Part shown: one piece after another, positions 1 to 64,000 of the stretch
Layout of the letters: every line of letters starts with the position of its first letter
How positions within the stretch are numbered: the first letter of the stretch is position 1
Origin: an uncultured Desulfosarcina sp.
GTDB taxonomy: Bacteria; Desulfobacterota; Desulfobacteria; Desulfobacterales; Desulfosarcinaceae
NCBI GenBank assembly: GCA_963674945.2
Contig: CAXXWQ010000003.1
Span: 2,528,001 to 2,592,000, forward strand
DNA: 64,000 nucleotides
Reading direction: 5' to 3'
The notes under the pieces: model-generated
Database searches by the model: none
Seen by the model: only the letters and a program-made list of their open reading frames with translations
What the model was told of the DNA's origin: nothing
Position numbers and translations under genes: made by a program

Positions 1-891
1 ACCTACCGCCTTTCTTCGGAAAAGGTTATGGTTACAGGTGCCGTCTCTTCCTCCTCGTCAGCCGGTGCGCAGATGGAAATGGCAGTGCAAATGACCCAGC
101 AAAGCGCCCATGAAGCCCTTACCATGGTAAAAAATTACCTGCAGGAATTGAATCCCAAGGTAAATGCGGCGAGACTGCTTGGTGAATTTCTGGACAAGTA
201 CACCATTCACCATCAACTTCTTAGTGCATCCTACAACGTGGGAGGCCCTTCGGCAGGATATGCGCTGGCCATCAACACGCTGTCCGCGCTGATGCACATT
301 CCGGTCTATCATGACTTTGGCATCACCGGTGCTCCCTGGACCAAAGGGGTCAAACGGGGTGAGGTGGGCGGCTCCGTCATCATCGGCGGCCAGCGTAAGA
401 AATCAGAAAAGGTTCTCATGTATCTTCGCCGAATGTATATGCCGCTAAAGAATTACATGGATTTGGAGAAGGAGTTTCTCGTTAACTACTGGCTCCAGGA
501 CAAGGATATTTTAGGGGTAACCCATTTCGGCGACCTGGTTCCGGAAGTAATCTGTCTGGATCCGGAATATGAGCAGATTCTTCAGGATCTCATCGAAGCC
601 CGCATCCGATACAAAGTAGATAAATACCAGGGGCAGGGATCCGATGAAATGGTGAAAGAGGAGATCCTCAGGAAAAAGGAAATTTTGAGAATTCGTGTTG
701 AAAAAGAGATCAAGGGCCGGCTCAGCTCCCTGCGCCGTTATCTGAGGAGTCCGGCCAGAGATCCGCATCTCAGCATAGAAGAAATTTTTCGAAGACCGGA
801 ATCTCCGATGATCCATTTGACCGATCCCTTCAAGCGTCTCATGCGAAAAGTACGTTCCCAGAACAAAATACGGATGAACACAAAACGATAA
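1..891 (+). CDS. Lon (S16) family protease, C-terminal part; 5' end lies outside the window
   Basis: Frame is open from base 1. GGPSAG catalytic-Ser motif, then FGITG and IGGQRKK (Lys region), followed by a helical C-terminal extension. Confidence 0.75.
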   Translation, partial: TYRLSSEKVMVTGAVSSSSSAGAQMEMAVQMTQQSAHEALTMVKNYLQELNPKVNAARLLGEFLDKYTIHHQLLSASYNVGGPSAGYALAINTLSALMHIPVYHDFGITGAPWTKGVKRGEVGGSVIIGGQRKKSEKVLMYLRRMYMPLKNYMDLEKEFLVNYWLQDKDILGVTHFGDLVPEVICLDPEYEQILQDLIEARIRYKVDKYQGQGSDEMVKEEILRKKEILRIRVEKEIKGRLSSLRRYLRSPARDPHLSIEEIFRRPESPMIHLTDPFKRLMRKVRSQNKIRMNTKR

Positions 892-898
892 GGGCGGT

Positions 899-2110
899 TT
901 ATCCGTTGGTGACGTGAATTCTCTTCCCCCCGGCGACATGGCAGACGATGTTGTCGAGTGCTTCGGGGACTTTTTCCACCGGTGCCCGCACGGCCAGAAA
1001 ATCCGCCCGCATTCCAGGGGCGATCCGTCCTCGATTGGTCAATCCCATGAGAATGGCGCCGTTGCGGCTGGCACAACGTATGGCGCCTTCGACGCTGAAA
1101 CCCGCTGCAACGAAGAGCTGAATTTCCGTTTGGACGGCTTTCCCATGGTGAACGCCCGTGCTACCGGCATCGGTGCCCACGGCCATGGTCACGCCCATTT
1201 CCATGGCCTGCCTCATTTGCGCCAATTGGTGCTGCAAGTTCTTTTCGGGCACCTCGGCAAAAGCTGCATCCTCTCGGCGTCCCTGGTGCGTTAGAAAATC
1301 CATGTACGCCTTCATGGTCACGGCTGTGGGAACCCAAACGACGCCGCTGTCGGCCATACGACGCATATTTTCCCGCCCCATGAAAAAACCATGTTCGATA
1401 CTCTGGCATCCAGCATCGACGGCCAGCTTCACCGGAAGACGACCGTTCGCATGGACCATCGTTGGTTGGCCGTGTCTCTTGGCGGCCGCAATGCCCTCCG
1501 CTAGTTGCGTTTCGTCGAATTGCGGTGACGTTTGTACCCCGAACCGTGTCAGGCTGTTGAGCCCGGAATTGACGATTTTCAAGTGATCCCGTCGGCTCTT
1601 TTCCCGGAATGCACTTTCCGTCAGACTTTCGCCCGCTTTCACGGGAATGCCGATCAGTTTTCCGTATCGACCCGAAGCAAAGCGCGCGCGCCCCGGTGTG
1701 GCAAGGGTGACCCGATGTTCTGTCTCTCCTTGTTGATCGTATTTAAACCGAAGGGTATCGCCATTGTGGTCCCCTCCGTCGCGGATGGCAAACACACCAG
1801 AGGCAAGGTGCTGCCGAAGATGTTGCAGGATCGTTTTTTTACTTTGGTGATAGGTGCTCTTCAGCTGTTCTTTTCGCTTCTTCGCGTCTGTTGTGCCGGA
1901 CATGACAAGGTGCACATGACTGTCTACGAGTGCCGGTATCACAGTACAATCGGTTAAGTCGACAACGGGTGCTCCGGGTTCCGGATACAGGTTGGCATCG
2001 TTGACGTGGCGAATCCGGTCACCTTCGACCACAAGAAGCCGATTGGCAAGGGCCGGTTTCCCGCTTCCATCCACCAACCACCCCGCGTGATATGCCACTT
2101 TCGTTTCCAT
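899..2110 (-). CDS. Metal-dependent amidohydrolase family protein
   Basis: VIPALVDSHVH (HxH), MVHA, SIEHG, VGTDAG and GRIAPGMRADF motifs. Confidence 0.88.
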   Translation of the reverse strand: METKVAYHAGWLVDGSGKPALANRLLVVEGDRIRHVNDANLYPEPGAPVVDLTDCTVIPALVDSHVHLVMSGTTDAKKRKEQLKSTYHQSKKTILQHLRQHLASGVFAIRDGGDHNGDTLRFKYDQQGETEHRVTLATPGRARFASGRYGKLIGIPVKAGESLTESAFREKSRRDHLKIVNSGLNSLTRFGVQTSPQFDETQLAEGIAAAKRHGQPTMVHANGRLPVKLAVDAGCQSIEHGFFMGRENMRRMADSGVVWVPTAVTMKAYMDFLTHQGRREDAAFAEVPEKNLQHQLAQMRQAMEMGVTMAVGTDAGSTGVHHGKAVQTEIQLFVAAGFSVEGAIRCASRNGAILMGLTNRGRIAPGMRADFLAVRAPVEKVPEALDNIVCHVAGGKRIHVTNG

Positions 2111-2295
2111 CGTATTCGATCACACTTGTTTGCAAGAAAAGTGTATCATTTACCGCAGCAAAAAACTTTTTGTCCAGTTTTTTAAAAAAAAAGAAGACTT
2201 CCGGCATTTACAACGGACGGGAAAAATTTGTATCTTGATCTGAAGAGATCGAAACGATATAAGTATCAGATTTTCTATTTTAAACAGGAGCCGCC

Positions 2296-3774
2296 ATGCA
2301 ACCGGTATGTGTTCGTTTCCCCCCCAGTCCAACAGGTTATCTGCATATCGGCGGTGCACGTACTGCATTGTTCAACTGGCTTTTCGCCAGAAAGCACGGG
2401 GGAAAACTGATTCTACGCATCGAAGACACCGATGCACAACGGTCGACCCAGGCATCCATCGAGGGAATCATCGACGGCCTTCAATGGCTCGGGTTGGACT
2501 GGGACGAGGGTCCTTACTTTCAAACCCAGTTTGCCGATGAACACGCAAAAGCCGCCAAATTCCTGTTGGAAAGCGGTCAAGCCTACAAATGCTTTTGTAC
2601 CAAACAGACGCTGGACGCCAAAAGGGAAAAAGCCCTGGCCGAAAAGAAGCCACTGGGCTATGACGGCACCTGCCGGAACCTCACCGAAGCCGAGGTTCGC
2701 GAGCACGAACGCCGCGGGATTCCTTCGGTAATCCGGTTCAAGGTTCCCAGGAAATCGGGGGTCGTCGGTTTTGATGACCACGTCCTTGGCAGTATTCGAC
2801 GCCCCTTGGCGGATGTGGAGGATTTCGTCATTGTCCGTTCGAACGGAGAGCCCCTTTATCTGCTTTGCAACGTGGTGGATGACATCCGCGATCACATCAC
2901 CCACGTGATTCGAGGCCAGGATCACATGACGAATACCACCCGCCAGATTCTCTTGTACGAGGCCTTGGGGGCGTCGACGCCGATCTTCGCGCACATGCCC
3001 CTTACCCTGGACAGGAAAAAACGCAAGATTTCCAAGCGTCATCACGGAGAGGTGGTCTCGGTCCAGTTCTATCGAGAAAAAGGAATCCTGCCCTGGGCCC
3101 TGTGCAATTTTTTGGTGCTTCTCGGTTGGAATCCGGGCGACAATCAGGAAATTTTCTCCCGGGAATCGCTCATCGAGGCCTTTTCACTGGAAAGAATCGG
3201 AAAGGTCAACTCGGTTTTCAACTACCAGGCCGGTGACCCGAAGTTCTTCACCGATCCCAAACTCATGTCCATTAACGAGCACTATCTTCGTTCCATGGAT
3301 ATCGAAGCATTGGGACGCTTGGTAAAAAACGAGCTGGTTGCCGAGGGGCTGTGGATGGATGCCTATGAGAAAGAACGCAAAGAGTGGTATCTTTCGACCA
3401 TTGCGATGATCCGCGCCCGATTCCATACGCTGAAAGATTTCACCAGCACAGGAAGGGCCTATTTCGGTGAAGATTATGTCATCGAAGAAAAGCCGAAGAA
3501 GAAAAACCTGGACAAGCATCCGCAATTGGAACAGTGGTTGCCGGAACTGGCCAGGCGGTATTCCGCCCTTTCCCGATTTGACGAAACGACCACGGAGAAA
3601 GCGACGAGAGAAATGGCTTCAGCGCTTTCCATCAAACCCGGCATCCTGATTAACGGCCTGCGCACCGTGCTCACCGGCCAACTGGCGGGGCCGGGCATGT
3701 TCGACATCCTCGTAACCCTGGGCCGAAAGACCGTGGTAAAGCGGCTCGATGAAGCAGGCCGCTTCTTTGCCTAA
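2296..3774 (+). CDS. gltX: Glutamate--tRNA ligase
   Basis: RFPPSPTGYLHIGG (HIGH), LRIEDTD, ITHVIRGQDH and KISKR (KMSKS). AGGAG ribosome-binding site (SD) upstream. Confidence 0.95.
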   Translation: MQPVCVRFPPSPTGYLHIGGARTALFNWLFARKHGGKLILRIEDTDAQRSTQASIEGIIDGLQWLGLDWDEGPYFQTQFADEHAKAAKFLLESGQAYKCFCTKQTLDAKREKALAEKKPLGYDGTCRNLTEAEVREHERRGIPSVIRFKVPRKSGVVGFDDHVLGSIRRPLADVEDFVIVRSNGEPLYLLCNVVDDIRDHITHVIRGQDHMTNTTRQILLYEALGASTPIFAHMPLTLDRKKRKISKRHHGEVVSVQFYREKGILPWALCNFLVLLGWNPGDNQEIFSRESLIEAFSLERIGKVNSVFNYQAGDPKFFTDPKLMSINEHYLRSMDIEALGRLVKNELVAEGLWMDAYEKERKEWYLSTIAMIRARFHTLKDFTSTGRAYFGEDYVIEEKPKKKNLDKHPQLEQWLPELARRYSALSRFDETTTEKATREMASALSIKPGILINGLRTVLTGQLAGPGMFDILVTLGRKTVVKRLDEAGRFFA

Positions 3775-3868
3775 AACATGATCGGATTCGTTTCTGTTCG
3801 GGTAAACCTGAGGATTCTCGCGTTGCCCATGGAAAGATATTGTCATCTCAACACGACAGGAAGCAACG

Positions 3869-5740
3869 ATGCATAAACTACTTACTGACAGCCCCGGAAA
3901 GAAGATGTTGCTGCTCGGCAACGAAGCCATCGCCCGAGGTGCCATCGAAGCGGGTGTCGCTTTCGCCACCACCTACCCGGGAACACCTTCGTCGGAAATA
4001 TCCTTGAACCTGTTTCAGGTTTCACAGCAAAGTGATCTCTACTTTGAATACAGCACCAATGAGAAAGTCGCCCTGGAAGTAGCCGCAGCAGCAGCAAACA
4101 GCGGGGTGCGAACCTTTTGCATGATGAAGCACGTGGGTCTTAACGTGGCGGCCGACCCTTTGATGACCCTGGCGTATGTGGGCGTAAAGGCCGGTCTGGT
4201 GATTCTAAGCGCCGATGATCCTTTCATGTTCTCCAGCCAGAACGAGCAGGACAACCGCTATTACGGAAAACTCTCCGGGCTGCCCTTGCTCGAACCGTCA
4301 TCGGTGGCCGAAGCCCGCCAGATGACAGCCGATGCATTCGATCTTTCCGAAAAACTGGGAGAACCGGTGATCTTACGGACCACTACCCGGGTGAACCATT
4401 CCAGCGCCTTCGTGGAACTGGGATCGGTAAAGCCTTGCAAGCCAAAGGGAGAATTCACCAAGGATCCGTTTCATCTGGTTACCGTACCGGCAGTTTCCCG
4501 AAACCTGCATGTTCGACTGCTGGAGAATTGGGACAAGGCCCAGACCCTTGCCGAAGTTTCGATGTATAACTTCCTGACTGGCGATGGCCCGCTGGGCATC
4601 ATCTGCAACGGTGTCAGTTACAACTACGTCAGTGATGCGGTGGACGATTTGAACTTGGGTGAAAAAGCGAAAATTTTACGCCTCGGATTCTCCCACCCTG
4701 CCCCTTCCGCGCTGATTGAAAGATTCTTGAAGAGTTGCCAAAAGGTCCTGGTGGTCGAAGAAGGGGAACCGTTTTTGGAAGAAACCGTAAAGACCGTCGC
4801 CCAGACTGCGGGTCTCACGGTAAGGATCGCCGGAAAGGGTGAAGCGCTGTTCTCCCGCCTTTACGAGTTCGATCCTGCCATGGTTCGTCGGACAATGGCC
4901 TCCTATTTCGATATCCCCTGCGCTGAGAGCCAAGCCATAGATCTCTCCGATGTACCGCAGATCCCCCAGCGGCCTCCCAACCTTTGTGCCGGCTGCTCTC
5001 ACCGGGCCACTTACTATGCGGTCAAAAAGGCCGCCGAAGGAATGGATACCGTCTTCCCCACGGACATCGGCTGTTATACGTTAGGGTTCCTTCCCCCCCT
5101 TGCCATGGGTGATTTTTTAATCTGCATGGGCTCCTCCGTAAGCACGGCCTGCGGATTTTCCAAGGCCACGGATAAAAAAGTGATCGCCTTTATCGGGGAC
5201 TCCACCTTCTTTCACTCAGGCATGACAGGCCTCGTAAATGCCATTTTCAACAACCACGATCTGACCCTGGTCATTCTCGACAACGGTACTACCGCCATGA
5301 CCGGACACCAGCCCCATCCGGGTGTGGATATGTCAAACTTCAATCTGTCCGGCTATGGACGCATCTCCATCGAAGCCGTCGTTCGTGCCATGGGTGTCGA
5401 GCATGTCAGCGTCATCAAACCCTACAAGGTAAAAAAGAGTGTCGAATCGGTGAAGGCCGCGTTGGACCACAAAGGTGTATCGGTGATTATCTCCCAGGAG
5501 ATGTGTACCCTATACGCCCGCAGCTTGAAAAAACTCAACGTTCGTCCCTTCACGGTGACAGACAAATGCAGGAATCATCGGGACTGCATCAACGAAATCG
5601 GCTGTCCTGCCTTTTTTCTGGATGGCGAAAGGGTTCGGATCGACCCGAACACATGCGTGGGATGTGCGGTCTGCGCACAAATCTGCCCGGAAAATGCCAT
5701 CGTTCCGGCAAAGAAAATAACGGCGGACGAAATCCGATAG
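3869..5740 (+). CDS. iorA: Indolepyruvate:ferredoxin oxidoreductase subunit alpha
   Basis: LLGNEAIARG, YPGTPSSE, MKHVGLNVAAD, RPPNLCAGC, GDSTFFH (TPP binding) and a C-terminal CxxCxxCxxxCP ferredoxin motif. Confidence 0.93.
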   Translation: MHKLLTDSPGKKMLLLGNEAIARGAIEAGVAFATTYPGTPSSEISLNLFQVSQQSDLYFEYSTNEKVALEVAAAAANSGVRTFCMMKHVGLNVAADPLMTLAYVGVKAGLVILSADDPFMFSSQNEQDNRYYGKLSGLPLLEPSSVAEARQMTADAFDLSEKLGEPVILRTTTRVNHSSAFVELGSVKPCKPKGEFTKDPFHLVTVPAVSRNLHVRLLENWDKAQTLAEVSMYNFLTGDGPLGIICNGVSYNYVSDAVDDLNLGEKAKILRLGFSHPAPSALIERFLKSCQKVLVVEEGEPFLEETVKTVAQTAGLTVRIAGKGEALFSRLYEFDPAMVRRTMASYFDIPCAESQAIDLSDVPQIPQRPPNLCAGCSHRATYYAVKKAAEGMDTVFPTDIGCYTLGFLPPLAMGDFLICMGSSVSTACGFSKATDKKVIAFIGDSTFFHSGMTGLVNAIFNNHDLTLVILDNGTTAMTGHQPHPGVDMSNFNLSGYGRISIEAVVRAMGVEHVSVIKPYKVKKSVESVKAALDHKGVSVIISQEMCTLYARSLKKLNVRPFTVTDKCRNHRDCINEIGCPAFFLDGERVRIDPNTCVGCAVCAQICPENAIVPAKKITADEIR

Positions 5741-5841
5741 CGTAACGACAAACCATCGGCTGCATCGTAACCATTTTCGACAGGAGCGCTGGTTCGACCA
5801 CCTTTCGCAAAAAGCAGCCCGAAATCGAGTAGGAAGACGAT

Positions 5842-6435
5842 ATGGAAACAACGAGACTGATTATCGTGGCAGTTGGCGGTCAGGGAAATCTGCTTGCATC
5901 CAGGGTGCTGGGAGAAGCGGCCCTGCTTTCTGGTGTTCCGGTTCACATGAGCGAAATCCACGGCATGGCACAGCGAGGCGGTGTGGTCGAATCGGCAATC
6001 GTGTTCGGTGACGCGAAGAGCACCATCATATCCGACGGGGAGGCGGACCTTCTGGTAGGATTCGAGCCTTCGGAAACCCTTCGTGCACTGAAAAAATGCA
6101 ATCCGCAAAGCACCGTCATCACCAATCTGGCCACCTTACCGCCCTTTACCGTGGCCATCGGTCGGGGTACCTATCCGGACCTTTCGATCCTTCAGGAGCG
6201 AATCCGAAAAAAAACCAAGCGACTGATCGCCCTCGACGCCGTAGCGCTGGCATCTCGCGCCGGAAATGTGATGTCCGTCAATATCGTCTTGCTCGGTGCA
6301 TTGATTTATACGAAAATCCTGCCCATCACCCGAAAAGATGTGATGACGGCCATTGAGACAAAGACGAAACAACGTTTCATCGACATAAACCTAAAGGCCT
6401 TCCAGCTTGGTTACGAAGCCGCGGATAAAGCCTGA
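5842..6435 (+). CDS. iorB: Indolepyruvate:ferredoxin oxidoreductase subunit beta
   Basis: VGGQG and SEIHGMAQRGG motifs; follows iorA. Confidence 0.93.
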   Translation: METTRLIIVAVGGQGNLLASRVLGEAALLSGVPVHMSEIHGMAQRGGVVESAIVFGDAKSTIISDGEADLLVGFEPSETLRALKKCNPQSTVITNLATLPPFTVAIGRGTYPDLSILQERIRKKTKRLIALDAVALASRAGNVMSVNIVLLGALIYTKILPITRKDVMTAIETKTKQRFIDINLKAFQLGYEAADKA

Positions 6436-6649
6436 AGGACATGACCGTCCCCATTGGAAAAGGTGACGAAGACGCCATCGGGAAAAAAATATTTTTTCAT
6501 AGCAATTTTTTCTACGATAGATTGACTTAATATGAATTTCGGCAGATTATAGAAAAAGATGATCTACACCTTCGATTGGGAACTGGAACACCTTATATGT
6601 GCGACGAGTTCTTGGCAGAGCGCAATAACGTAATCCGGGGAGAGATAAT

Positions 6650-6880
6650 ATGAAGCATCTGGTTGAGGAAATCGCAAAAGCCCTTGTGGATATGCCCGAG
6701 GAAGTATCGGTTCACGACATTGAAAGTCAGCAGAGCATCGTCATTGAGCTGTCGGTGGCCAAGCAAGATTTGGGCAAAATCATCGGTCGTAAAGGGCAAA
6801 ATGTTCAGGCAATCCGAACCATCTTGAATGCCGCATCAGGCAAGAGCAAGAAACGGATCATCCTGGAGCTGATCGAATAG
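6650..6880 (+). CDS. KH-domain RNA-binding protein (KhpA/UPF0109 family)
   Basis: 76 aa with DLGKIIGRKGQNVQAIRTIL (GxxG loop). Not beside rpsP/rimM, so probably a paralog. Confidence 0.88.
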   Translation: MKHLVEEIAKALVDMPEEVSVHDIESQQSIVIELSVAKQDLGKIIGRKGQNVQAIRTILNAASGKSKKRIILELIE

Positions 6881-6891
6881 GAACGAACGAT

Positions 6892-7620
6892 TCACATGTT
6901 TCGCAGGATCGGGTTATGAAGGAAGGATCTTTTTTTCCCTCTCGGAACATGTGGATCGCCAGTATCCGAAGGGTGGATCGCCTTGCTCAGCTGTTCCAGA
7001 AAAACCTTTCTCGGAATTTCCCGCGCACCGAACCGGATGAGGTGGTCTGTTTTCACCTGGCAATCGATGAGAAGGACATCGTTCTGCTTGAGCGCATTCA
7101 CAAGTGCCACGAATGCCACCTTGGAAGCGTTGCTCACACGACTGAACATGGACTCCCCGAAAAAGGCACGGCCCAACCAGACACCGTAGAGACCTCCGAC
7201 GAGTTCACCGTCCTGCCATGACTCCACCGAATGTGCGAATCCATACCGGTGAAGTTCACAATAGGCATATCTCATTTCATCGGTAATCCAGGTTCCCTCT
7301 CCGTAAGATCGCTTGGCCTCGGCGCATCCTTGTATCACACTGGTAAACGCCCGATCGAAAGTGACCTGAAATTGTCCCCGTTTGATTATTTTATGAAGGG
7401 ATCTGGAAACTCTCACTTCATCAGGATATAGGACGAGCCGGGGATCGGGAGACCACCAGAGAATTGGTTCGCCTTTGCAATACCAGGGGAAGATTCCATT
7501 TCGATAGGCAAGAAGCAGGCGATCGACGGTAAGGTCTCCACCGACGGCAAGAAGACCTTCATCGATGGCCAGGTGGGCCGGTGGAAAAGATAACCGACTT
7601 GTCAGTGTGAATACGGGCAT
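6892..7620 (-). CDS. aat: Leucyl/phenylalanyl-tRNA--protein transferase
   Basis: [33 protein letters not shown] and LIDCQ motifs. Confidence 0.95.
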
Positions 7621-7707
7621 GGTTTAAACAAAAGGGACATACCTCAGCCGGGTCCAAAGGTGCTGCGATTGGGCCGACACGTTTTCGAATCGTTACACAA
7701 CCGGTGT

Positions 7708-9945
7708 TTACTCGTATTGGAATGTAACCGCGTCTTGTTCCATCTCCAATTTCACCATGCCACCTTTTTGCAGACGTCCAAAGAGAATTTCATGGGCCAG
7801 CATGTCCTTGATTTCGGATTGGATGACTCTCGCCAGAGGCCTCGCACCGTTTTGGGGATCGTACCCTTTTTTTGCCAGATAATTCCTTACGGCATCCGAA
7901 TATGCCAGGGACACTCTCTTTCCGGCCAATTGGTCGGAAAATTCCTTCATGAACTTGTCGACAATCTTTCCCATGATAGTGGAATCAAGAGAGTTAAAGG
8001 TGATGATGCCATCGAGGCGGTTTCGAAATTCCGGGCTGAACAGCTTTTCAATGGCTTTTTTCCCCTTACCGGTACTATCGCTTTTTGGGTCTCCGAATCC
8101 GATGGTGGCGCTGCTCATCTCGCGGGAACCGGCATTGGAGGTCATCATGACGATGACATTGCGAAAATCAGCCTTCTTTCCGTTGTTGTCCGTCAAGGTG
8201 GCATGATCGAGCACCTGGAGCAGGATGTTGAAAAGGTCTTCGTGCGCCTTTTCAATCTCATCCAACAGAAGGACACTGTAGGGGTGCTTTCGGATGCCAT
8301 CGGTGAGCAATCCGCCCTGATCGAAACCAATGTAACCGGGGGGGGCACCGATAAGCCTTGCAACGGCATGCTTTTCCATATATTCGCTCATGTCGTACCG
8401 CATGAACTCGACATCCAATTGTTGGGCCACTTGACGCGCTACCTCAGTCTTTCCAACACCCGTGGGACCGGTAAAAAGGAATGATCCGACAGGTTTTTCC
8501 GGTTGCCCGAGTCCTGCCCGGGATCGTTTGATGGCGGTTACAAGTGCGTCGATGGCATCGTCCTGGCCAAAGACCACCTGGCGCAGCTGATCGCCGAGAT
8601 TCTCCAGCTTGGTCTTGTCCGGTGTGGAAACATTGACGGCGGGAATCCGTGCAATTTTGGCGACGATCTTTTCGATATCCGACGGATGGATCTTTTTCCG
8701 GTTGGCGGGACCGGAGAGGCGAATGGCCGCACCGGCTTCATCGATGACGTCGATGGCTTTGTCCGGAAGGTACCGGTCGTTTATGTATTTTGCCGACAAC
8801 TCGCATGCCGCCTTGAGCGCGCCTTCGGTGTATTCGATCTCATGATGTTCCTCGTATCTGGATCGAAGCCCCTTCAGGATTTTGACGGATTCTTTGATGG
8901 GAGGTTCGAGGATATCGATCTTTTCGAACCTTCTGGACAGAGCACGATCCTTTTCGAAATGATTTTTGTACTCCTCGTAGGTGGTGGAGCCGATGCAACG
9001 AAGCTCACCGGTGGAGAGAAACGGTTTGAGGATATTGCTGGCATCCATGGATCCGCTGCTGGTGGCACCCGCACCGACGATGGTGTGAATCTCGTCGATG
9101 AACAAGATGGCATTTTTCCGCTTCTTCAACTCTTCCACGACCCCTTTGAGGCGCTGTTCGAAATCCCCCCTGAACTTTGAACCGGCCAACATGCCACCTA
9201 AATCCAGGGAAAAGATCCGGACCTCCTTCAACAGTTCGGGGACCTCACCATCCCATATCTTTTGTGCCAGTCCCTCGGCCATGGCGGTCTTGCCAACTCC
9301 TGGATCGCCGACAAAAATCGGGTTGTTCTTCCGGCGACGACAAAGCACCTGCATCGTTCTCGTCATCTCCAATTCGCGACCGATCAACGGGTCCAACTTC
9401 CCCTTTGCGGCCCTATCGATGAGATTGATGGTGTATGCCTCGAGTGGATTCGCCTTTTTCTTGTCGCTCTTTTTTTCGGTACCTTTTTCGGTCTCCGGCA
9501 TCTCTTCAGGCGGATTCCCATGTACTTCATGGGAAATGACCCGCAACACGTCGAATCGGGTTATTCCCTCCTCATTCAGAAAGTATACGGCATGGCTGTC
9601 CTTCTCCATGAAGAGGGAGGCCAGAATATCGCTTACCGCCACTTCCTTCTTTTCCGCGGAACGGACATGATTCACGGCGCGCTGGATGACCCGTTGGAAC
9701 CCGATGGTCTGCTGAAGGACATACTCGCTCTCTTCGGGGATCATCTCCATGTCGTTTTCGAAAAAGGTCTCCAGGCTGGCCTTGATCTTTTCCACGTCGC
9801 CACCGCATTTTTCCAAGATCTCCAGCCCCGTGCTATCATGCAGGATGGCGAACAATACATGTTCTACGCTGACATATTCGTGTCGTCGTTTCTTGGCTTC
9901 TCGAACGGCAAAGCCCAAAGTGGCACTGAGTTCCTTACTGATCAT
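7708..9945 (-). CDS. clpA: ATP-dependent Clp protease ATP-binding subunit ClpA
   Basis: Two AAA modules (GDPGVGKT, GPTGVGKT), RRRKNNP and IGF loop; lies between clpS and aat. Confidence 0.96.
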   Translation of the reverse strand: MISKELSATLGFAVREAKKRRHEYVSVEHVLFAILHDSTGLEILEKCGGDVEKIKASLETFFENDMEMIPEESEYVLQQTIGFQRVIQRAVNHVRSAEKKEVAVSDILASLFMEKDSHAVYFLNEEGITRFDVLRVISHEVHGNPPEEMPETEKGTEKKSDKKKANPLEAYTINLIDRAAKGKLDPLIGRELEMTRTMQVLCRRRKNNPIFVGDPGVGKTAMAEGLAQKIWDGEVPELLKEVRIFSLDLGGMLAGSKFRGDFEQRLKGVVEELKKRKNAILFIDEIHTIVGAGATSSGSMDASNILKPFLSTGELRCIGSTTYEEYKNHFEKDRALSRRFEKIDILEPPIKESVKILKGLRSRYEEHHEIEYTEGALKAACELSAKYINDRYLPDKAIDVIDEAGAAIRLSGPANRKKIHPSDIEKIVAKIARIPAVNVSTPDKTKLENLGDQLRQVVFGQDDAIDALVTAIKRSRAGLGQPEKPVGSFLFTGPTGVGKTEVARQVAQQLDVEFMRYDMSEYMEKHAVARLIGAPPGYIGFDQGGLLTDGIRKHPYSVLLLDEIEKAHEDLFNILLQVLDHATLTDNNGKKADFRNVIVMMTSNAGSREMSSATIGFGDPKSDSTGKGKKAIEKLFSPEFRNRLDGIITFNSLDSTIMGKIVDKFMKEFSDQLAGKRVSLAYSDAVRNYLAKKGYDPQNGARPLARVIQSEIKDMLAHEILFGRLQKGGMVKLEMEQDAVTFQYE

Positions 9946-9948
9946 TTT

Positions 9949-10257
9949 CTATTCCTGTTCCATACTGCAACGTAGCGGAAAGCCGCTTTCACGTGCAAGA
10001 TTGTGGACCGTATCGACCTTGGTCTCGGCAACTTCGTGGGTATACACCCCACAAACACCGATCCCTTTCCTGTGAACGTTCATCATGATCTTCACCGCCG
10101 CCTCCGGAGATTTGTTGAACACATACATCAGCACCTCAACGACGAATTCCATGGTGGTATAATCGTCATTGTGCAAAAGCACCCGGTACATGGGCGGTTT
10201 ATCGGTTATTTCCCTGGTCTGGGAATCCGATTGTGATTCTGTCTGATATCGAGACAT
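9949..10257 (-). CDS. clpS: Clp protease adaptor ClpS
   Basis: PPMYRVLLHNDDYTTMEFVV motif. Confidence 0.96.
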   Translation of the reverse strand: MSRYQTESQSDSQTREITDKPPMYRVLLHNDDYTTMEFVVEVLMYVFNKSPEAAVKIMMNVHRKGIGVCGVYTHEVAETKVDTVHNLARESGFPLRCSMEQE

Positions 10258-10282
10258 CTTCGAGCGTTTTTATCATGCTTGC

Positions 10283-10385
10283 TGCGGGTTCATATGAAAA
10301 TGGAAAGTCACATGAACTGTTTCGGCATCTTTTTGTTCCCTTGAACCTGGTTTTTCGTGCTCCATTTTGATTTGAATCGCCCGCA
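10283..10385 (-). other. Long imperfect inverted repeat upstream of clpS
   Basis: TGCGGGTTCATATGAAAATGGA... pairs with ...TCCATTTTGATTTGAATCGCCCGCA. Confidence 0.5.
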
Positions 10386-10562
10386 TTCATCATATCGGCA
10401 ATCGGTGGATCCACTTAACTTAGAATTCCAGTCTGCATAGAAATATAATCACCGCCTGTACGGATTGTAAAGAGTCTTTCTCCGTATCGTCCAGCCTTCT
10501 AACTAACTTCCTTTTTTTATGAGATTTTTTATCATGTCAACGGAACCGGTGGTCGATTTTAT

Positions 10563-11048
10563 TCAAACATCCATTTCTATGATCCGGGGTATCGCCGTAC
10601 CGTTTTTCACTTCGACCAGTGCCACGCTAACGGGGTAGTCGAAGCGTCGATGACCGGCACTTCCCGGATTGAGGTAGATCACACCGTCCTCTTTCCAGAT
10701 TTTGGGACGATGGGTATGGCCATTGACCACCACATGGATCCCGGCGACTGTCGGCAACAGGTCAAGGTGATGCAGGTCGTGGAGAATATAGAAGAATACC
10801 CCCTCGATGGTTACCATTTCCACGCCGGGCAATCGGTTGGACCAGGAGCCATGGTCCATGTTTCCCCGTACAGCCGTAACCGGCGCAATTCGTGCCAGAT
10901 CTTCCAAAACATCTGCACCACCCACATCGCCGGCATGCAGGATTTGATCACATCCGGCAAAAATCGATTTCACCTGTGGACGCAGGATGCCATGGGTATC
11001 CGAGATGACGCCGATGATTCTTTCCGTATTATCCGTTTTCGTCTTCAT
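10563..11048 (-). CDS. Metallophosphoesterase (YfcE/MJ0936 family)
   Basis: ISDTH, HAGD, RGNMD, GHTH and NPGS motifs. Start placed at the ATGA overlap with the secA stop. Confidence 0.9.
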
Positions 11049-13576
11049 GCGCCGCAGCATTTTTTGTATTTTTTCCCGCTGCCGCAGGGACACGGTGAAT
11101 TTCTACCGATCTTGTCCGCTTTTCGCTTGACCGGCTTTTTGACCGCAGCCTGATCCTGACTTCCGGAAAAGATCAGTTCCTGCTCTTTGGGTTTGCTAAA
11201 ATCCTCGACCTGTTCCGGCTCGGCCAGTTGGATCCGGAACAAGATACCAAGGGTCTCATTCTTGATCCGCTCGATGGTCTCCTGGAACATTTCGAAACCC
11301 TCTTTTTTATATACCAAAAGCGGGTTTTGCTGTGCGTATCCACGAAGCCCGATCCCCTCTTTCAGATGATCCATGGAAAGCAGATGATCCTTCCACAAAT
11401 TATCGACGGTCTGAAGCATGACCATGCGCTCCAGTTGCCGAAAGTCATCCTCTGCGCCGAGCATGGAAGCCTTCCTTTCGTAAACGGAATGGGCCTGTTC
11501 ATAAATCAGCTGTGACAATCCTTCGTCGTTGAGCCCATCCAATGTGTTTTCGTCAGGCCTTTCCAGCCTGAAGTTGAACTGCTGGAATACGGCATCGGAA
11601 ATGGCATTCCAATCCCATTCCTCGGGAAGCGCCCTTTCATCTGCAAACTGCCCGGCGATTGTTTCGGCCGCCTCGAGCATGATGTCTTCGATGGTGGACT
11701 TTAAGTCCACCCCGGTGAGAAGATCGCGACGCTGCTTGTAGATCACCTCCCGCTGCTGGTTCATCACATCGTCGTATTCCAGAAGGTGTTTTCTTATGTC
11801 GAAATTGTGGCCTTCCACCTTGGACTGGGCGTTTTCGATGGCACGGCTGATGAGGTTGTGTTCGATGGGCTCCCCTTCATCCATGCCCAGTCGTTCCATG
11901 ATTCCGGTGATTCGTTCGCCACCGAAGATTCGCAGCAAATCGTCCTCCAGCGCCAGATAAAAACGGGATGAACCGGGATCCCCCTGGCGTCCGGACCGAC
12001 CACGCAACTGATTGTCGATGCGCCGGCTTTCGTGGCGTTCGGTCCCTAAAATGTGCAGGCCGCCCAGTTCGGTCACCCCCTCGCCCAAGACGATGTCGGT
12101 ACCCCTGCCCGCCATGTTGGTACTGATGGTGACGGCATTTTTCTGGCCCGCCATGGAGATGATCTCCGCCTCCTTTTCGTGGTTTTTCGCGTTGAGCACC
12201 TCGTGGGGAATACCGTGTTTCTTCAGTTTCTTGGCAACTTGTTCGGAAATATCGATGGATACCGTTCCCACCAGGACCGGTTGCCCCTTTTTGTGAAGCT
12301 CCTTGATCTCGTTGATAGCGGCATCGAACTTTTCCTTTCGGGTCTTGTAGATCACATCGGGAAAGTCCTTTCGAATCATCGGTTTGTTTGTGGGAATGAC
12401 CGATACATCCAGGTTGTAAATCTTCTTGAATTCCGCCGCCTCGGTATCCGCCGTTCCGGTCATGCCCGCCAGTTTGTCGTACATGCGGAAATAGTTCTGA
12501 AAAGTGATGGTGGCAAGGGTCTGGTTTTCGTTGGCGATCTTTACGTTCTCTTTCGCTTCCAGGGCCTGATGAAGACCTTCGCTGTATCGCCGACCGGGCA
12601 TGAGACGGCCGGTGAACTCGTCGACGATGATCACCTCGCCCTCCTTGACGATGTAATCCACGTCACGCTTGAACAGGGTGTGGGCCTTGAGCGCCTGATT
12701 GGTATGGTGAAGCAATTCGATGTTACCCGGGTCATAAAGATTTTCCACGCCCAACATCGTTTCGGCGTGTGCCACGCCTTCCTCGGTGAGGGTTACGCTG
12801 CGGGCTTTTTCATCGATCTTGTAATCCACTTCGGCCTTGAACTTGGGAACAACGGCGTTGACCTGATAGTACAACTGCGTGGATTTTTCCGCGGGACCGG
12901 AGATGATCAAGGGAGTTCTCGCCTCGTCGACGAGGATACTGTCCACTTCATCCACAATGGCATAGTGAAGATCCCGTTGGACCAGGGCATTGCCATCGAA
13001 TTTCATGTTGTCCCGCAAATAGTCGAACCCGAATTCGTTGTTGGTCCCGTAAGTGATGTCTGCGCCATACGACTCTTTCCGTTGATCGTCGGTAAGACCG
13101 TGTTGAATCGTTCCCACGGTCATCCCCAAAAATTGGTAGATTTGTCCCATCCATTCCGTGTCGCGGCGGGCGAGGTAGTCGTTGACCGTGATCACGTGCA
13201 CGCCGCGGCCGGTCAGGGCATTGAGATAAGCCGGGAGGGTGGCCACCAGGGTTTTTCCCTCACCGGTTTTCATTTCGGCAATTTTTCCCTTATGGAGGAC
13301 CATTCCACCAATGAGCTGGACATCGTAATGGCGCATTTTCAGCGCCCGTACGGAGGCCTCCCGGACGGTGGCAAAGGCTTCGGGAAGCAACTGATCCAAT
13401 GGTTCTTCGTTGGAAAGGCGTTCCTTGAACCGTTGGGTTTGGCCTTTTAACTGCTGGTCGTCCATGGCTTGTATTTTCGGCTCCAATTCATTGATGGCCG
13501 CAACGAGGGGTTGAAGTTTTTTCAACTCCCGTTCATTCTTGCTGCCGAAAATTTTCGTTAGGAGTGTGCTGATCAT
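11045..13576 (-). CDS. secA: Preprotein translocase ATPase SecA
   Basis: [27 protein letters not shown] and a C-terminal SEC-C motif [18 protein letters not shown]. Confidence 0.98.
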
Positions 13577-13789
13577 CGATTCATCTCCAATCTGTCAACC
13601 GGATGGGTATCGCCTCGAATGGTGTAGGGAGAATACCGTATATTCTCAACATCGTCGGATAACGATCCTAAACCATTTTTCTGGGTCACTCAAGCGCAAA
13701 GGAGGAATTGATTCGTCCTGTCCGACGGTATGGGGTTGATTCGGCGGGTCGGATCCGGCTGGATTACAATGGCGAAAAGTACGATCCGG

Positions 13790-14719
13790 TCAATTCAGAA
13801 TATAGTTGGCGGGATTTACGGCAACGCCGTTGAGGTGAACTTCATAGTGAAGATGTGGTCCGGTACTTCGCCCACTGTTTCCCATCTGGGCAATGATGTC
13901 ACCTCGTGTGACGCGCTCTCCTCGTTTTTTCAATGTCTTTTCCAGATGGGCATACCGAGTGATCATGCCGTGTCCGTGGTCGATCACGAGAACACGCCCC
14001 ATCCCCCCCTTTTTGCCTGTAAACGATACAACGCCGTCTGCCGTGGCGACGATGGCGGTGCCTTTCCGATTGGCAATGTCGATTCCCTTGTGGAACTCCC
14101 TGTGTCCGGTGAACGGTGACGAACGGTATCCGAATCGGGAGGTCATCCATCCCTGGGTGGGTCGAATGGCCGGGGTGGAGGAAAGCAGGTTACGATGTCC
14201 CTGTACCTGGTCGAGGACGAGATCGAAACGTGACTTCTGCTCGGCGACGGCAGACGTCATGGCATTTACTTGCTGGTGCATCTGACGAAGGAGATCCGAA
14301 TGCCCCTGGTTCAGTTCCACACGAGGATTCAGATCTTCCGGTGCTGCGCCGCCGACACCGAAAACGCTGCCGTCGTCTTCAACCGGATCCAGGTTGGCAA
14401 TGATCCGAATCTTCTCCTCAAAATGGCCAAGCGCAACAAGTTCATCCTTGAGTGCATTGATCTCTTCGGCAAACGTCTGTATCTGCTGCCGTTGCTGGAC
14501 GATCTCGTCCCGTTGTTCCATGACGGTACCGGCCATTTCGCCATTGGCGATGATGGATTGTTGCAGACTTTGGAAACCATATACAAAAAGCCCGCACACG
14601 CCAACCACACCAATACACATCAGAGCCATGAGCGAAAGAAGCGTCGGAGAAAAGCTGATTCGCCGCACGCGTCCGCCCGCTTCGCTCACGACAATGAAGG
14701 ATATCTTTTTGGATTTCAT
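13790..14719 (-). CDS. M23 family metallopeptidase with TM segment and coiled coil
   Basis: HKGIDI and STGPHLHYEV motifs; N-terminal hydrophobic helix. Confidence 0.92.
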   Translation of the reverse strand: MKSKKISFIVVSEAGGRVRRISFSPTLLSLMALMCIGVVGVCGLFVYGFQSLQQSIIANGEMAGTVMEQRDEIVQQRQQIQTFAEEINALKDELVALGHFEEKIRIIANLDPVEDDGSVFGVGGAAPEDLNPRVELNQGHSDLLRQMHQQVNAMTSAVAEQKSRFDLVLDQVQGHRNLLSSTPAIRPTQGWMTSRFGYRSSPFTGHREFHKGIDIANRKGTAIVATADGVVSFTGKKGGMGRVLVIDHGHGMITRYAHLEKTLKKRGERVTRGDIIAQMGNSGRSTGPHLHYEVHLNGVAVNPANYILN

Positions 14720-14889
14720 CTCAATGCACCAGATTCTAAAAGATCAAAATTTACAAATAGTTATAAAAAACAGAACATCGCTGCCACGACATCGGGCACA
14801 TGCCATGGCAGTGTTTATGTCCTGGAACCTACCACTTGCGTTTCGAAAACGTCACCGCCGCATTCAACGATGGTGGTGAGGTACCGGTC

Positions 14890-15798
14890 TTATGCGATTC
14901 CGAGTTTGAATTTCAACGACTTCAAGGTGTTGAGCATGAGCATGGTGATGGTCATGGGGCCGACACCACCGGGCACCGGGGTAATATAACCGGCGATCTC
15001 CTTGGCCGCATCGAAATCCACGTCACCCTTTAGTATGGCGATTTTCTTTCCTGTCTTTTCGCTGACTTTCTCACCAACGCGATTCACACCGACATCGATG
15101 ACACAGGCACCGGGTTTGATCCATTCGGGTTTTACGAGGTCCGGTACGCCAGCGGCGACGATGAGGATATCGGCACGCTTGCAATGGGCGGCCAGGTCTT
15201 TCGTCCGGGTGTGGACGACGGTTACCGTGCTGTTGGCACCGGGACCTTTTTGAACCATCATGTTGGCGATGGGTTTTCCAACGATGTTGGACCGTCCCAC
15301 GACGACCACCTCGGCGCCACTGGTCTCCACACCGGCGCGGACGATCATCTCCTGGATTCCCGCCGGCGTACAGGGTGGAAACTTGACTTCGTCGCCGCCG
15401 ATCATCAGTCGGCCGACGTTGACCGGATGAAAGCCGTCCACATCCTTGTCCGGATCGATGGCATTGAGAACTTTCTTCTCATCGACATGTTTTGGAAGTG
15501 GCAATTGGACCAGGATGCCGTTGATGCTGTCGTCTTTATTGTACTTGTCAATCAGAGCAAGCAGATCCGCTTCGGAGATGTCAACCGACTGGCTGTCCTG
15601 AATTTCCTTGAAACCGACACGGTGCGCCGTCTTGATCTTTAAGGTCACATAGGAAATGGATGCCGGGTTTTCCCCCACCAAAATGGTAACCAATCCGGGA
15701 ACCACGCCGTGTTTTTCCTTGATCTCCTTTACCTCGGCGGTGATCTCTTCGAGAATCTGTTCCCTGATTTCGGTACCTTTGATAAGCGTTGCTGTCAT
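14890..15798 (-). CDS. folD: Methylenetetrahydrofolate dehydrogenase/cyclohydrolase
   Basis: GILVQLPLP, KDVDGFHP, GRSNIVGKP and TPVPGGVGPMT. AAGGAG SD before the ATG at 15798. Confidence 0.96.
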   Translation of the reverse strand: MTATLIKGTEIREQILEEITAEVKEIKEKHGVVPGLVTILVGENPASISYVTLKIKTAHRVGFKEIQDSQSVDISEADLLALIDKYNKDDSINGILVQLPLPKHVDEKKVLNAIDPDKDVDGFHPVNVGRLMIGGDEVKFPPCTPAGIQEMIVRAGVETSGAEVVVVGRSNIVGKPIANMMVQKGPGANSTVTVVHTRTKDLAAHCKRADILIVAAGVPDLVKPEWIKPGACVIDVGVNRVGEKVSEKTGKKIAILKGDVDFDAAKEIAGYITPVPGGVGPMTITMLMLNTLKSLKFKLGIA

Positions 15799-16019
15799 CT
15801 CCAATCTCCTTTCACATTCATGGTTTCCGAAAGGGTCGTCCCACAATACGACGCCCTCGGCGAAAAAATAATGATGGTGGCTTGTTGTACGGATGCGAGT
15901 GCCTGAAAAACGTCAGGCGCGGTTAGGACCATCCCTGCCTTAGTCTAAATCGACACGGATGTCAATAAAACGATAATAATCTCAAAAAGGCAATCCCATT
16001 TAAAGGGTCGGCCACGACA

Positions 16020-17057
16020 TCATAGGGGAAATGGCACGGCATCCAAACCAGCGGTTTCGGAACGTTCATACATCAGGTTCATGTTCTGCACGGCCTGGCC
16101 TGCGGCGCCCTTTACCAGGTTGTCGATGACCGACATGAGGATCAGGCGGCCCGAGCCAGGATCGATTTTCCAGCCGATATCGCAGAAATTGGTCCCCCGA
16201 ACACAATAGGTATCCGGAAACCTTCCGTCTGGGAGCAGTCGAATGAAGGGCTTTTCGGCGTAATACGCTTCAAGACATTTGCGGATCGTATCATCGTCGA
16301 CCCCTTCCGATGGTTTCAGGTACATGGTGCTTTCCATTCCCCGGGTAATGGGCAGCAAGTGTGGGACGAAGGTGATCTTCACTGGTTTGCCGGCCGCCTT
16401 GGAAATATTCTCCTCCATCTCCGGCGCATGACGATGGCTTGCCACCTTGTAGGCCTTAAAAGATTCGTTGACATGGCAAAAGTGGGTGGTCGCGGTAGCA
16501 CCTCGGCCGGCGCCGCTCACGCCTGACTTGCAGTCGGCGACAACCGAGGAGGAATCCACCAGTCCCTCTTTTACCAGCGGAAGCAAGGGCAGCAGTACGC
16601 AGGTGGGATAACATCCGGGATTACCGATGAGATTGGCCTTCGGGATCTCTTTCGGGTACCACTCACAAAGTCCATAGACCGCCTGATCCAGAAGATGGGC
16701 ACAACGATGGGGCTGATAATGGGCCTCGTATGCCGTTTGATCCGAAAATCGAAAGTCAGCGGACAGGTCCACCACCCGTTTTCCAGCGGCAAGAAGATCG
16801 GGCACCATGGACATGGAGACCTTGTGTGGCAGGGCGAGAAAGACCACATCGCTTCGGTCACAAATGATCTTGGGATCGTTCTCTTCATATGAGAGCTGGA
16901 CCAATCCGTTCAAGGCCGGATAGATGGTCGAAAACGCTTTCCCCGCAAACTGGCGGGAGGTGACGAGGGTGAGGGAGACGTCGGGGTGGCCGGAGAGGAT
17001 ACGAACCAGTTCGGCACCGGCATAGCCCGAAGAGCCGACAACGGCTGCACGGATCAT
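16020..17057 (-). CDS. argC: N-acetyl-gamma-glutamyl-phosphate reductase
   Basis: GSSGYAG, NPGCYPT, SGVSGAGR and DNLVKGAAGQAVQN motifs. Confidence 0.96.
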   Translation of the reverse strand: MIRAAVVGSSGYAGAELVRILSGHPDVSLTLVTSRQFAGKAFSTIYPALNGLVQLSYEENDPKIICDRSDVVFLALPHKVSMSMVPDLLAAGKRVVDLSADFRFSDQTAYEAHYQPHRCAHLLDQAVYGLCEWYPKEIPKANLIGNPGCYPTCVLLPLLPLVKEGLVDSSSVVADCKSGVSGAGRGATATTHFCHVNESFKAYKVASHRHAPEMEENISKAAGKPVKITFVPHLLPITRGMESTMYLKPSEGVDDDTIRKCLEAYYAEKPFIRLLPDGRFPDTYCVRGTNFCDIGWKIDPGSGRLILMSVIDNLVKGAAGQAVQNMNLMYERSETAGLDAVPFPL

Positions 17058-17126
17058 GTGGACTCCTGTTATTCTTGGGTATTTCTTTGTTCTCCGTCTC
17101 TATCAACGGAGGATTGGTTTCTTCGA

Positions 17127-17155
17127 CTTATAAAGGAAAGGATTCGGGGGGTCAA
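17127..17155 (-). promoter_or_regulatory. Putative sigma70 promoter for argC
   Basis: TTGACC-N17-TATAAG on the minus strand, about 70 bp upstream of the start. Confidence 0.5.
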
Positions 17156-17240
17156 GGGTTCGAGCCTATGGTAACCGCATTTCATATCATTGTTTCTAAT
17201 GAATACGGTCTGTTTCCATCTTCGATGGGGCATTCATGAT

Positions 17241-17300
17241 GGACGAAGGACGCGGGACGAAGTACGAGAAAGGCCATATCGGTTCCTCCTTCGTCCTTCC
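17241..17300. repeat. Inverted heptamer-repeat element (GGACGAA type)
   Basis: GGACGAA GGACGCG GGACGAA GTACGAG ... TTCCTCC TTCGTCC. Confidence 0.6.
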
Positions 17301-17311
17301 TTTTTTGCCTA

Positions 17312-18028
17312 TCATCCCCCCAAATAGGCCTTCTTCACCTCCGGATCGTTGATCAAGGTTTCGCTGTCGCCTTCGAGCACAAGGTTGCCGTTTTCCAGCA
17401 CATACCCTTTCTGTGAGAATTTCAAGGCCAATCGGGCATTTTGCTCCACCAGCAGGATGGCGGTCCCCTCCTGCCGGTTGATCTCCTTTAGCGCCTGGAA
17501 CACATTCATCATGAGAAGGGGAGACAATCCCATGGAGGGTTCGTCCAGCAGCATCAGTCGTCGACCGCTCATGAATGCCCTGCCGATGGCGAGCATCTGC
17601 TGTTCCCCACCGCTCATGGTCCCCGATGCCTGGGATTTGCGCTCTTCGAGTCTGGGAAAAATCTCGAACACCCGGCGAATGTCTTTTTTCACCTGGTCGC
17701 GATCCTTTCTGGCAAAGGTGGCCAATTGGAGGTTCTCCATCACCGTGAGATTGCCGAACAGACGGCGACCCTCGGGAACATGCGTGATCCCCAGTTGGCT
17801 GACCACCTTGTCCGCGGCAAAAGTAAGCAGATCCTTTCCCATACAGGTCATGGCAGATCCCGCCTCCACCGGTACCATTCGGGAAACTGCGCGCAGTGTG
17901 GTGCTTTTCCCGGCACCATTGGCGCCGATGATGGTGACGATTTCACCGGCGTCGATGTTGAAGCTGATCCCGTGCAGGGCTTTGATCTTTCCGTAGGAGA
18001 CCCTGAGGTTTTCCACTGTGAGAAGCAT
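17312..18028 (-). CDS. livF: Branched-chain amino acid ABC transporter ATPase (LivF-like)
   Basis: GANGAGKS, MSGGEQQMLAI and LLDEPS; overlaps the livG stop (TGATG). Confidence 0.9.
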   Translation of the reverse strand: MLLTVENLRVSYGKIKALHGISFNIDAGEIVTIIGANGAGKSTTLRAVSRMVPVEAGSAMTCMGKDLLTFAADKVVSQLGITHVPEGRRLFGNLTVMENLQLATFARKDRDQVKKDIRRVFEIFPRLEERKSQASGTMSGGEQQMLAIGRAFMSGRRLMLLDEPSMGLSPLLMMNVFQALKEINRQEGTAILLVEQNARLALKFSQKGYVLENGNLVLEGDSETLINDPEVKKAYLGG

Positions 18029-18801
18029 CAGAATTCCACCTCCTGTTCGCCGATGTACGCCTCGATGACCTTGGGATGATTCTGGACCTCTTCGGGTATT
18101 CCCTCCACGAGCACCTGTCCGAAGACCAGGGCCTGAACATGCTGGCACAACTCGTGAACCACCTTCAACCGATGTTCGATGAGAAAGATGGCAAGATTGA
18201 ACCGTTCGTGGGCTTTTCTGACCACTTCGATCATGGCCATCATTTCGTCCGGCGTCATTCCAACGGTGGGTTCGTCCAGCAGCAGCACCTTGGGCTCGAT
18301 GACCAGGGCGCGGGCCATCTCCACCCGCCGCTGGGCACCGTAGGGCAGATTGATCACCAGTTGGTCGGCGAACTGATCAACGGCAAACATCCTCATGTAT
18401 TCCATGGCCATCTGCGTCGCATGACGCTCCTGTTGACGACGTTTGGGGGTGTCGAAAAAGGCGCCGCGCAGGCCATAGGAGAACTTGGAATAGCGGGCCA
18501 TTTTGATGTGTTCCAAAACCGTCATGTGGCGCCACAGCTTCATCTCCTGGAATGTGCGGGCCAGTCCCATCGCCGCCGTTTCATTGGGTTTTTTCCCGAC
18601 GAGCGGCTGGCCGTCGAATACCACCGATCCTTTTGTGGGACGATGGATACCGGTAATCAGGTTGAAGATGGTGGTTTTTCCGGCGCCGTTGGGGCCGATG
18701 AGGCCGATGATCTGTCCGGGGTCCAGACTGAGATCGTAGTTGGATACGGCCTGCAGGCCGCCGAAGTTGTGGCTCATGTCGGAAACTTGCAAAAGCGGCA
18801 T
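18028..18801 (-). CDS. livG: Branched-chain amino acid ABC transporter ATPase (LivG-like)
   Basis: GPNGAGKT, LPYGAQRRVE and VIEAYIG motifs. Confidence 0.9.
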   Translation of the reverse strand: MPLLQVSDMSHNFGGLQAVSNYDLSLDPGQIIGLIGPNGAGKTTIFNLITGIHRPTKGSVVFDGQPLVGKKPNETAAMGLARTFQEMKLWRHMTVLEHIKMARYSKFSYGLRGAFFDTPKRRQQERHATQMAMEYMRMFAVDQFADQLVINLPYGAQRRVEMARALVIEPKVLLLDEPTVGMTPDEMMAMIEVVRKAHERFNLAIFLIEHRLKVVHELCQHVQALVFGQVLVEGIPEEVQNHPKVIEAYIGEQEVEF

Positions 18802-18802
18802 A

Positions 18803-20146
18803 TCAATCCACCTCCTTGGGGCCGAAAACTTTCCTGACATCGAACTCCTTGAAGGCGATCAATCCGGTAGGCCGGTAGATCATCACCAGTATGAGCAGAA
18901 GCGGAATCACGATCCATTTCAGAATTTCCAGGGGACGCAACGCTTCGCCCAGCAGGCTGATGGAGACGGCCCCCACGATGGACCCGTACACGGAGTTGAG
19001 GCCGCCGAAATAGACCATGGCGAGCACTTCCGCCAGTTTTTGTACGCTGAACATGGCCGGATTGATATATCGAATCACATGTGCCAGCAATCCGCCGGCC
19101 ACACCGGCCCAGAACGCACCGAACATGAAGGCGGTCATCTTCGTTTTTCGGGTATTTACGGTCATGGCAGCGGCAGCGGTTTCGTCGTCGCGAACGGCGT
19201 TCAATGCCTTGCCCAGAGTGGATGTGACGAAATTGTTGATGGTCCACACGCCAAAGGCCATGGTGATGAAAATCACGGGCAAAGAGGCCCAATCCGGTTG
19301 CCCGGCGATTCCCCGGCTACCGCCCAGAGCCTGTACGTTTTCAAACAGGCTCTTGACGATGAACAAAAAGGCCAGACTGATGATGGCCAGGTAGTCTCCC
19401 CGGGTTTTGAACGAGGGAATGGCGATGATCAGCGCGCCAATGGCCGCCATGATGCCGCCGAAGAGAAGGGCCAGGGGAAATGTGACAAAGGCGCCGGAAA
19501 AGGTGAACACCGCATCCCCCAGCACCTTATCGTTGGTGAAAAGTCCCACGGTAAACAGGCTGGACATATATGCGCCGATGGCCATGAAACCGGGATGGGA
19601 ACAGGAAAATTCTCCCATGTATCCGTTGATGATGTTCAAGCTCAAGGTGAACAGGACGGCGATCAGCGTCAGTTTGAGGGTGATCAGGCGATAGTCGCTC
19701 ATCTCGGCCCAGATGTGAAGAACCGCGTACATCACCCCCAATTGAACCATTGCGGTGATCACGAGGGGGAACCGCTGCAGGTATCGGCACAATCCATTGG
19801 CCGGCTTGGCAACCGCCCGTGAGACGAGTACCAGGGGTATCAGGTAGATGACGATGAAGTAAGCCAGGGCACCTGGAATATGGAATAGCGTAGCCCAATC
19901 AAACACCTCTCCCTTTAGCAGTAAATTGATGATTCCGGCAAAGACCTTGAACGTGGTGAGAAGACCGAAAAGCACCGGCATCTTGGGCAGACCCAGAATC
20001 GAAGCCAGGTCTTCGCCCACCAATTGTTCCCAAAAGGCGCAGGCCAAAAAACCGATTAAAAATCCCAACAGGGGTACCGGCGTAAAAAACAGGCCAATCC
20101 GATCGAAGATATTGTTCGGTTTGGGGGCAAGGGCATTTTCCATCAT
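18803..20146 (-). CDS. livM: Branched-chain amino acid ABC permease (LivM-like) with extra N-terminal TM segments
   Basis: RGDYLAIISLAF and GKALNAVRDDE motifs; many TM helices. Confidence 0.85.
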   Translation of the reverse strand: MMENALAPKPNNIFDRIGLFFTPVPLLGFLIGFLACAFWEQLVGEDLASILGLPKMPVLFGLLTTFKVFAGIINLLLKGEVFDWATLFHIPGALAYFIVIYLIPLVLVSRAVAKPANGLCRYLQRFPLVITAMVQLGVMYAVLHIWAEMSDYRLITLKLTLIAVLFTLSLNIINGYMGEFSCSHPGFMAIGAYMSSLFTVGLFTNDKVLGDAVFTFSGAFVTFPLALLFGGIMAAIGALIIAIPSFKTRGDYLAIISLAFLFIVKSLFENVQALGGSRGIAGQPDWASLPVIFITMAFGVWTINNFVTSTLGKALNAVRDDETAAAAMTVNTRKTKMTAFMFGAFWAGVAGGLLAHVIRYINPAMFSVQKLAEVLAMVYFGGLNSVYGSIVGAVSISLLGEALRPLEILKWIVIPLLLILVMIYRPTGLIAFKEFDVRKVFGPKEVD

Positions 20147-20166
20147 GTTCTATCCTTGGAAAGCTA

Positions 20167-20297
20167 CAGAAGTCAGAAGCCAGTATTCAGGAGCCAGAAT
20201 GAATCTGATGTCGCTTCGCTCCGTCGATTGGATAACATGGATCGAGCCAAAGGCGAATACCTGATTCTGGATTCTGAGTTCTGACTCCTGGATTCTT
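20167..20297. repeat. Inverted heptamer-repeat element (CAGAAGY type) enclosing a 55-bp core
   Basis: Five CAGRAKY-like units, core at 20210-20264, then five inverse GATTCTG-like units. Confidence 0.75.
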
Positions 20298-20400
20298 TTA
20301 ACAATAATACCTAAGAGCCAATGAACGCTGACCTTTTCCAGAAGACCGAGTTTTCTACACCTCAATAAATTCCAAATCATGATCGAGCGTTATCGACGAA

Positions 20401-21366
20401 TCAAAGCCGCAGCTTCGCACTGTATTCCTGGCCGAAGAGGCCGTGCGGCCGAAAGATCAAAATGATCAGGACGATGGAATAGGCGATAAGGTCACGCAGG
20501 TTGGAGCCGATGTTCAGGGCAAAGAGCCGGTTGACGATCTGGATGGCCGGTACGGTCATGATTTCGATGAACCCCAGCATGAAACCGGCGACACAGGCAC
20601 CCATGATAGACCCTCTTCCGCCGAGGATGGCCGCCACGAAGGCCTTCCACCCGAAGCTCACCCCCATGTAGGGGTCCAGCACCGGATATGCCAGGCCGAA
20701 GAGAATGCCGGCGGCGGCGGCAAGGGCCGAACCGATGGCAAAGGTCAGGGCGGCAATGGTGTTCAGGGGCACGCCCACAAGGGGTACGACCACATAATCA
20801 TAGGCCATGGCACGCATGGCCATGCCCCATCGGGTACGGTTGATCAACTGGTGAAGCGCCAGCATCAGGGTAAGAGAAACCAGCACGATCATGATTTTCT
20901 TGTTGGTCACATAGACACCACCGATGTTGTAGGTGACCGATTGGATCAATTGTGGAAATTTCAACCGCTGGCCCCCCAAAAAAAGGATATTGCCGGTTTC
21001 CAGGATGATGCCGATCATCAATCCGGTAATGGCGGCCGATGCCCGCGGCGCCTCCCGCAAAGGCCGGTATCCGACCCGTTCGACGATGATTCCAACGAAC
21101 GCGGTGAGAAACATGGAGATGAGGATGGTCAGCACCAAAAGAATCCATCCGGGTAGGATGGCAGACGCCCCTGCGCCGAACAATGCCAGGAGGCCCAGCG
21201 AAACACCCAATCCGATATAGGCGCCGACCATGAAGATATCGCCATGGGCGAAATTAAACAGCATCAAAATGCTGTACACCATGGAGTAGCCGAGGGCGAT
21301 CAGGGCATAGAAACTGCCCCATTGCAGGGCGTTGATCAAATTCTGCATGAAAAAATTGAACGTCAT
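20401..21366 (-). CDS. livH: Branched-chain amino acid ABC permease (LivH-like)
   Basis: GSFYALIALGYSMVY, NFAHGD and KAFVAAILGG motifs. Confidence 0.9.
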   Translation of the reverse strand: MTFNFFMQNLINALQWGSFYALIALGYSMVYSILMLFNFAHGDIFMVGAYIGLGVSLGLLALFGAGASAILPGWILLVLTILISMFLTAFVGIIVERVGYRPLREAPRASAAITGLMIGIILETGNILFLGGQRLKFPQLIQSVTYNIGGVYVTNKKIMIVLVSLTLMLALHQLINRTRWGMAMRAMAYDYVVVPLVGVPLNTIAALTFAIGSALAAAAGILFGLAYPVLDPYMGVSFGWKAFVAAILGGRGSIMGACVAGFMLGFIEIMTVPAIQIVNRLFALNIGSNLRDLIAYSIVLIILIFRPHGLFGQEYSAKLRL

Positions 21367-21414
21367 GGAAGGCGGCTCCCGTCGTCGGATAAAAAAGGTA
21401 GGCCCGTAGCGGTG

Positions 21415-21448
21415 CCGGCCGCCTCTCCCAATGGGCAGAAGCGGCCGG
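21415..21448 (-). terminator. GC-rich stem-loop between the binding-protein and permease genes
   Basis: CCGGCCGCCTCT...AGAAGCGGCCGG; typical mRNA-stabilising or attenuating hairpin. Confidence 0.45.
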
Positions 21449-21494
21449 TGAATCATGATCCATAGATTCGCTTCGGGGATATGAGGATACTATA

Positions 21495-22667
21495 CTATTT
21501 CGGGCAGACCGATTTATAAAACGCGAATTTGCCCTCTTCGTTGATCTTGACCACGACGGCACATTTTTTCGGATCCCCTTCGGGGGTGAAGGTCATCCCG
21601 CCGGTGATGCCGGGATAGTTTTTCACAGCGGCCAGGGCATCTTTCACCTTGGTACGATCGGCCTTGATGTCTCCGGAAAGGCCACCGGTATTCTTGATGG
21701 CCTGGATCATCAGGCCCAGGGCGTCCCAGGTCAGTGCAGCCACGTCGTCCGGGGTTTTTCCATACTCGGCGGTGTAGGCATCGATAAAGGCCTTGGTTTC
21801 CCCCTTGGCACCGGCCGCGGCATAGTGGGTGGAGAAGTAATAGCCCTTGCAGTCGTCGCCGCACAGTCCCATCAGATCGCCACTGCCCCAGCTGTCGGAA
21901 CCGAGAATGGGTTTGTTCCATCCCATCTCCTTGGCGGCACGAACGATCAGGGGCACTTCGCTGTAGTACTGGGGCGTAAACAAAATGTCGGCACCGCTCA
22001 TCATGATGTTGGTCATCTGGGCCGAAAAGTCCTTGTCACCGGTAGTAAAGGTCTCGAAAGCCACGACGGAGCCGGGACCATGAATCTTCTCGAAGGCCTC
22101 TTTGAAAAATTCGGCAAGCCCCTTGGGATAGTCCGCTGCGATGTCGTATAGCACGGCGGCCTTTTTCGCCCCCAGTTCGTCCGTTGCGAAATTGGCGACC
22201 ACCGGTCCCTGGAAGGGATCCAAAAAGCACCCGCGGAACACATAGGGACGATCCAGGGTCGTGTTCGGGTTGGTGGACCAGGGACTGATCATGGGGGTGG
22301 CGAAATTGTTGGCCACCTCACCGGCCGGAACGGCCTGGCTTGAGCTTTGGGGGCCGATGATGCCAAGAACATTCTCCTCAGTGATCAGCTTGGTGCTCAC
22401 CTTCACGGCGGATTCAGCCTTGTATTCGTTGTCATCATAGATGAACTGCAAAGTGTAGGACTTCCCCCCCACTTTGATCTCAGGGGTTTTTGCATGGAAC
22501 ATTTCGGCGGCATTCTTTGACGATGCGCCCACATCCGGGTTGTCCCCGGTCAAAGGAATGTTAAAACCGATCTTGATAGTCTCTTTCGCATCCGCATTGG
22601 CCGCCGGAAACGCGAAAACCAGAACAGCGATGAACAGTACTAAGAAAGATAAAAAACCGTTTCGCAT
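21495..22667 (-). CDS. livK: Branched-chain amino acid ABC substrate-binding protein
   Basis: Signal peptide ending ANA-DA, IKIGFNIPLTG and DFSAQMT. AAGGAGG SD before the ATG at 22667. Confidence 0.88.
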   Translation of the reverse strand: MRNGFLSFLVLFIAVLVFAFPAANADAKETIKIGFNIPLTGDNPDVGASSKNAAEMFHAKTPEIKVGGKSYTLQFIYDDNEYKAESAVKVSTKLITEENVLGIIGPQSSSQAVPAGEVANNFATPMISPWSTNPNTTLDRPYVFRGCFLDPFQGPVVANFATDELGAKKAAVLYDIAADYPKGLAEFFKEAFEKIHGPGSVVAFETFTTGDKDFSAQMTNIMMSGADILFTPQYYSEVPLIVRAAKEMGWNKPILGSDSWGSGDLMGLCGDDCKGYYFSTHYAAAGAKGETKAFIDAYTAEYGKTPDDVAALTWDALGLMIQAIKNTGGLSGDIKADRTKVKDALAAVKNYPGITGGMTFTPEGDPKKCAVVVKINEEGKFAFYKSVCPK

Positions 22668-22807
22668 GTGATTCCTCCTTGATTCTGCCGTTTGGGTGGG
22701 TAGGTGGGTGAAAATTGGTTCGGGGTTGACAATCATCTTTTTTATCACGGGAATAGTGGTTTTTCAACGCCATTTTCCGGTGTATTTACGATCGCCGTTT
22801 GGTTTTT

Positions 22808-23017
22808 TCACTTCCGGAAGATATCTGCGGCCATCTCCTTTAAAATGGAAAGAACGTTTCCGCCACGTTCACGGGCGATGCGATGGGCGTCGTCCACCAG
22901 TTTTTCTGCTTGTCTTTGCAAAAAAGCCTGATTCGGTCGTTCCGATTCGTTCTTTTCATACTGCCATGAAAGCAGACGAACGGCGGCCTTTATCTGCTGA
23001 TTTCTAAAAAACCCCAT
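22808..23017 (-). CDS. Small hypothetical protein (69 aa, helical)
   Basis: Fills the gap co-oriented with holA and livK; purine-rich SD. Confidence 0.6.
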   Translation of the reverse strand: MGFFRNQQIKAAVRLLSWQYEKNESERPNQAFLQRQAEKLVDDAHRIARERGGNVLSILKEMAADIFRK

Positions 23018-23111
23018 GAACGCTATTCTTCCCTCTTCAATGCTTCCTCTTCTTCCGACTTCATGGTGATTTCAACGTCGGCCCTGTTACCCGTCTTCTT
23101 TCGCCCTTTTA

Positions 23112-24587
23112 CTACCTTGTCGGCGGAAACGCTGAACCCATGGGGGCTGCCGATTGCCGGCAAAAACCCAACAGGAAGTTTTCCAGCAACATCAGTGGGT
23201 CCTGTCCGGTGGATTTCATCCGGCGGTCGATTTCACCGAGATGTACCATGGCTGAAATCAACGTTTCCCGGGAGAAGTAATCGGCTTTTTTCAACGCCTG
23301 GAAGACCGGAAACGGGCTCTTTGGATTTCTTGCCAGAACCAGGTCGCTGGCGGGCTTCTTTTTTCTTGCCGTCCCGTTGCCAACCGGTTGCAGCAACCCC
23401 TCCCACGATTCGAGCAGGTTCCCAAACAGGCCATCGTCTTTTTGTATTTTTGGGAAAATTCCGGTTTTGAACTGGGGAAAAGAGATCTGCGGGGACCAAT
23501 GGAGATCCGGGTTTCGAAGTAAAAAATCCTTGGCAACAATCAGCCTTCGGATCTGATTGGCCACTGCCGACAAAAGCTGGAGGGGGTGCATTCCGTCACC
23601 TGTCAGGCTCTTCAGAAAAAAGAGGCAGGCCGACAGGTCCCGATCCCCGACGGCGTTGGTAAATTCGAAGATGGGGTCCTTTCTTGTCCTGCTCAGCAAA
23701 AAAGTGACGTCGTCGTCGGAAATGGTCTTTCGGTCTCCGACATACTGGATCAGCTTGTCCATATTACCGGAAAGGGTTCGCAGATCGAAGCCGGTCCAGG
23801 ACATGATCCGACGACGGGCATCGGCGGACAGACGCTTGTCGGCCTTTTTCAATGCACCGTCGATGGTCGCATTCATGACCGCATCCCGGGCCATTCGGTC
23901 AGACCGCGTCTCGCCCGCGGGAACGCTGCAGTCCACCACCACACCCGTCTGGCCGATGGCCTTGAACAGGGCCTTTCGTCGATCCACGATATCGGTGACG
24001 ATCAGCAGGCGATGTCCTTGGGGAAAACCCTTTTCCATGGCGCTTGTTACCAGGCTTGCATCGTCCCCCCCCACCGGAACCGTCAGCCTGTTTTCCCGGC
24101 AGTAGTCCAACAGTTCGGAAAACCAGCTTGGCGGCTCTTCCTCCACATCCTCGACCACCTTGCCGCGTCCCGCCGGGCTATCCATGTCTTCCAGGCGCAG
24201 ACCGCAAATGGCCAGTAGACTCAAGAACGGACGGGCCGCCTTTTTCATCTCACCACCAGAGGCCGCCTTCTCCATTTTTTCACGCAAGCCCTGCTGGGCC
24301 CGGCTGGAATAGAAAATTCGGGCGTCTTGTAGTACCACCAGTTTTTTGGGGGACAAAAGGGCATAAGTGGCGAGACTCGCCAGTGCATCGGCGATGTTGT
24401 CCTGACTTCCGTCGAAGGTTTCGACGCCGACGGATCGGTCCGCCTCATCCACCAGGAGATGAATCGCCTGATCCCTGGCTGTTTTGCACAGCATCTCTTC
24501 TCCGAAAATCAGCGTGACGGCAGGCCAGGTGTCGACTTTGGCGCCTTTCAGAAAATCGGGCAGGTTATCGTAGGTAACGGTGGGCAT
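23112..24587 (-). CDS. holA: DNA polymerase III subunit delta (long form)
   Basis: LIFGEE at the N-terminus, NMDKLIQYVG, IFEFTNAV and EIDRRMKST; follows ileS-lspA. Confidence 0.82.
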   Translation of the reverse strand: MPTVTYDNLPDFLKGAKVDTWPAVTLIFGEEMLCKTARDQAIHLLVDEADRSVGVETFDGSQDNIADALASLATYALLSPKKLVVLQDARIFYSSRAQQGLREKMEKAASGGEMKKAARPFLSLLAICGLRLEDMDSPAGRGKVVEDVEEEPPSWFSELLDYCRENRLTVPVGGDDASLVTSAMEKGFPQGHRLLIVTDIVDRRKALFKAIGQTGVVVDCSVPAGETRSDRMARDAVMNATIDGALKKADKRLSADARRRIMSWTGFDLRTLSGNMDKLIQYVGDRKTISDDDVTFLLSRTRKDPIFEFTNAVGDRDLSACLFFLKSLTGDGMHPLQLLSAVANQIRRLIVAKDFLLRNPDLHWSPQISFPQFKTGIFPKIQKDDGLFGNLLESWEGLLQPVGNGTARKKKPASDLVLARNPKSPFPVFQALKKADYFSRETLISAMVHLGEIDRRMKSTGQDPLMLLENFLLGFCRQSAAPMGSAFPPTR

Positions 24588-24590
24588 TCG

Positions 24591-24727
24591 GGTTCTCTGT
24601 TTTCAGTTCACGGTTCTCAGTTCTCAGTTCATGGAACCGCCTACGGATCGCACAGGTCTTTCGTTAAGCTTCCACCAAGACAAAAACGACCCGGAATCAC
24701 GAACCGCGAACCGTGAACTGTGAACCG
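24591..24727. repeat. Inverted heptamer-repeat element (RGTTCWC / YGAACYG type)
   Basis: Six GTTCTC-like heptamers and five inverse GAACCG-like heptamers around a unique core of about 60 bp. Confidence 0.75.
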
Positions 24728-24735
24728 TTTGTTCG

Positions 24736-25293
24736 TTATTCCGGCATTTTCCCCAAGACCAGGTGGGCGATAAAAATCGCAATCCCGATGGTAATGGCAC
24801 TGTCGGCTGCGTTGAAGGACGGCCAATGGTAACTGCCCAGGTACAAGTCGAGAAAATCCACCACCTCCCCGAAACGGAGCCGGTCGATGAGGTTTCCCAC
24901 CGCACCGCCGAAGATCATGGCCATGGCCGCCGCCAGGCTCCGATGAGTCCTTGGTGTGATACGATAAAAATAGACGATCAAACCCAAGGCGACGACAGAT
25001 ACCCCGATGAACAAAAGGTTCCGGATCCCCTGGCTTCCGGTGGCCATAAATCCGAAGGCACCGCCGGGATTGCGGATGTGCGTGATGTTGAAAAATCCCG
25101 GAATAACGGACATGACATCGTACAGGGGCATCCGGGTCAAGATAAGGTGTTTGGTGATTTGATCGATCACCACCACCGACACGGCGATGAGCACAAAAGC
25201 TTTTGCACCCATGGAAGCCGGCAACGACGCGCCGGCCTGCATTTCTCCGCTTTTTGGGGATTGGCTCCCGGTTTCCGTGGTTTCAGACGTCAT
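24736..25293 (-). CDS. lspA: Lipoprotein signal peptidase II
   Basis: DQITK, NPGGAFG, GAVGNLIDR, VVDF and FNAADSAI motifs. Confidence 0.95.
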   Translation of the reverse strand: MTSETTETGSQSPKSGEMQAGASLPASMGAKAFVLIAVSVVVIDQITKHLILTRMPLYDVMSVIPGFFNITHIRNPGGAFGFMATGSQGIRNLLFIGVSVVALGLIVYFYRITPRTHRSLAAAMAMIFGGAVGNLIDRLRFGEVVDFLDLYLGSYHWPSFNAADSAITIGIAIFIAHLVLGKMPE

Positions 25294-25300
25294 GATCCTC

Positions 25301-28126
25301 CTATTGGTCGGGGGTTTGCGCTGCGGGACCGACATTCATCTCCACAAGGGACTGGCCGCATCTTTCGCAAATGGTTGGGTGATCCGCATCCTTGCCGACG
25401 CTGTCGTCATAGACCCAGCAGCGTTGGCATTTCTCACCGCCGGCAGGGGCCACGGCCACCCAGACCCCTTCCATCTCCCGGCTGGTATAGGCACCGTCGA
25501 TTTCACCCTTTACCATCTTCGCCTCGGAGACGATGAGAATGGATCGAAGATCTTCGGCAAAATCCGCCAGGACGGCATAAAGATCGTTCCCGAGACCCAA
25601 AGTGACCGCCGAATCGAGGCTGTGGCCGATCACCTTGTCGACGCGGGCCTGCTCCAGCGCTTTGGTCACTTCGGCCCGCACATCGATGAGGGTCTCCCAT
25701 TTCTTGGCCAGCGCCACATCCTGCAGTTTGTCATCCGCCTGTGGAAACAAGACGAGGTGGATACTCTCGGCCTTGTCGGCATAGGATGGCATGTGTTTCC
25801 AGATCTCCTCTGCGGTAAAGGGCATGATGGGGGCCATGATCCGTACGATGGCGTCCAGGATGGTATACATGGCCGTCTGGGCACTTCGGCGTTTTCGGGA
25901 GGCCGGCGGACTGGTATAGAGACGGTCCTTTAAAATATCGAGATAGAACGAACTCAGGTCCACGGTGCAGTAGTTATACAGCCGATGGTAGATCACATGG
26001 AACTCGTAGGTATCGTATGCCTCCAGCGCCCTTTTGATCAGGTCCTGGAGCTTGTGCAGGGCGAATCGATCGATCTCCAGCAGTTCATCGTAGGGCAGCG
26101 CATCGGTCAGCGGAGAAAAATCGGAAAGGTTGCCAAGCAGAAACCGGCTGGTATTGCGAATCCGGCGATAGGCGTCGGAAAGCTGTTTTAGGATACCGTC
26201 GGAAATTCTCACATCGTCCCGATAGTCCGAGGCCGATACCCACATACGCAGGATCTCCGCCCCGTATTTGTTGATCACTTCCTTGGGTGCCACCACATTG
26301 CCCAGTGACTTGGACATTTTCTTGCCCTTGGCATCCACCACGAAGCCGTGGGTCAGTACGCTCTGGTAGGGGGCCGCCCCCCGTGTTCCCACCGCGGTCA
26401 ACAGGGCACTGTGAAACCATCCCCGGTGCTGGTCCGACCCTTCCAGGTAAAGATCCGCAGGCCACTTCAGATAGTCCCGATCTTCCAGAACCGCGGCATG
26501 GCTTACGCCGGAATCGAACCAGACATCGAGAATGTCGGTCTCCTTGACAAAGCCGTCGTGGCCGCAGCTTTCACAGACCGAGCCCGGGGGAAGCAGGTCT
26601 GCGGTATCCTTTTCGAACCAGACGTCGGCGCCGTGTGCTTCGAACTGCTTGAAAATGTGATCCATGACCGCCTCGTTCATGTGGACCGCATCACATTTTT
26701 CGCAGATGAAAACCGTGATGGGAACGCCCCAGGCCCGTTGTCTGGATACGCACCAGTCCGGACGGTTTTCGATCATTCCGTAGATGCGCTCCCGGCCCCA
26801 GTGGGGAATCCACGTAACCCTTTCGATCTCTTCGAGGGATTTCTTTCGCAGACCAGTCTTCTCCATGGATATGAACCATTGGGGCGTGGCCCGGAAGATG
26901 ACCGGACGTTTGCAGCGCCAGCAGTGGGGATAGCTGTGGGCGATGTCTGTCCTGGCCAGCAGCACCCCTTTTTCCTCTAAAGTCTGGTTGATGGCGTCGT
27001 TTGCCTTGAACACGAACTGTCCGGCAAACGGGCCGACTTCGTCTGTGAAGACGCCGTTGTCGTCCACCGGTGAATAGGCGTCCAAACCGTACGCCAGCGC
27101 CACGTCGTAGTCCTCCCGGCCATGCCCTGGTGCGGTATGCACACAACCGGTTCCGGCTTCCAGGGTGACGTGATCGCCCAGGATAATCAGGGAATCCCGG
27201 TCGTAGAAAGGATGACGACAACGTTTGTTCTCCAGTTCCCGGGCCGACAGGTCGGCGATGATCGCAAAATCGTCGATACCGAAGATCTTCATGCAGTCGT
27301 CCACCAGTTCCCGGGCCATGACGAGCACCTCGTTACTGCCGGTCTCAACCGCAACGTATTCGAAATCCGGATGAAGGGCCACGGCCAGGTTTGCCGGAAG
27401 GGTCCAGGGAGTGGTGGTCCAGATCACCACGAAGACCTCTTTTCCGGCCAATTCGGAAGAGATCGCCGCCGGGTCGTCTTTTAACGGAAACTTGACGAAG
27501 ACCGATGGCGATGTCTCGTCCTTGTATTCAATCTCCGCCTCGGCCAGGGCCGTCTTACAGCTGCAGCACCAGTGAATGGGTTTCTTGCTGCGAAACAGGC
27601 TGCCGTTCATGGCGAATTTGCAGAGCTCCTTGGCGATGATCGCCTCGTAGCGGTAGTTCATGGTCAGATAGGGGTTGTCCCACTCGCCCATGACACCCAG
27701 TCGCTTGAACTCGTCCCGCTGGATATCGATGAATTTCTCGGCATAGGCGCGACAGCGACGCCGGACCTGGGCTTGGGTCATCGTAAGTTTCTTTTTTCCC
27801 AGTTCCTTGTCCACATTGTGCTCGATGGGAAGGCCGTGGCAATCCCACCCGGGCACGTACACGGCGTCGAAACCGGACATCTGGCGGCTGCGAACGATGA
27901 TGTCCTTTAAGATTTTGTTCAGAGCCGTTCCGATATGGATATGACCGTTGGCATAGGGCGGGCCGTCGTGCAGGATATACGTGGGCTTCCCTTTGGATGC
28001 CTCCCGGATGCGACCGTACAACCCCTCGTCGTACCAGGCTTCCAGTTGGTTGGGTTCACGACCGGCAAGATTCGCTTTCATGGGGAAACCGGTCTTGGGA
28101 AGGTTCAGGGTCTTTTTATAATCCAT
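25301..28126 (-). CDS. ileS: Isoleucine--tRNA ligase
   Basis: [27 protein letters not shown] and a C-terminal Zn finger. Confidence 0.98.
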
Positions 28127-28163
28127 CGATGCCTCCGTATCGTCATTTCATGGTAAACGAGAA

Positions 28164-28192
28164 TTTTTACGTTGAACGCCCATTTATGTCAA
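28164..28192 (-). promoter_or_regulatory. Putative sigma70 promoter for ileS
   Basis: TTGACA-N17-TAAAAA on the minus strand. Confidence 0.5.
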
Positions 28193-28200
28193 GGTATATA

Positions 28201-28256
28201 GTCGCTTCGCTCCGTCAATTGGATCATATGGATCGAGCAAAAAGGCGAATACCTGA
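28201..28256 (+). repeat. Second copy of the 55-bp core repeat, without heptamer arms
   Basis: GTCGCTTCGCTCCGTC...AGGCGAATACCTGA; 4 substitutions and 1 indel versus 20210-20264. Confidence 0.8.
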
Positions 28257-28414
28257 GTGCGGAGAGCCAGGTTTGTTGACCGTACAAAGCGGCTAACGGG
28301 TTGGACCCGGCCTGTGAGTATGGTATCTATAGCAGAAAAAAGCGGAATGACTCAACATTATCGTTATTGGTTTTTCGCTTAAAACGTAACACTTTGTATT
28401 TATATGGAAACGTC

Positions 28415-29044
28415 TTGAACTGGCATCACTACCCCATCGGCGACGGCTGTCTCTGCTGGCAGTTGGGAGACGAAATCTCGCTGGATGTCTCCAACCGTGC
28501 GATCTGCCTGTACCGCATGGCGAAATCCAAGTTGGTCGGCTGTGATCCCCATATCTTCGATGTGGTGCCATCGTATAATTCGGTGGCCATCCATTTCGAT
28601 TCGGCTCTCGTGGACCCGGAATCCATCACCGGGCATATGGAAGATCTGATTCGAGCCCTACCGGGGAAGGTCACCACCGGAAAGGGCAGGCAGCACACAT
28701 TGCCCGTAGCATACACCGGTCCGGACCTGCACCTGGTAGCCTTTTACTGCGGTCTGAAAGAAGCGGAAGTGGTGCGTATCCACACATCGGTGACCTATCA
28801 TGTGGCCATGGTCGGATTCAAACCCCACTTCCCCTATCTGATCGGTCTGGACCCCCTTTTGGCAACTCCGCGCCAGGAGACTCCCAGAACCCGGGTGCCG
28901 GCTGGTGCCGTTGCCATCGGTGGCGCCCAGACCGGTGTCTATCCCTGTGATTCGCCGGGCGGATGGAATATTATCGGTATGACCGATCCGGACCTGCTCA
29001 TCCCGGTGGTACCGGGTGATACGGTCTGTTTTTCACGAGCGTAA
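28415..29044 (+). CDS. pxpB: 5-oxoprolinase subunit B (AHS1 family)
   Basis: DVVPSYNS, GFKPHFPYL, GAVAIGGAQTGVYP and SPGGWNIIG. TTG start is uncertain. Confidence 0.88.
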   Translation: MNWHHYPIGDGCLCWQLGDEISLDVSNRAICLYRMAKSKLVGCDPHIFDVVPSYNSVAIHFDSALVDPESITGHMEDLIRALPGKVTTGKGRQHTLPVAYTGPDLHLVAFYCGLKEAEVVRIHTSVTYHVAMVGFKPHFPYLIGLDPLLATPRQETPRTRVPAGAVAIGGAQTGVYPCDSPGGWNIIGMTDPDLLIPVVPGDTVCFSRA

Positions 29045-29056
29045 GGAACGAAGAAA

Positions 29057-29782
29057 ATGATTCCCGTTAACTGTGACTTGGGCGAACGCGGACCGGAACA
29101 TCCGGTGGACATCCGGTTGATGAAACATATTCAGATCGCCAACATCGCCTGCGGCGGTCACGCGGGCGACGAAGAATCCATTGCGGCCTTCCGAAAACTG
29201 GCCGGGGACAACGGTGTGATGGTATCGGCCCACCTCTCCTACCCTGACCGGAAAAACTTCGGGCGGCGCAGCATCGCCCTGGATGAAGCGGCGTTGCGAA
29301 AAAGCCTGGATGAACAACGGGCCCTGATGCCCGACGTGACGACGGTCAAGTTTCATGGCGCACTTTACAACGACAGCGTGAAAGATCCTGTTCTGGCTGA
29401 ACGATTGGGACAATGGGCAAAAGAGAACAACATCGAGACGATGATCGCGCCGGCTGATGCCGAGATGGCCCGGGTCTGCCGCAAACTCGGGATCCGCCTC
29501 ATGGCCGAGGCCTTTGCCGAGCGGCGCTACACCGTGGATCCGATAAGCGGGCGGCTCGTGCTGACCAGCCGGAAAAAGGCGTATGCCTGCATCCACGACT
29601 GCGCTGCTGCCGTGGCCCAGGCACAGACCATCGCCAACGACAAACGGGTGCAGGCGATCATGGAGGATGAGAACGGCCGTCTCGATTATCGGGCGGTGGC
29701 CATTGATGCGGCCACGATCTGCATTCATTCCGATTCATCCATAGCACTGGAACTGGCGCAGGCACTTGCGGAAAAACAATAA
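29057..29782 (+). CDS. pxpA: 5-oxoprolinase subunit A (LamB/YcsF family)
   Basis: NCDLGE, ANIACGGHAGD, KFHGALYN and TICIHSD motifs. Confidence 0.9.
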   Translation: MIPVNCDLGERGPEHPVDIRLMKHIQIANIACGGHAGDEESIAAFRKLAGDNGVMVSAHLSYPDRKNFGRRSIALDEAALRKSLDEQRALMPDVTTVKFHGALYNDSVKDPVLAERLGQWAKENNIETMIAPADAEMARVCRKLGIRLMAEAFAERRYTVDPISGRLVLTSRKKAYACIHDCAAAVAQAQTIANDKRVQAIMEDENGRLDYRAVAIDAATICIHSDSSIALELAQALAEKQ

Positions 29783-29833
29783 GGCACTTTATGGAGGATA
29801 ATGTTGGGCAAACACATTAAAAGTCGAATTTCG

Positions 29834-30097
29834 GACGGTTTCGAAAAAAGTTCGAGATCAAGGCTTGCGAGCCCCGAGGAATGAATCGTATGGTTGGAAC
29901 CGCCGCAGTGACGAGGGACGAAGCGTAACGCAGATATCGGGCTTCTAAGGAACTCGTTCATTTTCCCAATTAAAAAGGATTTTTTTATAAAAAGCGTTTC
30001 CCTCTTTTCCGTCTATCGGCGGAGAAAATAATAACGAGTTTCTTTCATGCGATTGTTGGGCCATATTTGGCCTGGAAAAGCTTTTTACGAAACCGTC
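29834..30097. repeat. MITE-like insertion with 17-bp terminal inverted repeats, containing a structured repeat (29852-29942)
   Basis: GACGGTTTCGAAAAAAG ... CTTTTTACGAAACCGTC (16/17 match). Internal TCGAGATCAAGGC...AACGCAGATATCGGGC is shared with 57357-57470. Confidence 0.65.
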
Positions 30098-30976
30098 ATG
30101 TTTAAAGCTGTAAGCCAAGGCATATTTCAGATTGTGGGGCCACCGGAATACGGACACCAGGATGTCGGCATCTCCCCTGCCGGCTGCATGGACCGTTTCT
30201 CCTATGAAACGGGAAATCTTCTGCTGGGAAACCCGGAAGACAGCCCGGCCATGGAGATCATCCTCGCCCCGATACTCCAAGCGCAATCGTCCCTCTACTT
30301 CGTTCTAACCGGCGCAGGTCACGAACCGGTAACCCTTGCAACCGGGAACAAAGGGAATACATCCGGTATGACTGTCGAACACGGTCGCGTGACCTTTGCG
30401 CCCGAAGGCAGCCGATTGATTTTCGGCAGCAAATCCTATGGATTCCGCACCTATCTGTGCTGGCGTGAGGCAGACGCGGATGCGGATTTATATTCCAAAG
30501 AGGACATCCGCCGCGGAACCTTCGAAGAGATTGCCCATTGGCCGGATCCCGACGGAATGATACGGGTGCTGAAAGGTCCTGAATACCGGTTCGTACCAAA
30601 CCCGGAAGGATTCACCGGACAGGGTTGGGAGATCGCCGGCGACTCCAATCAGATGGGGCTCAGGCTGATGCATACCCGCACACCCTTGACAATCCATATG
30701 GGAAGTATGATATCGGCGCCGGTCAGCGACGGCACCGTCCAATTGACGCCCAAGGGCCCCATCGTCCTTTTACGGCACCGCCAGACCATCGGCGGCTATC
30801 CACGGATATTCAACGTGATCGGCGCCGATGTGGACCTTCTGGCCCAGTATATGCCCGGACAAATCGTTCGATTCAAAATTGTGGATATGGATACCGCATT
30901 GGCGGCGGCCGGACAAAAACGCAACGACTTGATGTCACTAAAAAGCTTTTCCGAGCCACAGGCGGCCAGACATTAG
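30098..30976 (+). CDS. pxpC: 5-oxoprolinase subunit C (AHS2 family)
   Basis: GFRTYL, SNQMGLRL, GTVQL and QTIGGYPRI motifs. Confidence 0.88.
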   Translation: MFKAVSQGIFQIVGPPEYGHQDVGISPAGCMDRFSYETGNLLLGNPEDSPAMEIILAPILQAQSSLYFVLTGAGHEPVTLATGNKGNTSGMTVEHGRVTFAPEGSRLIFGSKSYGFRTYLCWREADADADLYSKEDIRRGTFEEIAHWPDPDGMIRVLKGPEYRFVPNPEGFTGQGWEIAGDSNQMGLRLMHTRTPLTIHMGSMISAPVSDGTVQLTPKGPIVLLRHRQTIGGYPRIFNVIGADVDLLAQYMPGQIVRFKIVDMDTALAAAGQKRNDLMSLKSFSEPQAARH

Positions 30977-31161
30977 TTCAAAAGAAACTCATTTTTCCTA
31001 TCGTTTATGGATCGCCGAAAATGGGAAAAGCTTTTTTGATAAAAAATTTTTTGATAGTTCTTGACGAACGCGTTTCCAAGTAGTGTTCAACCAGAACTAG
31101 GGAAATTTGGCCATTTCAGTATGAGCACTAAGTAGCGATGAGAAATGAAAGGACACAAATA

Positions 31162-32007
31162 ATGGACACATATTATATCGACGGAGAGTACGTTTTGGAA
31201 GAAGATGCGAAGATCTCCGTAAAAGACATGAGTATTTTACGGGGATACGGGGTTTTCGATTTCCTGCGGACCTATAACCGTCGGCCCTTTTATCTCGACA
31301 CTCACATCGGACGACTGGCCCGTTCGGCCCGCCTCATCAATCTGGCCATGCCTTTGGGAAATGAGCAGATCGAGAAGATCGTCATGGAAACCATGGCGAA
31401 AAACCCCCACCATGACGAAGCCAACATCCGTCTCGTGGTCACCGGCGGCGTCAGCCCCGACTCCATTACGCCGGCGGACAACCCAAAACTGATGGTCATG
31501 GTCACCGGACTGCATGCCTGCCCTGCCGAATGGTACGACGAGGGCGTGGCCATCATCACCACCCATGCCGAAAGATATATGCCCGGCGCCAAGAGCATCA
31601 ACTATATCCCGGCCATATTGGCCTTGAGCCGCGCGAGACAGCAAGACGCCATCGAATCCATTTACGTCGATCACCTCGGACGTCTGCTGGAAGGCACGAC
31701 CACGAACTTCTTCGCCTTTATCGGCGATACGCTGGTGACGCCGTCCGTATCGATCCTGCCAGGCGTTACCCGCCAGGTGATCATCTCCCTGGTCGAAAAG
31801 GAGTTCGATCTTCAGATCCGAGACGTTCACAAGGATGAAATCCGCTTGATGGACGAGGCGTTTCTCACCGCATCCAACAAGGAGGTGGTCCCGGTTGTCA
31901 GGATGGACGACTACCGGTTCGGCGACGGAAACCCGGGCGAGCGCACCCTCCGCATCATGGCGCTCTTTTCGGAATTTACCCGTAAATATGGAGAAGAGAG
32001 GGTGTGA
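31162..32007 (+). CDS. Aminotransferase class IV (branched-chain or D-amino acid transaminase)
   Basis: RGYGVFDFLR, AKSINY (PLP lysine), EGTTTNFF, ILPGVTR and DEAFLTAS. Confidence 0.88.
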   Translation: MDTYYIDGEYVLEEDAKISVKDMSILRGYGVFDFLRTYNRRPFYLDTHIGRLARSARLINLAMPLGNEQIEKIVMETMAKNPHHDEANIRLVVTGGVSPDSITPADNPKLMVMVTGLHACPAEWYDEGVAIITTHAERYMPGAKSINYIPAILALSRARQQDAIESIYVDHLGRLLEGTTTNFFAFIGDTLVTPSVSILPGVTRQVIISLVEKEFDLQIRDVHKDEIRLMDEAFLTASNKEVVPVVRMDDYRFGDGNPGERTLRIMALFSEFTRKYGEERV

Positions 32008-32035
32008 TTGCCGGATTGCATCAAATCTTAGGGAC

Positions 32036-32136
32036 TTGAACGTCGAACTTCCAACATTGAACATTGGATTCTATCTTTTTTGAAAACGATGGAGCGAAGC
32101 GATTGCCTCATGGGACGTTGGACGTTCGACGTTCAA
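32036..32136. repeat. Inverted heptamer-repeat element (TTGAACR type) with core motif
   Basis: TTGAACG TCGAACT TCCAACA TTGAACA ... CGTTGGA CGTTCGA CGTTCAA. Centre GATGGAGCGAAGCGA is the reverse complement of the core start. Confidence 0.72.
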
Positions 32137-32217
32137 AGCGGTTATCCTAGTGGTTTGTCAGATACCAATGGACATCGCCCAACGGTTTGTATATATTCGG
32201 CCCTCATCAGGGGCAAT

Positions 32218-32279
32218 TTGAAAACGTCCCCTCTGACTCAATATCGGCGTTGGGGCGAGTTGCCCAATCCTCGAAATAC
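32218..32279 (-). repeat. Half copy of the structured repeat family
   Basis: Minus strand reads GTATTTCGAGGATTGGGCAACTCGCCCCAACGCCGATAT...GAGGGGACGTTTTCAAA, matching 59240-59303. Confidence 0.7.
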
Positions 32280-32311
32280 GACATCGGATTAGCAGGAAAG
32301 GAACACACGAC

Positions 32312-33181
32312 ATGGCGCGAGAAGATGTGAACAAGGGATTTGCGGAGATGTTTAAAAACGGTGTGATCATGGACGTGACCAACGCCGACCAGGCGCGCAT
32401 CGCGGAAGATGCCGGCGCATGTTCGGTCATGGCCCTGGAACGTGTTCCTTCGGACATTCGAAGCGACGGACAGGTGGCCCGCATGAGTGATCCGGCCATG
32501 ATCCAGCAGATCATGGAGGCCGTGAGCATACCGGTCATGGCCAAGGTGCGCATCGGACACTTCATGGAGGCCCGCATCCTGCAGGCCATGGGCGTGGATT
32601 TCGTGGACGAGAGCGAGGTCCTGACGCCGGCAGACGAGAAACGCCACGTGGACAAACGGGATTTCGAGGTCCCCTTTGTCTGCGGCGCCCGTAATCTGGG
32701 AGAGGCCCTTCGGCGCATCGACGAAGGCGCTGCCATGATTCGAACCAAGGGGGAAGCCGGCACGGGAAATATCGTCAATGCGGTAACGCACATGCGCGCC
32801 ATCAACGAAGAGATCGAAGCGCTTTTGGGCCTGGATGATTTCAAGATGACCCACGCCGCCGGCCAGATGCGCGTGCCGGTGGAACTGGTCCGCCAAACCC
32901 GCGAACTGGGCCGGTTGCCTGTCGTCAACTTCGCCGCCGGAGGGATCGCCACCCCCGCCGATGCCGCCCTGATGATGGCCCTGGGATCCGACGGCGTCTT
33001 CGTCGGGTCGGGAATCTTCAAATCGGAGAATCCGCCGAAGATGGCCCACGCCATCGTCCAATCGGTGATTCACTACCAGGACCCGGCAAAACTGGTGGAG
33101 ATCTCCAAGGGACTGGGGACCGCCATGATCGGCCTGGAGAACGATTCGTTGGACGTCAAGATGGCCGAACGGGGCGTGTAG
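32312..33181 (+). CDS. pdxS: Pyridoxal 5'-phosphate synthase lyase subunit
   Basis: [26 protein letters not shown] and [16 protein letters not shown] motifs. Confidence 0.97.
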
Positions 33182-33182
33182 C

Positions 33183-33740
33183 ATGCGCGTCGGCTTGCTC
33201 GGCCTGCAAGGCGCCTTTCTCGATCATCTCCCTCACCTCTCCCGCTGCGGTGTGGGCACGACCATTGTCCGCACCGCCGAGGCCCTGGAAGAGATCGACC
33301 GTCTGATCATCCCCGGCGGTGAGAGCACGGTGATGGCAAAGTTCCTGGACGAATTCGCCATGACGTCTCCCCTCACCCGGCGTATTGAAGCGGGTATGCC
33401 GGTATGGGGGATCTGTGCCGGAAGTATCTTACTGGCAGACCGAGTGGACGGCAGGCCCGGCCATTTGCGAGTTCTCCCGGCGTCCGTGACCCGCAATGCC
33501 TACGGCCGCCAGATCGCCAGCCTGGAATTTCCCATCGATGTCCCCATTCTCGGAATCAAAGACTACAACGCCATCTTCATCCGCTCCCCGCGATTCGAGC
33601 GGGTGGATGAATCCGTTCAGGTGTATGCCTATCGTGACACAGATCCCGTCTTCCTACGCCATAACAATATCATGGCCACTACGTTTCATCCGGAATTGAA
33701 TGAGGATGATCTGTTCCATCGTTACTTTTTGTCGCTGTAA
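33183..33740 (+). CDS. pdxT: PLP synthase glutaminase subunit
   Basis: LQGAF, PGGEST, GICAG, RNAYGRQ and FHPE motifs. Confidence 0.96.
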   Translation: MRVGLLGLQGAFLDHLPHLSRCGVGTTIVRTAEALEEIDRLIIPGGESTVMAKFLDEFAMTSPLTRRIEAGMPVWGICAGSILLADRVDGRPGHLRVLPASVTRNAYGRQIASLEFPIDVPILGIKDYNAIFIRSPRFERVDESVQVYAYRDTDPVFLRHNNIMATTFHPELNEDDLFHRYFLSL

Positions 33741-33981
33741 ATTTCATTTCTTTGTTGAAAATCTATTATCTTTTCGTTACTTATCTAAGTATTTTCTTGT
33801 TTCACCATTTCCAAAAAAATAAAGTTACATCGGATGTCTATTTGACCCGTTAGCTGCTTATCTTTTTTATTCAGCTCATGGTCGAAGGAGTAAGATAATG
33901 ATGTGGCTGTGTTTCTTGACCGTGTCTGACTTTGATTGAACGATTTTCGTGCATACTGCAAGTTCAACTTGATAGAAGCTC

Positions 33982-36900
33982 GTGATGATTCTGGCGCAAG
34001 CGACAGCGAAACTGCAGAGCCCGCAGGTATCCAACGTCTATTATCGCAAACACTTGTTTGCATGGTTGAATCAAGCTCGTAAGCAGCCGGCAGTTTGGAT
34101 TTCCGCAGGAGCGGGTTCCGGTAAAACAACATTGGTGGCCAGCTATTTAAAGGAAAGTGGTCATCCCACCATCTGGTACCAGGTGGACAGTGGCGATGAG
34201 GATATCGCCTCTTTCTTTTTTAATCTTGGCCTTGCAGGCAAAAAGGCTGGGCCGAAAAAAAGGAAATCTCTTCCCCTGTTCACCCCCGAATACGCTCAAA
34301 ATCTCTCCACCTTTACGCGCAATTTCTTTCGTGCCTTCTATGGCAGACTGCCGCAAAATTCCGTTATTGTGCTGGATAACTATGAATCCGTTTCCGAAAA
34401 TTCGGACCTACATGAAATCCTGCGCATCGGGTTGGAGGAAATTCTTCAAGATCTCAATGTGTTCGTGATCAGCCGACAGGACCCGCCACCCGTCTTTGCA
34501 CGGTTGAGAGCCTGCGGCAACCTACCGATGCTGCACTGGGCAGACCTCCATTTGTCCAGAAAAGAGTGTGCCGCCATCATCCGACTCAAGACAGATAGAA
34601 AATTGTCTGAGAAAGAGTTACAGACGCTGTATGATCGAACCAATGGTTGGGTGGCGGGATTAGTCTTGGCTATTGAAGAGCTCTCACAAAAAGGTCATTC
34701 CTGCTCGCCGATGGACTTTTCCAACCATTCGCTTTTTTACGACTATTTCGACAAAGAGATTTTCAGGAACATTGACCCCGCTTGTCAAGAGTTCATGCTG
34801 AAAACGGCCATATTCCCCCAGATGACGATTCGCATGGCAAAGGATCTGAGCGGAATTGACGATACAGAGAAAATCCTCAATTTTCTAGTAAAGAAGAATT
34901 TTTTTACGGTTTTCAAGCCTGATGCGTCTCCTTCGTATGTCTACCACGATCTTTTTCGCTCATTTCTCAACGCCAAGGCAGCCGACGTATTTAATAAACC
35001 TCACTATAAAAAAGTCGTTCAAAAAGCTGCGTCCCTCTTGAAGGAAACGGGTCAGGACGAATACGCCGTAGAACTGTATCATCGATCAGAGGATTGGCAG
35101 TCGTTGTTGGAACTGGTTATCAACAATGCACAAGCATTGCTGGAAAAAGGCAAGGTGCATACCCTGGAAAAATGGATCGGTCTGCTTCCCGAACCATACC
35201 GGCAGAGCCATCCCTGGATCCTCCACTGGATGGGAGCATGCCGTATATCCTTGGATCCATTGAATTCAAGAAAATGCTACGAAAAAGCATTCCATCTGTT
35301 TCGCAATAAAAAGGATCCAATTGGAACATGTCAATCATGGGCTGGAATTATCGAGTCCTATATCTTTTTCCTGGATAATTTAAAGGATTTGGGTAAAAGG
35401 GTGAAAGAATTCATGACATTTATCCAGGAGTTCCCCGAATTTCCCGATCCTGAAATCGAAGTTCGCGTGGTCAACTGCATGATCAGTGCACTGGTGTATT
35501 GCAACACACACCACGAAGAGCTCACAAAATGGGCAATTCGGGCAAAAGAGATCATCAAGGCATCATCCGGTTCCGATATCGCGATCAAGTTGAACGGCCT
35601 ACTCATCCCCTATTGCGGATGGATCGGCAAATTCCCGTTGTACAGGTTTGTTGTTGATCTGCAGCGGGATGTATTAAAGAAAACGAAATCATTATACCTA
35701 TCCCAACTGAAATTTTATATCGCCGAGGCCCACTTGGGGTGGCTGACCGCCGAATGGGAGGTTTGTGACAGCGCAGTTACAAAAGGCAAAAATTTATCCA
35801 AACAGACCGGTATTAGATTGTTGGACAACGAATTCATCTCTGCTGAAATCTACCGTCATGCGTCTTCCACATTCGATATCCAACGCTTGGACAGATTGCT
35901 GGTCCAAATGGAGTCATATACTGACTCGACCCCTTCCATCATGAGGGCAAATATCTACTTTCTAAAAGGGTGGATCGCCTTTGTGAAAAAAGATATGGAC
36001 CAGGCCTTTCATAATGTTGACAAGGCAATGAAAACAGTAGAGGTGAACTGCGGCCCTCCGTTTAATTATGCCCTTAGCCATCTGGCAATGGTTTATGTTC
36101 AGCTCGTATATGATAACAATGAAAAGGTGGAAGAGAGTTTACATATAGCCCTCACAATCGGCAACCACATTGGAGCCGACAATCTGTTGTACCACGGGTA
36201 TTGTTTGCAGGCATACCAAAAGTTTAAAAATGGTAGTGACCAAAAAGGACTGGCATCCTTGAAAAAGGCGATGGCTGTGGGCAGCAATGCAAAGATCTAC
36301 AACTTTCCCTGGTGGAGTCCCAAAATCATGACCTTCTTATGTCAGAAAGCCTTGGAAAATGGGATCGAACCGTCATTCGTCAGCTACCTGATTCAAAAAC
36401 GTGATCTATTTCCCAAGACCCCACCTTTACATATTTACAACTGGCCCTGGCCTGTTAAGATCTATACTTTGGGAAAATTCAGCATCTTTAAAAAAGACGA
36501 GGAAATCCGCTTTTCTGGAAAGGCCCAGAAAAAGCCCATTGACCTTCTCAAGTCACTGCTCGCCTTCGGCAGCATTGATGTCCCGGTGAACCGATTGGCC
36601 GACGCCCTATGGCCGGACTCGGAAGGGGACGCGGCCTATCAATCCTTTACCATGGCGTTGAAGCGGCTTCGAAAGCTTCTCGGCGGAAAGGATACGATCA
36701 TTCTCAGCGAGGGTCTGGTCTCTTTGAATCCGAGAATATGCTGGACGGACATCCGAGCATTTGAGTTTGCCCTCGAAAAAAACACCGCCGAAAAAGATCG
36801 TCTAAGTAAAGCCGTTGACCTATACAAAGGACCATTTCTCGCCGAAGATACTGATTCGTTTTGGGCGGCCCCCATGCAGATCCGTCAGAATCATAAATAT

Positions 36901-37167
36901 CTTGCGGCGATCAAAGCACTTGCAAAGATCCACGAAAAATCGGGAGACTGGGACAACGTCATCGACTGCTATGAAAAAGGGCTCGATGCCGATGATTTGT
37001 CAGAACCACTGTATCGTGAATTAATGAGTTGCTACGAACGACTCGGTCAGATGTCTCAAGTTGTCGGCATCTTCGATCGCTGTAAAAAAATTCTGAGAGC
37101 CAAGTGCGATATCGAACCATCCAGAGAAACGATCGATCTATATCGTAAATTAATAAAGCCAAACTAA
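33982..37167 (+). CDS. MalT-like STAND NTPase / TPR / wHTH-BTAD (SARP-type) transcriptional regulator
   Basis: Walker A AGAGSGKTT, Walker B IVLDNY, TNGWVAGL and YHDLFRSFL. C-terminal KIYTLGKF...LWPD...LKRLRKLL and LYKGPFL...IEPSRET. Confidence 0.88.
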   Translation: MMILAQATAKLQSPQVSNVYYRKHLFAWLNQARKQPAVWISAGAGSGKTTLVASYLKESGHPTIWYQVDSGDEDIASFFFNLGLAGKKAGPKKRKSLPLFTPEYAQNLSTFTRNFFRAFYGRLPQNSVIVLDNYESVSENSDLHEILRIGLEEILQDLNVFVISRQDPPPVFARLRACGNLPMLHWADLHLSRKECAAIIRLKTDRKLSEKELQTLYDRTNGWVAGLVLAIEELSQKGHSCSPMDFSNHSLFYDYFDKEIFRNIDPACQEFMLKTAIFPQMTIRMAKDLSGIDDTEKILNFLVKKNFFTVFKPDASPSYVYHDLFRSFLNAKAADVFNKPHYKKVVQKAASLLKETGQDEYAVELYHRSEDWQSLLELVINNAQALLEKGKVHTLEKWIGLLPEPYRQSHPWILHWMGACRISLDPLNSRKCYEKAFHLFRNKKDPIGTCQSWAGIIESYIFFLDNLKDLGKRVKEFMTFIQEFPEFPDPEIEVRVVNCMISALVYCNTHHEELTKWAIRAKEIIKASSGSDIAIKLNGLLIPYCGWIGKFPLYRFVVDLQRDVLKKTKSLYLSQLKFYIAEAHLGWLTAEWEVCDSAVTKGKNLSKQTGIRLLDNEFISAEIYRHASSTFDIQRLDRLLVQMESYTDSTPSIMRANIYFLKGWIAFVKKDMDQAFHNVDKAMKTVEVNCGPPFNYALSHLAMVYVQLVYDNNEKVEESLHIALTIGNHIGADNLLYHGYCLQAYQKFKNGSDQKGLASLKKAMAVGSNAKIYNFPWWSPKIMTFLCQKALENGIEPSFVSYLIQKRDLFPKTPPLHIYNWPWPVKIYTLGKFSIFKKDEEIRFSGKAQKKPIDLLKSLLAFGSIDVPVNRLADALWPDSEGDAAYQSFTMALKRLRKLLGGKDTIILSEGLVSLNPRICWTDIRAFEFALEKNTAEKDRLSKAVDLYKGPFLAEDTDSFWAAPMQIRQNHKYLAAIKALAKIHEKSGDWDNVIDCYEKGLDADDLSEPLYRELMSCYERLGQMSQVVGIFDRCKKILRAKCDIEPSRETIDLYRKLIKPN

Positions 37168-37184
37168 ATTTTAATTATTTTTCC

Positions 37185-37206
37185 CATCCGTTAGTCATCC
37201 GTTAGT
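37185..37206 (+). promoter_or_regulatory. Perfect 11-bp direct repeat, candidate SARP/OmpR-type operator
   Basis: CATCCGTTAGT twice in tandem, between the regulator and the downstream gene cluster. Confidence 0.6.
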
Positions 37207-37383
37207 TTCGATCGGTTATTGCCTCTTTGTCGATGAATTCCAGATGTATTTTTAGGTGGGAGCACCTCAAGACTTCTTTATTTTAAATTCAAAAGTAAGA
37301 AGTATACGAGGTTATAAATTATAACGACTTTGATCTTATTGATATTTATCTCATTTCGCGACCAAGAAAAGTGAGGTGGAATT

Positions 37384-38040
37384 ATGAATCGATTCGGGAA
37401 TGTATCTTTTTTTTGCGGTGTTGTAATGGTTCTATTTTTTCTTTCCTGCGGCGGTGGTGAGGACGATGCTAATGACGATGTTGTCATCGACCCAGTCGAA
37501 TATGAAGGGGAAATAAAAGGATATGTATTTTTTCCAGCATATATCTCATATTCTGATTGGAAAGAAAATATGAGAAGGTGCGCCCTTCAAGTGACGGGCC
37601 AATGTGATGGAAGGGGGTATGCACGTTCCGTAGATTACACAATTTCAGATTTACTTCTCTGTGATGAAGGCTATTGCGAATATACATATGGGTCTTCTCG
37701 ATGGGACAAAGATCCCGAATATTCCGGAGACCAAAATGAAAGCATACTCGTTACACTCTATGATAGTAGTTATGAATTCGTTGATGACATATTAACATCC
37801 AGTGATGGCTATTACAATTTCAGCAAACTTCCAGATGGTTACTATTTTTTAAATGCATATTGCGAACGGTTAAGTGAATCAGATCCTGATGAAACTATCG
37901 ACACATTCGAAGCTTGGTCAGTTATAATCGAAGTTAGTGAGGAAGGGCCAGAAGGTTTATTCCCACTGAAAGATTTGTATCAAGTGTATATAACGTCGAT
38001 CCCAAAATCTGAAGGGATCATGAATGAGGTGTTTTGGTAA
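37384..38040 (+). CDS. Acidic lipoprotein with a CnaB/SdrD-B-like beta-sandwich
   Basis: Lipobox FLSC followed by GGG; VTLYD...TSSDGYYNFSKLPDGYY pattern; GAGGTG SD. Confidence 0.7.
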   Translation: MNRFGNVSFFCGVVMVLFFLSCGGGEDDANDDVVIDPVEYEGEIKGYVFFPAYISYSDWKENMRRCALQVTGQCDGRGYARSVDYTISDLLLCDEGYCEYTYGSSRWDKDPEYSGDQNESILVTLYDSSYEFVDDILTSSDGYYNFSKLPDGYYFLNAYCERLSESDPDETIDTFEAWSVIIEVSEEGPEGLFPLKDLYQVYITSIPKSEGIMNEVFW

Positions 38041-38173
38041 AACACACAATAATTCGGTGATAGATTAACATCTAAATTCTATATGTTTGTTTACAAAATA
38101 AAACTTAATTGTTTCGAATTTGATGTAAAATAAATATTAGCAGGAGTAATTTAGTATCAACTTAGGCAAAATT

Positions 38174-39658
38174 ATGAATTTTAAGTATCTTTTTATTACA
38201 TTAAAAATAACACTATATCTTTTTACTGTCTTCTTAATTTTATCTTTAACAAAAGATCCGATATTGTTAGCTGAGAATTATAAAGGATTAAAAGTTGTAA
38301 AAACTATAAATGGAAAAAATGTTATACTTTATAAAGAAAGCCATGCATTGATTATTGGGATCAGTAATTATATAGCAGGATGGCCAAGGTTGGAAAGCGT
38401 AACATCTGAAATTCAAAAAGTTGATTTAATGTTAAATAAAATTGGATTTAATACAACATTGATATCGAATCCTAATAGTGAACAACTCTACACTGCATTT
38501 AAATCTTTTATAAATAGATATGGACTGGATAGTGAGAATAGATTGTTGATCTTTTATTCTGGTCATGGACATTCTAGAAATAATGGGAAAAAAGGTTATA
38601 TTGTACCTATAGATGCCCCAGTCCCACAGGAGAATGAAAAAGAATTTGTTAGGAAAGCCATAAGTATGGATCAAATTATAACATGGTCAAAAAGAATAGA
38701 AGCCAAACATGCTTTATTTGTTTTTGATAGTTGTTTCTCAGGTACGATCTTCAAGACTAAATCGTTACCTGAGCATCCACCACACATCTCAGATAAAACA
38801 TCAAGACCGGTTAGACAGTACATAACAGCTGGGAGTTCTGGAGAAGTGGTTCCTGCAAGAAGTGTTTTTACTCCTTCGTTCATTCGGGCATTATCTGGTG
38901 AGGGTGATATGGATAATGATGGATATGTTACTGGGACAGAACTTGGCTTATATCTTCATAAAAAAGTAATGTCTTATTCTGTTGGTCAACATCCACAGTA
39001 TGGTAAAATCAAAGATCCTGATTTAGATGAAGGCGATTTTGTTTTCATAATTAAAAGTCGTAAAGATGACATAAATATAGATACTCTGGTTGATAGCAAA
39101 TTTGATGATCCCTTATATTCACAAAAAGATATTAATCTAAAATTAACTATCCTTCCAGATAATAATAATACTGTATTAAGAATTAATGGAAGAGAATACG
39201 ATAATAGAGAAATCAAATTTTCCCATCAAAATAAAATTAGTTTGTCAATAATCAATAAAGAGACGATTTGGGATCCTTACCAAAAAAAAGATGTTAACAA
39301 ATGGAAAAATTTTGATAAACTTATCATGATCGATCCGAATCATAACTACAATATTTATGTTAAGTTAGACGAATGGAAACCTGGTATTAAAAAAGTCATT
39401 GACTTTCCAGTCATAACTAAAACCCAATCTGTATATCTTCCAGCAAAAGACTTATTTTTTATTAAAAGAGGGGAAGGATATGTATCTAAAACCATAATTG
39501 ATCGAGATGAAATGTCTCATATTCTAATTGATAAGTATGGCTTGAGTCCGATTGAGGCTGATAAAATCGTAAATAAAGCAAAAAAATCATCGGATTACCT
39601 AACTGTCAAGATTGAACAACCTGGTAAATGGTTAATCGGACAGTTCTCTATAAATTAA
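38174..39658 (+). CDS. Caspase-family (C14) peptidase with N-terminal signal/TM segment
   Basis: HALIIGISNY, IFYSGHG (catalytic His), FDSCFSG (catalytic Cys) and DMDNDGYVTGTEL. Confidence 0.88.
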   Translation: MNFKYLFITLKITLYLFTVFLILSLTKDPILLAENYKGLKVVKTINGKNVILYKESHALIIGISNYIAGWPRLESVTSEIQKVDLMLNKIGFNTTLISNPNSEQLYTAFKSFINRYGLDSENRLLIFYSGHGHSRNNGKKGYIVPIDAPVPQENEKEFVRKAISMDQIITWSKRIEAKHALFVFDSCFSGTIFKTKSLPEHPPHISDKTSRPVRQYITAGSSGEVVPARSVFTPSFIRALSGEGDMDNDGYVTGTELGLYLHKKVMSYSVGQHPQYGKIKDPDLDEGDFVFIIKSRKDDINIDTLVDSKFDDPLYSQKDINLKLTILPDNNNTVLRINGREYDNREIKFSHQNKISLSIINKETIWDPYQKKDVNKWKNFDKLIMIDPNHNYNIYVKLDEWKPGIKKVIDFPVITKTQSVYLPAKDLFFIKRGEGYVSKTIIDRDEMSHILIDKYGLSPIEADKIVNKAKKSSDYLTVKIEQPGKWLIGQFSIN

Positions 39659-39909
39659 CCACAATTAACTCGCCAACAACTTAACAGATATCAGATCGAA
39701 AGAGAAAATATAACAAGTAGTTATAATAGTTATCAACCTGCTATATTAAGGTCAAAAATAAAATTCGAATTGACTTGATATTTACGAAAATTTCTTACTC
39801 TTAAAAAAATGTGACCGATTAAGTTCTGGCTGTTATTCCAGCTTCAAATCCGATTTTAAATGATAGAAACAATAATTATAATATTTTTAAATAAAAATTG
39901 GAGGTAAAT

Positions 39910-40686
39910 ATGAAAAAGCTAAAGGTTTGCGGAATTGGTTTGATTCTTTCATTCTTATCTTTGTTTAATATTTTAATACCTAACGTCCTTAGAGCAGAAC
40001 TATTTGAGTCTAAAATACAAACAGAAAAAAGTATTAAAACGGTTTTGGAAACTCTTAAAACAAGTCTTGTTAAGGAAGAAATAATTAAATACGGATTGGA
40101 TGAAAGTGAGGCACAGCGACTGATAAATGCTTTTACTGATATTGAATTCATTGATTCATTATCGAAAATTGAAAATATACTACTAAACAAAAGACTTGAT
40201 AAGGCAAAAAAACATTCAATAAATATGCTAATGAAGCAACTAAAACTTACTTTTGATAAGCATGCTGACGACGACTTAAAAATCAAACTTACAAATTTCC
40301 ATGAGCAAGCTCATCTGTATCAAAATATTATAACTTCAGAATTGAGTGACGGTAGATCATCTAATAAACTAAATATATACACTTTGCAAAGAGAAATAAC
40401 ACTTGATAAACTTGTCACTATGGGAACTAATGAAGCAAACGCATTCAACATAGTTGATAAGCTAAGCAAAATTGATCTTGATAGGATTTTTGATAAGGAT
40501 ATTCACATAGAATATGCCGCTGGTTACAAAATGGGCAAGGGGTTAGCTTGGGGATTAATAATTGCTGGATCTGCGTTAATTGCATCTGCCATGGGAAGCG
40601 AGGGTAGCTTTTGGGCCTTAACGGCAGGAGGTTTTGCATGCATTTTAGTTGCTTTTTGGGGTCTCGGAGTATTGGATAATATATAG
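39910..40686 (+). CDS. Exported protein with two PA2779-like repeats and a hydrophobic C-terminal hairpin
   Basis: Signal peptide ending LRA, two G..eA..l..L repeats, then AAG and a 53-aa Gly/Ala-rich hydrophobic tail; GGAGGT SD. Confidence 0.65.
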   Translation: MKKLKVCGIGLILSFLSLFNILIPNVLRAELFESKIQTEKSIKTVLETLKTSLVKEEIIKYGLDESEAQRLINAFTDIEFIDSLSKIENILLNKRLDKAKKHSINMLMKQLKLTFDKHADDDLKIKLTNFHEQAHLYQNIITSELSDGRSSNKLNIYTLQREITLDKLVTMGTNEANAFNIVDKLSKIDLDRIFDKDIHIEYAAGYKMGKGLAWGLIIAGSALIASAMGSEGSFWALTAGGFACILVAFWGLGVLDNI

Positions 40687-40771
40687 GAGAGGGATCTAAG
40701 CTATAAATCATGGATTTTCTATTCGCATATGTTTTCCCATATCTTTTCGATAATTAAATAGGCTTCTATCA

Positions 40772-41761
40772 ATGAACATGGTGAGATACCTTACATTTTG
40801 TTTGTCACTTAATATTCTTTTCATATTTAACGGATGCACGTATTCATGCCCGAAAATTGATTTTTCTAAGCACACATCTGAAAAAATATCAGATTTTGGG
40901 GTTGTTTACGAGGAAGCGAATAAAATTAATGATGCGGCCGTTTTATATAAAAAAGCAATTGAAAAAAATCCATGTAATTATGTTGCTTTAACTAATTTAG
41001 GCAATATTCTATACAAAAAAGGTATGATAGAAGATTCTGTTCTGAAATATGAGTCAGCGTTAAAACATAACCCTGATTATATCCCAGCGTTAAATAATTT
41101 GGGTAACTTACTAATGCTACAAAAGGATTATGAAAATGCAGAGATTAAGCTAAAGTTAGCTTATAGTATTTCAAATGAGAAACGTGAACAAAAAGCGATT
41201 TCTAATAGTCTTGGTGTGTTATATATACAACAAGGTAATGAAATAGAAGCTGAAAAATGGTTTAATATGTCAAATAATATTAAATTAGAATATATAATTG
41301 ATGATGTTCCATTTTTCCAACAAATAGAAAACGGATGTGGCCCATCTGCTCTAGCATCAATATACAATTTTTTAGGTATTAAACAATCTCCAGCACAAAT
41401 TTCTGAGAGAATTTATAATAAAAATAAACGAGGAACTTTAAATTTAAGAATACTTATAGACGCTAGAGAACAAGGATTAGAGGCGTCAATTTACAGTGGT
41501 TCAATTGAAGATATTAAAGCATCAATTGATTACGGAATTCCTATAATATTAATGATAAATTCAGGATATTCATGCTATCATTATATTATAGTGATAGGTT
41601 ATAAGGGCATAGATATGTCTTCCTTAGTAGTTCACGATGGATATAATAGAAATAAAATATACAGCAAAGAATTCCTATTAAAATCGTGGGAATTGACGAA
41701 TTATTGCACAATTTCTATACAAAAAGCATTTTCACAAACCTTTCGCCATAGTTCCAATTGA
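40772..41761 (+). CDS. TPR + C39-like cysteine peptidase lipoprotein
   Basis: Lipobox FNGC; TPR motifs (ALTNLGNIL, ALNNLGNLL); VPFFQQ..NGCGPSAL (Cys), HYIIVIGY (His) and VHDG (Asp). Confidence 0.85.
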   Translation: MNMVRYLTFCLSLNILFIFNGCTYSCPKIDFSKHTSEKISDFGVVYEEANKINDAAVLYKKAIEKNPCNYVALTNLGNILYKKGMIEDSVLKYESALKHNPDYIPALNNLGNLLMLQKDYENAEIKLKLAYSISNEKREQKAISNSLGVLYIQQGNEIEAEKWFNMSNNIKLEYIIDDVPFFQQIENGCGPSALASIYNFLGIKQSPAQISERIYNKNKRGTLNLRILIDAREQGLEASIYSGSIEDIKASIDYGIPIILMINSGYSCYHYIIVIGYKGIDMSSLVVHDGYNRNKIYSKEFLLKSWELTNYCTISIQKAFSQTFRHSSN

Positions 41762-41859
41762 TGAGGATAAATGCCGTTTCGTCCACAGTATTCGGCTGTC
41801 TTATATTAGTTCCGGGACAAGCTTTCTACTACGGCAGCAAACTTGTCTCGCTCATTCCA
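41725..41859 (-). mobile_element. Degenerate IS3-family transposase OrfA fragment
   Basis: Minus strand translates WNERDKFAAVVESLSRN*YKTAEYCGRNGIYPHQLELWRKVCENA, resembling the IS3 OrfA helix-turn-helix, with an in-frame stop. Confidence 0.65.
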
Positions 41860-42068
41860 GATCTCTTGTTTGCTATCGCTGTCTGAAATCGAAATCCTAT
41901 TTTTCACGATTCCTATCATCAATTATATATGGCAGCAACACCGCTCTCTTTTCTCTGGTTAATATCGTATGTATAAACCTGCTGTCCCTTTTATAATTCT
42001 TCAAGCCTCTTACTTTATTGGAGATCATTACTGAATTGAGAAACTTCATTCTTGAAGGTGAGAAAAAT

Positions 42069-44381
42069 ATGATGAAGAGAAGGAAACCTGATTCTTTAAG
42101 GTTTTTTACCGTGTATGTCATTTTTATTCTTTCTTCGGTATCAGTAATCTGCAGTGCAGATAGTAGAGACAATCAGAGTTTGCCCATTATAGAGACTGAC
42201 GTTGGATTTAGAACCACCTCAAGGGATATGTCCGAAATGGACGAGGGGATGCCAAGAAATATATCCCGTTTTCCAGAAGATCATGAAATCTATATCCCCT
42301 TACCACTGCCTATTTCCCAAAATCAATCTTCCTTATTTCTTGATCACAGCAATGCAGGGAACAAAGCGATATCATATGACTTAATTGCCAAGGAGGAGAC
42401 AGAACATAATGCGCTATCCACACCAATGCCCGACCAGGTATGCTCTTTGATTAAAGGATATGAGTTTGGAATAGATCCTAACCATATCTGGAACCAGGAC
42501 GAAAACGATTTCATTGAAAATGATGAAATAGAACCCAAAACATTTTCAAGTCTCTCAAAGGTTGCCAATATAAAAGATTTTCCATGGAGGGCTAATGTAA
42601 AGCTGTATATGACTTTTAATAGTGGCCGAAAAGCCTCTTGTTCTGGTGTTATGATCGATTCGATGCACGTACTGACAGCAGGCCACTGCGTACACGAAAT
42701 CCTTAGAGGAGGAACATGGGCCAGTTCCATTGTTGTTGTACCTGCATACGATACCGGCGACCGCCCGTACGGAGATGCATCGGCAGTTGAATTGCATTCG
42801 TGGACTGGATGGACGCAAAGATCTGAATTTGATCATGATGTCGGAGTCATTGATCTTGACAGACCCGTAGGGGCACTTACTGGATGGTTTGGCTATGGGT
42901 ATCATAATAATCCTGATTTTTATACTGGCAATGTATTTAATAGCGCAGGTTATCCAGGAGAATATCCATATGACGGTAAGTCCATGTATTATTGGTCCGG
43001 TAATTTTGATTCAACTGAGTCAATCTCAGGTCTGTGGTATGGCAATGAGGTTCATTTTAATAATAGATCCTATGGCGGCCAGAGTGGAAGTGGAATGTAT
43101 TCTTTCGATGGCAAGTCCAGTAGAATTGTGTATGCAGTTCTATCCAACGGTGTTGATCAACCAGGTGGCCCCACGGGTTGTCCCCGATTAACCTCTGATA
43201 AGTTCATGGATGTCAGAGATAATATCATTGGAGATGACATACCTTCAAGCGTTGATCTCATTCCCTTGAATGTGGCCGCTTTTCCATCGAGCATTGCTGC
43301 TGGAAGTTCACTGTCGTTGATGACCTATCAAGTCCACAACTACTCCTCAGCCACATGGACTGGCACGGTCGATGTTGATGTTTACCTGTCAACCGATAAT
43401 AATATCTCTACATGTGACACCATTATTCAAAGCCATAGTTTTACTTCGAGTATTGGCCCGAAATCTTCGGTTATTCTCAACGTATCTACAAAGCCAATTA
43501 TTCCCGAATCTACTCCGAGCGGAGAATATTTTTTGGGTGTGATTCTGAACCAACCGGACTGGGATGACACCAATAACGAATCGGATGGGCAGGATTCATT
43601 TCAACTTTCCGTTTTTGACAATACGCCTCCACCTGCTCCAATTATTTCCAGCTCGACCCATCCCGATGAAAATACGTGGTATTATAGCAGCAATCCTTCG
43701 TTTACATGGACAACCCCGCCCGATACATCAGGAATTGCCGGGTATAGTTATTTAATAGACAATTCATCGAATACCACCCCAGACACAATTATGGATACCT
43801 CCGGAAACGCTGCATCGGGTTCTAACCTTGCCGCCGGAGAATGGTATCTGCATGTAAGGGCTCTGGATAATGCCGACAATTGGGGCGTTGCCGACCATTT
43901 CAGAGTTAGAATCAAAGCAAACAGTTCACCAGTTCTCGATCCCGTCGGAGATCAATCTGTCATTGAAGGCAATCTGCTACAATTCACTATTACCGCATCT
44001 GATCCTGATGGTGACAATCTAAGTTTGAATGCAGGCAACATCCCAAACGATGCCGTGTTTACAGATATGGGTGATGGTACCGCCGGTTTTCGCTGGCAGA
44101 CCGGCACAGGTGATGAAGGCACCTATAAAAATATTGTTTTCACTGTAACAGATGATGGTGCCAAACCCTTAAGTGATTCAATAAATATCAACATTACAGT
44201 CGAAAGCACTAGTAGTAGCGGTGACGAGGGTGGAGGTAGTGGATGTTTTATAAACACAACAGACTCGGACATCATGGGAAAACCACAGGTTCATGGAAAA
44301 TTTCATTTACATTCCAATGGTTTATTGGATAACTTGTGGGATGTATACTCTGCAATTTTGGTCTGGGGGTCGGTCGGGTAA
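42069..44381 (+). CDS. Secreted trypsin-like (V8/glutamyl endopeptidase-type) serine protease with Ig-like repeats and a GCFI C-terminal motif
   Basis: LTAGHC, DHDVGVI and GGQSGSG triad; CARDB-, Fn3- and cadherin-like segments; GGGSGCFI near the C-terminus. Confidence 0.85.
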   Translation: MMKRRKPDSLRFFTVYVIFILSSVSVICSADSRDNQSLPIIETDVGFRTTSRDMSEMDEGMPRNISRFPEDHEIYIPLPLPISQNQSSLFLDHSNAGNKAISYDLIAKEETEHNALSTPMPDQVCSLIKGYEFGIDPNHIWNQDENDFIENDEIEPKTFSSLSKVANIKDFPWRANVKLYMTFNSGRKASCSGVMIDSMHVLTAGHCVHEILRGGTWASSIVVVPAYDTGDRPYGDASAVELHSWTGWTQRSEFDHDVGVIDLDRPVGALTGWFGYGYHNNPDFYTGNVFNSAGYPGEYPYDGKSMYYWSGNFDSTESISGLWYGNEVHFNNRSYGGQSGSGMYSFDGKSSRIVYAVLSNGVDQPGGPTGCPRLTSDKFMDVRDNIIGDDIPSSVDLIPLNVAAFPSSIAAGSSLSLMTYQVHNYSSATWTGTVDVDVYLSTDNNISTCDTIIQSHSFTSSIGPKSSVILNVSTKPIIPESTPSGEYFLGVILNQPDWDDTNNESDGQDSFQLSVFDNTPPPAPIISSSTHPDENTWYYSSNPSFTWTTPPDTSGIAGYSYLIDNSSNTTPDTIMDTSGNAASGSNLAAGEWYLHVRALDNADNWGVADHFRVRIKANSSPVLDPVGDQSVIEGNLLQFTITASDPDGDNLSLNAGNIPNDAVFTDMGDGTAGFRWQTGTGDEGTYKNIVFTVTDDGAKPLSDSININITVESTSSSGDEGGGSGCFINTTDSDIMGKPQVHGKFHLHSNGLLDNLWDVYSAILVWGSVG

Positions 44382-44425
44382 AAAGCTGAAAAACCCGGGG
44401 ATGAAATTAAGCGATTCCATAAAGG

Positions 44426-44665
44426 GTGGTCACAAAACCAGTTCATCCTGGGGAAATTTTACATAAGGAATTTCTTGAACCAATGGGTTCGAGCCAGAAT
44501 AAACTGGCTTTAGCCCTCCATGTTCCTGCACGGAGGATTAACCAAATCGTATTGGGCAAACGACGGGTTACCGCTGACACAGCACTACGTCTTGCGCGAT
44601 ATTTTGGCACGTCCGCACAGTTTTGGCTTGGTCTTCAAATGGACTATGAGATAGATGTTGCGGAG
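44426..44665 (+). pseudogene. higA: HigA-family antitoxin, 3'-truncated, with no adjacent toxin gene
   Basis: PVHPGEIL...ADTALRLARYFGTSAQFWLGLQ; homology ends near DVAE and the ORF runs on into unrelated sequence. Confidence 0.75.
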
Positions 44666-44860
44666 GTTGTTTCGTTTAACAATGCCATAAACCGTTACCA
44701 CTCAAAATCCTGTACCCTGCCCTATCTTCTTTGTTGTAAAAAACGGATCAAAGATGTGCGACATGGTCTTTTTATCCATTCCGCAGCCATTGTCAGTTAT
44801 GGTAAGCTGGACATATTCCCCTTGTGTCATATCGACATTTTTACGGCTATCCTTGTCAAG
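44666..44860 (-). pseudogene. Histidine kinase HATPase fragment with a nonsense codon
   Basis: [13 protein letters not shown]...[30 protein letters not shown] stands where the G2-box Gly is expected. Confidence 0.75.
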
Positions 44861-45029
44861 GATGAAAACCATATTTTCGTGTTGAAGGAATTTCAAATAT
44901 TGGGGCCGCAAAGGATCGAATAGTTATTGACGGGATTTGCGTTTATTGGTTAGGAAAGATCATGTTGATTCGTGATACAATTGTTACATTTTTACCCAAA
45001 TTGAACGTTTCACGCAAAAAGGAAAAACA

Positions 45030-45467
45030 ATGAAAGCTGAAATATGGGCTTTTCTTACCGCAATTTGCTGGGGAACCGGATCGCTGCTTGAGAAAAAGGG
45101 AGTCAAACTTGGAGCGCTTGCCCCGGTCATGGGCACCGCGATCAGAACAACGTTTTCTCTCCTGTTTTTGTTGGCCGTTTCTTTTCCTTTCTGGGGGCAG
45201 GTGAAAATGGCCGGTATCAGGTCAGTTTCACTGATCGCTTTCGGCGGCGGCATACTTGCCGGTGGGCTGGGAATCGTTTTTCTGTACACTGGACTAAAAG
45301 CGGGCAATCTCTCAACGGTGATGACCATCGCATTTTGTCTGGCCCCGGTTATCGGCACAATCCTCGGATACTTGGTCCTTCATGAAAGGTTGACGCCTGT
45401 GCAGATTGTGGGAATCGCTCTCTGCGTGACAGGGGCCGCCCTGGTTACATATTTTAAACAGACATGA
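45030..45467 (+). CDS. EamA/DMT family transporter (single domain)
   Basis: 145 aa with about 5 TM helices; LVLHERLTPVQIVGI motif. Confidence 0.82.
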   Translation: MKAEIWAFLTAICWGTGSLLEKKGVKLGALAPVMGTAIRTTFSLLFLLAVSFPFWGQVKMAGIRSVSLIAFGGGILAGGLGIVFLYTGLKAGNLSTVMTIAFCLAPVIGTILGYLVLHERLTPVQIVGIALCVTGAALVTYFKQT

Positions 45468-45493
45468 AATTGGACGTTACCCAGAAACAACTT

Positions 45494-47182
45494 TCATTTT
45501 TTCAATACCACACGCATGGTCCGGGCCAAATCTCTCATCACGAACGGTTTCATCAAGAGCGCTTTGCTTCCGATCTGTCTGGCTTTTTTTTCGGTAATGG
45601 TATTGCTGAATCCGGTGCAGAGGACAACGGGCAATTCCGGACGGATCGCTAACAGCTTCTGGGTTAGTTTGTCTCCGGACAGTCCCGGCATAGTGATATC
45701 AGTGATTACCAGGTCAAAATCCTGCGGCCGCTCCTCGAAGGTCTGTAATGCAGACAAACCTTCCCGGCAAACGGTTACATTGTATCCCAGTTCCTTGAGA
45801 AACTCTGTGACGATTTCAACAAGGGCCGGTTCATCATCCACAAGAAGAACATTCTCAGAACCTCTTTCCGGCAAGTCAACACAGGAGCCATCCAGGGCAT
45901 CTTCAGATTCAATAACCGGAAAAAACACCTGAAACGTCGTTCCTTGGGATGGATTGCTTTGAACGGTAATCAAACCACCAATCTGTTTGATGATGCCGTG
46001 AACCACGGAAAGCCCCAAGCCGGTTCCCTCGCCCATTTGTTTCGTTGAAAAATAGGGTTCGAAAATACGCGGTAGTAACTCTTGTGGTATTCCCACCCCG
46101 TCATCGCGCACTTCCAGTTTCAGGTATGAACCCGGTGTAACGTCGCAGTGAGAAACGCAAAAATCGTCATCGAGTTCCACATCGGTCATATTGATTGCAA
46201 TGGCACCACCCTCATCTGTCGCATGCACGGCATTGGTGCAGAGGTTCATCAGTACTTGAAGTATTTGGGTGGGGCTGGCCATCACCAGGGCGTCACTCTC
46301 CAGATTGGTGTAAATATTGATTTGCTTTGGCAGAGACGGCTGCATCAACGTAAGCGCTTCTTCTACAATGGCTTTGATTTGGATGGGTTTACCGGTGATA
46401 TCTTTTTGTCGACTGAAGGTCAAAATCTGATTGACCAACTCTTTCGCGCGATCGCATGCCTTGAGTACCTCTTGAAGGTGCTTCTCGCTGGCTCCGCCAT
46501 TTCGGCTGTGAATCAGTGCGATTTCCGTATAACCCGTGATTGCCATCAAAAAATTATTGAAGTCATGGGCAATTCCGCTGGCCAGATTGCCGATGGCCTC
46601 CATTTTCTGGGATTGAAGGAGCTGTTTTTCAAGGCTGGACAATTTGTTCTCTGTGGCTCTATGCTCCTTGATCTCATTTTCAAGGGCCTTGTTGGTGTTC
46701 TCCAATTGGAGCAGTTTTTCTTCCAGTTTATGGATAAGTGTTTCGTTATATCTCCTAAGATAGACATCTTCCGACGGGACAGCCATATCGGCGGGGGATG
46801 ATGTTTCAGATTGAGAATGGTCCAACAATTCTCGAACGGCATCTGTTAAAACGTCCGGCGGTACCGGTTTGACGATGAAGCGTTCGGCGCCCAGACTCAA
46901 GCCGAACGCTTCATCGTCCGCATCCGTGTATGTGGCGGTGTAAAAAATGAAGGGAATCGATTTGAGGCGGTTATTCAGCTTCCATTGACGACATAATGCA
47001 TAGCCGTCCATGACAGGCATGAGGATGTCTGCAATGATCAGGTCCGGTGGCTCATTTAAGGCCGCCTCCAGCGCTTCGGCGCCGTTGGTGGCAGTCTCCA
47101 CCTGGTATCCATTGCCGGTGAGAAGCACTTTTGCCATATAGCGGTTCTGGTCGTTATCATCCACAACAAGAATTTTGGTCAT
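45494..47182 (-). CDS. Hybrid histidine kinase (REC-HisKA-HATPase-REC)
   Basis: ILVVDD...DILMP, AHDFNN, GTGLGLS and a C-terminal DITMP...KPF receiver. Confidence 0.92.
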   Translation of the reverse strand: MTKILVVDDNDQNRYMAKVLLTGNGYQVETATNGAEALEAALNEPPDLIIADILMPVMDGYALCRQWKLNNRLKSIPFIFYTATYTDADDEAFGLSLGAERFIVKPVPPDVLTDAVRELLDHSQSETSSPADMAVPSEDVYLRRYNETLIHKLEEKLLQLENTNKALENEIKEHRATENKLSSLEKQLLQSQKMEAIGNLASGIAHDFNNFLMAITGYTEIALIHSRNGGASEKHLQEVLKACDRAKELVNQILTFSRQKDITGKPIQIKAIVEEALTLMQPSLPKQINIYTNLESDALVMASPTQILQVLMNLCTNAVHATDEGGAIAINMTDVELDDDFCVSHCDVTPGSYLKLEVRDDGVGIPQELLPRIFEPYFSTKQMGEGTGLGLSVVHGIIKQIGGLITVQSNPSQGTTFQVFFPVIESEDALDGSCVDLPERGSENVLLVDDEPALVEIVTEFLKELGYNVTVCREGLSALQTFEERPQDFDLVITDITMPGLSGDKLTQKLLAIRPELPVVLCTGFSNTITEKKARQIGSKALLMKPFVMRDLARTMRVVLKK

Positions 47183-47217
47183 GCGCTACCCCCTGATTTT
47201 AATTGCATTGCCGACCT

Positions 47218-47589
47218 TCACTCACATTTTGCATATTGACAGATCTCATCTATGAAGGTCGCAGGATTGATCGGTTTTTCGATATACCCGGTGCAACCGG
47301 CAATCAATGCTTTCTCACGATCTCCCACCATGGCGTAGGAGGTTACGGCGATGATGGGAATGCTCTTGACTTCGTCGATTGTTCGTAACTTGCGTGCCAC
47401 CTCATAGCCGTTCATTACGGGCAACTGAATATCCAGCAAAATAAGCTCGGGAAGCTGTCGGCAGGCCATGTCGATGCCGTCTGGACCATTGCGCGCTTCG
47501 AGCACGGCAAAACCGGCCTTCTTTAATATAAAAGTGATCAGGTAAAGATTCTGATCGTTATCTTCTATGACAAGAACTGTTGTTTTCAT
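47218..47589 (-). CDS. Single-domain response regulator (DivK-like)
   Basis: VLVIED, LLDIQLP, VTSYAM and EKP motifs. Confidence 0.92.
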   Translation of the reverse strand: MKTTVLVIEDNDQNLYLITFILKKAGFAVLEARNGPDGIDMACRQLPELILLDIQLPVMNGYEVARKLRTIDEVKSIPIIAVTSYAMVGDREKALIAGCTGYIEKPINPATFIDEICQYAKCE

Positions 47590-50036
47590 CCCTGATGTTC
47601 TCCTGTCGGTAAGGAAAATGAAAACGTGGCACCTTTGCCAAGGCCCTCGCTATGCGCCTGAATTTTTCCCCCCAGCAATTCCACCAGTCGTTTACAGATG
47701 GAAAGGCCCAGGCCGGTGCCCTCATATCGGCGGGAAAGTCCGGTCTCAATTTGATGAAATGCGCTGAACAGTTTGGGCATGTCTGCCGGTGCGATACCGA
47801 TACCGGTATCCGCTACCGTGGCGGTTACCCACTTTGAATCGGCCTCACATGTCAATTGCACTCGTCCTCGATCGGTGAACTTGACGGCATTGTTCATCAG
47901 ATTGAGCAGAATCTGTTCGACGCGCCGTCGATCACTGGTAAGGATGATGGCGTCGGAGGGCATCTTTACGGATATTTCCACTTTCTTTTGCTGCGCCATG
48001 GGAGAAATCGTCTGCTCCACCTTATTGACACAAGCCTGCATCGCAAAGGATTCCGAAGCAACCGCCAATTGTCCTGCTTCAATTTTGGAAATATCCAACA
48101 CGTCATTAATCAGACCCAACAAGTGATGGGCGCTGTTTTGCACCATGGTCAGCTGTTTGGACTGTTCGTGATTTAACGGTCCCACCAATTCTTGAAGGAT
48201 AATCCCGGTAAACCCGATGATGGAGTTCAAGGGGGTGCGCAATTCGTGTGACATGGAGGCCAGGAATGCGGATTTGAGCCTGTCAGACTCCTCTGCTCTC
48301 TCTTTCGCCACTGCCAGTTCGGCGGTACGACGGGCAACTTTGCGTTCCAGCAAGTCATGGGCATGTTGCAAAGCGTCCTGGGCCCGTTTGCGCTCGGTAA
48401 TATCCCGGATAATGACCATGTCGGCCGGTTTCCCCTGATAAGTGATTCGGCCGGCATTCACTTCGGCGTAAATCTTTCTCCCATCCTTTCGGACGAAAAT
48501 GGTCTCGTAGATTCTGTCCGGCACATCTTCGGCCATGCGTTGTTCATATAATCGTGCGACCTTTTCTTTCTCCTCCGGATGAAGATAGACGGTAAAGGGT
48601 TGATCGATTACTTCAGTGGCGGCCTGACCGGACATTGCAAGCAAGCTGGGATTGGCAAACCGGATCAACCCATTCTGGATGATGATGATGCCGTCATTGG
48701 CTCGTTCCACTAAATTCCGGTATTGGTTTTCACTGGCACGCAGTGCCTTCTCCGCCTCCAATCGCTCATCGATCTCCTTTTGGATCCGCATCACCTGCCG
48801 GGCATTGGCCATCGCCAGGCCAACTGTTTTGCCGATGGACAACAAGGTCTTTTTTTCAGATGCGGAAATCGCGTATTGGCCTTTGTAGATCATGTTCATG
48901 GCGCCCAAGACCTGGTCCCGGGCAAGCAGGGGGATCGACAGAACACTTTTCAGACTTTGCTCCGAAAGTGCCTTTCGCACCTCCGGCACCAACCGCATAT
49001 CCGTGCCCAAATCCACGGTGGACACCACCTGCTTTTCTCGTACGGCGATGCCGGTCAAAGATCCCTCCAGCGGCAATACCGCTGACACATCCAGTGTCTG
49101 CCGATCGAATCCTTGGGCGTGAATCAGTTCCAACTGTTGTAATGACGCATTGAGACTGAAAACCGCCACTGCCGGAGATTGGCTGTACTCCATCATCGCC
49201 TGGACCGCGTGGCGAGCAACGGTTTGCGTGTCAAGGGAGCGATAGACTGCATCGGCGATCGTGTTAACGGCCGTTAACTGCCCCTGTTTGATTTTGAAAT
49301 TGCCCAGCATGCGATTGAAAGAATCGGCCAACCGACCGATTTCATCTTTGCTTTCATACGTCAGGGATAGGTCACGTTCCCCGTTGTCGGCCAGTTTCTT
49401 TGCCTGATCGGCCAGGACACGGATGGGCGCGCTGATCAGCCTGGCCGTGATCAAAGCCATGGCGGAACCAATACACACCACCAGCAGTGCGACGATGACG
49501 ACACGTCGTTTATACAGCACCATCTGCCCCCTTTCCTGATCAAGGGAGAATCCGATATACAGAAAACCGAAACTCTTGTCTTCGATGGTAAGGGGAGCAG
49601 ACGCCGCATAACAATTCTCTGTTATGGCATGAATCTGCCTGGATCGCCCTTTCGCAGCGGACGGTTCGACCGACATGGGCGCAGGCAAACTGTCCGTGGA
49701 TTTACCATCCATACGGTGGTCGTTGTGGGCCAGTATTCGACGTTTTCCGCTGTCTACCACCATTGCATAGTTTACGTTGTGCATACGGCCCAGCGCGTCG
49801 ACAAAATGATCCAGAAATTGTTTATTGTTGACGTCAAGGGCGTTGGACAATGACAAGCCAATCGAACCGGTCAGTGCATCGGCCGTTCCTACGGCCTCTG
49901 TGATGATGGCCCTTTCAACCGCCGCCATCACCGGAAAGACAATGACGGCTGCGGCAATCACCGCCGGAAGCACCGTCAGTAAGGTGAGTTTGAACCAAAT
50001 GCTTCGATCTTTAAAGACAAGCCTGACTAGTTGCAT
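47586..50036 (-). CDS. Membrane sensor histidine kinase (periplasmic-HAMP-GAF-PAS-HisKA-HATPase)
   Basis: Two TM helices, DEIGRLADSFN (HAMP), MSHELRTPL, NAVKFT and GTGLGL. Confidence 0.92.
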   Translation of the reverse strand: MQLVRLVFKDRSIWFKLTLLTVLPAVIAAAVIVFPVMAAVERAIITEAVGTADALTGSIGLSLSNALDVNNKQFLDHFVDALGRMHNVNYAMVVDSGKRRILAHNDHRMDGKSTDSLPAPMSVEPSAAKGRSRQIHAITENCYAASAPLTIEDKSFGFLYIGFSLDQERGQMVLYKRRVVIVALLVVCIGSAMALITARLISAPIRVLADQAKKLADNGERDLSLTYESKDEIGRLADSFNRMLGNFKIKQGQLTAVNTIADAVYRSLDTQTVARHAVQAMMEYSQSPAVAVFSLNASLQQLELIHAQGFDRQTLDVSAVLPLEGSLTGIAVREKQVVSTVDLGTDMRLVPEVRKALSEQSLKSVLSIPLLARDQVLGAMNMIYKGQYAISASEKKTLLSIGKTVGLAMANARQVMRIQKEIDERLEAEKALRASENQYRNLVERANDGIIIIQNGLIRFANPSLLAMSGQAATEVIDQPFTVYLHPEEKEKVARLYEQRMAEDVPDRIYETIFVRKDGRKIYAEVNAGRITYQGKPADMVIIRDITERKRAQDALQHAHDLLERKVARRTAELAVAKERAEESDRLKSAFLASMSHELRTPLNSIIGFTGIILQELVGPLNHEQSKQLTMVQNSAHHLLGLINDVLDISKIEAGQLAVASESFAMQACVNKVEQTISPMAQQKKVEISVKMPSDAIILTSDRRRVEQILLNLMNNAVKFTDRGRVQLTCEADSKWVTATVADTGIGIAPADMPKLFSAFHQIETGLSRRYEGTGLGLSICKRLVELLGGKIQAHSEGLGKGATFSFSLPTGEHQG

Positions 50037-50220
50037 CCGTATTTCCCATCAAGATAAACATTGCACATTGCGAACATTGTGGATTGCCAGGACGTGTAAT
50101 TGTATCACCCGTTTCCTCGGGCCGTACCATCCATGTTTTTCTGCAATCCCGTTAGTGTTAGGAAATTGTGCTCCAGGCAATGCTGAATGTGACGTTAGGG
50201 GCAGACCAAGTTGTTCAAAT

Positions 50221-50249
50221 AGAATATCGACCTGGCGCCTCCTTGTCAA
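50221..50249 (-). promoter_or_regulatory. Putative sigma70 promoter for the kinase operon
   Basis: TTGACA-N17-TATTCT on the minus strand. Confidence 0.55.
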
Positions 50250-50483
50250 TTTGATATTGAGGATGGTGCATAGAGGATTAAAATACCAGTAATAAGAACT
50301 TCTTGAGTATTTCTTACCTTATGGATCGAAAAGTACTTTCCGATCGACGTCCAGTGCCGGACCGACTTTTTTTCAGCGGTTACATAATTTTTCTCGTTGC
50401 CCTGTAGACTCGAACGGATCCATGAAAACATGCAAGAATTTGATACGACCGGTTCGCATCATTTGCTGGATTGCGGTTTTGAA

Positions 50484-51359
50484 TCATTTCTCCAACGCCT
50501 GTTTTACGGCGAGTCCAATTTTCTCCATGGTAAAAGGCTTCTTAACAAATTTTCCCGCACCTAACATTTCGGCCTTTTCACCTCCTCTGTTTCGGCGTAT
50601 CCACTGACGATAACGGCCTTTTGATTCGGATGAATCGATCACCAGTTTCAAGGCCTGAAACTTGGACATTTCCCGAGCGGATCGATATGTGGTCAGAAAA
50701 TTGGTGAGATTGAACAAGGGCTTTAACTCGATGGTGGCCTGAATACGACCATGTCTGATTTCCGTTCGTACCGAACCGATGTTGTCGTATCCCGTAACGA
50801 TGATTTTCTTTTTCGGTCCGATCCGGTTAATTGCCTGGATAGCGCCTAACGCCATGGAATCATTTGCGCAGATGATGGCATCGACATCGGGGTTTTTGGA
50901 CAGCAACCTGGCTGTAAGGGAAAAGGATTCGTCCGTGTGCCAGTTGGCACTTTCCGATGCACCAATTTCAATGGAACTTCCCGCCGTGAGAGCTCTGATG
51001 AACCCTTTTTTTCGCGAATCTGAATTCTCCACGCCCCATATGCCTTCTATCACGAGGACGCGACCCGAACCATTGCGTCTTGCCTTGACATAATTCCCAA
51101 TCAGTTGCGATCCGGCAAAATTGTCGGAACCGATAAAAGGAATGGAGATACCGACCATGTTCATGGTCGGTGTGTGCAACGGATTGTCTATATTGATGAC
51201 GACGATGTTTCGATCCAGTGCCTTTTTGCATAGGGGGACAAGTTTTTTTGCCATCTCATATTCGATGCCCTCTCTGGCATGAAAAACAATAGGCTGATGG
51301 AATGACTGGCGTATTCTGGGAGTACGCTTGCCTGCTGGAAGGATTCGCACCATCAGCAT
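50484..51359 (-). pseudogene. Chimeric remnant: RbsB-like sugar-binding domain fused to a frameshifted receiver C-terminus
   Basis: IGSDNFAG, CANDSMALGAI and VTGYD; no signal peptide. Tail GAGKFVKKPF, with IHPNQKAVIVSGY in another frame. Confidence 0.68.
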
Positions 51360-51803
51360 GAAGAATTAGCACAAAGAAATCAATGGGAATGGTCCGTTTT
51401 TTCTTGGCAATTTCGTTCAGAAACGATAAAATGTCCAAAATACAAAGCGGCATGGCTATTTTCCGTTTTATTTAAAAGATAAATTTGTACCAAGTCAAAT
51501 AGCACATGCCTCCCCCCTTTTATCTCTCAAAACGGGGGAAGGATACAAGACATAGCAAGGTTCCCGCGGCTGCTGTCGGCTGAACAGTTTCGTTTGGATT
51601 GGTTATCTGTGGTGATTAAGTACGTCTTGATTGAAAAGCGCGTTGGCGGTCTGTCATTTCTTCGCATCTCAATAGCGGATGCCTGTATTCTTTCCTTATC
51701 GCAGAAGCAATCTACCTTTTTCTTTTCTCATGCCGGACAAAGAGACACTTTACAACGTCGCTATATGTCAAATGATACGACACAATGAAAAACCGGGTAA
51801 ACT

Positions 51804-54548
51804 ATGAAGAAAATTTGTATTATTCTGACCTTATTTTTCACCAACCTTGCCCATGCAGAAGTCGTCCTGAACAAAACCGACGGTCGCGTTTTCATAGGGA
51901 ACCAACTGGAATATCATGAAGATACAGACAACTTGAGTTTTGAGGAGATTGCAAGTCTGAAATCAGGCTGGCAAACCAGCGCTTACAAAAGCATCGGCCT
52001 GGGATTTACAAAATCAGTCTGCTGGATACGCTTCGACCTTACAAATAAAACAGATCGGGAACTGTTTTTGACGTTCAATGCAATCAACACGGATTCGATC
52101 AACCTCTATATATTGAATAATGATGGAAGTTATACTGAAAAAACAGGCGGCAGCATCTATCCATTTCAACATAGGGAGGTCTACGATAAAGATATTTTTT
52201 TTGTGATTCCCGAACACTCCGGGCACAGGACGCTATATGCCAGGATCATGTCGAATTATATACTTGAAATAACACCGGAAATTGTGCCAAGCAACAAAAT
52301 GCCGGAAAGGGCTGTGAAAACATACCTGCCCATTGCCCTGTATCATGGAATATTACTGGCGTTGATTGTCTACCATCTTTTTATCTTTTTTTCGTCGAAA
52401 GAGAAAACTTATTTTGTTCTTGTCCTTCTCATAACAGGCTTCTGTCTTTATGATCTTGCACACGATGGCCTGGGGTTCATGTTTTTGTGGCCGAAATCAA
52501 TTTATTTCGAAAGTATTGTCATCCCCCTTTCAGTGACTATCGTTCAGATAACAAGCGGAATTTATATTCAATTGTCCGTCGGACGCATGCGAGCGTTCAG
52601 GACTGTCTACCGGTTAATCAATTCATATGTGATTGCGGGTTTCGTTCAACTTCTACTGCTATTTTTTGCAGCAAAGTACATTAATACGGCAATCACAATC
52701 GTATTCTCCCTATATGCAACCCTGGTAAGTTTATCGTGCCTGTTTTATATGGGAGTTGTCAAAAGAAACCGAACCGCTTTCTTTCTTTTCCTTGGTTTCT
52801 TTCTATTTGAAATAGGCAGTATTATTGCAATTGCGACAACGAATTCCACATTAATCCGATTCATTCCCTTCTTAGCGAATTATCTGCTTGTTTTGCTCAT
52901 TATGAAATTTACAAAAATTTGGTTTGTTTTAATATTCTCATTCACTCTGGCCGACAAGATAAATATAATGAGAAGAAATCTCGAGATAAGCGAGGAAACG
53001 TACAAATCAATATTTAACGGGACAAACGAAGCGTTTGCAATTCTGGACAATGAATCATATGCGCTTGTGGACTGCAACGAACGTTTGCTCAACATGCTTA
53101 CTATAGAACGTTCCGATATTATAAACAAATCACTTGATGCAACCGGGGCGGTCGAAGACAGTTATACAAAAGAAAAAGCGATAGGAATCATCGGCAAGAT
53201 GAAAGGCAAGGATTCGGTCCTGTTTGACTGGCGATTCAAAAAACCGAATGGTGACAAGCTATGGGCGGAAGTGGCACTCAGCAATGTTATACTAGGTGGA
53301 AAGAAAAGAATACTGGGTGTCATCCGCGATATCAGCGACCGTAAAAAAAATGAGGATGAACGCAAACAATTGATGGAGCAGCTTGCACAGTCCCAGAAAA
53401 TGGAAGCAGTTGGTTCACTTGCAGGCGGTCTTGCACATGACTTTAACAATATTCTGACAGGAATAATGGGTAGCAGCAGCATGCTTGAATTGGAGATAAA
53501 GGAAAAGGAAATCAATATATCCAAGATTGAAAAATACATTGCCATTATTCTCGAGTCATCGCAAAAAGCAGCAGCAATTGTAAGGCGTTTGCTTACGATG
53601 ACAAAAAAGTCGGAATTGATCTTCAATCCCGTTGACCTCAACCGGTCTCTGACGAATGTGATCGAAATATGTTTGAACAGTTTTCCCAAATCGGTAATGA
53701 TACAGACAAAATATTACGACAAACCCGCCATCATCAAAGCCGATACAACCGGACTCGAGCAGGCATTGCTGAACATACTTGTCAATGCATCCCATGCGCT
53801 CACCATCATGCGCCGGCATTCCAAATCCCAGGGAGGTATAATTGCAGTCAAGATCGACAAGCAACTGGCAGACGAAACATTCTGCAAGACGAACCTGGAT
53901 GCGAAAGAGAATACGACTTACTTTTCAGTCTCAGTAAAGGATAATGGCTGCGGCATTGATAAAAATACAATCGATAAAATTTTCGATCCTTTTTTTACCA
54001 CAAAAAGCGAGCAGAATGGCAGCGGCCTTGGATTATCAATGGTTTTCAACATTGTCAAACTGCACAACGGTTTTATCAACGTACATTCGGAAAAAAATGC
54101 GGGAACGACTTTCATTGTTTATCTTCCTGAAGACAATACCGGCAAACTTCCGGAACAGACAGACAGCGATACCGTTGTTCAATGGCATGGCCGGATTCTT
54201 GTCATCGATGATGAGATGTTTATCAGAACAATCGCGACGGACATGCTGTCAGACTGCGGATATGAAGTTCTTACGGCGTCCGACGGCAATGAGGGCATCG
54301 AAATATTCAAAAAAGACACCGGCGGTGTTGATGCAATATTGCTTGACACGTCAATGCCTGGGCTCTCAGGACTTGAAACATTCAAAAAATTAAGAAAGAT
54401 CGATCCTTCCATAAAAATTATCATGTCTTCCGGATTCAGCATGGATAAGAGGGTGCAAAAAGCGCTTGACCTTGGCGCTGATTCGTTTATTCAAAAACCC
54501 TACACCAACATTCAGCTTTCAAGGGTGGTTTACGATGTGATTTCGTAA
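51804..54548 (+). CDS. 7TM-DISM hybrid sensor histidine kinase (extracellular domain-7TM-PAS-HisKA-HATPase-REC)
   Basis: Signal peptide, GLGFTKSVCWIRF, seven hydrophobic helices, AHDFNN, GSGLGL and a receiver domain. Confidence 0.88.
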   Translation: MKKICIILTLFFTNLAHAEVVLNKTDGRVFIGNQLEYHEDTDNLSFEEIASLKSGWQTSAYKSIGLGFTKSVCWIRFDLTNKTDRELFLTFNAINTDSINLYILNNDGSYTEKTGGSIYPFQHREVYDKDIFFVIPEHSGHRTLYARIMSNYILEITPEIVPSNKMPERAVKTYLPIALYHGILLALIVYHLFIFFSSKEKTYFVLVLLITGFCLYDLAHDGLGFMFLWPKSIYFESIVIPLSVTIVQITSGIYIQLSVGRMRAFRTVYRLINSYVIAGFVQLLLLFFAAKYINTAITIVFSLYATLVSLSCLFYMGVVKRNRTAFFLFLGFFLFEIGSIIAIATTNSTLIRFIPFLANYLLVLLIMKFTKIWFVLIFSFTLADKINIMRRNLEISEETYKSIFNGTNEAFAILDNESYALVDCNERLLNMLTIERSDIINKSLDATGAVEDSYTKEKAIGIIGKMKGKDSVLFDWRFKKPNGDKLWAEVALSNVILGGKKRILGVIRDISDRKKNEDERKQLMEQLAQSQKMEAVGSLAGGLAHDFNNILTGIMGSSSMLELEIKEKEINISKIEKYIAIILESSQKAAAIVRRLLTMTKKSELIFNPVDLNRSLTNVIEICLNSFPKSVMIQTKYYDKPAIIKADTTGLEQALLNILVNASHALTIMRRHSKSQGGIIAVKIDKQLADETFCKTNLDAKENTTYFSVSVKDNGCGIDKNTIDKIFDPFFTTKSEQNGSGLGLSMVFNIVKLHNGFINVHSEKNAGTTFIVYLPEDNTGKLPEQTDSDTVVQWHGRILVIDDEMFIRTIATDMLSDCGYEVLTASDGNEGIEIFKKDTGGVDAILLDTSMPGLSGLETFKKLRKIDPSIKIIMSSGFSMDKRVQKALDLGADSFIQKPYTNIQLSRVVYDVIS

Positions 54549-54747
54549 AAATGATCTTTGCGTTTTCCCTATGAACCGAAAACATGTCGTCTTCTGTTGC
54601 AGTAGAGCCCAACAGACTGCAGTCTGAGAGATACTGTGGAACCGAAAAGCAAAATGATATCGCTCAGGAGCACGACCGGGTGGTTGCCTGCCGCAATTCA
54701 GGATCACTTTTCGTTAGCAATCACTCATTTGTCATCATCGTGGGGTT

Positions 54748-56139
54748 TCAGACCTCTTTAATGATCTCCTCCTCCCACGCCTCCTGCCGCCCCAATTCGG
54801 CAATGAGGTCCAGAATCGTATAGCGACTGCGGATCCAGCGGCCGAAGCGGTAACCAAACGCCACTTCTTTTTCCGATATCCCCAGATCCGCGGCCCGGAC
54901 AATGGCGCCGGCTTCGGTAAGATACGATCGGGATGCGGCGGCGGAGATGACGACATCCGCCACGGCTTTGCGTATGGCCGGCCAACGGGCCTGGATGAGA
55001 CGTCGCCGCTTTTGCAAGGACGGGAGATCGAGGTATTTTTGAAGGGCAAAGGGCATCACTGCCGGGGCGATATCACCAAACGCAGCATTGATTCTCTCTT
55101 CGAACCGTTCCTTTCCCTCAACGCTGGCGTCGGCCCGGCAAAGGTGTTCGATGGCGGTATCGTCCAGAGCCAGCAGCTTTTCATAGAGTTTCAGGCTGAT
55201 CAGGGTGGTAACGCCGGTCTGCTGGCCGTGCAGCGCCGGGGTTCGGTCTACCCAGTGGGCGGTCATGTCCCACAGGTGGCTGATCAGATGCTCGCCTCCC
55301 GAGGCCGGACTGCTGGAACCGGCAAGCACCATGGAGATGCCCGATCGAACCAGGGCTTCTGCCAGTACTGCCATCCCGTCGGGCGCGTTTTTCCGGATTT
55401 CTTCAGCCGCGGCGATGCATCGTTTTACCGCGTCATCGGCGACGGCGGCGGCAAAGCCGCAGTAGTATTCGTCAAACAGATGGTGGCCCAACAGCCAATC
55501 GGCGGTGGAGGCGTTTTTGGAGAGCAGGTCGCCGAACCCGGCTGCAGTCATGGCAGCCGGGGCCGTGGCCAGGATGTGCGGGTCGGCGATGATGGCCACC
55601 GGTGGCCGGCATGGTTCCGTAACTTTCACACCGTTGACGGTCAAGGCCGCAATGGCCGAAGGGTAACCGTTCATGCTGGCAGCGGTCGCCACGGTGATCT
55701 GCGGGCATCCCGACGCCGTGGCCGCGCTCTTTGCGATATCGTTGATGGTGCCGGATCCCACGGCCAAAAGGCCGGTGGCCTTGCTGCCGTGAATTGCTTC
55801 GGCAAGGGCTTGTACCGCGTGGCCGTCTGCGTGTACGATCGGAGAAGATGAATCGACCATGTACAGCGCCACCTTCCGACCGGCATCTTGCAGCAAGGCC
55901 ACGGCGGTTTCCCCCCCGATGGTCCATGTATTGGCATCCGCCACGCAGAGAATCGTGCCTGCGGGCAAACGGCGTTCAACCAGTGTCGGCAGCTGGTGCA
56001 GTGCACCTGGATGCAACAGTACCTCCCGGATTGGAATGTGGTGTTCCTTGCCGCAGACACAGCCGCTGCGCCGCGTCGCGAGCAATTCGTCCAGCGGCGC
56101 GTTGGCCCGCTCAAAGAAGACCGTTTCGCCAGCGCTCAT
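54748..56139 (-). CDS. sn-glycerol-1-phosphate dehydrogenase family protein (EgsA/AraM-like)
   Basis: CVCGKEH, VGSGTINDIAK, TAASMNGY, GFGDLLSK, SSPASGGEHLISH and LHGQQ. Confidence 0.82.
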   Translation of the reverse strand: MSAGETVFFERANAPLDELLATRRSGCVCGKEHHIPIREVLLHPGALHQLPTLVERRLPAGTILCVADANTWTIGGETAVALLQDAGRKVALYMVDSSSPIVHADGHAVQALAEAIHGSKATGLLAVGSGTINDIAKSAATASGCPQITVATAASMNGYPSAIAALTVNGVKVTEPCRPPVAIIADPHILATAPAAMTAAGFGDLLSKNASTADWLLGHHLFDEYYCGFAAAVADDAVKRCIAAAEEIRKNAPDGMAVLAEALVRSGISMVLAGSSSPASGGEHLISHLWDMTAHWVDRTPALHGQQTGVTTLISLKLYEKLLALDDTAIEHLCRADASVEGKERFEERINAAFGDIAPAVMPFALQKYLDLPSLQKRRRLIQARWPAIRKAVADVVISAAASRSYLTEAGAIVRAADLGISEKEVAFGYRFGRWIRSRYTILDLIAELGRQEAWEEEIIKEV

Positions 56140-56158
56140 GGTATATCTCCCGATTTGA

Positions 56159-57238
56159 TTAAAGCAGTATTTTGCATTTTTGCGGATTCAAATGAAGATA
56201 GAGTTCCTGTCCCTCTTCCCGGGACAGATGATGGGGCACCTGCACGCGGATCGTTTCGTCATTGACGTTAACGAAGAAGTAGAGAAAATTCCCCAGGTAG
56301 GCCCGATGATGGATGATCCCCTTGAAGACGTTTACGTTGTCTGCCGGAGCATCGGTAAACACCGCCACGTCCTCGGGACGGATGGAGGCGAAGACCTTGG
56401 CGCCCACATCGATGTGCTGCATGGGCGGATGGCATAGAAGATGTTCGGAAAACGCGGTACGTACGCTGGTCGTATTGGTTGACGAATCCGTTGGCCCCAT
56501 GGTCGCGGGGATAAAATTCATGGTGCCGATGAAGTCGGCCACGAAGGAATCGGCCGGTTCGGCGTATATCTGCTGCGGTGTGTCGATTTGAACGATGTTC
56601 CCGGACTTCATTACGGCAATGCGGTCGGAAATGACCATGGCCTCGGCCTGATCATGGGTGACATACACCGATGTGATGCCCATCCGCCGTGTGAGGCTTT
56701 TGATCTCAAAACGCATTTTTTCCCTGAGCTTGGCATCCAGGTTACTTAACGGTTCGTCCAGCAGCAGAACTTTGGGATTGCCGATCAGGGCCCGCGCCAG
56801 GGCCACCCGTTGCTGCTGGCCGCCGCTCAATTGGCCCGGATATCGCTCTTCCATGCCCCCCAGTCCCACCATTTCCAATACTTCCATGGTCTTGGTGCGG
56901 ATCTCGGACTTTGGTCTCTTTCTGAGCTTCAGGCCATAGGCCACGTTGCTGAACACCTTCATGTGGGGCCAGACCGCATAGTTTTGGAATACCATGCCGA
57001 TACCGCGTTTGGACGGCGGCACGAAGCCTTTTTCGATCATGGGCTGACCGTCGATGACGATCTCTCCCCCCTGGGGCGTTTCCAATCCGGCGATGCAGCG
57101 CAAGGTGGTGGTCTTGCCGCATCCGCTGGGTCCCAGGAGGGTGAGCATTTCGCCTTTTTCGACAAGAAGATCGATGCGGTTGACGGCGATGGTCTTGCGG
57201 TAGGTTTTAAGGAGCTGCTGAATTTCGATAAATGCCAT
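56159..57238 (-). CDS. ABC transporter ATPase (FbpC/PotA family)
   Basis: GPSGCGKT, LSGGQQQR, DEPLSNLD and a TOBE tail. Confidence 0.92.
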   Translation of the reverse strand: MAFIEIQQLLKTYRKTIAVNRIDLLVEKGEMLTLLGPSGCGKTTTLRCIAGLETPQGGEIVIDGQPMIEKGFVPPSKRGIGMVFQNYAVWPHMKVFSNVAYGLKLRKRPKSEIRTKTMEVLEMVGLGGMEERYPGQLSGGQQQRVALARALIGNPKVLLLDEPLSNLDAKLREKMRFEIKSLTRRMGITSVYVTHDQAEAMVISDRIAVMKSGNIVQIDTPQQIYAEPADSFVADFIGTMNFIPATMGPTDSSTNTTSVRTAFSEHLLCHPPMQHIDVGAKVFASIRPEDVAVFTDAPADNVNVFKGIIHHRAYLGNFLYFFVNVNDETIRVQVPHHLSREEGQELYLHLNPQKCKILL

Positions 57239-57326
57239 GTACCGGACTCCTTTGCATGCAACTGTGCTAAAAAAAATGCTGTTACGCTTTCCTCTCCCCC
57301 CCCCCCCACTGTACCCCGATTTTAGT

Positions 57327-57496
57327 TAGTGTCTATCCAGAAATAGGAAAATTTGGTCGAGATCAAGGCGCACGAAAAATTTTACCGCAGGTTGCCGAAG
57401 GAAATACCCTTGGGGTGCATATGGTTGATATTTCGAGGATAAAATTTTTCGCGCAACGCCGATATCGGGCAAATTGGTCATTTTCTGGATGGTCTA
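57327..57496 (+). repeat. Structured MITE/REP-like element with terminal inverted repeats
   Basis: TAGTGTCTATCCAGAAA...TTTTCTGGATGGTCTA; internal TCAAGGCG / CCGCAGG / GAGGAT / CAACGC. Confidence 0.75.
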
Positions 57497-59173
57497 GTTA
57501 CCTTCTCCCGGTCCCCATGCAGCCTTGAGGATATTGCCGCCGATCCTGGAGATGATCAGCAAAAGGACAAAGGTGATGACGATCATCAAAAAGGCCATGG
57601 CAGCGGCGATGCCGAACTCCATGCCGCGGTGCCAGTTCAGGTAGATACCGATGGGCAAGGTCTCCCATCCGCCCCGGTAGAGGAAAATGGCGGTGGATAT
57701 CTCCTGGAAGGCCATGATGAAAAACATGATCACGCCCACCAGCACGCCCTTTAACAGAAGCGGCAGGGAAATGTAGACGAATGTCCTGAATTTGCCCGCG
57801 CCCGACACTTCCGAGGCCTCTTCCAGGCTGCTGTCCAGTTGCAGGTAGGATGAGTGGGCCATGCGCAAAAAGTAGGGCAACCGGCGGGCAAACAGGGCAA
57901 GGGGCATGATGATCCAATGGGTCGCCAGGGGGATCCCCTTCCAGAAGGCCAGCAGATAGCTCACCCCCACGGCCATGCCCGGAAAGGCCAGCATGAGGGT
58001 GATGACAAAGTCGAGGGCATCTTTGCCCGGCGCGCGTGTTCGCACCACCAGGTAGGCCGTGGGCAGGCCGAAGGCGATTCCGAAGAGAAGGGCCAGTCCG
58101 CTGAAGAGAAAGGAATTTTTAATCAGCAGGGGCGTTTCCAGTATGATGGCCCTGAAGTTGTCCAGGGTCCAATAAGTGGGAAATGGTTCAAACACCCACC
58201 TTCTGGAAAAGGCCGCAAGGCCGAGCACTACGGGAATCAGCAGCACGAGGATGGCGATGAAGATCATATATCCGTAGGCACTGGTTTTTAGCAGCGGCCC
58301 CGGCTCCAAAACCCGACCTTCGGAGGTCGTCCCCTTGGACAACCCGGTGTACTTTCGTTTTTCCACGGCCCAGCGGGCGAGCAGAAAGAGGCTGATGCAA
58401 ACCAGTGACGACACTACCACCGCCACGATGCCCATGTACTTTCGGTGCATATCCGTGAAGTGATAGGCGATGTTGATATAGGCCACGGACGGCAGAAAGT
58501 CCACCTGGCCCAGAATCAGCGGCGTCAACCAATCCGTAAAGGGCCATAGAAAGACGATGACGGCGCCGGCCAGGTAATTGGGGGTGCAAAGTGGCAGGCT
58601 GATGGTCATAAACCGCCTGAAATTGCTGGCGCCCTCCACCTCCGCGGCTTCTTCGAAAGAGGGATCGATGTTGGTGAACCCGGCGGTCAGGCTCAGAACG
58701 ATAAAGGGTAGCATGTGCAGCGCCTGGACGAACACCACCCCGTGCAGGCCGTAAATGAAATTGATGGGCTGTTGGATCAGCCCGAAATCCATCAGCAGCA
58801 GATTGAGGGTACCGTATTTTCCGAAGAAGATGATGAAGGCAAATACGCCCGCATAGGCCGGCAGCACGATGGGAAGCAGAATCAGGGCCGTAAAGACGGT
58901 CTTTCCATACTGGCGGTAACGCGCAAGAATGTAGGCCAAGGGAATGCCGAACACCGTGGTCGTGATCAGCACCAGCAAACTCAAGAGAAGGGTATTGCCG
59001 AAGGTTTTCAGGTAGTAGCCGTCTTTGAAGAATCCCAGATAGTTGGATATGCCCCAGCCGCCGGTTTCGGCGATCTTGAAGCTCTCGAGCACCAGAAAGG
59101 AGAGCGGATAGATCACGAGAAAGGCCACCACCGACCAGAGGATGAGCGAAAGGGTAAAGTTGTTTCTGGGCAT
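57494..59173 (-). CDS. ABC transporter permease (FbpB/AfuB type, two fused domains)
   Basis: Two EAA motifs (FEEAAEVEGA, LEEASEVSGA); about 12 TM helices. Confidence 0.9.
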   Translation of the reverse strand: MPRNNFTLSLILWSVVAFLVIYPLSFLVLESFKIAETGGWGISNYLGFFKDGYYLKTFGNTLLLSLLVLITTTVFGIPLAYILARYRQYGKTVFTALILLPIVLPAYAGVFAFIIFFGKYGTLNLLLMDFGLIQQPINFIYGLHGVVFVQALHMLPFIVLSLTAGFTNIDPSFEEAAEVEGASNFRRFMTISLPLCTPNYLAGAVIVFLWPFTDWLTPLILGQVDFLPSVAYINIAYHFTDMHRKYMGIVAVVVSSLVCISLFLLARWAVEKRKYTGLSKGTTSEGRVLEPGPLLKTSAYGYMIFIAILVLLIPVVLGLAAFSRRWVFEPFPTYWTLDNFRAIILETPLLIKNSFLFSGLALLFGIAFGLPTAYLVVRTRAPGKDALDFVITLMLAFPGMAVGVSYLLAFWKGIPLATHWIIMPLALFARRLPYFLRMAHSSYLQLDSSLEEASEVSGAGKFRTFVYISLPLLLKGVLVGVIMFFIMAFQEISTAIFLYRGGWETLPIGIYLNWHRGMEFGIAAAMAFLMIVITFVLLLIISRIGGNILKAAWGPGEGN

Positions 59174-59189
59174 CACGAATCCTTCGACC

Positions 59190-59312
59190 GTGTTCAAAGT
59201 CAAGGCGGGGCGAGATGGCCAACCGCAGGAATACTACTGGTATTTTGAGGATTGGCCTGCTCGCCCCAACGCTGGATTTGGGCGCGAGGGGAGGTTTTTG
59301 AAACGACTTCTA
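59190..59312 (+). repeat. Structured repeat, same family as 57327-57496
   Basis: TCAAGGCG-stem-CCGCAGG-loop-GAGGAT-stem-CAACGC. Confidence 0.75.
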
Positions 59313-60611
59313 TGGTTTGGCCAGCAAGTTGCGGGCCTGCGTGGCCGTCAGACGGGCAGCCGCATAGTTTCCGTCCACTTCGAAAAGCTTGCGTGCCTCA
59401 TTGATCTTGGCCTCTGCCTTGCCCGCCTTCATCTTCATGGCCTTGGCCGCATCGACTTCGCCCTCTACTTCTTCGATAAGGCGCAGGCTGTTCTTGAGTT
59501 CGTTCCACTTGCGGTAGATTTCGTATTCAAAGGTGCGGTTGACATCGTCCCAGCGTTTTGTGGCCAGATCCAGATCGTATTCGATGAATCCGACATCCAG
59601 ATCCCAGAAGGAGTCGACGCCCAGGGCGCCTTTGGCATGTTTGGCCATGCCTACACCCTCTTTTTCCCATTGGGAAAACTTGATGTCCGTACGGGCGGCA
59701 AAGTATCCGCCTTCCAGGACGTACTTCTGGCCTTCCATGCTGAAGAGCCAGTCCAGAAAAATCTTTCCGATTTTGGCATTGGGAGCGTTTTTCAACAGCG
59801 CCACCGCCTCGGGTACCAGGATGGTCTTGTCCGGCAGCAGGTCGCTGACCGGATAACCGTCCCGGCGCGCAACCATTGCGTTCATCTGCGGCTGTGCCAG
59901 TCCGATGGGCGATTCCCCACGGTTGACGATCTGGGTGGTGTCGGTACTACCGGTTGAAAATCGGTCCAACTGGGCTGCCAACAAACGGAGATATGCCCAT
60001 CCCTCCTTCTCTCCCATGCTCTGCAGGATGATTTCCACGGTTTCGTGCATGGTACCCGAGGCATAGGGCAGGGTCGTGACGATGTTGCCCCGATAGATGG
60101 GGTTGAGCAACTCCTTCCAGGTTTTGGGCGGAGGCAGCTTCAGGGCTTTGAGGACCTTCTGGTTGTAGAGGTTGGTAACAATCCAGGGGGCAAAGCATGT
60201 CCAGTAATCATCCTTGTCCTTCACCTTCATGCCGTGCCAGTCCAGCGGAACCTTGTCCCAGTCCTTGGGCCGGTAAGGCACAATGAGTCCTTCCTGCTTA
60301 AGGACTTCATGGGCCGGCGCGCCGGCTCCGAGGAAGATATCCGCATCCGGCTTGTCCCCCCATGTTCGTACCTTATCCAGACAGACCGGCCAGCCGCCGG
60401 GCCGCACGAAGGTGATTTCTACTTCTTTTCCGTACGTCTCTTTGTAATATGCACTGAATCCCCGGGTGAGACTGTCGGAGAGTTCTTTATACACAGGTCC
60501 CACCCATCCGATCTTGTCAGCTGCCATGGTTTGCGTTGAAAATGACGGCACGATCAACAGCGCCGCCAGAACCCCTGTCAAAAAAGCAGAGACCACAAGT
60601 CGCCTTTTCAT
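59310..60611 (-). CDS. ABC substrate-binding protein (AfuA/FbpA type) with a C-terminal helical extension
   Basis: Signal peptide ending TMA-A, PPKTWKELLNP and FLDWLFSMEGQK. Confidence 0.88.
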   Translation of the reverse strand: MKRRLVVSAFLTGVLAALLIVPSFSTQTMAADKIGWVGPVYKELSDSLTRGFSAYYKETYGKEVEITFVRPGGWPVCLDKVRTWGDKPDADIFLGAGAPAHEVLKQEGLIVPYRPKDWDKVPLDWHGMKVKDKDDYWTCFAPWIVTNLYNQKVLKALKLPPPKTWKELLNPIYRGNIVTTLPYASGTMHETVEIILQSMGEKEGWAYLRLLAAQLDRFSTGSTDTTQIVNRGESPIGLAQPQMNAMVARRDGYPVSDLLPDKTILVPEAVALLKNAPNAKIGKIFLDWLFSMEGQKYVLEGGYFAARTDIKFSQWEKEGVGMAKHAKGALGVDSFWDLDVGFIEYDLDLATKRWDDVNRTFEYEIYRKWNELKNSLRLIEEVEGEVDAAKAMKMKAGKAEAKINEARKLFEVDGNYAAARLTATQARNLLAKP

Positions 60612-60791
60612 CTTGCCCCCTTTGTTGTGTGTGTTTCTATAGGGTGGAGAATTTTCGGAAAGCGGGGCAGAAAAGCCCCTTTTACAGTCGGATGCAACAA
60701 GTATGTCAGTAGTGCCGACTCGTGTCAATATTGAAGGTATGCTGCCGCAGGCGAACCGAATCTGGATCGATTTTATAATTTCTTAATCTTC

Positions 60792-60845
60792 TTGACAATA
60801 TTTAGTTTATTGAATAAACTTTTTGGTATATTCAGTAAACTAAAT
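60792..60845 (+). promoter_or_regulatory. Sigma70 promoter overlapped by palindromic operators
   Basis: TTGACA-N17-TAAACT; perfect palindrome AGTTTATT-G-AATAAACT; a 17-bp inverted repeat with 1 mismatch. Confidence 0.65.
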
Positions 60846-60988
60846 TATTGATGTAACCGTTATTTTTCGCAGCCAAAATCTGCTCGATGCTATTCTGATT
60901 TATAACTTTTCACATTGTCAGACTTTTTACGGTTACTGCCGGATACCGTTTCATTTGATCGCAAGTACGTAATTGGAGGGTACCGAAG

Positions 60989-62326
60989 ATGAGACCAGTC
61001 AGGAGATTACAGGCTGATGTGATTATCGCAGGGGGAGGGCCTGGGGGGTGTGTCCTTGCCAAAGATCTGACCCGGCGGGGGAAAAAGGTCATCCTCGTGG
61101 AAAAGGGAAGAAATGACATGAAGGGTTACGGCAGTTTGTGGGGCCCGATCATGGGAAAACATGTAGAGTCCGGTCCGGGACTGGATCCGAGAAAGAGAAC
61201 CATCGAGGGCGACACAATTATCTGCGGAACGGGTGTTGGGGGAGGATCAAAAATATATGTAGGCGCGGCCTTTACACCCGATGAAGCCGCATGGAAAGAT
61301 GCGGGCGTCGATCTCGGTCCCTTTGTCCATGCCGCCATGGCAGAATCATGGGTAAACGAGGTTCCCGATGAGTTTTACGGCCCTGTAAATCGCCGTCTTA
61401 CCGAAACGGCAAACCTGCTCGGCCATCCCTGGAAACGGTTCACCAAGCATATCGATTACAACAAATGTGACCCAAATTGCCAAAAATGTTTCCTTGGATG
61501 CACCAGGGGTGCCAAATGGGGGGGGCAGTATCCTGCGAATGAGGCGGAAAAAGAGGGAGCCACCATACTTACCGGACTCACCGTGAGAGATGTCATCTCG
61601 GAAAACGGCGTAGCCGTCGGAATACGAGGACGGCATCGAAACGGAGAACCGTACGAAATCCATGGCGAGATCGTCATCCTGGCAGCCGGCGGGATCGGCA
61701 CCGCCAACATATTGCAGCGGTCGGGCGTATATAATGCCGGAATGTTGCTTGCCGGCGACCCGTCGCTCATGATGTGCGGCTTTCTTGATAAGGAACCGGG
61801 CCATTATAATGAGCATCCGATGGTAAATGGACATATGGATGATGAGCGTGGCGTTATTATTGCCGGCGGTTTTCCAGGCCCTCGCACTTTATGGCTATTC
61901 ACATTTTCGGAATACGAGGGAATATGGAAAACGATCAGAAAGATCGGCCGCTATAAAACGGTGGTCGGCGCATGGACCAAAACACACGATGATGGACTGG
62001 GGCGAGTCAGCCTCGATGGCAGTATTTCAAAAACCTTCACTACACCTGACTGGAAGAAACTGGATTATTCCAGATCGGTCATAGAAAGCATTCTCATCAA
62101 GATGGGGTGCGACCCCTACAATATCCTTCAGGGAAAAATCATCATCGGTCATCCAAGCGGAACCGCTCCGATTGGCAAGGTCGTGGACACGAATCTACAG
62201 ACGCCGATCAAGAACCTGTATTGCTGTGACACCAGCGTCTCACCGGGAGCACCCGGCAGGCCACCTACCCTCACAATCGTCACCCTTGCCAAACGTCTGG
62301 CGGCACATCTGGAGAATAAAATTTAA
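60989..62326 (+). CDS. GMC-family FAD-dependent oxidoreductase
   Basis: IIAGGGPGG, GVGGGS, a CxxCxxGC motif, ILAAGGIGT, HPSGT and PTLTIVTLA. Confidence 0.85.
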   Translation: MRPVRRLQADVIIAGGGPGGCVLAKDLTRRGKKVILVEKGRNDMKGYGSLWGPIMGKHVESGPGLDPRKRTIEGDTIICGTGVGGGSKIYVGAAFTPDEAAWKDAGVDLGPFVHAAMAESWVNEVPDEFYGPVNRRLTETANLLGHPWKRFTKHIDYNKCDPNCQKCFLGCTRGAKWGGQYPANEAEKEGATILTGLTVRDVISENGVAVGIRGRHRNGEPYEIHGEIVILAAGGIGTANILQRSGVYNAGMLLAGDPSLMMCGFLDKEPGHYNEHPMVNGHMDDERGVIIAGGFPGPRTLWLFTFSEYEGIWKTIRKIGRYKTVVGAWTKTHDDGLGRVSLDGSISKTFTTPDWKKLDYSRSVIESILIKMGCDPYNILQGKIIIGHPSGTAPIGKVVDTNLQTPIKNLYCCDTSVSPGAPGRPPTLTIVTLAKRLAAHLENKI

Positions 62327-62389
62327 AATTCACATATATTGCCAAAAAAGAATGAGAATGAATGCATTGAAAATAACGGAGGTTGAGAG

Positions 62390-62716
62390 ATGAGCGCACT
62401 GCAAGAACTGATTGACATAAGCAAAAGTGTTTCCAATCCAGCTATCGAGCAGTGGAAAACGGAAGGAAAGAAGATCGTCGGATTCTTCTGCCCCTATATC
62501 CCGGAGGAGGTTCTCTACGCAGCGGATGTACTGCCTTACAGACTGAGAACTCCGGGATGTACCGAGACAACCTCGGCAGACGTCTACATGAGCAACATCA
62601 ACTGCAGCCTCGTCCGTTCCTGTTTGCAGTATATTCTTGAAGGCAAATACGATCTTCCCGATGCGTCGCCAAGCGTTCAGGCCGTTTCCAAATTACTGCA
62701 AAAAATAGCCTTATGA
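62390..62716 (+). pseudogene. Truncated 2-hydroxyacyl-CoA dehydratase / benzoyl-CoA reductase subunit (HgdB-like N-terminus)
   Basis: WKTEGKKIVGFFCPYIPEEVLYAA and NCSLVRS; only 108 aa, far shorter than family members. Confidence 0.7.
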
Positions 62717-62757
62717 TATCTTACTCTTATAGAGTAATATGGAGGAAATACGCCCAA

Positions 62758-64000
62758 ATGCGAGCCATCAGTCGATTTTCAACGCAATACCCGAAAACAA
62801 TACTATTTCTCGTTTTTGTCATAACCGCTGTATCTATTTATCAGATTTATTCCAAGGCCTATGTTGAGACGGACATGACCAAATTTGTCCCCACTGATTT
62901 GCAGTCTGTCAAAGCCAATGACTATTATAGAAAGAATTTCAACTACAAAGAATCATTAATCATCGGTTTGGAAGCGAAAAACGGTCGCATCATGGAGCCG
63001 GATATACTCCGCGCCAATGAGAGTATTGTTCGGGATATCAAATCATTGAAAAAACGCAAAACCATAAAGAGCAAAATTACCGGTAAAACAGAAATCATAG
63101 CGTTGCCCATCGGAATCGATGGTGAAAATATCAGCAGTATATCCGGATTGGAGGATGGGATACTGGATAGGGAAACAGGGGCTGTGATTACAGGAAGTGT
63201 AATCGCCAAATTAAAAAAAGAGGCTGGAATTCCCTATACGAAAGAGAATGCTGAATTACTTCCTGAATCGGATGAAGATCTTAAGAAGATCATTCCGAGA
63301 TTGGAACAATATATTCTCAATGATCGCCTTTTCAAAGGCAATATTCTTTCGGAGGACGGAAAAGCCACTTCCATTGTTGTACCCATGGTGAACAAATGGC
63401 AATATATGCAGCTTTATACACAAAGAGAGCTGACAGCTGCCATGGACCCTGATGCTTTGAGAGCGAGGTTTCAGGGAAAAACATCTGTTTTTCCTTTTGA
63501 CGTCTTTGGAAAAACCATCGATAACGTTATTTATGATGATACTTTCATCTCTAAACATTCAGCGAAAGTAGCGAAAAAGCTGAAGGAATATCTTGAAAAA
63601 GAATTGAAGCCTTCATTTGAAAACCACCCCAATTTAAAGGAATTGATGTCCGGAAACATCACGCCCGAAAAGTATAATGAGATTATTCGAACTACCCAGG
63701 ATAAGAACTTTTTTATGAACCCAGACCTGGCCACCTGGGATAGTTATACCATCAAATTGTATGAATTCATGCTGGAAGTTATCGATCCTTTGAGTCGTGA
63801 AAACCTGCAATTTCAGTTGCCGGATGTGTATGGGATATATAATTTTTTATATGTCTATGAACGAATTCAAAAAATCCTGGAAAAACATCAAAACGTCGGT
63901 ATTAAAACCTATGTTGCGGGGCATCCTGTTGTTTCCGCCGTGATATCGCAGGTGATTAAAAAAGATATGTCGGTATTAATGCCCATCGGCTTTTTCTTAA
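62758..64000 (+). CDS. RND/MMPL-family exporter, 5' part; runs off the window
   Basis: Not in the ORF track. MRAISRFSTQYPKTILFLVF (TM1), VETDMTKFVP, then YVAGHPVV..VI..DMSVLMPI (start of TM2); GGAGG SD; no stop seen. Confidence 0.8.
   Translation, partial: MRAISRFSTQYPKTILFLVFVITAVSIYQIYSKAYVETDMTKFVPTDLQSVKANDYYRKNFNYKESLIIGLEAKNGRIMEPDILRANESIVRDIKSLKKRKTIKSKITGKTEIIALPIGIDGENISSISGLEDGILDRETGAVITGSVIAKLKKEAGIPYTKENAELLPESDEDLKKIIPRLEQYILNDRLFKGNILSEDGKATSIVVPMVNKWQYMQLYTQRELTAAMDPDALRARFQGKTSVFPFDVFGKTIDNVIYDDTFISKHSAKVAKKLKEYLEKELKPSFENHPNLKELMSGNITPEKYNEIIRTTQDKNFFMNPDLATWDSYTIKLYEFMLEVIDPLSRENLQFQLPDVYGIYNFLYVYERIQKILEKHQNVGIKTYVAGHPVVSAVISQVIKKDMSVLMPIGFFL

Follow-up and report, generated by a model that had tools for sequence, protein, structure and literature searches.

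Cytoplasmic STAND defence systems in which the ATPase works with protease effectors exist, the Avs-like systems among them. Other STAND proteins are regulators of transcription such as MalT and AfsR. Large SARPs, the class to which AfsR belongs, are defined by an N-terminal SARP module, a central NB-ARC domain and a C-terminal TPR region. AfsR requires T-38 and T-27, which are contacted by R92, according to PMC10936776. Among bacterial metacaspases, which are abundant in Deltaproteobacteria, 46 single-domain sequences with one N-terminal helix have been listed (PMC3501461).

Here, we present a computational analysis of a regulator gene and the five genes behind it in a 64,000-nucleotide stretch of DNA from an uncultured Desulfosarcina sp., referred to as the window. 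In the literature covered, which leaves out most subscription papers, neither the domain order of this regulator nor its box is described, and nothing was found on the function of the PA2779/PA2778 pair or on cleavage of PA2779 by its partner. The features of the locus are as follows.

33982..37167, + strand: regulator, 1061 aa, with MalT-type STAND ATPase, helical repeat region and C-terminal SARP module
37186..37207, + strand: predicted operator of 22 bp, two 11-bp direct repeats, ATCCGTTAGTC and ATCCGTTAGTT
37217..37222, + strand: predicted suboptimal -10 hexamer TATTGC, 9 bp past the box
37384..38040, + strand: acidic lipoprotein, 218 aa, FLSC22-GGG, predicted direct target of the box; GC 39%
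38174..39658, + strand: caspase-like (C14) protein, 494 aa, hydrophobic N-terminus, H131/C187 (Pfam C14 4e-15); GC 30%
39910..40686, + strand: PA2779-like protein, 258 aa, tandem-duplicated, candidate C39 substrate
40772..41761, + strand: TPR-then-C39-like lipoprotein, 329 aa, the last ~11 residues overlapping the IS remnant
41726..41859, - strand: broken remnant of a putative IS3-type transposase (OrfA), between the C39 and trypsin genes
42069..44381, + strand: trypsin-like serine protease, 770 aa, H206/D257/S339 (Pfam Trypsin 5e-8); GC 43%
44426..44911: truncated higA antitoxin (+, ~80 codons) that runs into an inverted fragment of a histidine-kinase ATPase (-, 44702-44911)

The regulator and its predicted operator

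A reading made from the sequence alone had described a MalT-like STAND-TPR-wHTH-BTAD regulator, and NCBIfam, Pfam and the family profile returned the domains as claimed. The Walker A motif lies at residues 43-50, YHD at 321-323, and the SARP module, an OmpR-type wHTH and BTAD (Pfam 1e-17), at approximately 820-1061. The NCBIfam MalT model matched residues 9-411 with 168 bits, below its cut-off of 537. Compared with the PDB, the family profile matched MalT (8bob, E 1e-61, profile positions 9-411), AfsR (8k60, 8e-19) and EmbR (2fez, 9e-10), and weakly 1hz4, the MalT DT3-type sensor domain (E 2e-4). The AF2 model has a pLDDT of 95, and its top six Foldseek matches are AfsR/EmbR with a TM of ~0.65. 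The succession of wHTH and BTAD that marks large SARPs of the AfsR class is present (AfsR profile match 4e-22), but the overall order is STAND, repeats and SARP, and thus not that of the large SARPs. Pfam returned no NB-ARC match, and the C-terminal LuxR helix-turn-helix is absent, with wHTH and BTAD in its place. The equivalents of W74, R92, R94 and K95 of AfsR are kept, and R895, which corresponds to R92, is invariant (66 of 66). The family is widespread; from a scan of 22 of the 64 parts of the collection, approximately 1800 stored stretches are estimated to match its patterns.

The predicted operator starts 18 bp past the regulator stop; its T at 37191 and its T at 37202 (predicted -38 and -27) do not vary within the family. 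With training free of the window, it scored 16.3 bits in one model and 25.8 bits in another, the latter being the second-best site in the 7.08 Mb genome. The two best sites of this genome follow two of its three regulator paralogs; the third is without a box (best site 2.6 bits). All 26 aligned boxes have both T, at the same distance to the -10 as in AfsR, and at the -10 offset of the same boxes TAnnnT emerged untrained (T in 19, A in 25, last T in 17). The predicted -10 of the window is without this last T. Among 70 independent relatives of the regulator, which come from several phyla, 29 have a box of at least 15 bits 3′ of the gene, compared with none of 70 on the wrong strand and 0.2% of random windows. 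At 18 bits or more, 44 of 78 regulator loci harbor boxes, with 50 sites (33 of them training data) against 0.56 expected, as do 12 of 14 held-out regulator loci, while 30 caspase, C39 and trypsin loci show none. Within the five-gene run of the window there is one strong box only. Hence the in silico data contain what is seen for large SARPs of the AfsR class, namely repeats with an 11-bp period that span the -35 region and keep a constant spacing to the -10. The operator is absent from the 20 largest families given by the repeat finder, and counts of sigma-70 promoters and terminators were at chance level. A lookalike repeat (G000:C3:432796) adjoins a prophage-like repressor gene and lies outside the top model matches; it was rejected.

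The repeat and -10 at 37186-37222 had been missed by the sequence-only reading. Its suggestion that the sensor works at the level of transcription, on genes for exported proteins, is supported, and the conservation of the predicted operator adds strength to it. Regulator and predicted operator likely form a real module that has not been studied before.

The genes behind the regulator

All six ORFs described before are present on the + strand, the caspase (H131/C187), C39 (C189/H270/D289) and trypsin (H206/D257/S339) have retained their catalytic residues, and a hydrophobicity/lipobox heuristic predicts export for all five genes 3′ of the regulator, which are co-oriented with gaps of 85-307 bp. 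A public contig, which may be the source sample, covers 31500-46610 with 0 differences. Concerning base composition, the earlier value of about 60% GC for pdxS stands (61%), but 20-25% at 38-41 kb does not: GC is 30.5% at 38001-41000, with 1-kb windows at 28-32% and 28% of the 60-nt lines at or below 25%. The GC3 falls into blocks of 0.54, 0.32, 0.21-0.26 and 0.39. The window gave no Rfam or tRNA match, and in six of six relatives fetched, the genes behind pdxT are different ones.

The 218-aa lipoprotein is probably a beta-sandwich. Its SdrD_B match is weak and below cut-off, and a word-index search returned only the protein itself among 84 candidates. Regulator relatives mostly adjoin genes for varied exported proteins; first ORFs past strong boxes encode PKD, beta-propeller, TonB, PEP-CTERM, esterase and subtilase proteins. 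By a crude hydrophobicity/lipobox heuristic, 19 of 36 first ORFs past strong boxes look exported versus 24 of 123 controls (p=2e-4), and next ORFs of box-less regulators do so equally often (11/21). As a lead only, Atlas look-alikes of the lipoprotein at 0.93-0.94 include NOMO1-like beta-sandwich clusters.

Homologs of the caspase-like protein are 41-63% identical. PEGA occurs in the four that were scanned, one of which also has FGE-sulfatase; the C-terminal 200 residues of the protein itself are without a Pfam match.

The PA2779-like protein (likely start of the gene 39910) comprises a signal peptide, two PA2779-like repeats, YAAG (202-205) and a hydrophobic C-terminal tail. With NF033919 it reaches 29.6 bits (cut-off 40). 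Its halves align with each other (hhalign, 65%) and with canonical PA2779 (84% and 44%; middle control 0.3%); a small PA2779 HMM picked up the first repeat only. The AF2 model is poor (pLDDT 55). A word-index search gave no relatives, and a full HMMER scan of 1.84 billion proteins gave 11 matches, nine of them real; match P0053, a repeat protein, was dropped as spurious. The C39 protein, 85 bp downstream, reaches 117.3 bits with NF033920 (cut-off 150) and has 38 full-length homologs of 38-49% identity among 46 matches. The lipobox C22 and the triad C189/H270/D289 are invariant in 19 of 19 aligned homologs, and the order of TPR and peptidase is the reverse of that in local PA2778-like relatives. 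A PA2779 partner accompanies 16 of 18 local C39 loci. The tandem pair recurs under the consecutive accessions MHC4511611 and MHC4511612, and on same-sized contigs in five cases in all; its named relatives belong to Planctomycetota and Magnetococcales. In the phylum of genome G283, profiles for TPR-C39 and tandem PA2779 had no match (301 and 401 genomes), and in the phylum of G000, G000 itself was the only genome of 301 with a match; one such genome profile search is a weak negative, since only 7 candidates were scored per genome. When metagenomes were scanned with the C39 protein, there was a single match, weak and partial. Judged by gene neighborhoods, the tandem PA2779-like/TPR-C39 pair is the only one among the pair, caspase and trypsin genes that recurs as a unit.

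The assignment of the IS remnant to the IS3 type is our own reading of DNA identity, which over 134 bp amounts to 75% with a gene of genome G018 (Pfam HTH_Tnp_1 2e-15); the remnant has a stop in that frame. The trypsin-like protein (likely start of the gene 42069) has Ig-like domains (Big_9 weak) and a GGGSGCFI tail, for which the label CFI-box-CTERM was rejected (NF041770 without match at E<=1); its nearest PDB entries are AL20 protease and glutamyl endopeptidase. Further downstream, TIGR02607 covers residues 4-80 of the higA product. As read from six-frame translation and from blastn, which matched other places of the genome, the higA/histidine-kinase junction is a rearrangement scar at the right edge of the locus. 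Neither this junction nor the IS3 remnant had been noticed earlier.

One system or separate cargo

In our view, the MalT-SARP protein probably binds the repeat and activates the lipoprotein gene, and the protease genes (caspase, PA2779-like/C39 pair, trypsin) are likely separately acquired cargo and not one cascade. By analogy with MalT and AfsR, a cytoplasmic ligand would bind the repeat region of the regulator, ADP/ATP exchange would free the YHD latch, and two SARP modules would occupy the repeats next to each other, across the -35 region, and bring in RNA polymerase. Transcription may read through into the caspase, PA2779-like and C39 genes and less likely into the trypsin gene past the IS remnant. 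The C39 protein would cut the tandem PA2779-like protein at Ala-Gly 204-205, beside the membrane tail; this predicted action is the one protease link with comparative support.

The sequence-only reading had proposed an inducible envelope proteolytic cascade whose genes should co-occur in other genomes. Profile searches of 78 + 14 other regulator loci (39 of 70 regulator loci reach 7.2 kb downstream), however, gave no homolog of the caspase, of C39 or of the trypsin, and the proposal does not hold by its own co-occurrence measure. A lone PA2779 gene was present in one of the 78 loci; in regulator locus L072, the PA2779 gene is divergent from the regulator. Conversely, six caspase and six trypsin loci contain none of the other cassette genes and 18 C39 loci contain PA2779 only (flanks of ~1.5 kb for C39 and trypsin). 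With regard to STAND-protease anti-phage systems, there is neither a PADLOC match for the regulator nor linkage to proteases (0/92). That the five genes form one regulator-induced operon for an extracytoplasmic protease cascade in antagonism, defence or surface remodelling is thus very improbable, even though they are co-oriented with short gaps, predicted to be exported, catalytically intact and preceded by a box, and although no intergenic + strand terminator was found in the run, so that one transcript for all genes is conceivable. Besides the lack of linkage, relatives of the caspase and trypsin occur alone, the run is interrupted by the IS remnant and falls into three composition blocks, and PADLOC is blank for five of the six proteins, with a generic caspase match for the sixth. 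A multi-protease system is not supported, and the genes behind the regulator are likely a pile-up of exported cargo. The broader idea of MalT-SARP as a cross-phylum NLR-like platform whose promoter captures exported cargo, here three protease modules on one inducible transcript for an extracellular proteolytic response, appears quite improbable as well.

Uniform composition of the caspase, PA2779-like and C39 genes (GC 29-33%, GC3 0.21-0.26, with GC3 below 0.27 in 0 of 255 ORFs of contig C1) would fit a joint arrival of the three as one unit, from a single low-GC donor, at a site behind the lipoprotein gene, the trypsin having come separately. We regard this as unlikely: near relatives of the caspase are found in related genomes without the pair, the named relatives of the pair lie elsewhere (see above), and a 251 bp gap precedes the pair. 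The PhoB box also has an 11-bp period, and the TGT core and period of the repeat are Pho-box-like. Binding by another OmpR-family regulator such as PhoB in place of the adjacent protein would agree with a 10.0-bit site upstream of one of five phosphate-binding-protein-like genes, but the other four score at most 2.2 bits, both of the top sites in the genome belong to regulator paralogs, and the box tracks the regulator gene across phyla and is, at 18 bits or more, missing from 30 caspase, C39 and trypsin loci; this binding is extremely doubtful.

Comparison with known systems

MalT-SARP regulators would bring Streptomyces-style promoter activation to Nitrospirota, Desulfobacterota, Gammaproteobacteria and other groups. 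Through its predicted operator, this family becomes directly testable and its targets, mostly uncharacterised surface proteins, predictable. A protease cascade would be of greater importance if true, but the comparative data speak against one. With the tandem PA2779-like/TPR-C39 variant, the PA2779/PA2778 family gains a minor new member.

With AfsR and the large SARPs (Streptomyces coelicolor; PDB 8k60, 8hvr, 8jke; PMC10936776, PMC11301090), the regulator shares wHTH and BTAD, a STAND ATPase, a repeat sensor and the YHD latch, whereas AfsR has an N-terminal SARP module and NB-ARC and the regulator a C-terminal SARP module and a MalT-type ATPase. The AfsR box likewise has 22 bp, two 11-bp repeats and the same spacing of T-38/T-27 to the -10, but differs in sequence from the predicted operator. 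AfsR-type SARPs target antibiotic regulators; the predicted targets of MalT-SARP are mostly exported-protein genes. E. coli MalT and the LAL regulators (PDB 8bob, 1hz4) share the N-terminal STAND module and the order of sensor then output, with a LuxR helix-turn-helix where the regulator has wHTH and BTAD.

As in STAND defence systems (Avs-like), a STAND ATPase and proteases share a neighborhood; in contrast to these, the STAND protein here is a predicted transcription activator, and the proteases are separate, predicted to be exported and not conserved beside it. The caspase resembles N-terminal-helix metacaspases (PMC3501461) in that a probable signal peptide precedes a C14 domain with His/Cys, and differs from relatives with PEGA or FGE-sulfatase at the C-terminus, where it has no Pfam match. 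Finally, the PA2779/PA2778 pair (NF033919, NF033920, Pfam DUF6627) also has a small membrane-tailed exported protein directly 5′ of a C39 lipoprotein, but its partner is a single domain of ~130 aa, whereas the pair described here has a duplicated partner of 258 aa and TPR before C39.

Gene run behind the regulator

The finding is organized around two neighbouring features:
33982..37167, + strand: regulator, a 1061-aa MalT-type STAND ATPase with a C-terminal SARP module
37186..37207: predicted operator, a 22-bp repeat referred to as the box

The sequence-only reading had described the regulator and five genes after it, encoding a lipoprotein, a caspase-like, a PA2779-like, a TPR-C39 and a trypsin-like protein, as an exported multi-protease cassette. 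All six ORFs are indeed present in one orientation, separated by gaps of 216, 133, 251, 85 and 307 bp, and the catalytic residues of all three proteases (caspase, C39 and trypsin) are intact. With a simple heuristic of our own rather than SignalP, each of the five genes was flagged for an export signal, whereas the regulator was not. One public contig, which may be the source sample, spans 31500-46610 with 0 differences and thus speaks against misassembly. The GC content, put at 20-25% from the sequence alone, was measured as 30.5% over 38001-41000. GC3 changes in blocks, with 0.54 for the regulator, 0.32 for the lipoprotein, 0.21-0.26 for the caspase, PA2779-like and C39 genes and 0.39 for the trypsin gene, the reference being a median of 0.65 in 255 ORFs of contig C1 from the same genome. 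Lower-GC stretches (39-46%) also occur outside the finding at 50001-54000 and 63001-64000. The genome probably comes from a deltaproteobacterium that reduces sulfate. Only one strong box is found in the region. The C39 gene is separated from the trypsin gene by a broken transposase fragment, and past the trypsin gene come a truncated higA and an inverted kinase fragment.

Recurrence of the gene set

Profiles for caspase, C39, trypsin and PA2779 domains recovered each of these in the window, which served as positive control, and matched no protease at the other regulator loci searched (78 + 14), so that the proposed cassette does not recur; 39 of 70 measured loci reached 7.2 kb downstream. Locus L072 alone has one of the four, a canonical single-domain PA2779 gene (L072:2828-3223) that lacks a C39 neighbour and is oriented divergently to the regulator gene; the spacer between the two holds a weak repeat (7.8 bits). 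Neither six caspase loci (6-17 kb) nor six trypsin loci (about 4 kb) contain any of the other cassette genes, and PA2779, but no other of them, is present in 16 of the 18 loci with C39 (about 3.4 kb). Trypsin homologs occur in 6 of 300 other genomes, in one genus only, and caspases bearing signals form a class already described in PMC3501461. The genes after pdxT differ from the window in all six relatives fetched, the two closest having a large convergent gene read as pyruvate:ferredoxin oxidoreductase. That all five genes form a single induced protease cascade would agree with the lack of terminators between them, but comparative support is absent and we regard it as highly improbable. A low-GC unit of the caspase, PA2779-like and C39 genes is doubtful.

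The PA2779-like protein consists of two repeats, and nine relatives conserve a (Y/F/H)-(A/G)-(A/S)-G-like motif ahead of a hydrophobic tail; 38 full-length relatives were found for the TPR-first C39 lipoprotein. Homologs of the two have adjoining accession numbers on one contig of 2542 bp and, in four more cases, lie on contigs of equal size (71799, 4205, 2480, 5783), indirect evidence that the two travel together. Because C39 peptidases have double-glycine specificity, TPR-C39 would by analogy be predicted to cleave its PA2779-like partner at Ala-Gly. No functional study of PA2779/PA2778 or DUF6627 was evident in literature listings.

Antitoxin genes resembling higA also occur near a second regulator paralog (G000:C3:1080235-1080549) and near pdxT in a related genome (G023, L147), and these repeated neighbours suggest that such sites attract mobile DNA. 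The spacer upstream of pdxS (window 32020-32285) holds two short REP- or MITE-like elements repeated many times genome-wide, with blastn giving about 200 lines and identities of 74-94% among the matches listed. Elsewhere in the genome, G000:C3:425000-433300 (L003) was read as a Mu-like prophage segment in which CGTTAGT repeats precede a repressor-like gene.

Predicted operator and candidate targets

A tandem 11-bp repeat begins 18 bases past the regulator stop, and comparable repeats lie beside other regulators, either downstream or divergent. By a matrix built from 11 of these, with the window site left out, the latter scores 16.3 bits. Sites of at least 15 bits lie downstream in 29 of 70 independent loci (78 minus 8 without usable flank), on the wrong strand in 0 of 70, and in 0.2% of random windows (n=500). 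Alignment of 26 sites brings out a TGnTAnnnT element 9 bp past the box, for which there had been no training. After retraining on 33 sites, all taken from the 78 loci, the model ranked the site of the C1 paralog first (30.9) and that of the window regulator second (25.8) in the whole 7.08-Mb genome, followed by a site of 20.3; the third regulator paralog has no box. Among held-out loci, 12 of 14 possess it. Binding of the box by PhoB is unlikely, since no score above 10.0 bits occurs upstream of five phosphate-binding-protein-like genes. Two or three boxes are present in 5 of the 78 loci (L091, L075, L087, L094, L100), which suggests small local regulons.

According to our heuristic, the first ORF after a strong box looks exported in 19/36 cases versus 24/123 distant controls (p = 2e-4). 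Regulators that lack a near box are followed by such ORFs just as often (11/21), and what these ORFs are linked to may thus be the regulator, not the detected box. The window lipoprotein, with its SCGGG start, fits this pattern. Pfam searches of 53 hand-picked neighbours yielded PKD/Ig, beta-propeller, TonB, PEP-CTERM, esterase, subtilase and patatin proteins, with no shared family. In at least four loci, the regulator gene is followed by a small ORF that starts with a YIVRIYR-like sequence. It is not present in the window and could be either a dedicated partner or the first target; the two scanned gave no Pfam match:
L063:11374-11589, YIVRIYR-like ORF
L109:3730-3921, YIVRIYR-like ORF
L055:9261-9716, YIVRIYR-like ORF
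L112:4634-4912, YIVRIYR-like ORF

Comparison with MalT and AfsR

Of 61 related genomes, 13 encode this regulator type, and that of the window encodes it three times. In the genome collection, of which 22 of 64 parts were scanned, 533 of 622 pattern matches proved to be relatives, and 78 loci were retained from these. In profile searches, the N-terminal 411 residues match MalT (PDB 8bob, E 1e-61) and the C-terminal ~240 residues the SARP modules of AfsR and EmbR, as does the predicted fold of this part (pLDDT 95, TM about 0.65). The layout is thus MalT-like with SARP replacing LuxR, a domain order which excludes the protein from both the MalT and the AfsR/SARP families.

According to PMC10936776, the AfsR box is 22 bp long and made up of two 11-bp repeats that span -40 to -19, R92 reads T-38, and substitution of T-38 or T-27 abolishes binding. 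The two T invariant in 26/26 boxes correspond to -38 and -27 in this numbering, and R895, the equivalent of R92, is invariant in 66/66 sequences. The 20-bp spacer given in PMC11301090 places the -10 hexamer at -12. The F/Y-HD latch of AfsR, as presented in bioRxiv 10.64898/2026.09.02.748808, has its counterpart in YHD at residues 321-323. From these likenesses we infer that the regulator binds the box and activates transcription. The regulator-operator module is a variation on activators already known, and no description of it was found in the literature searched.
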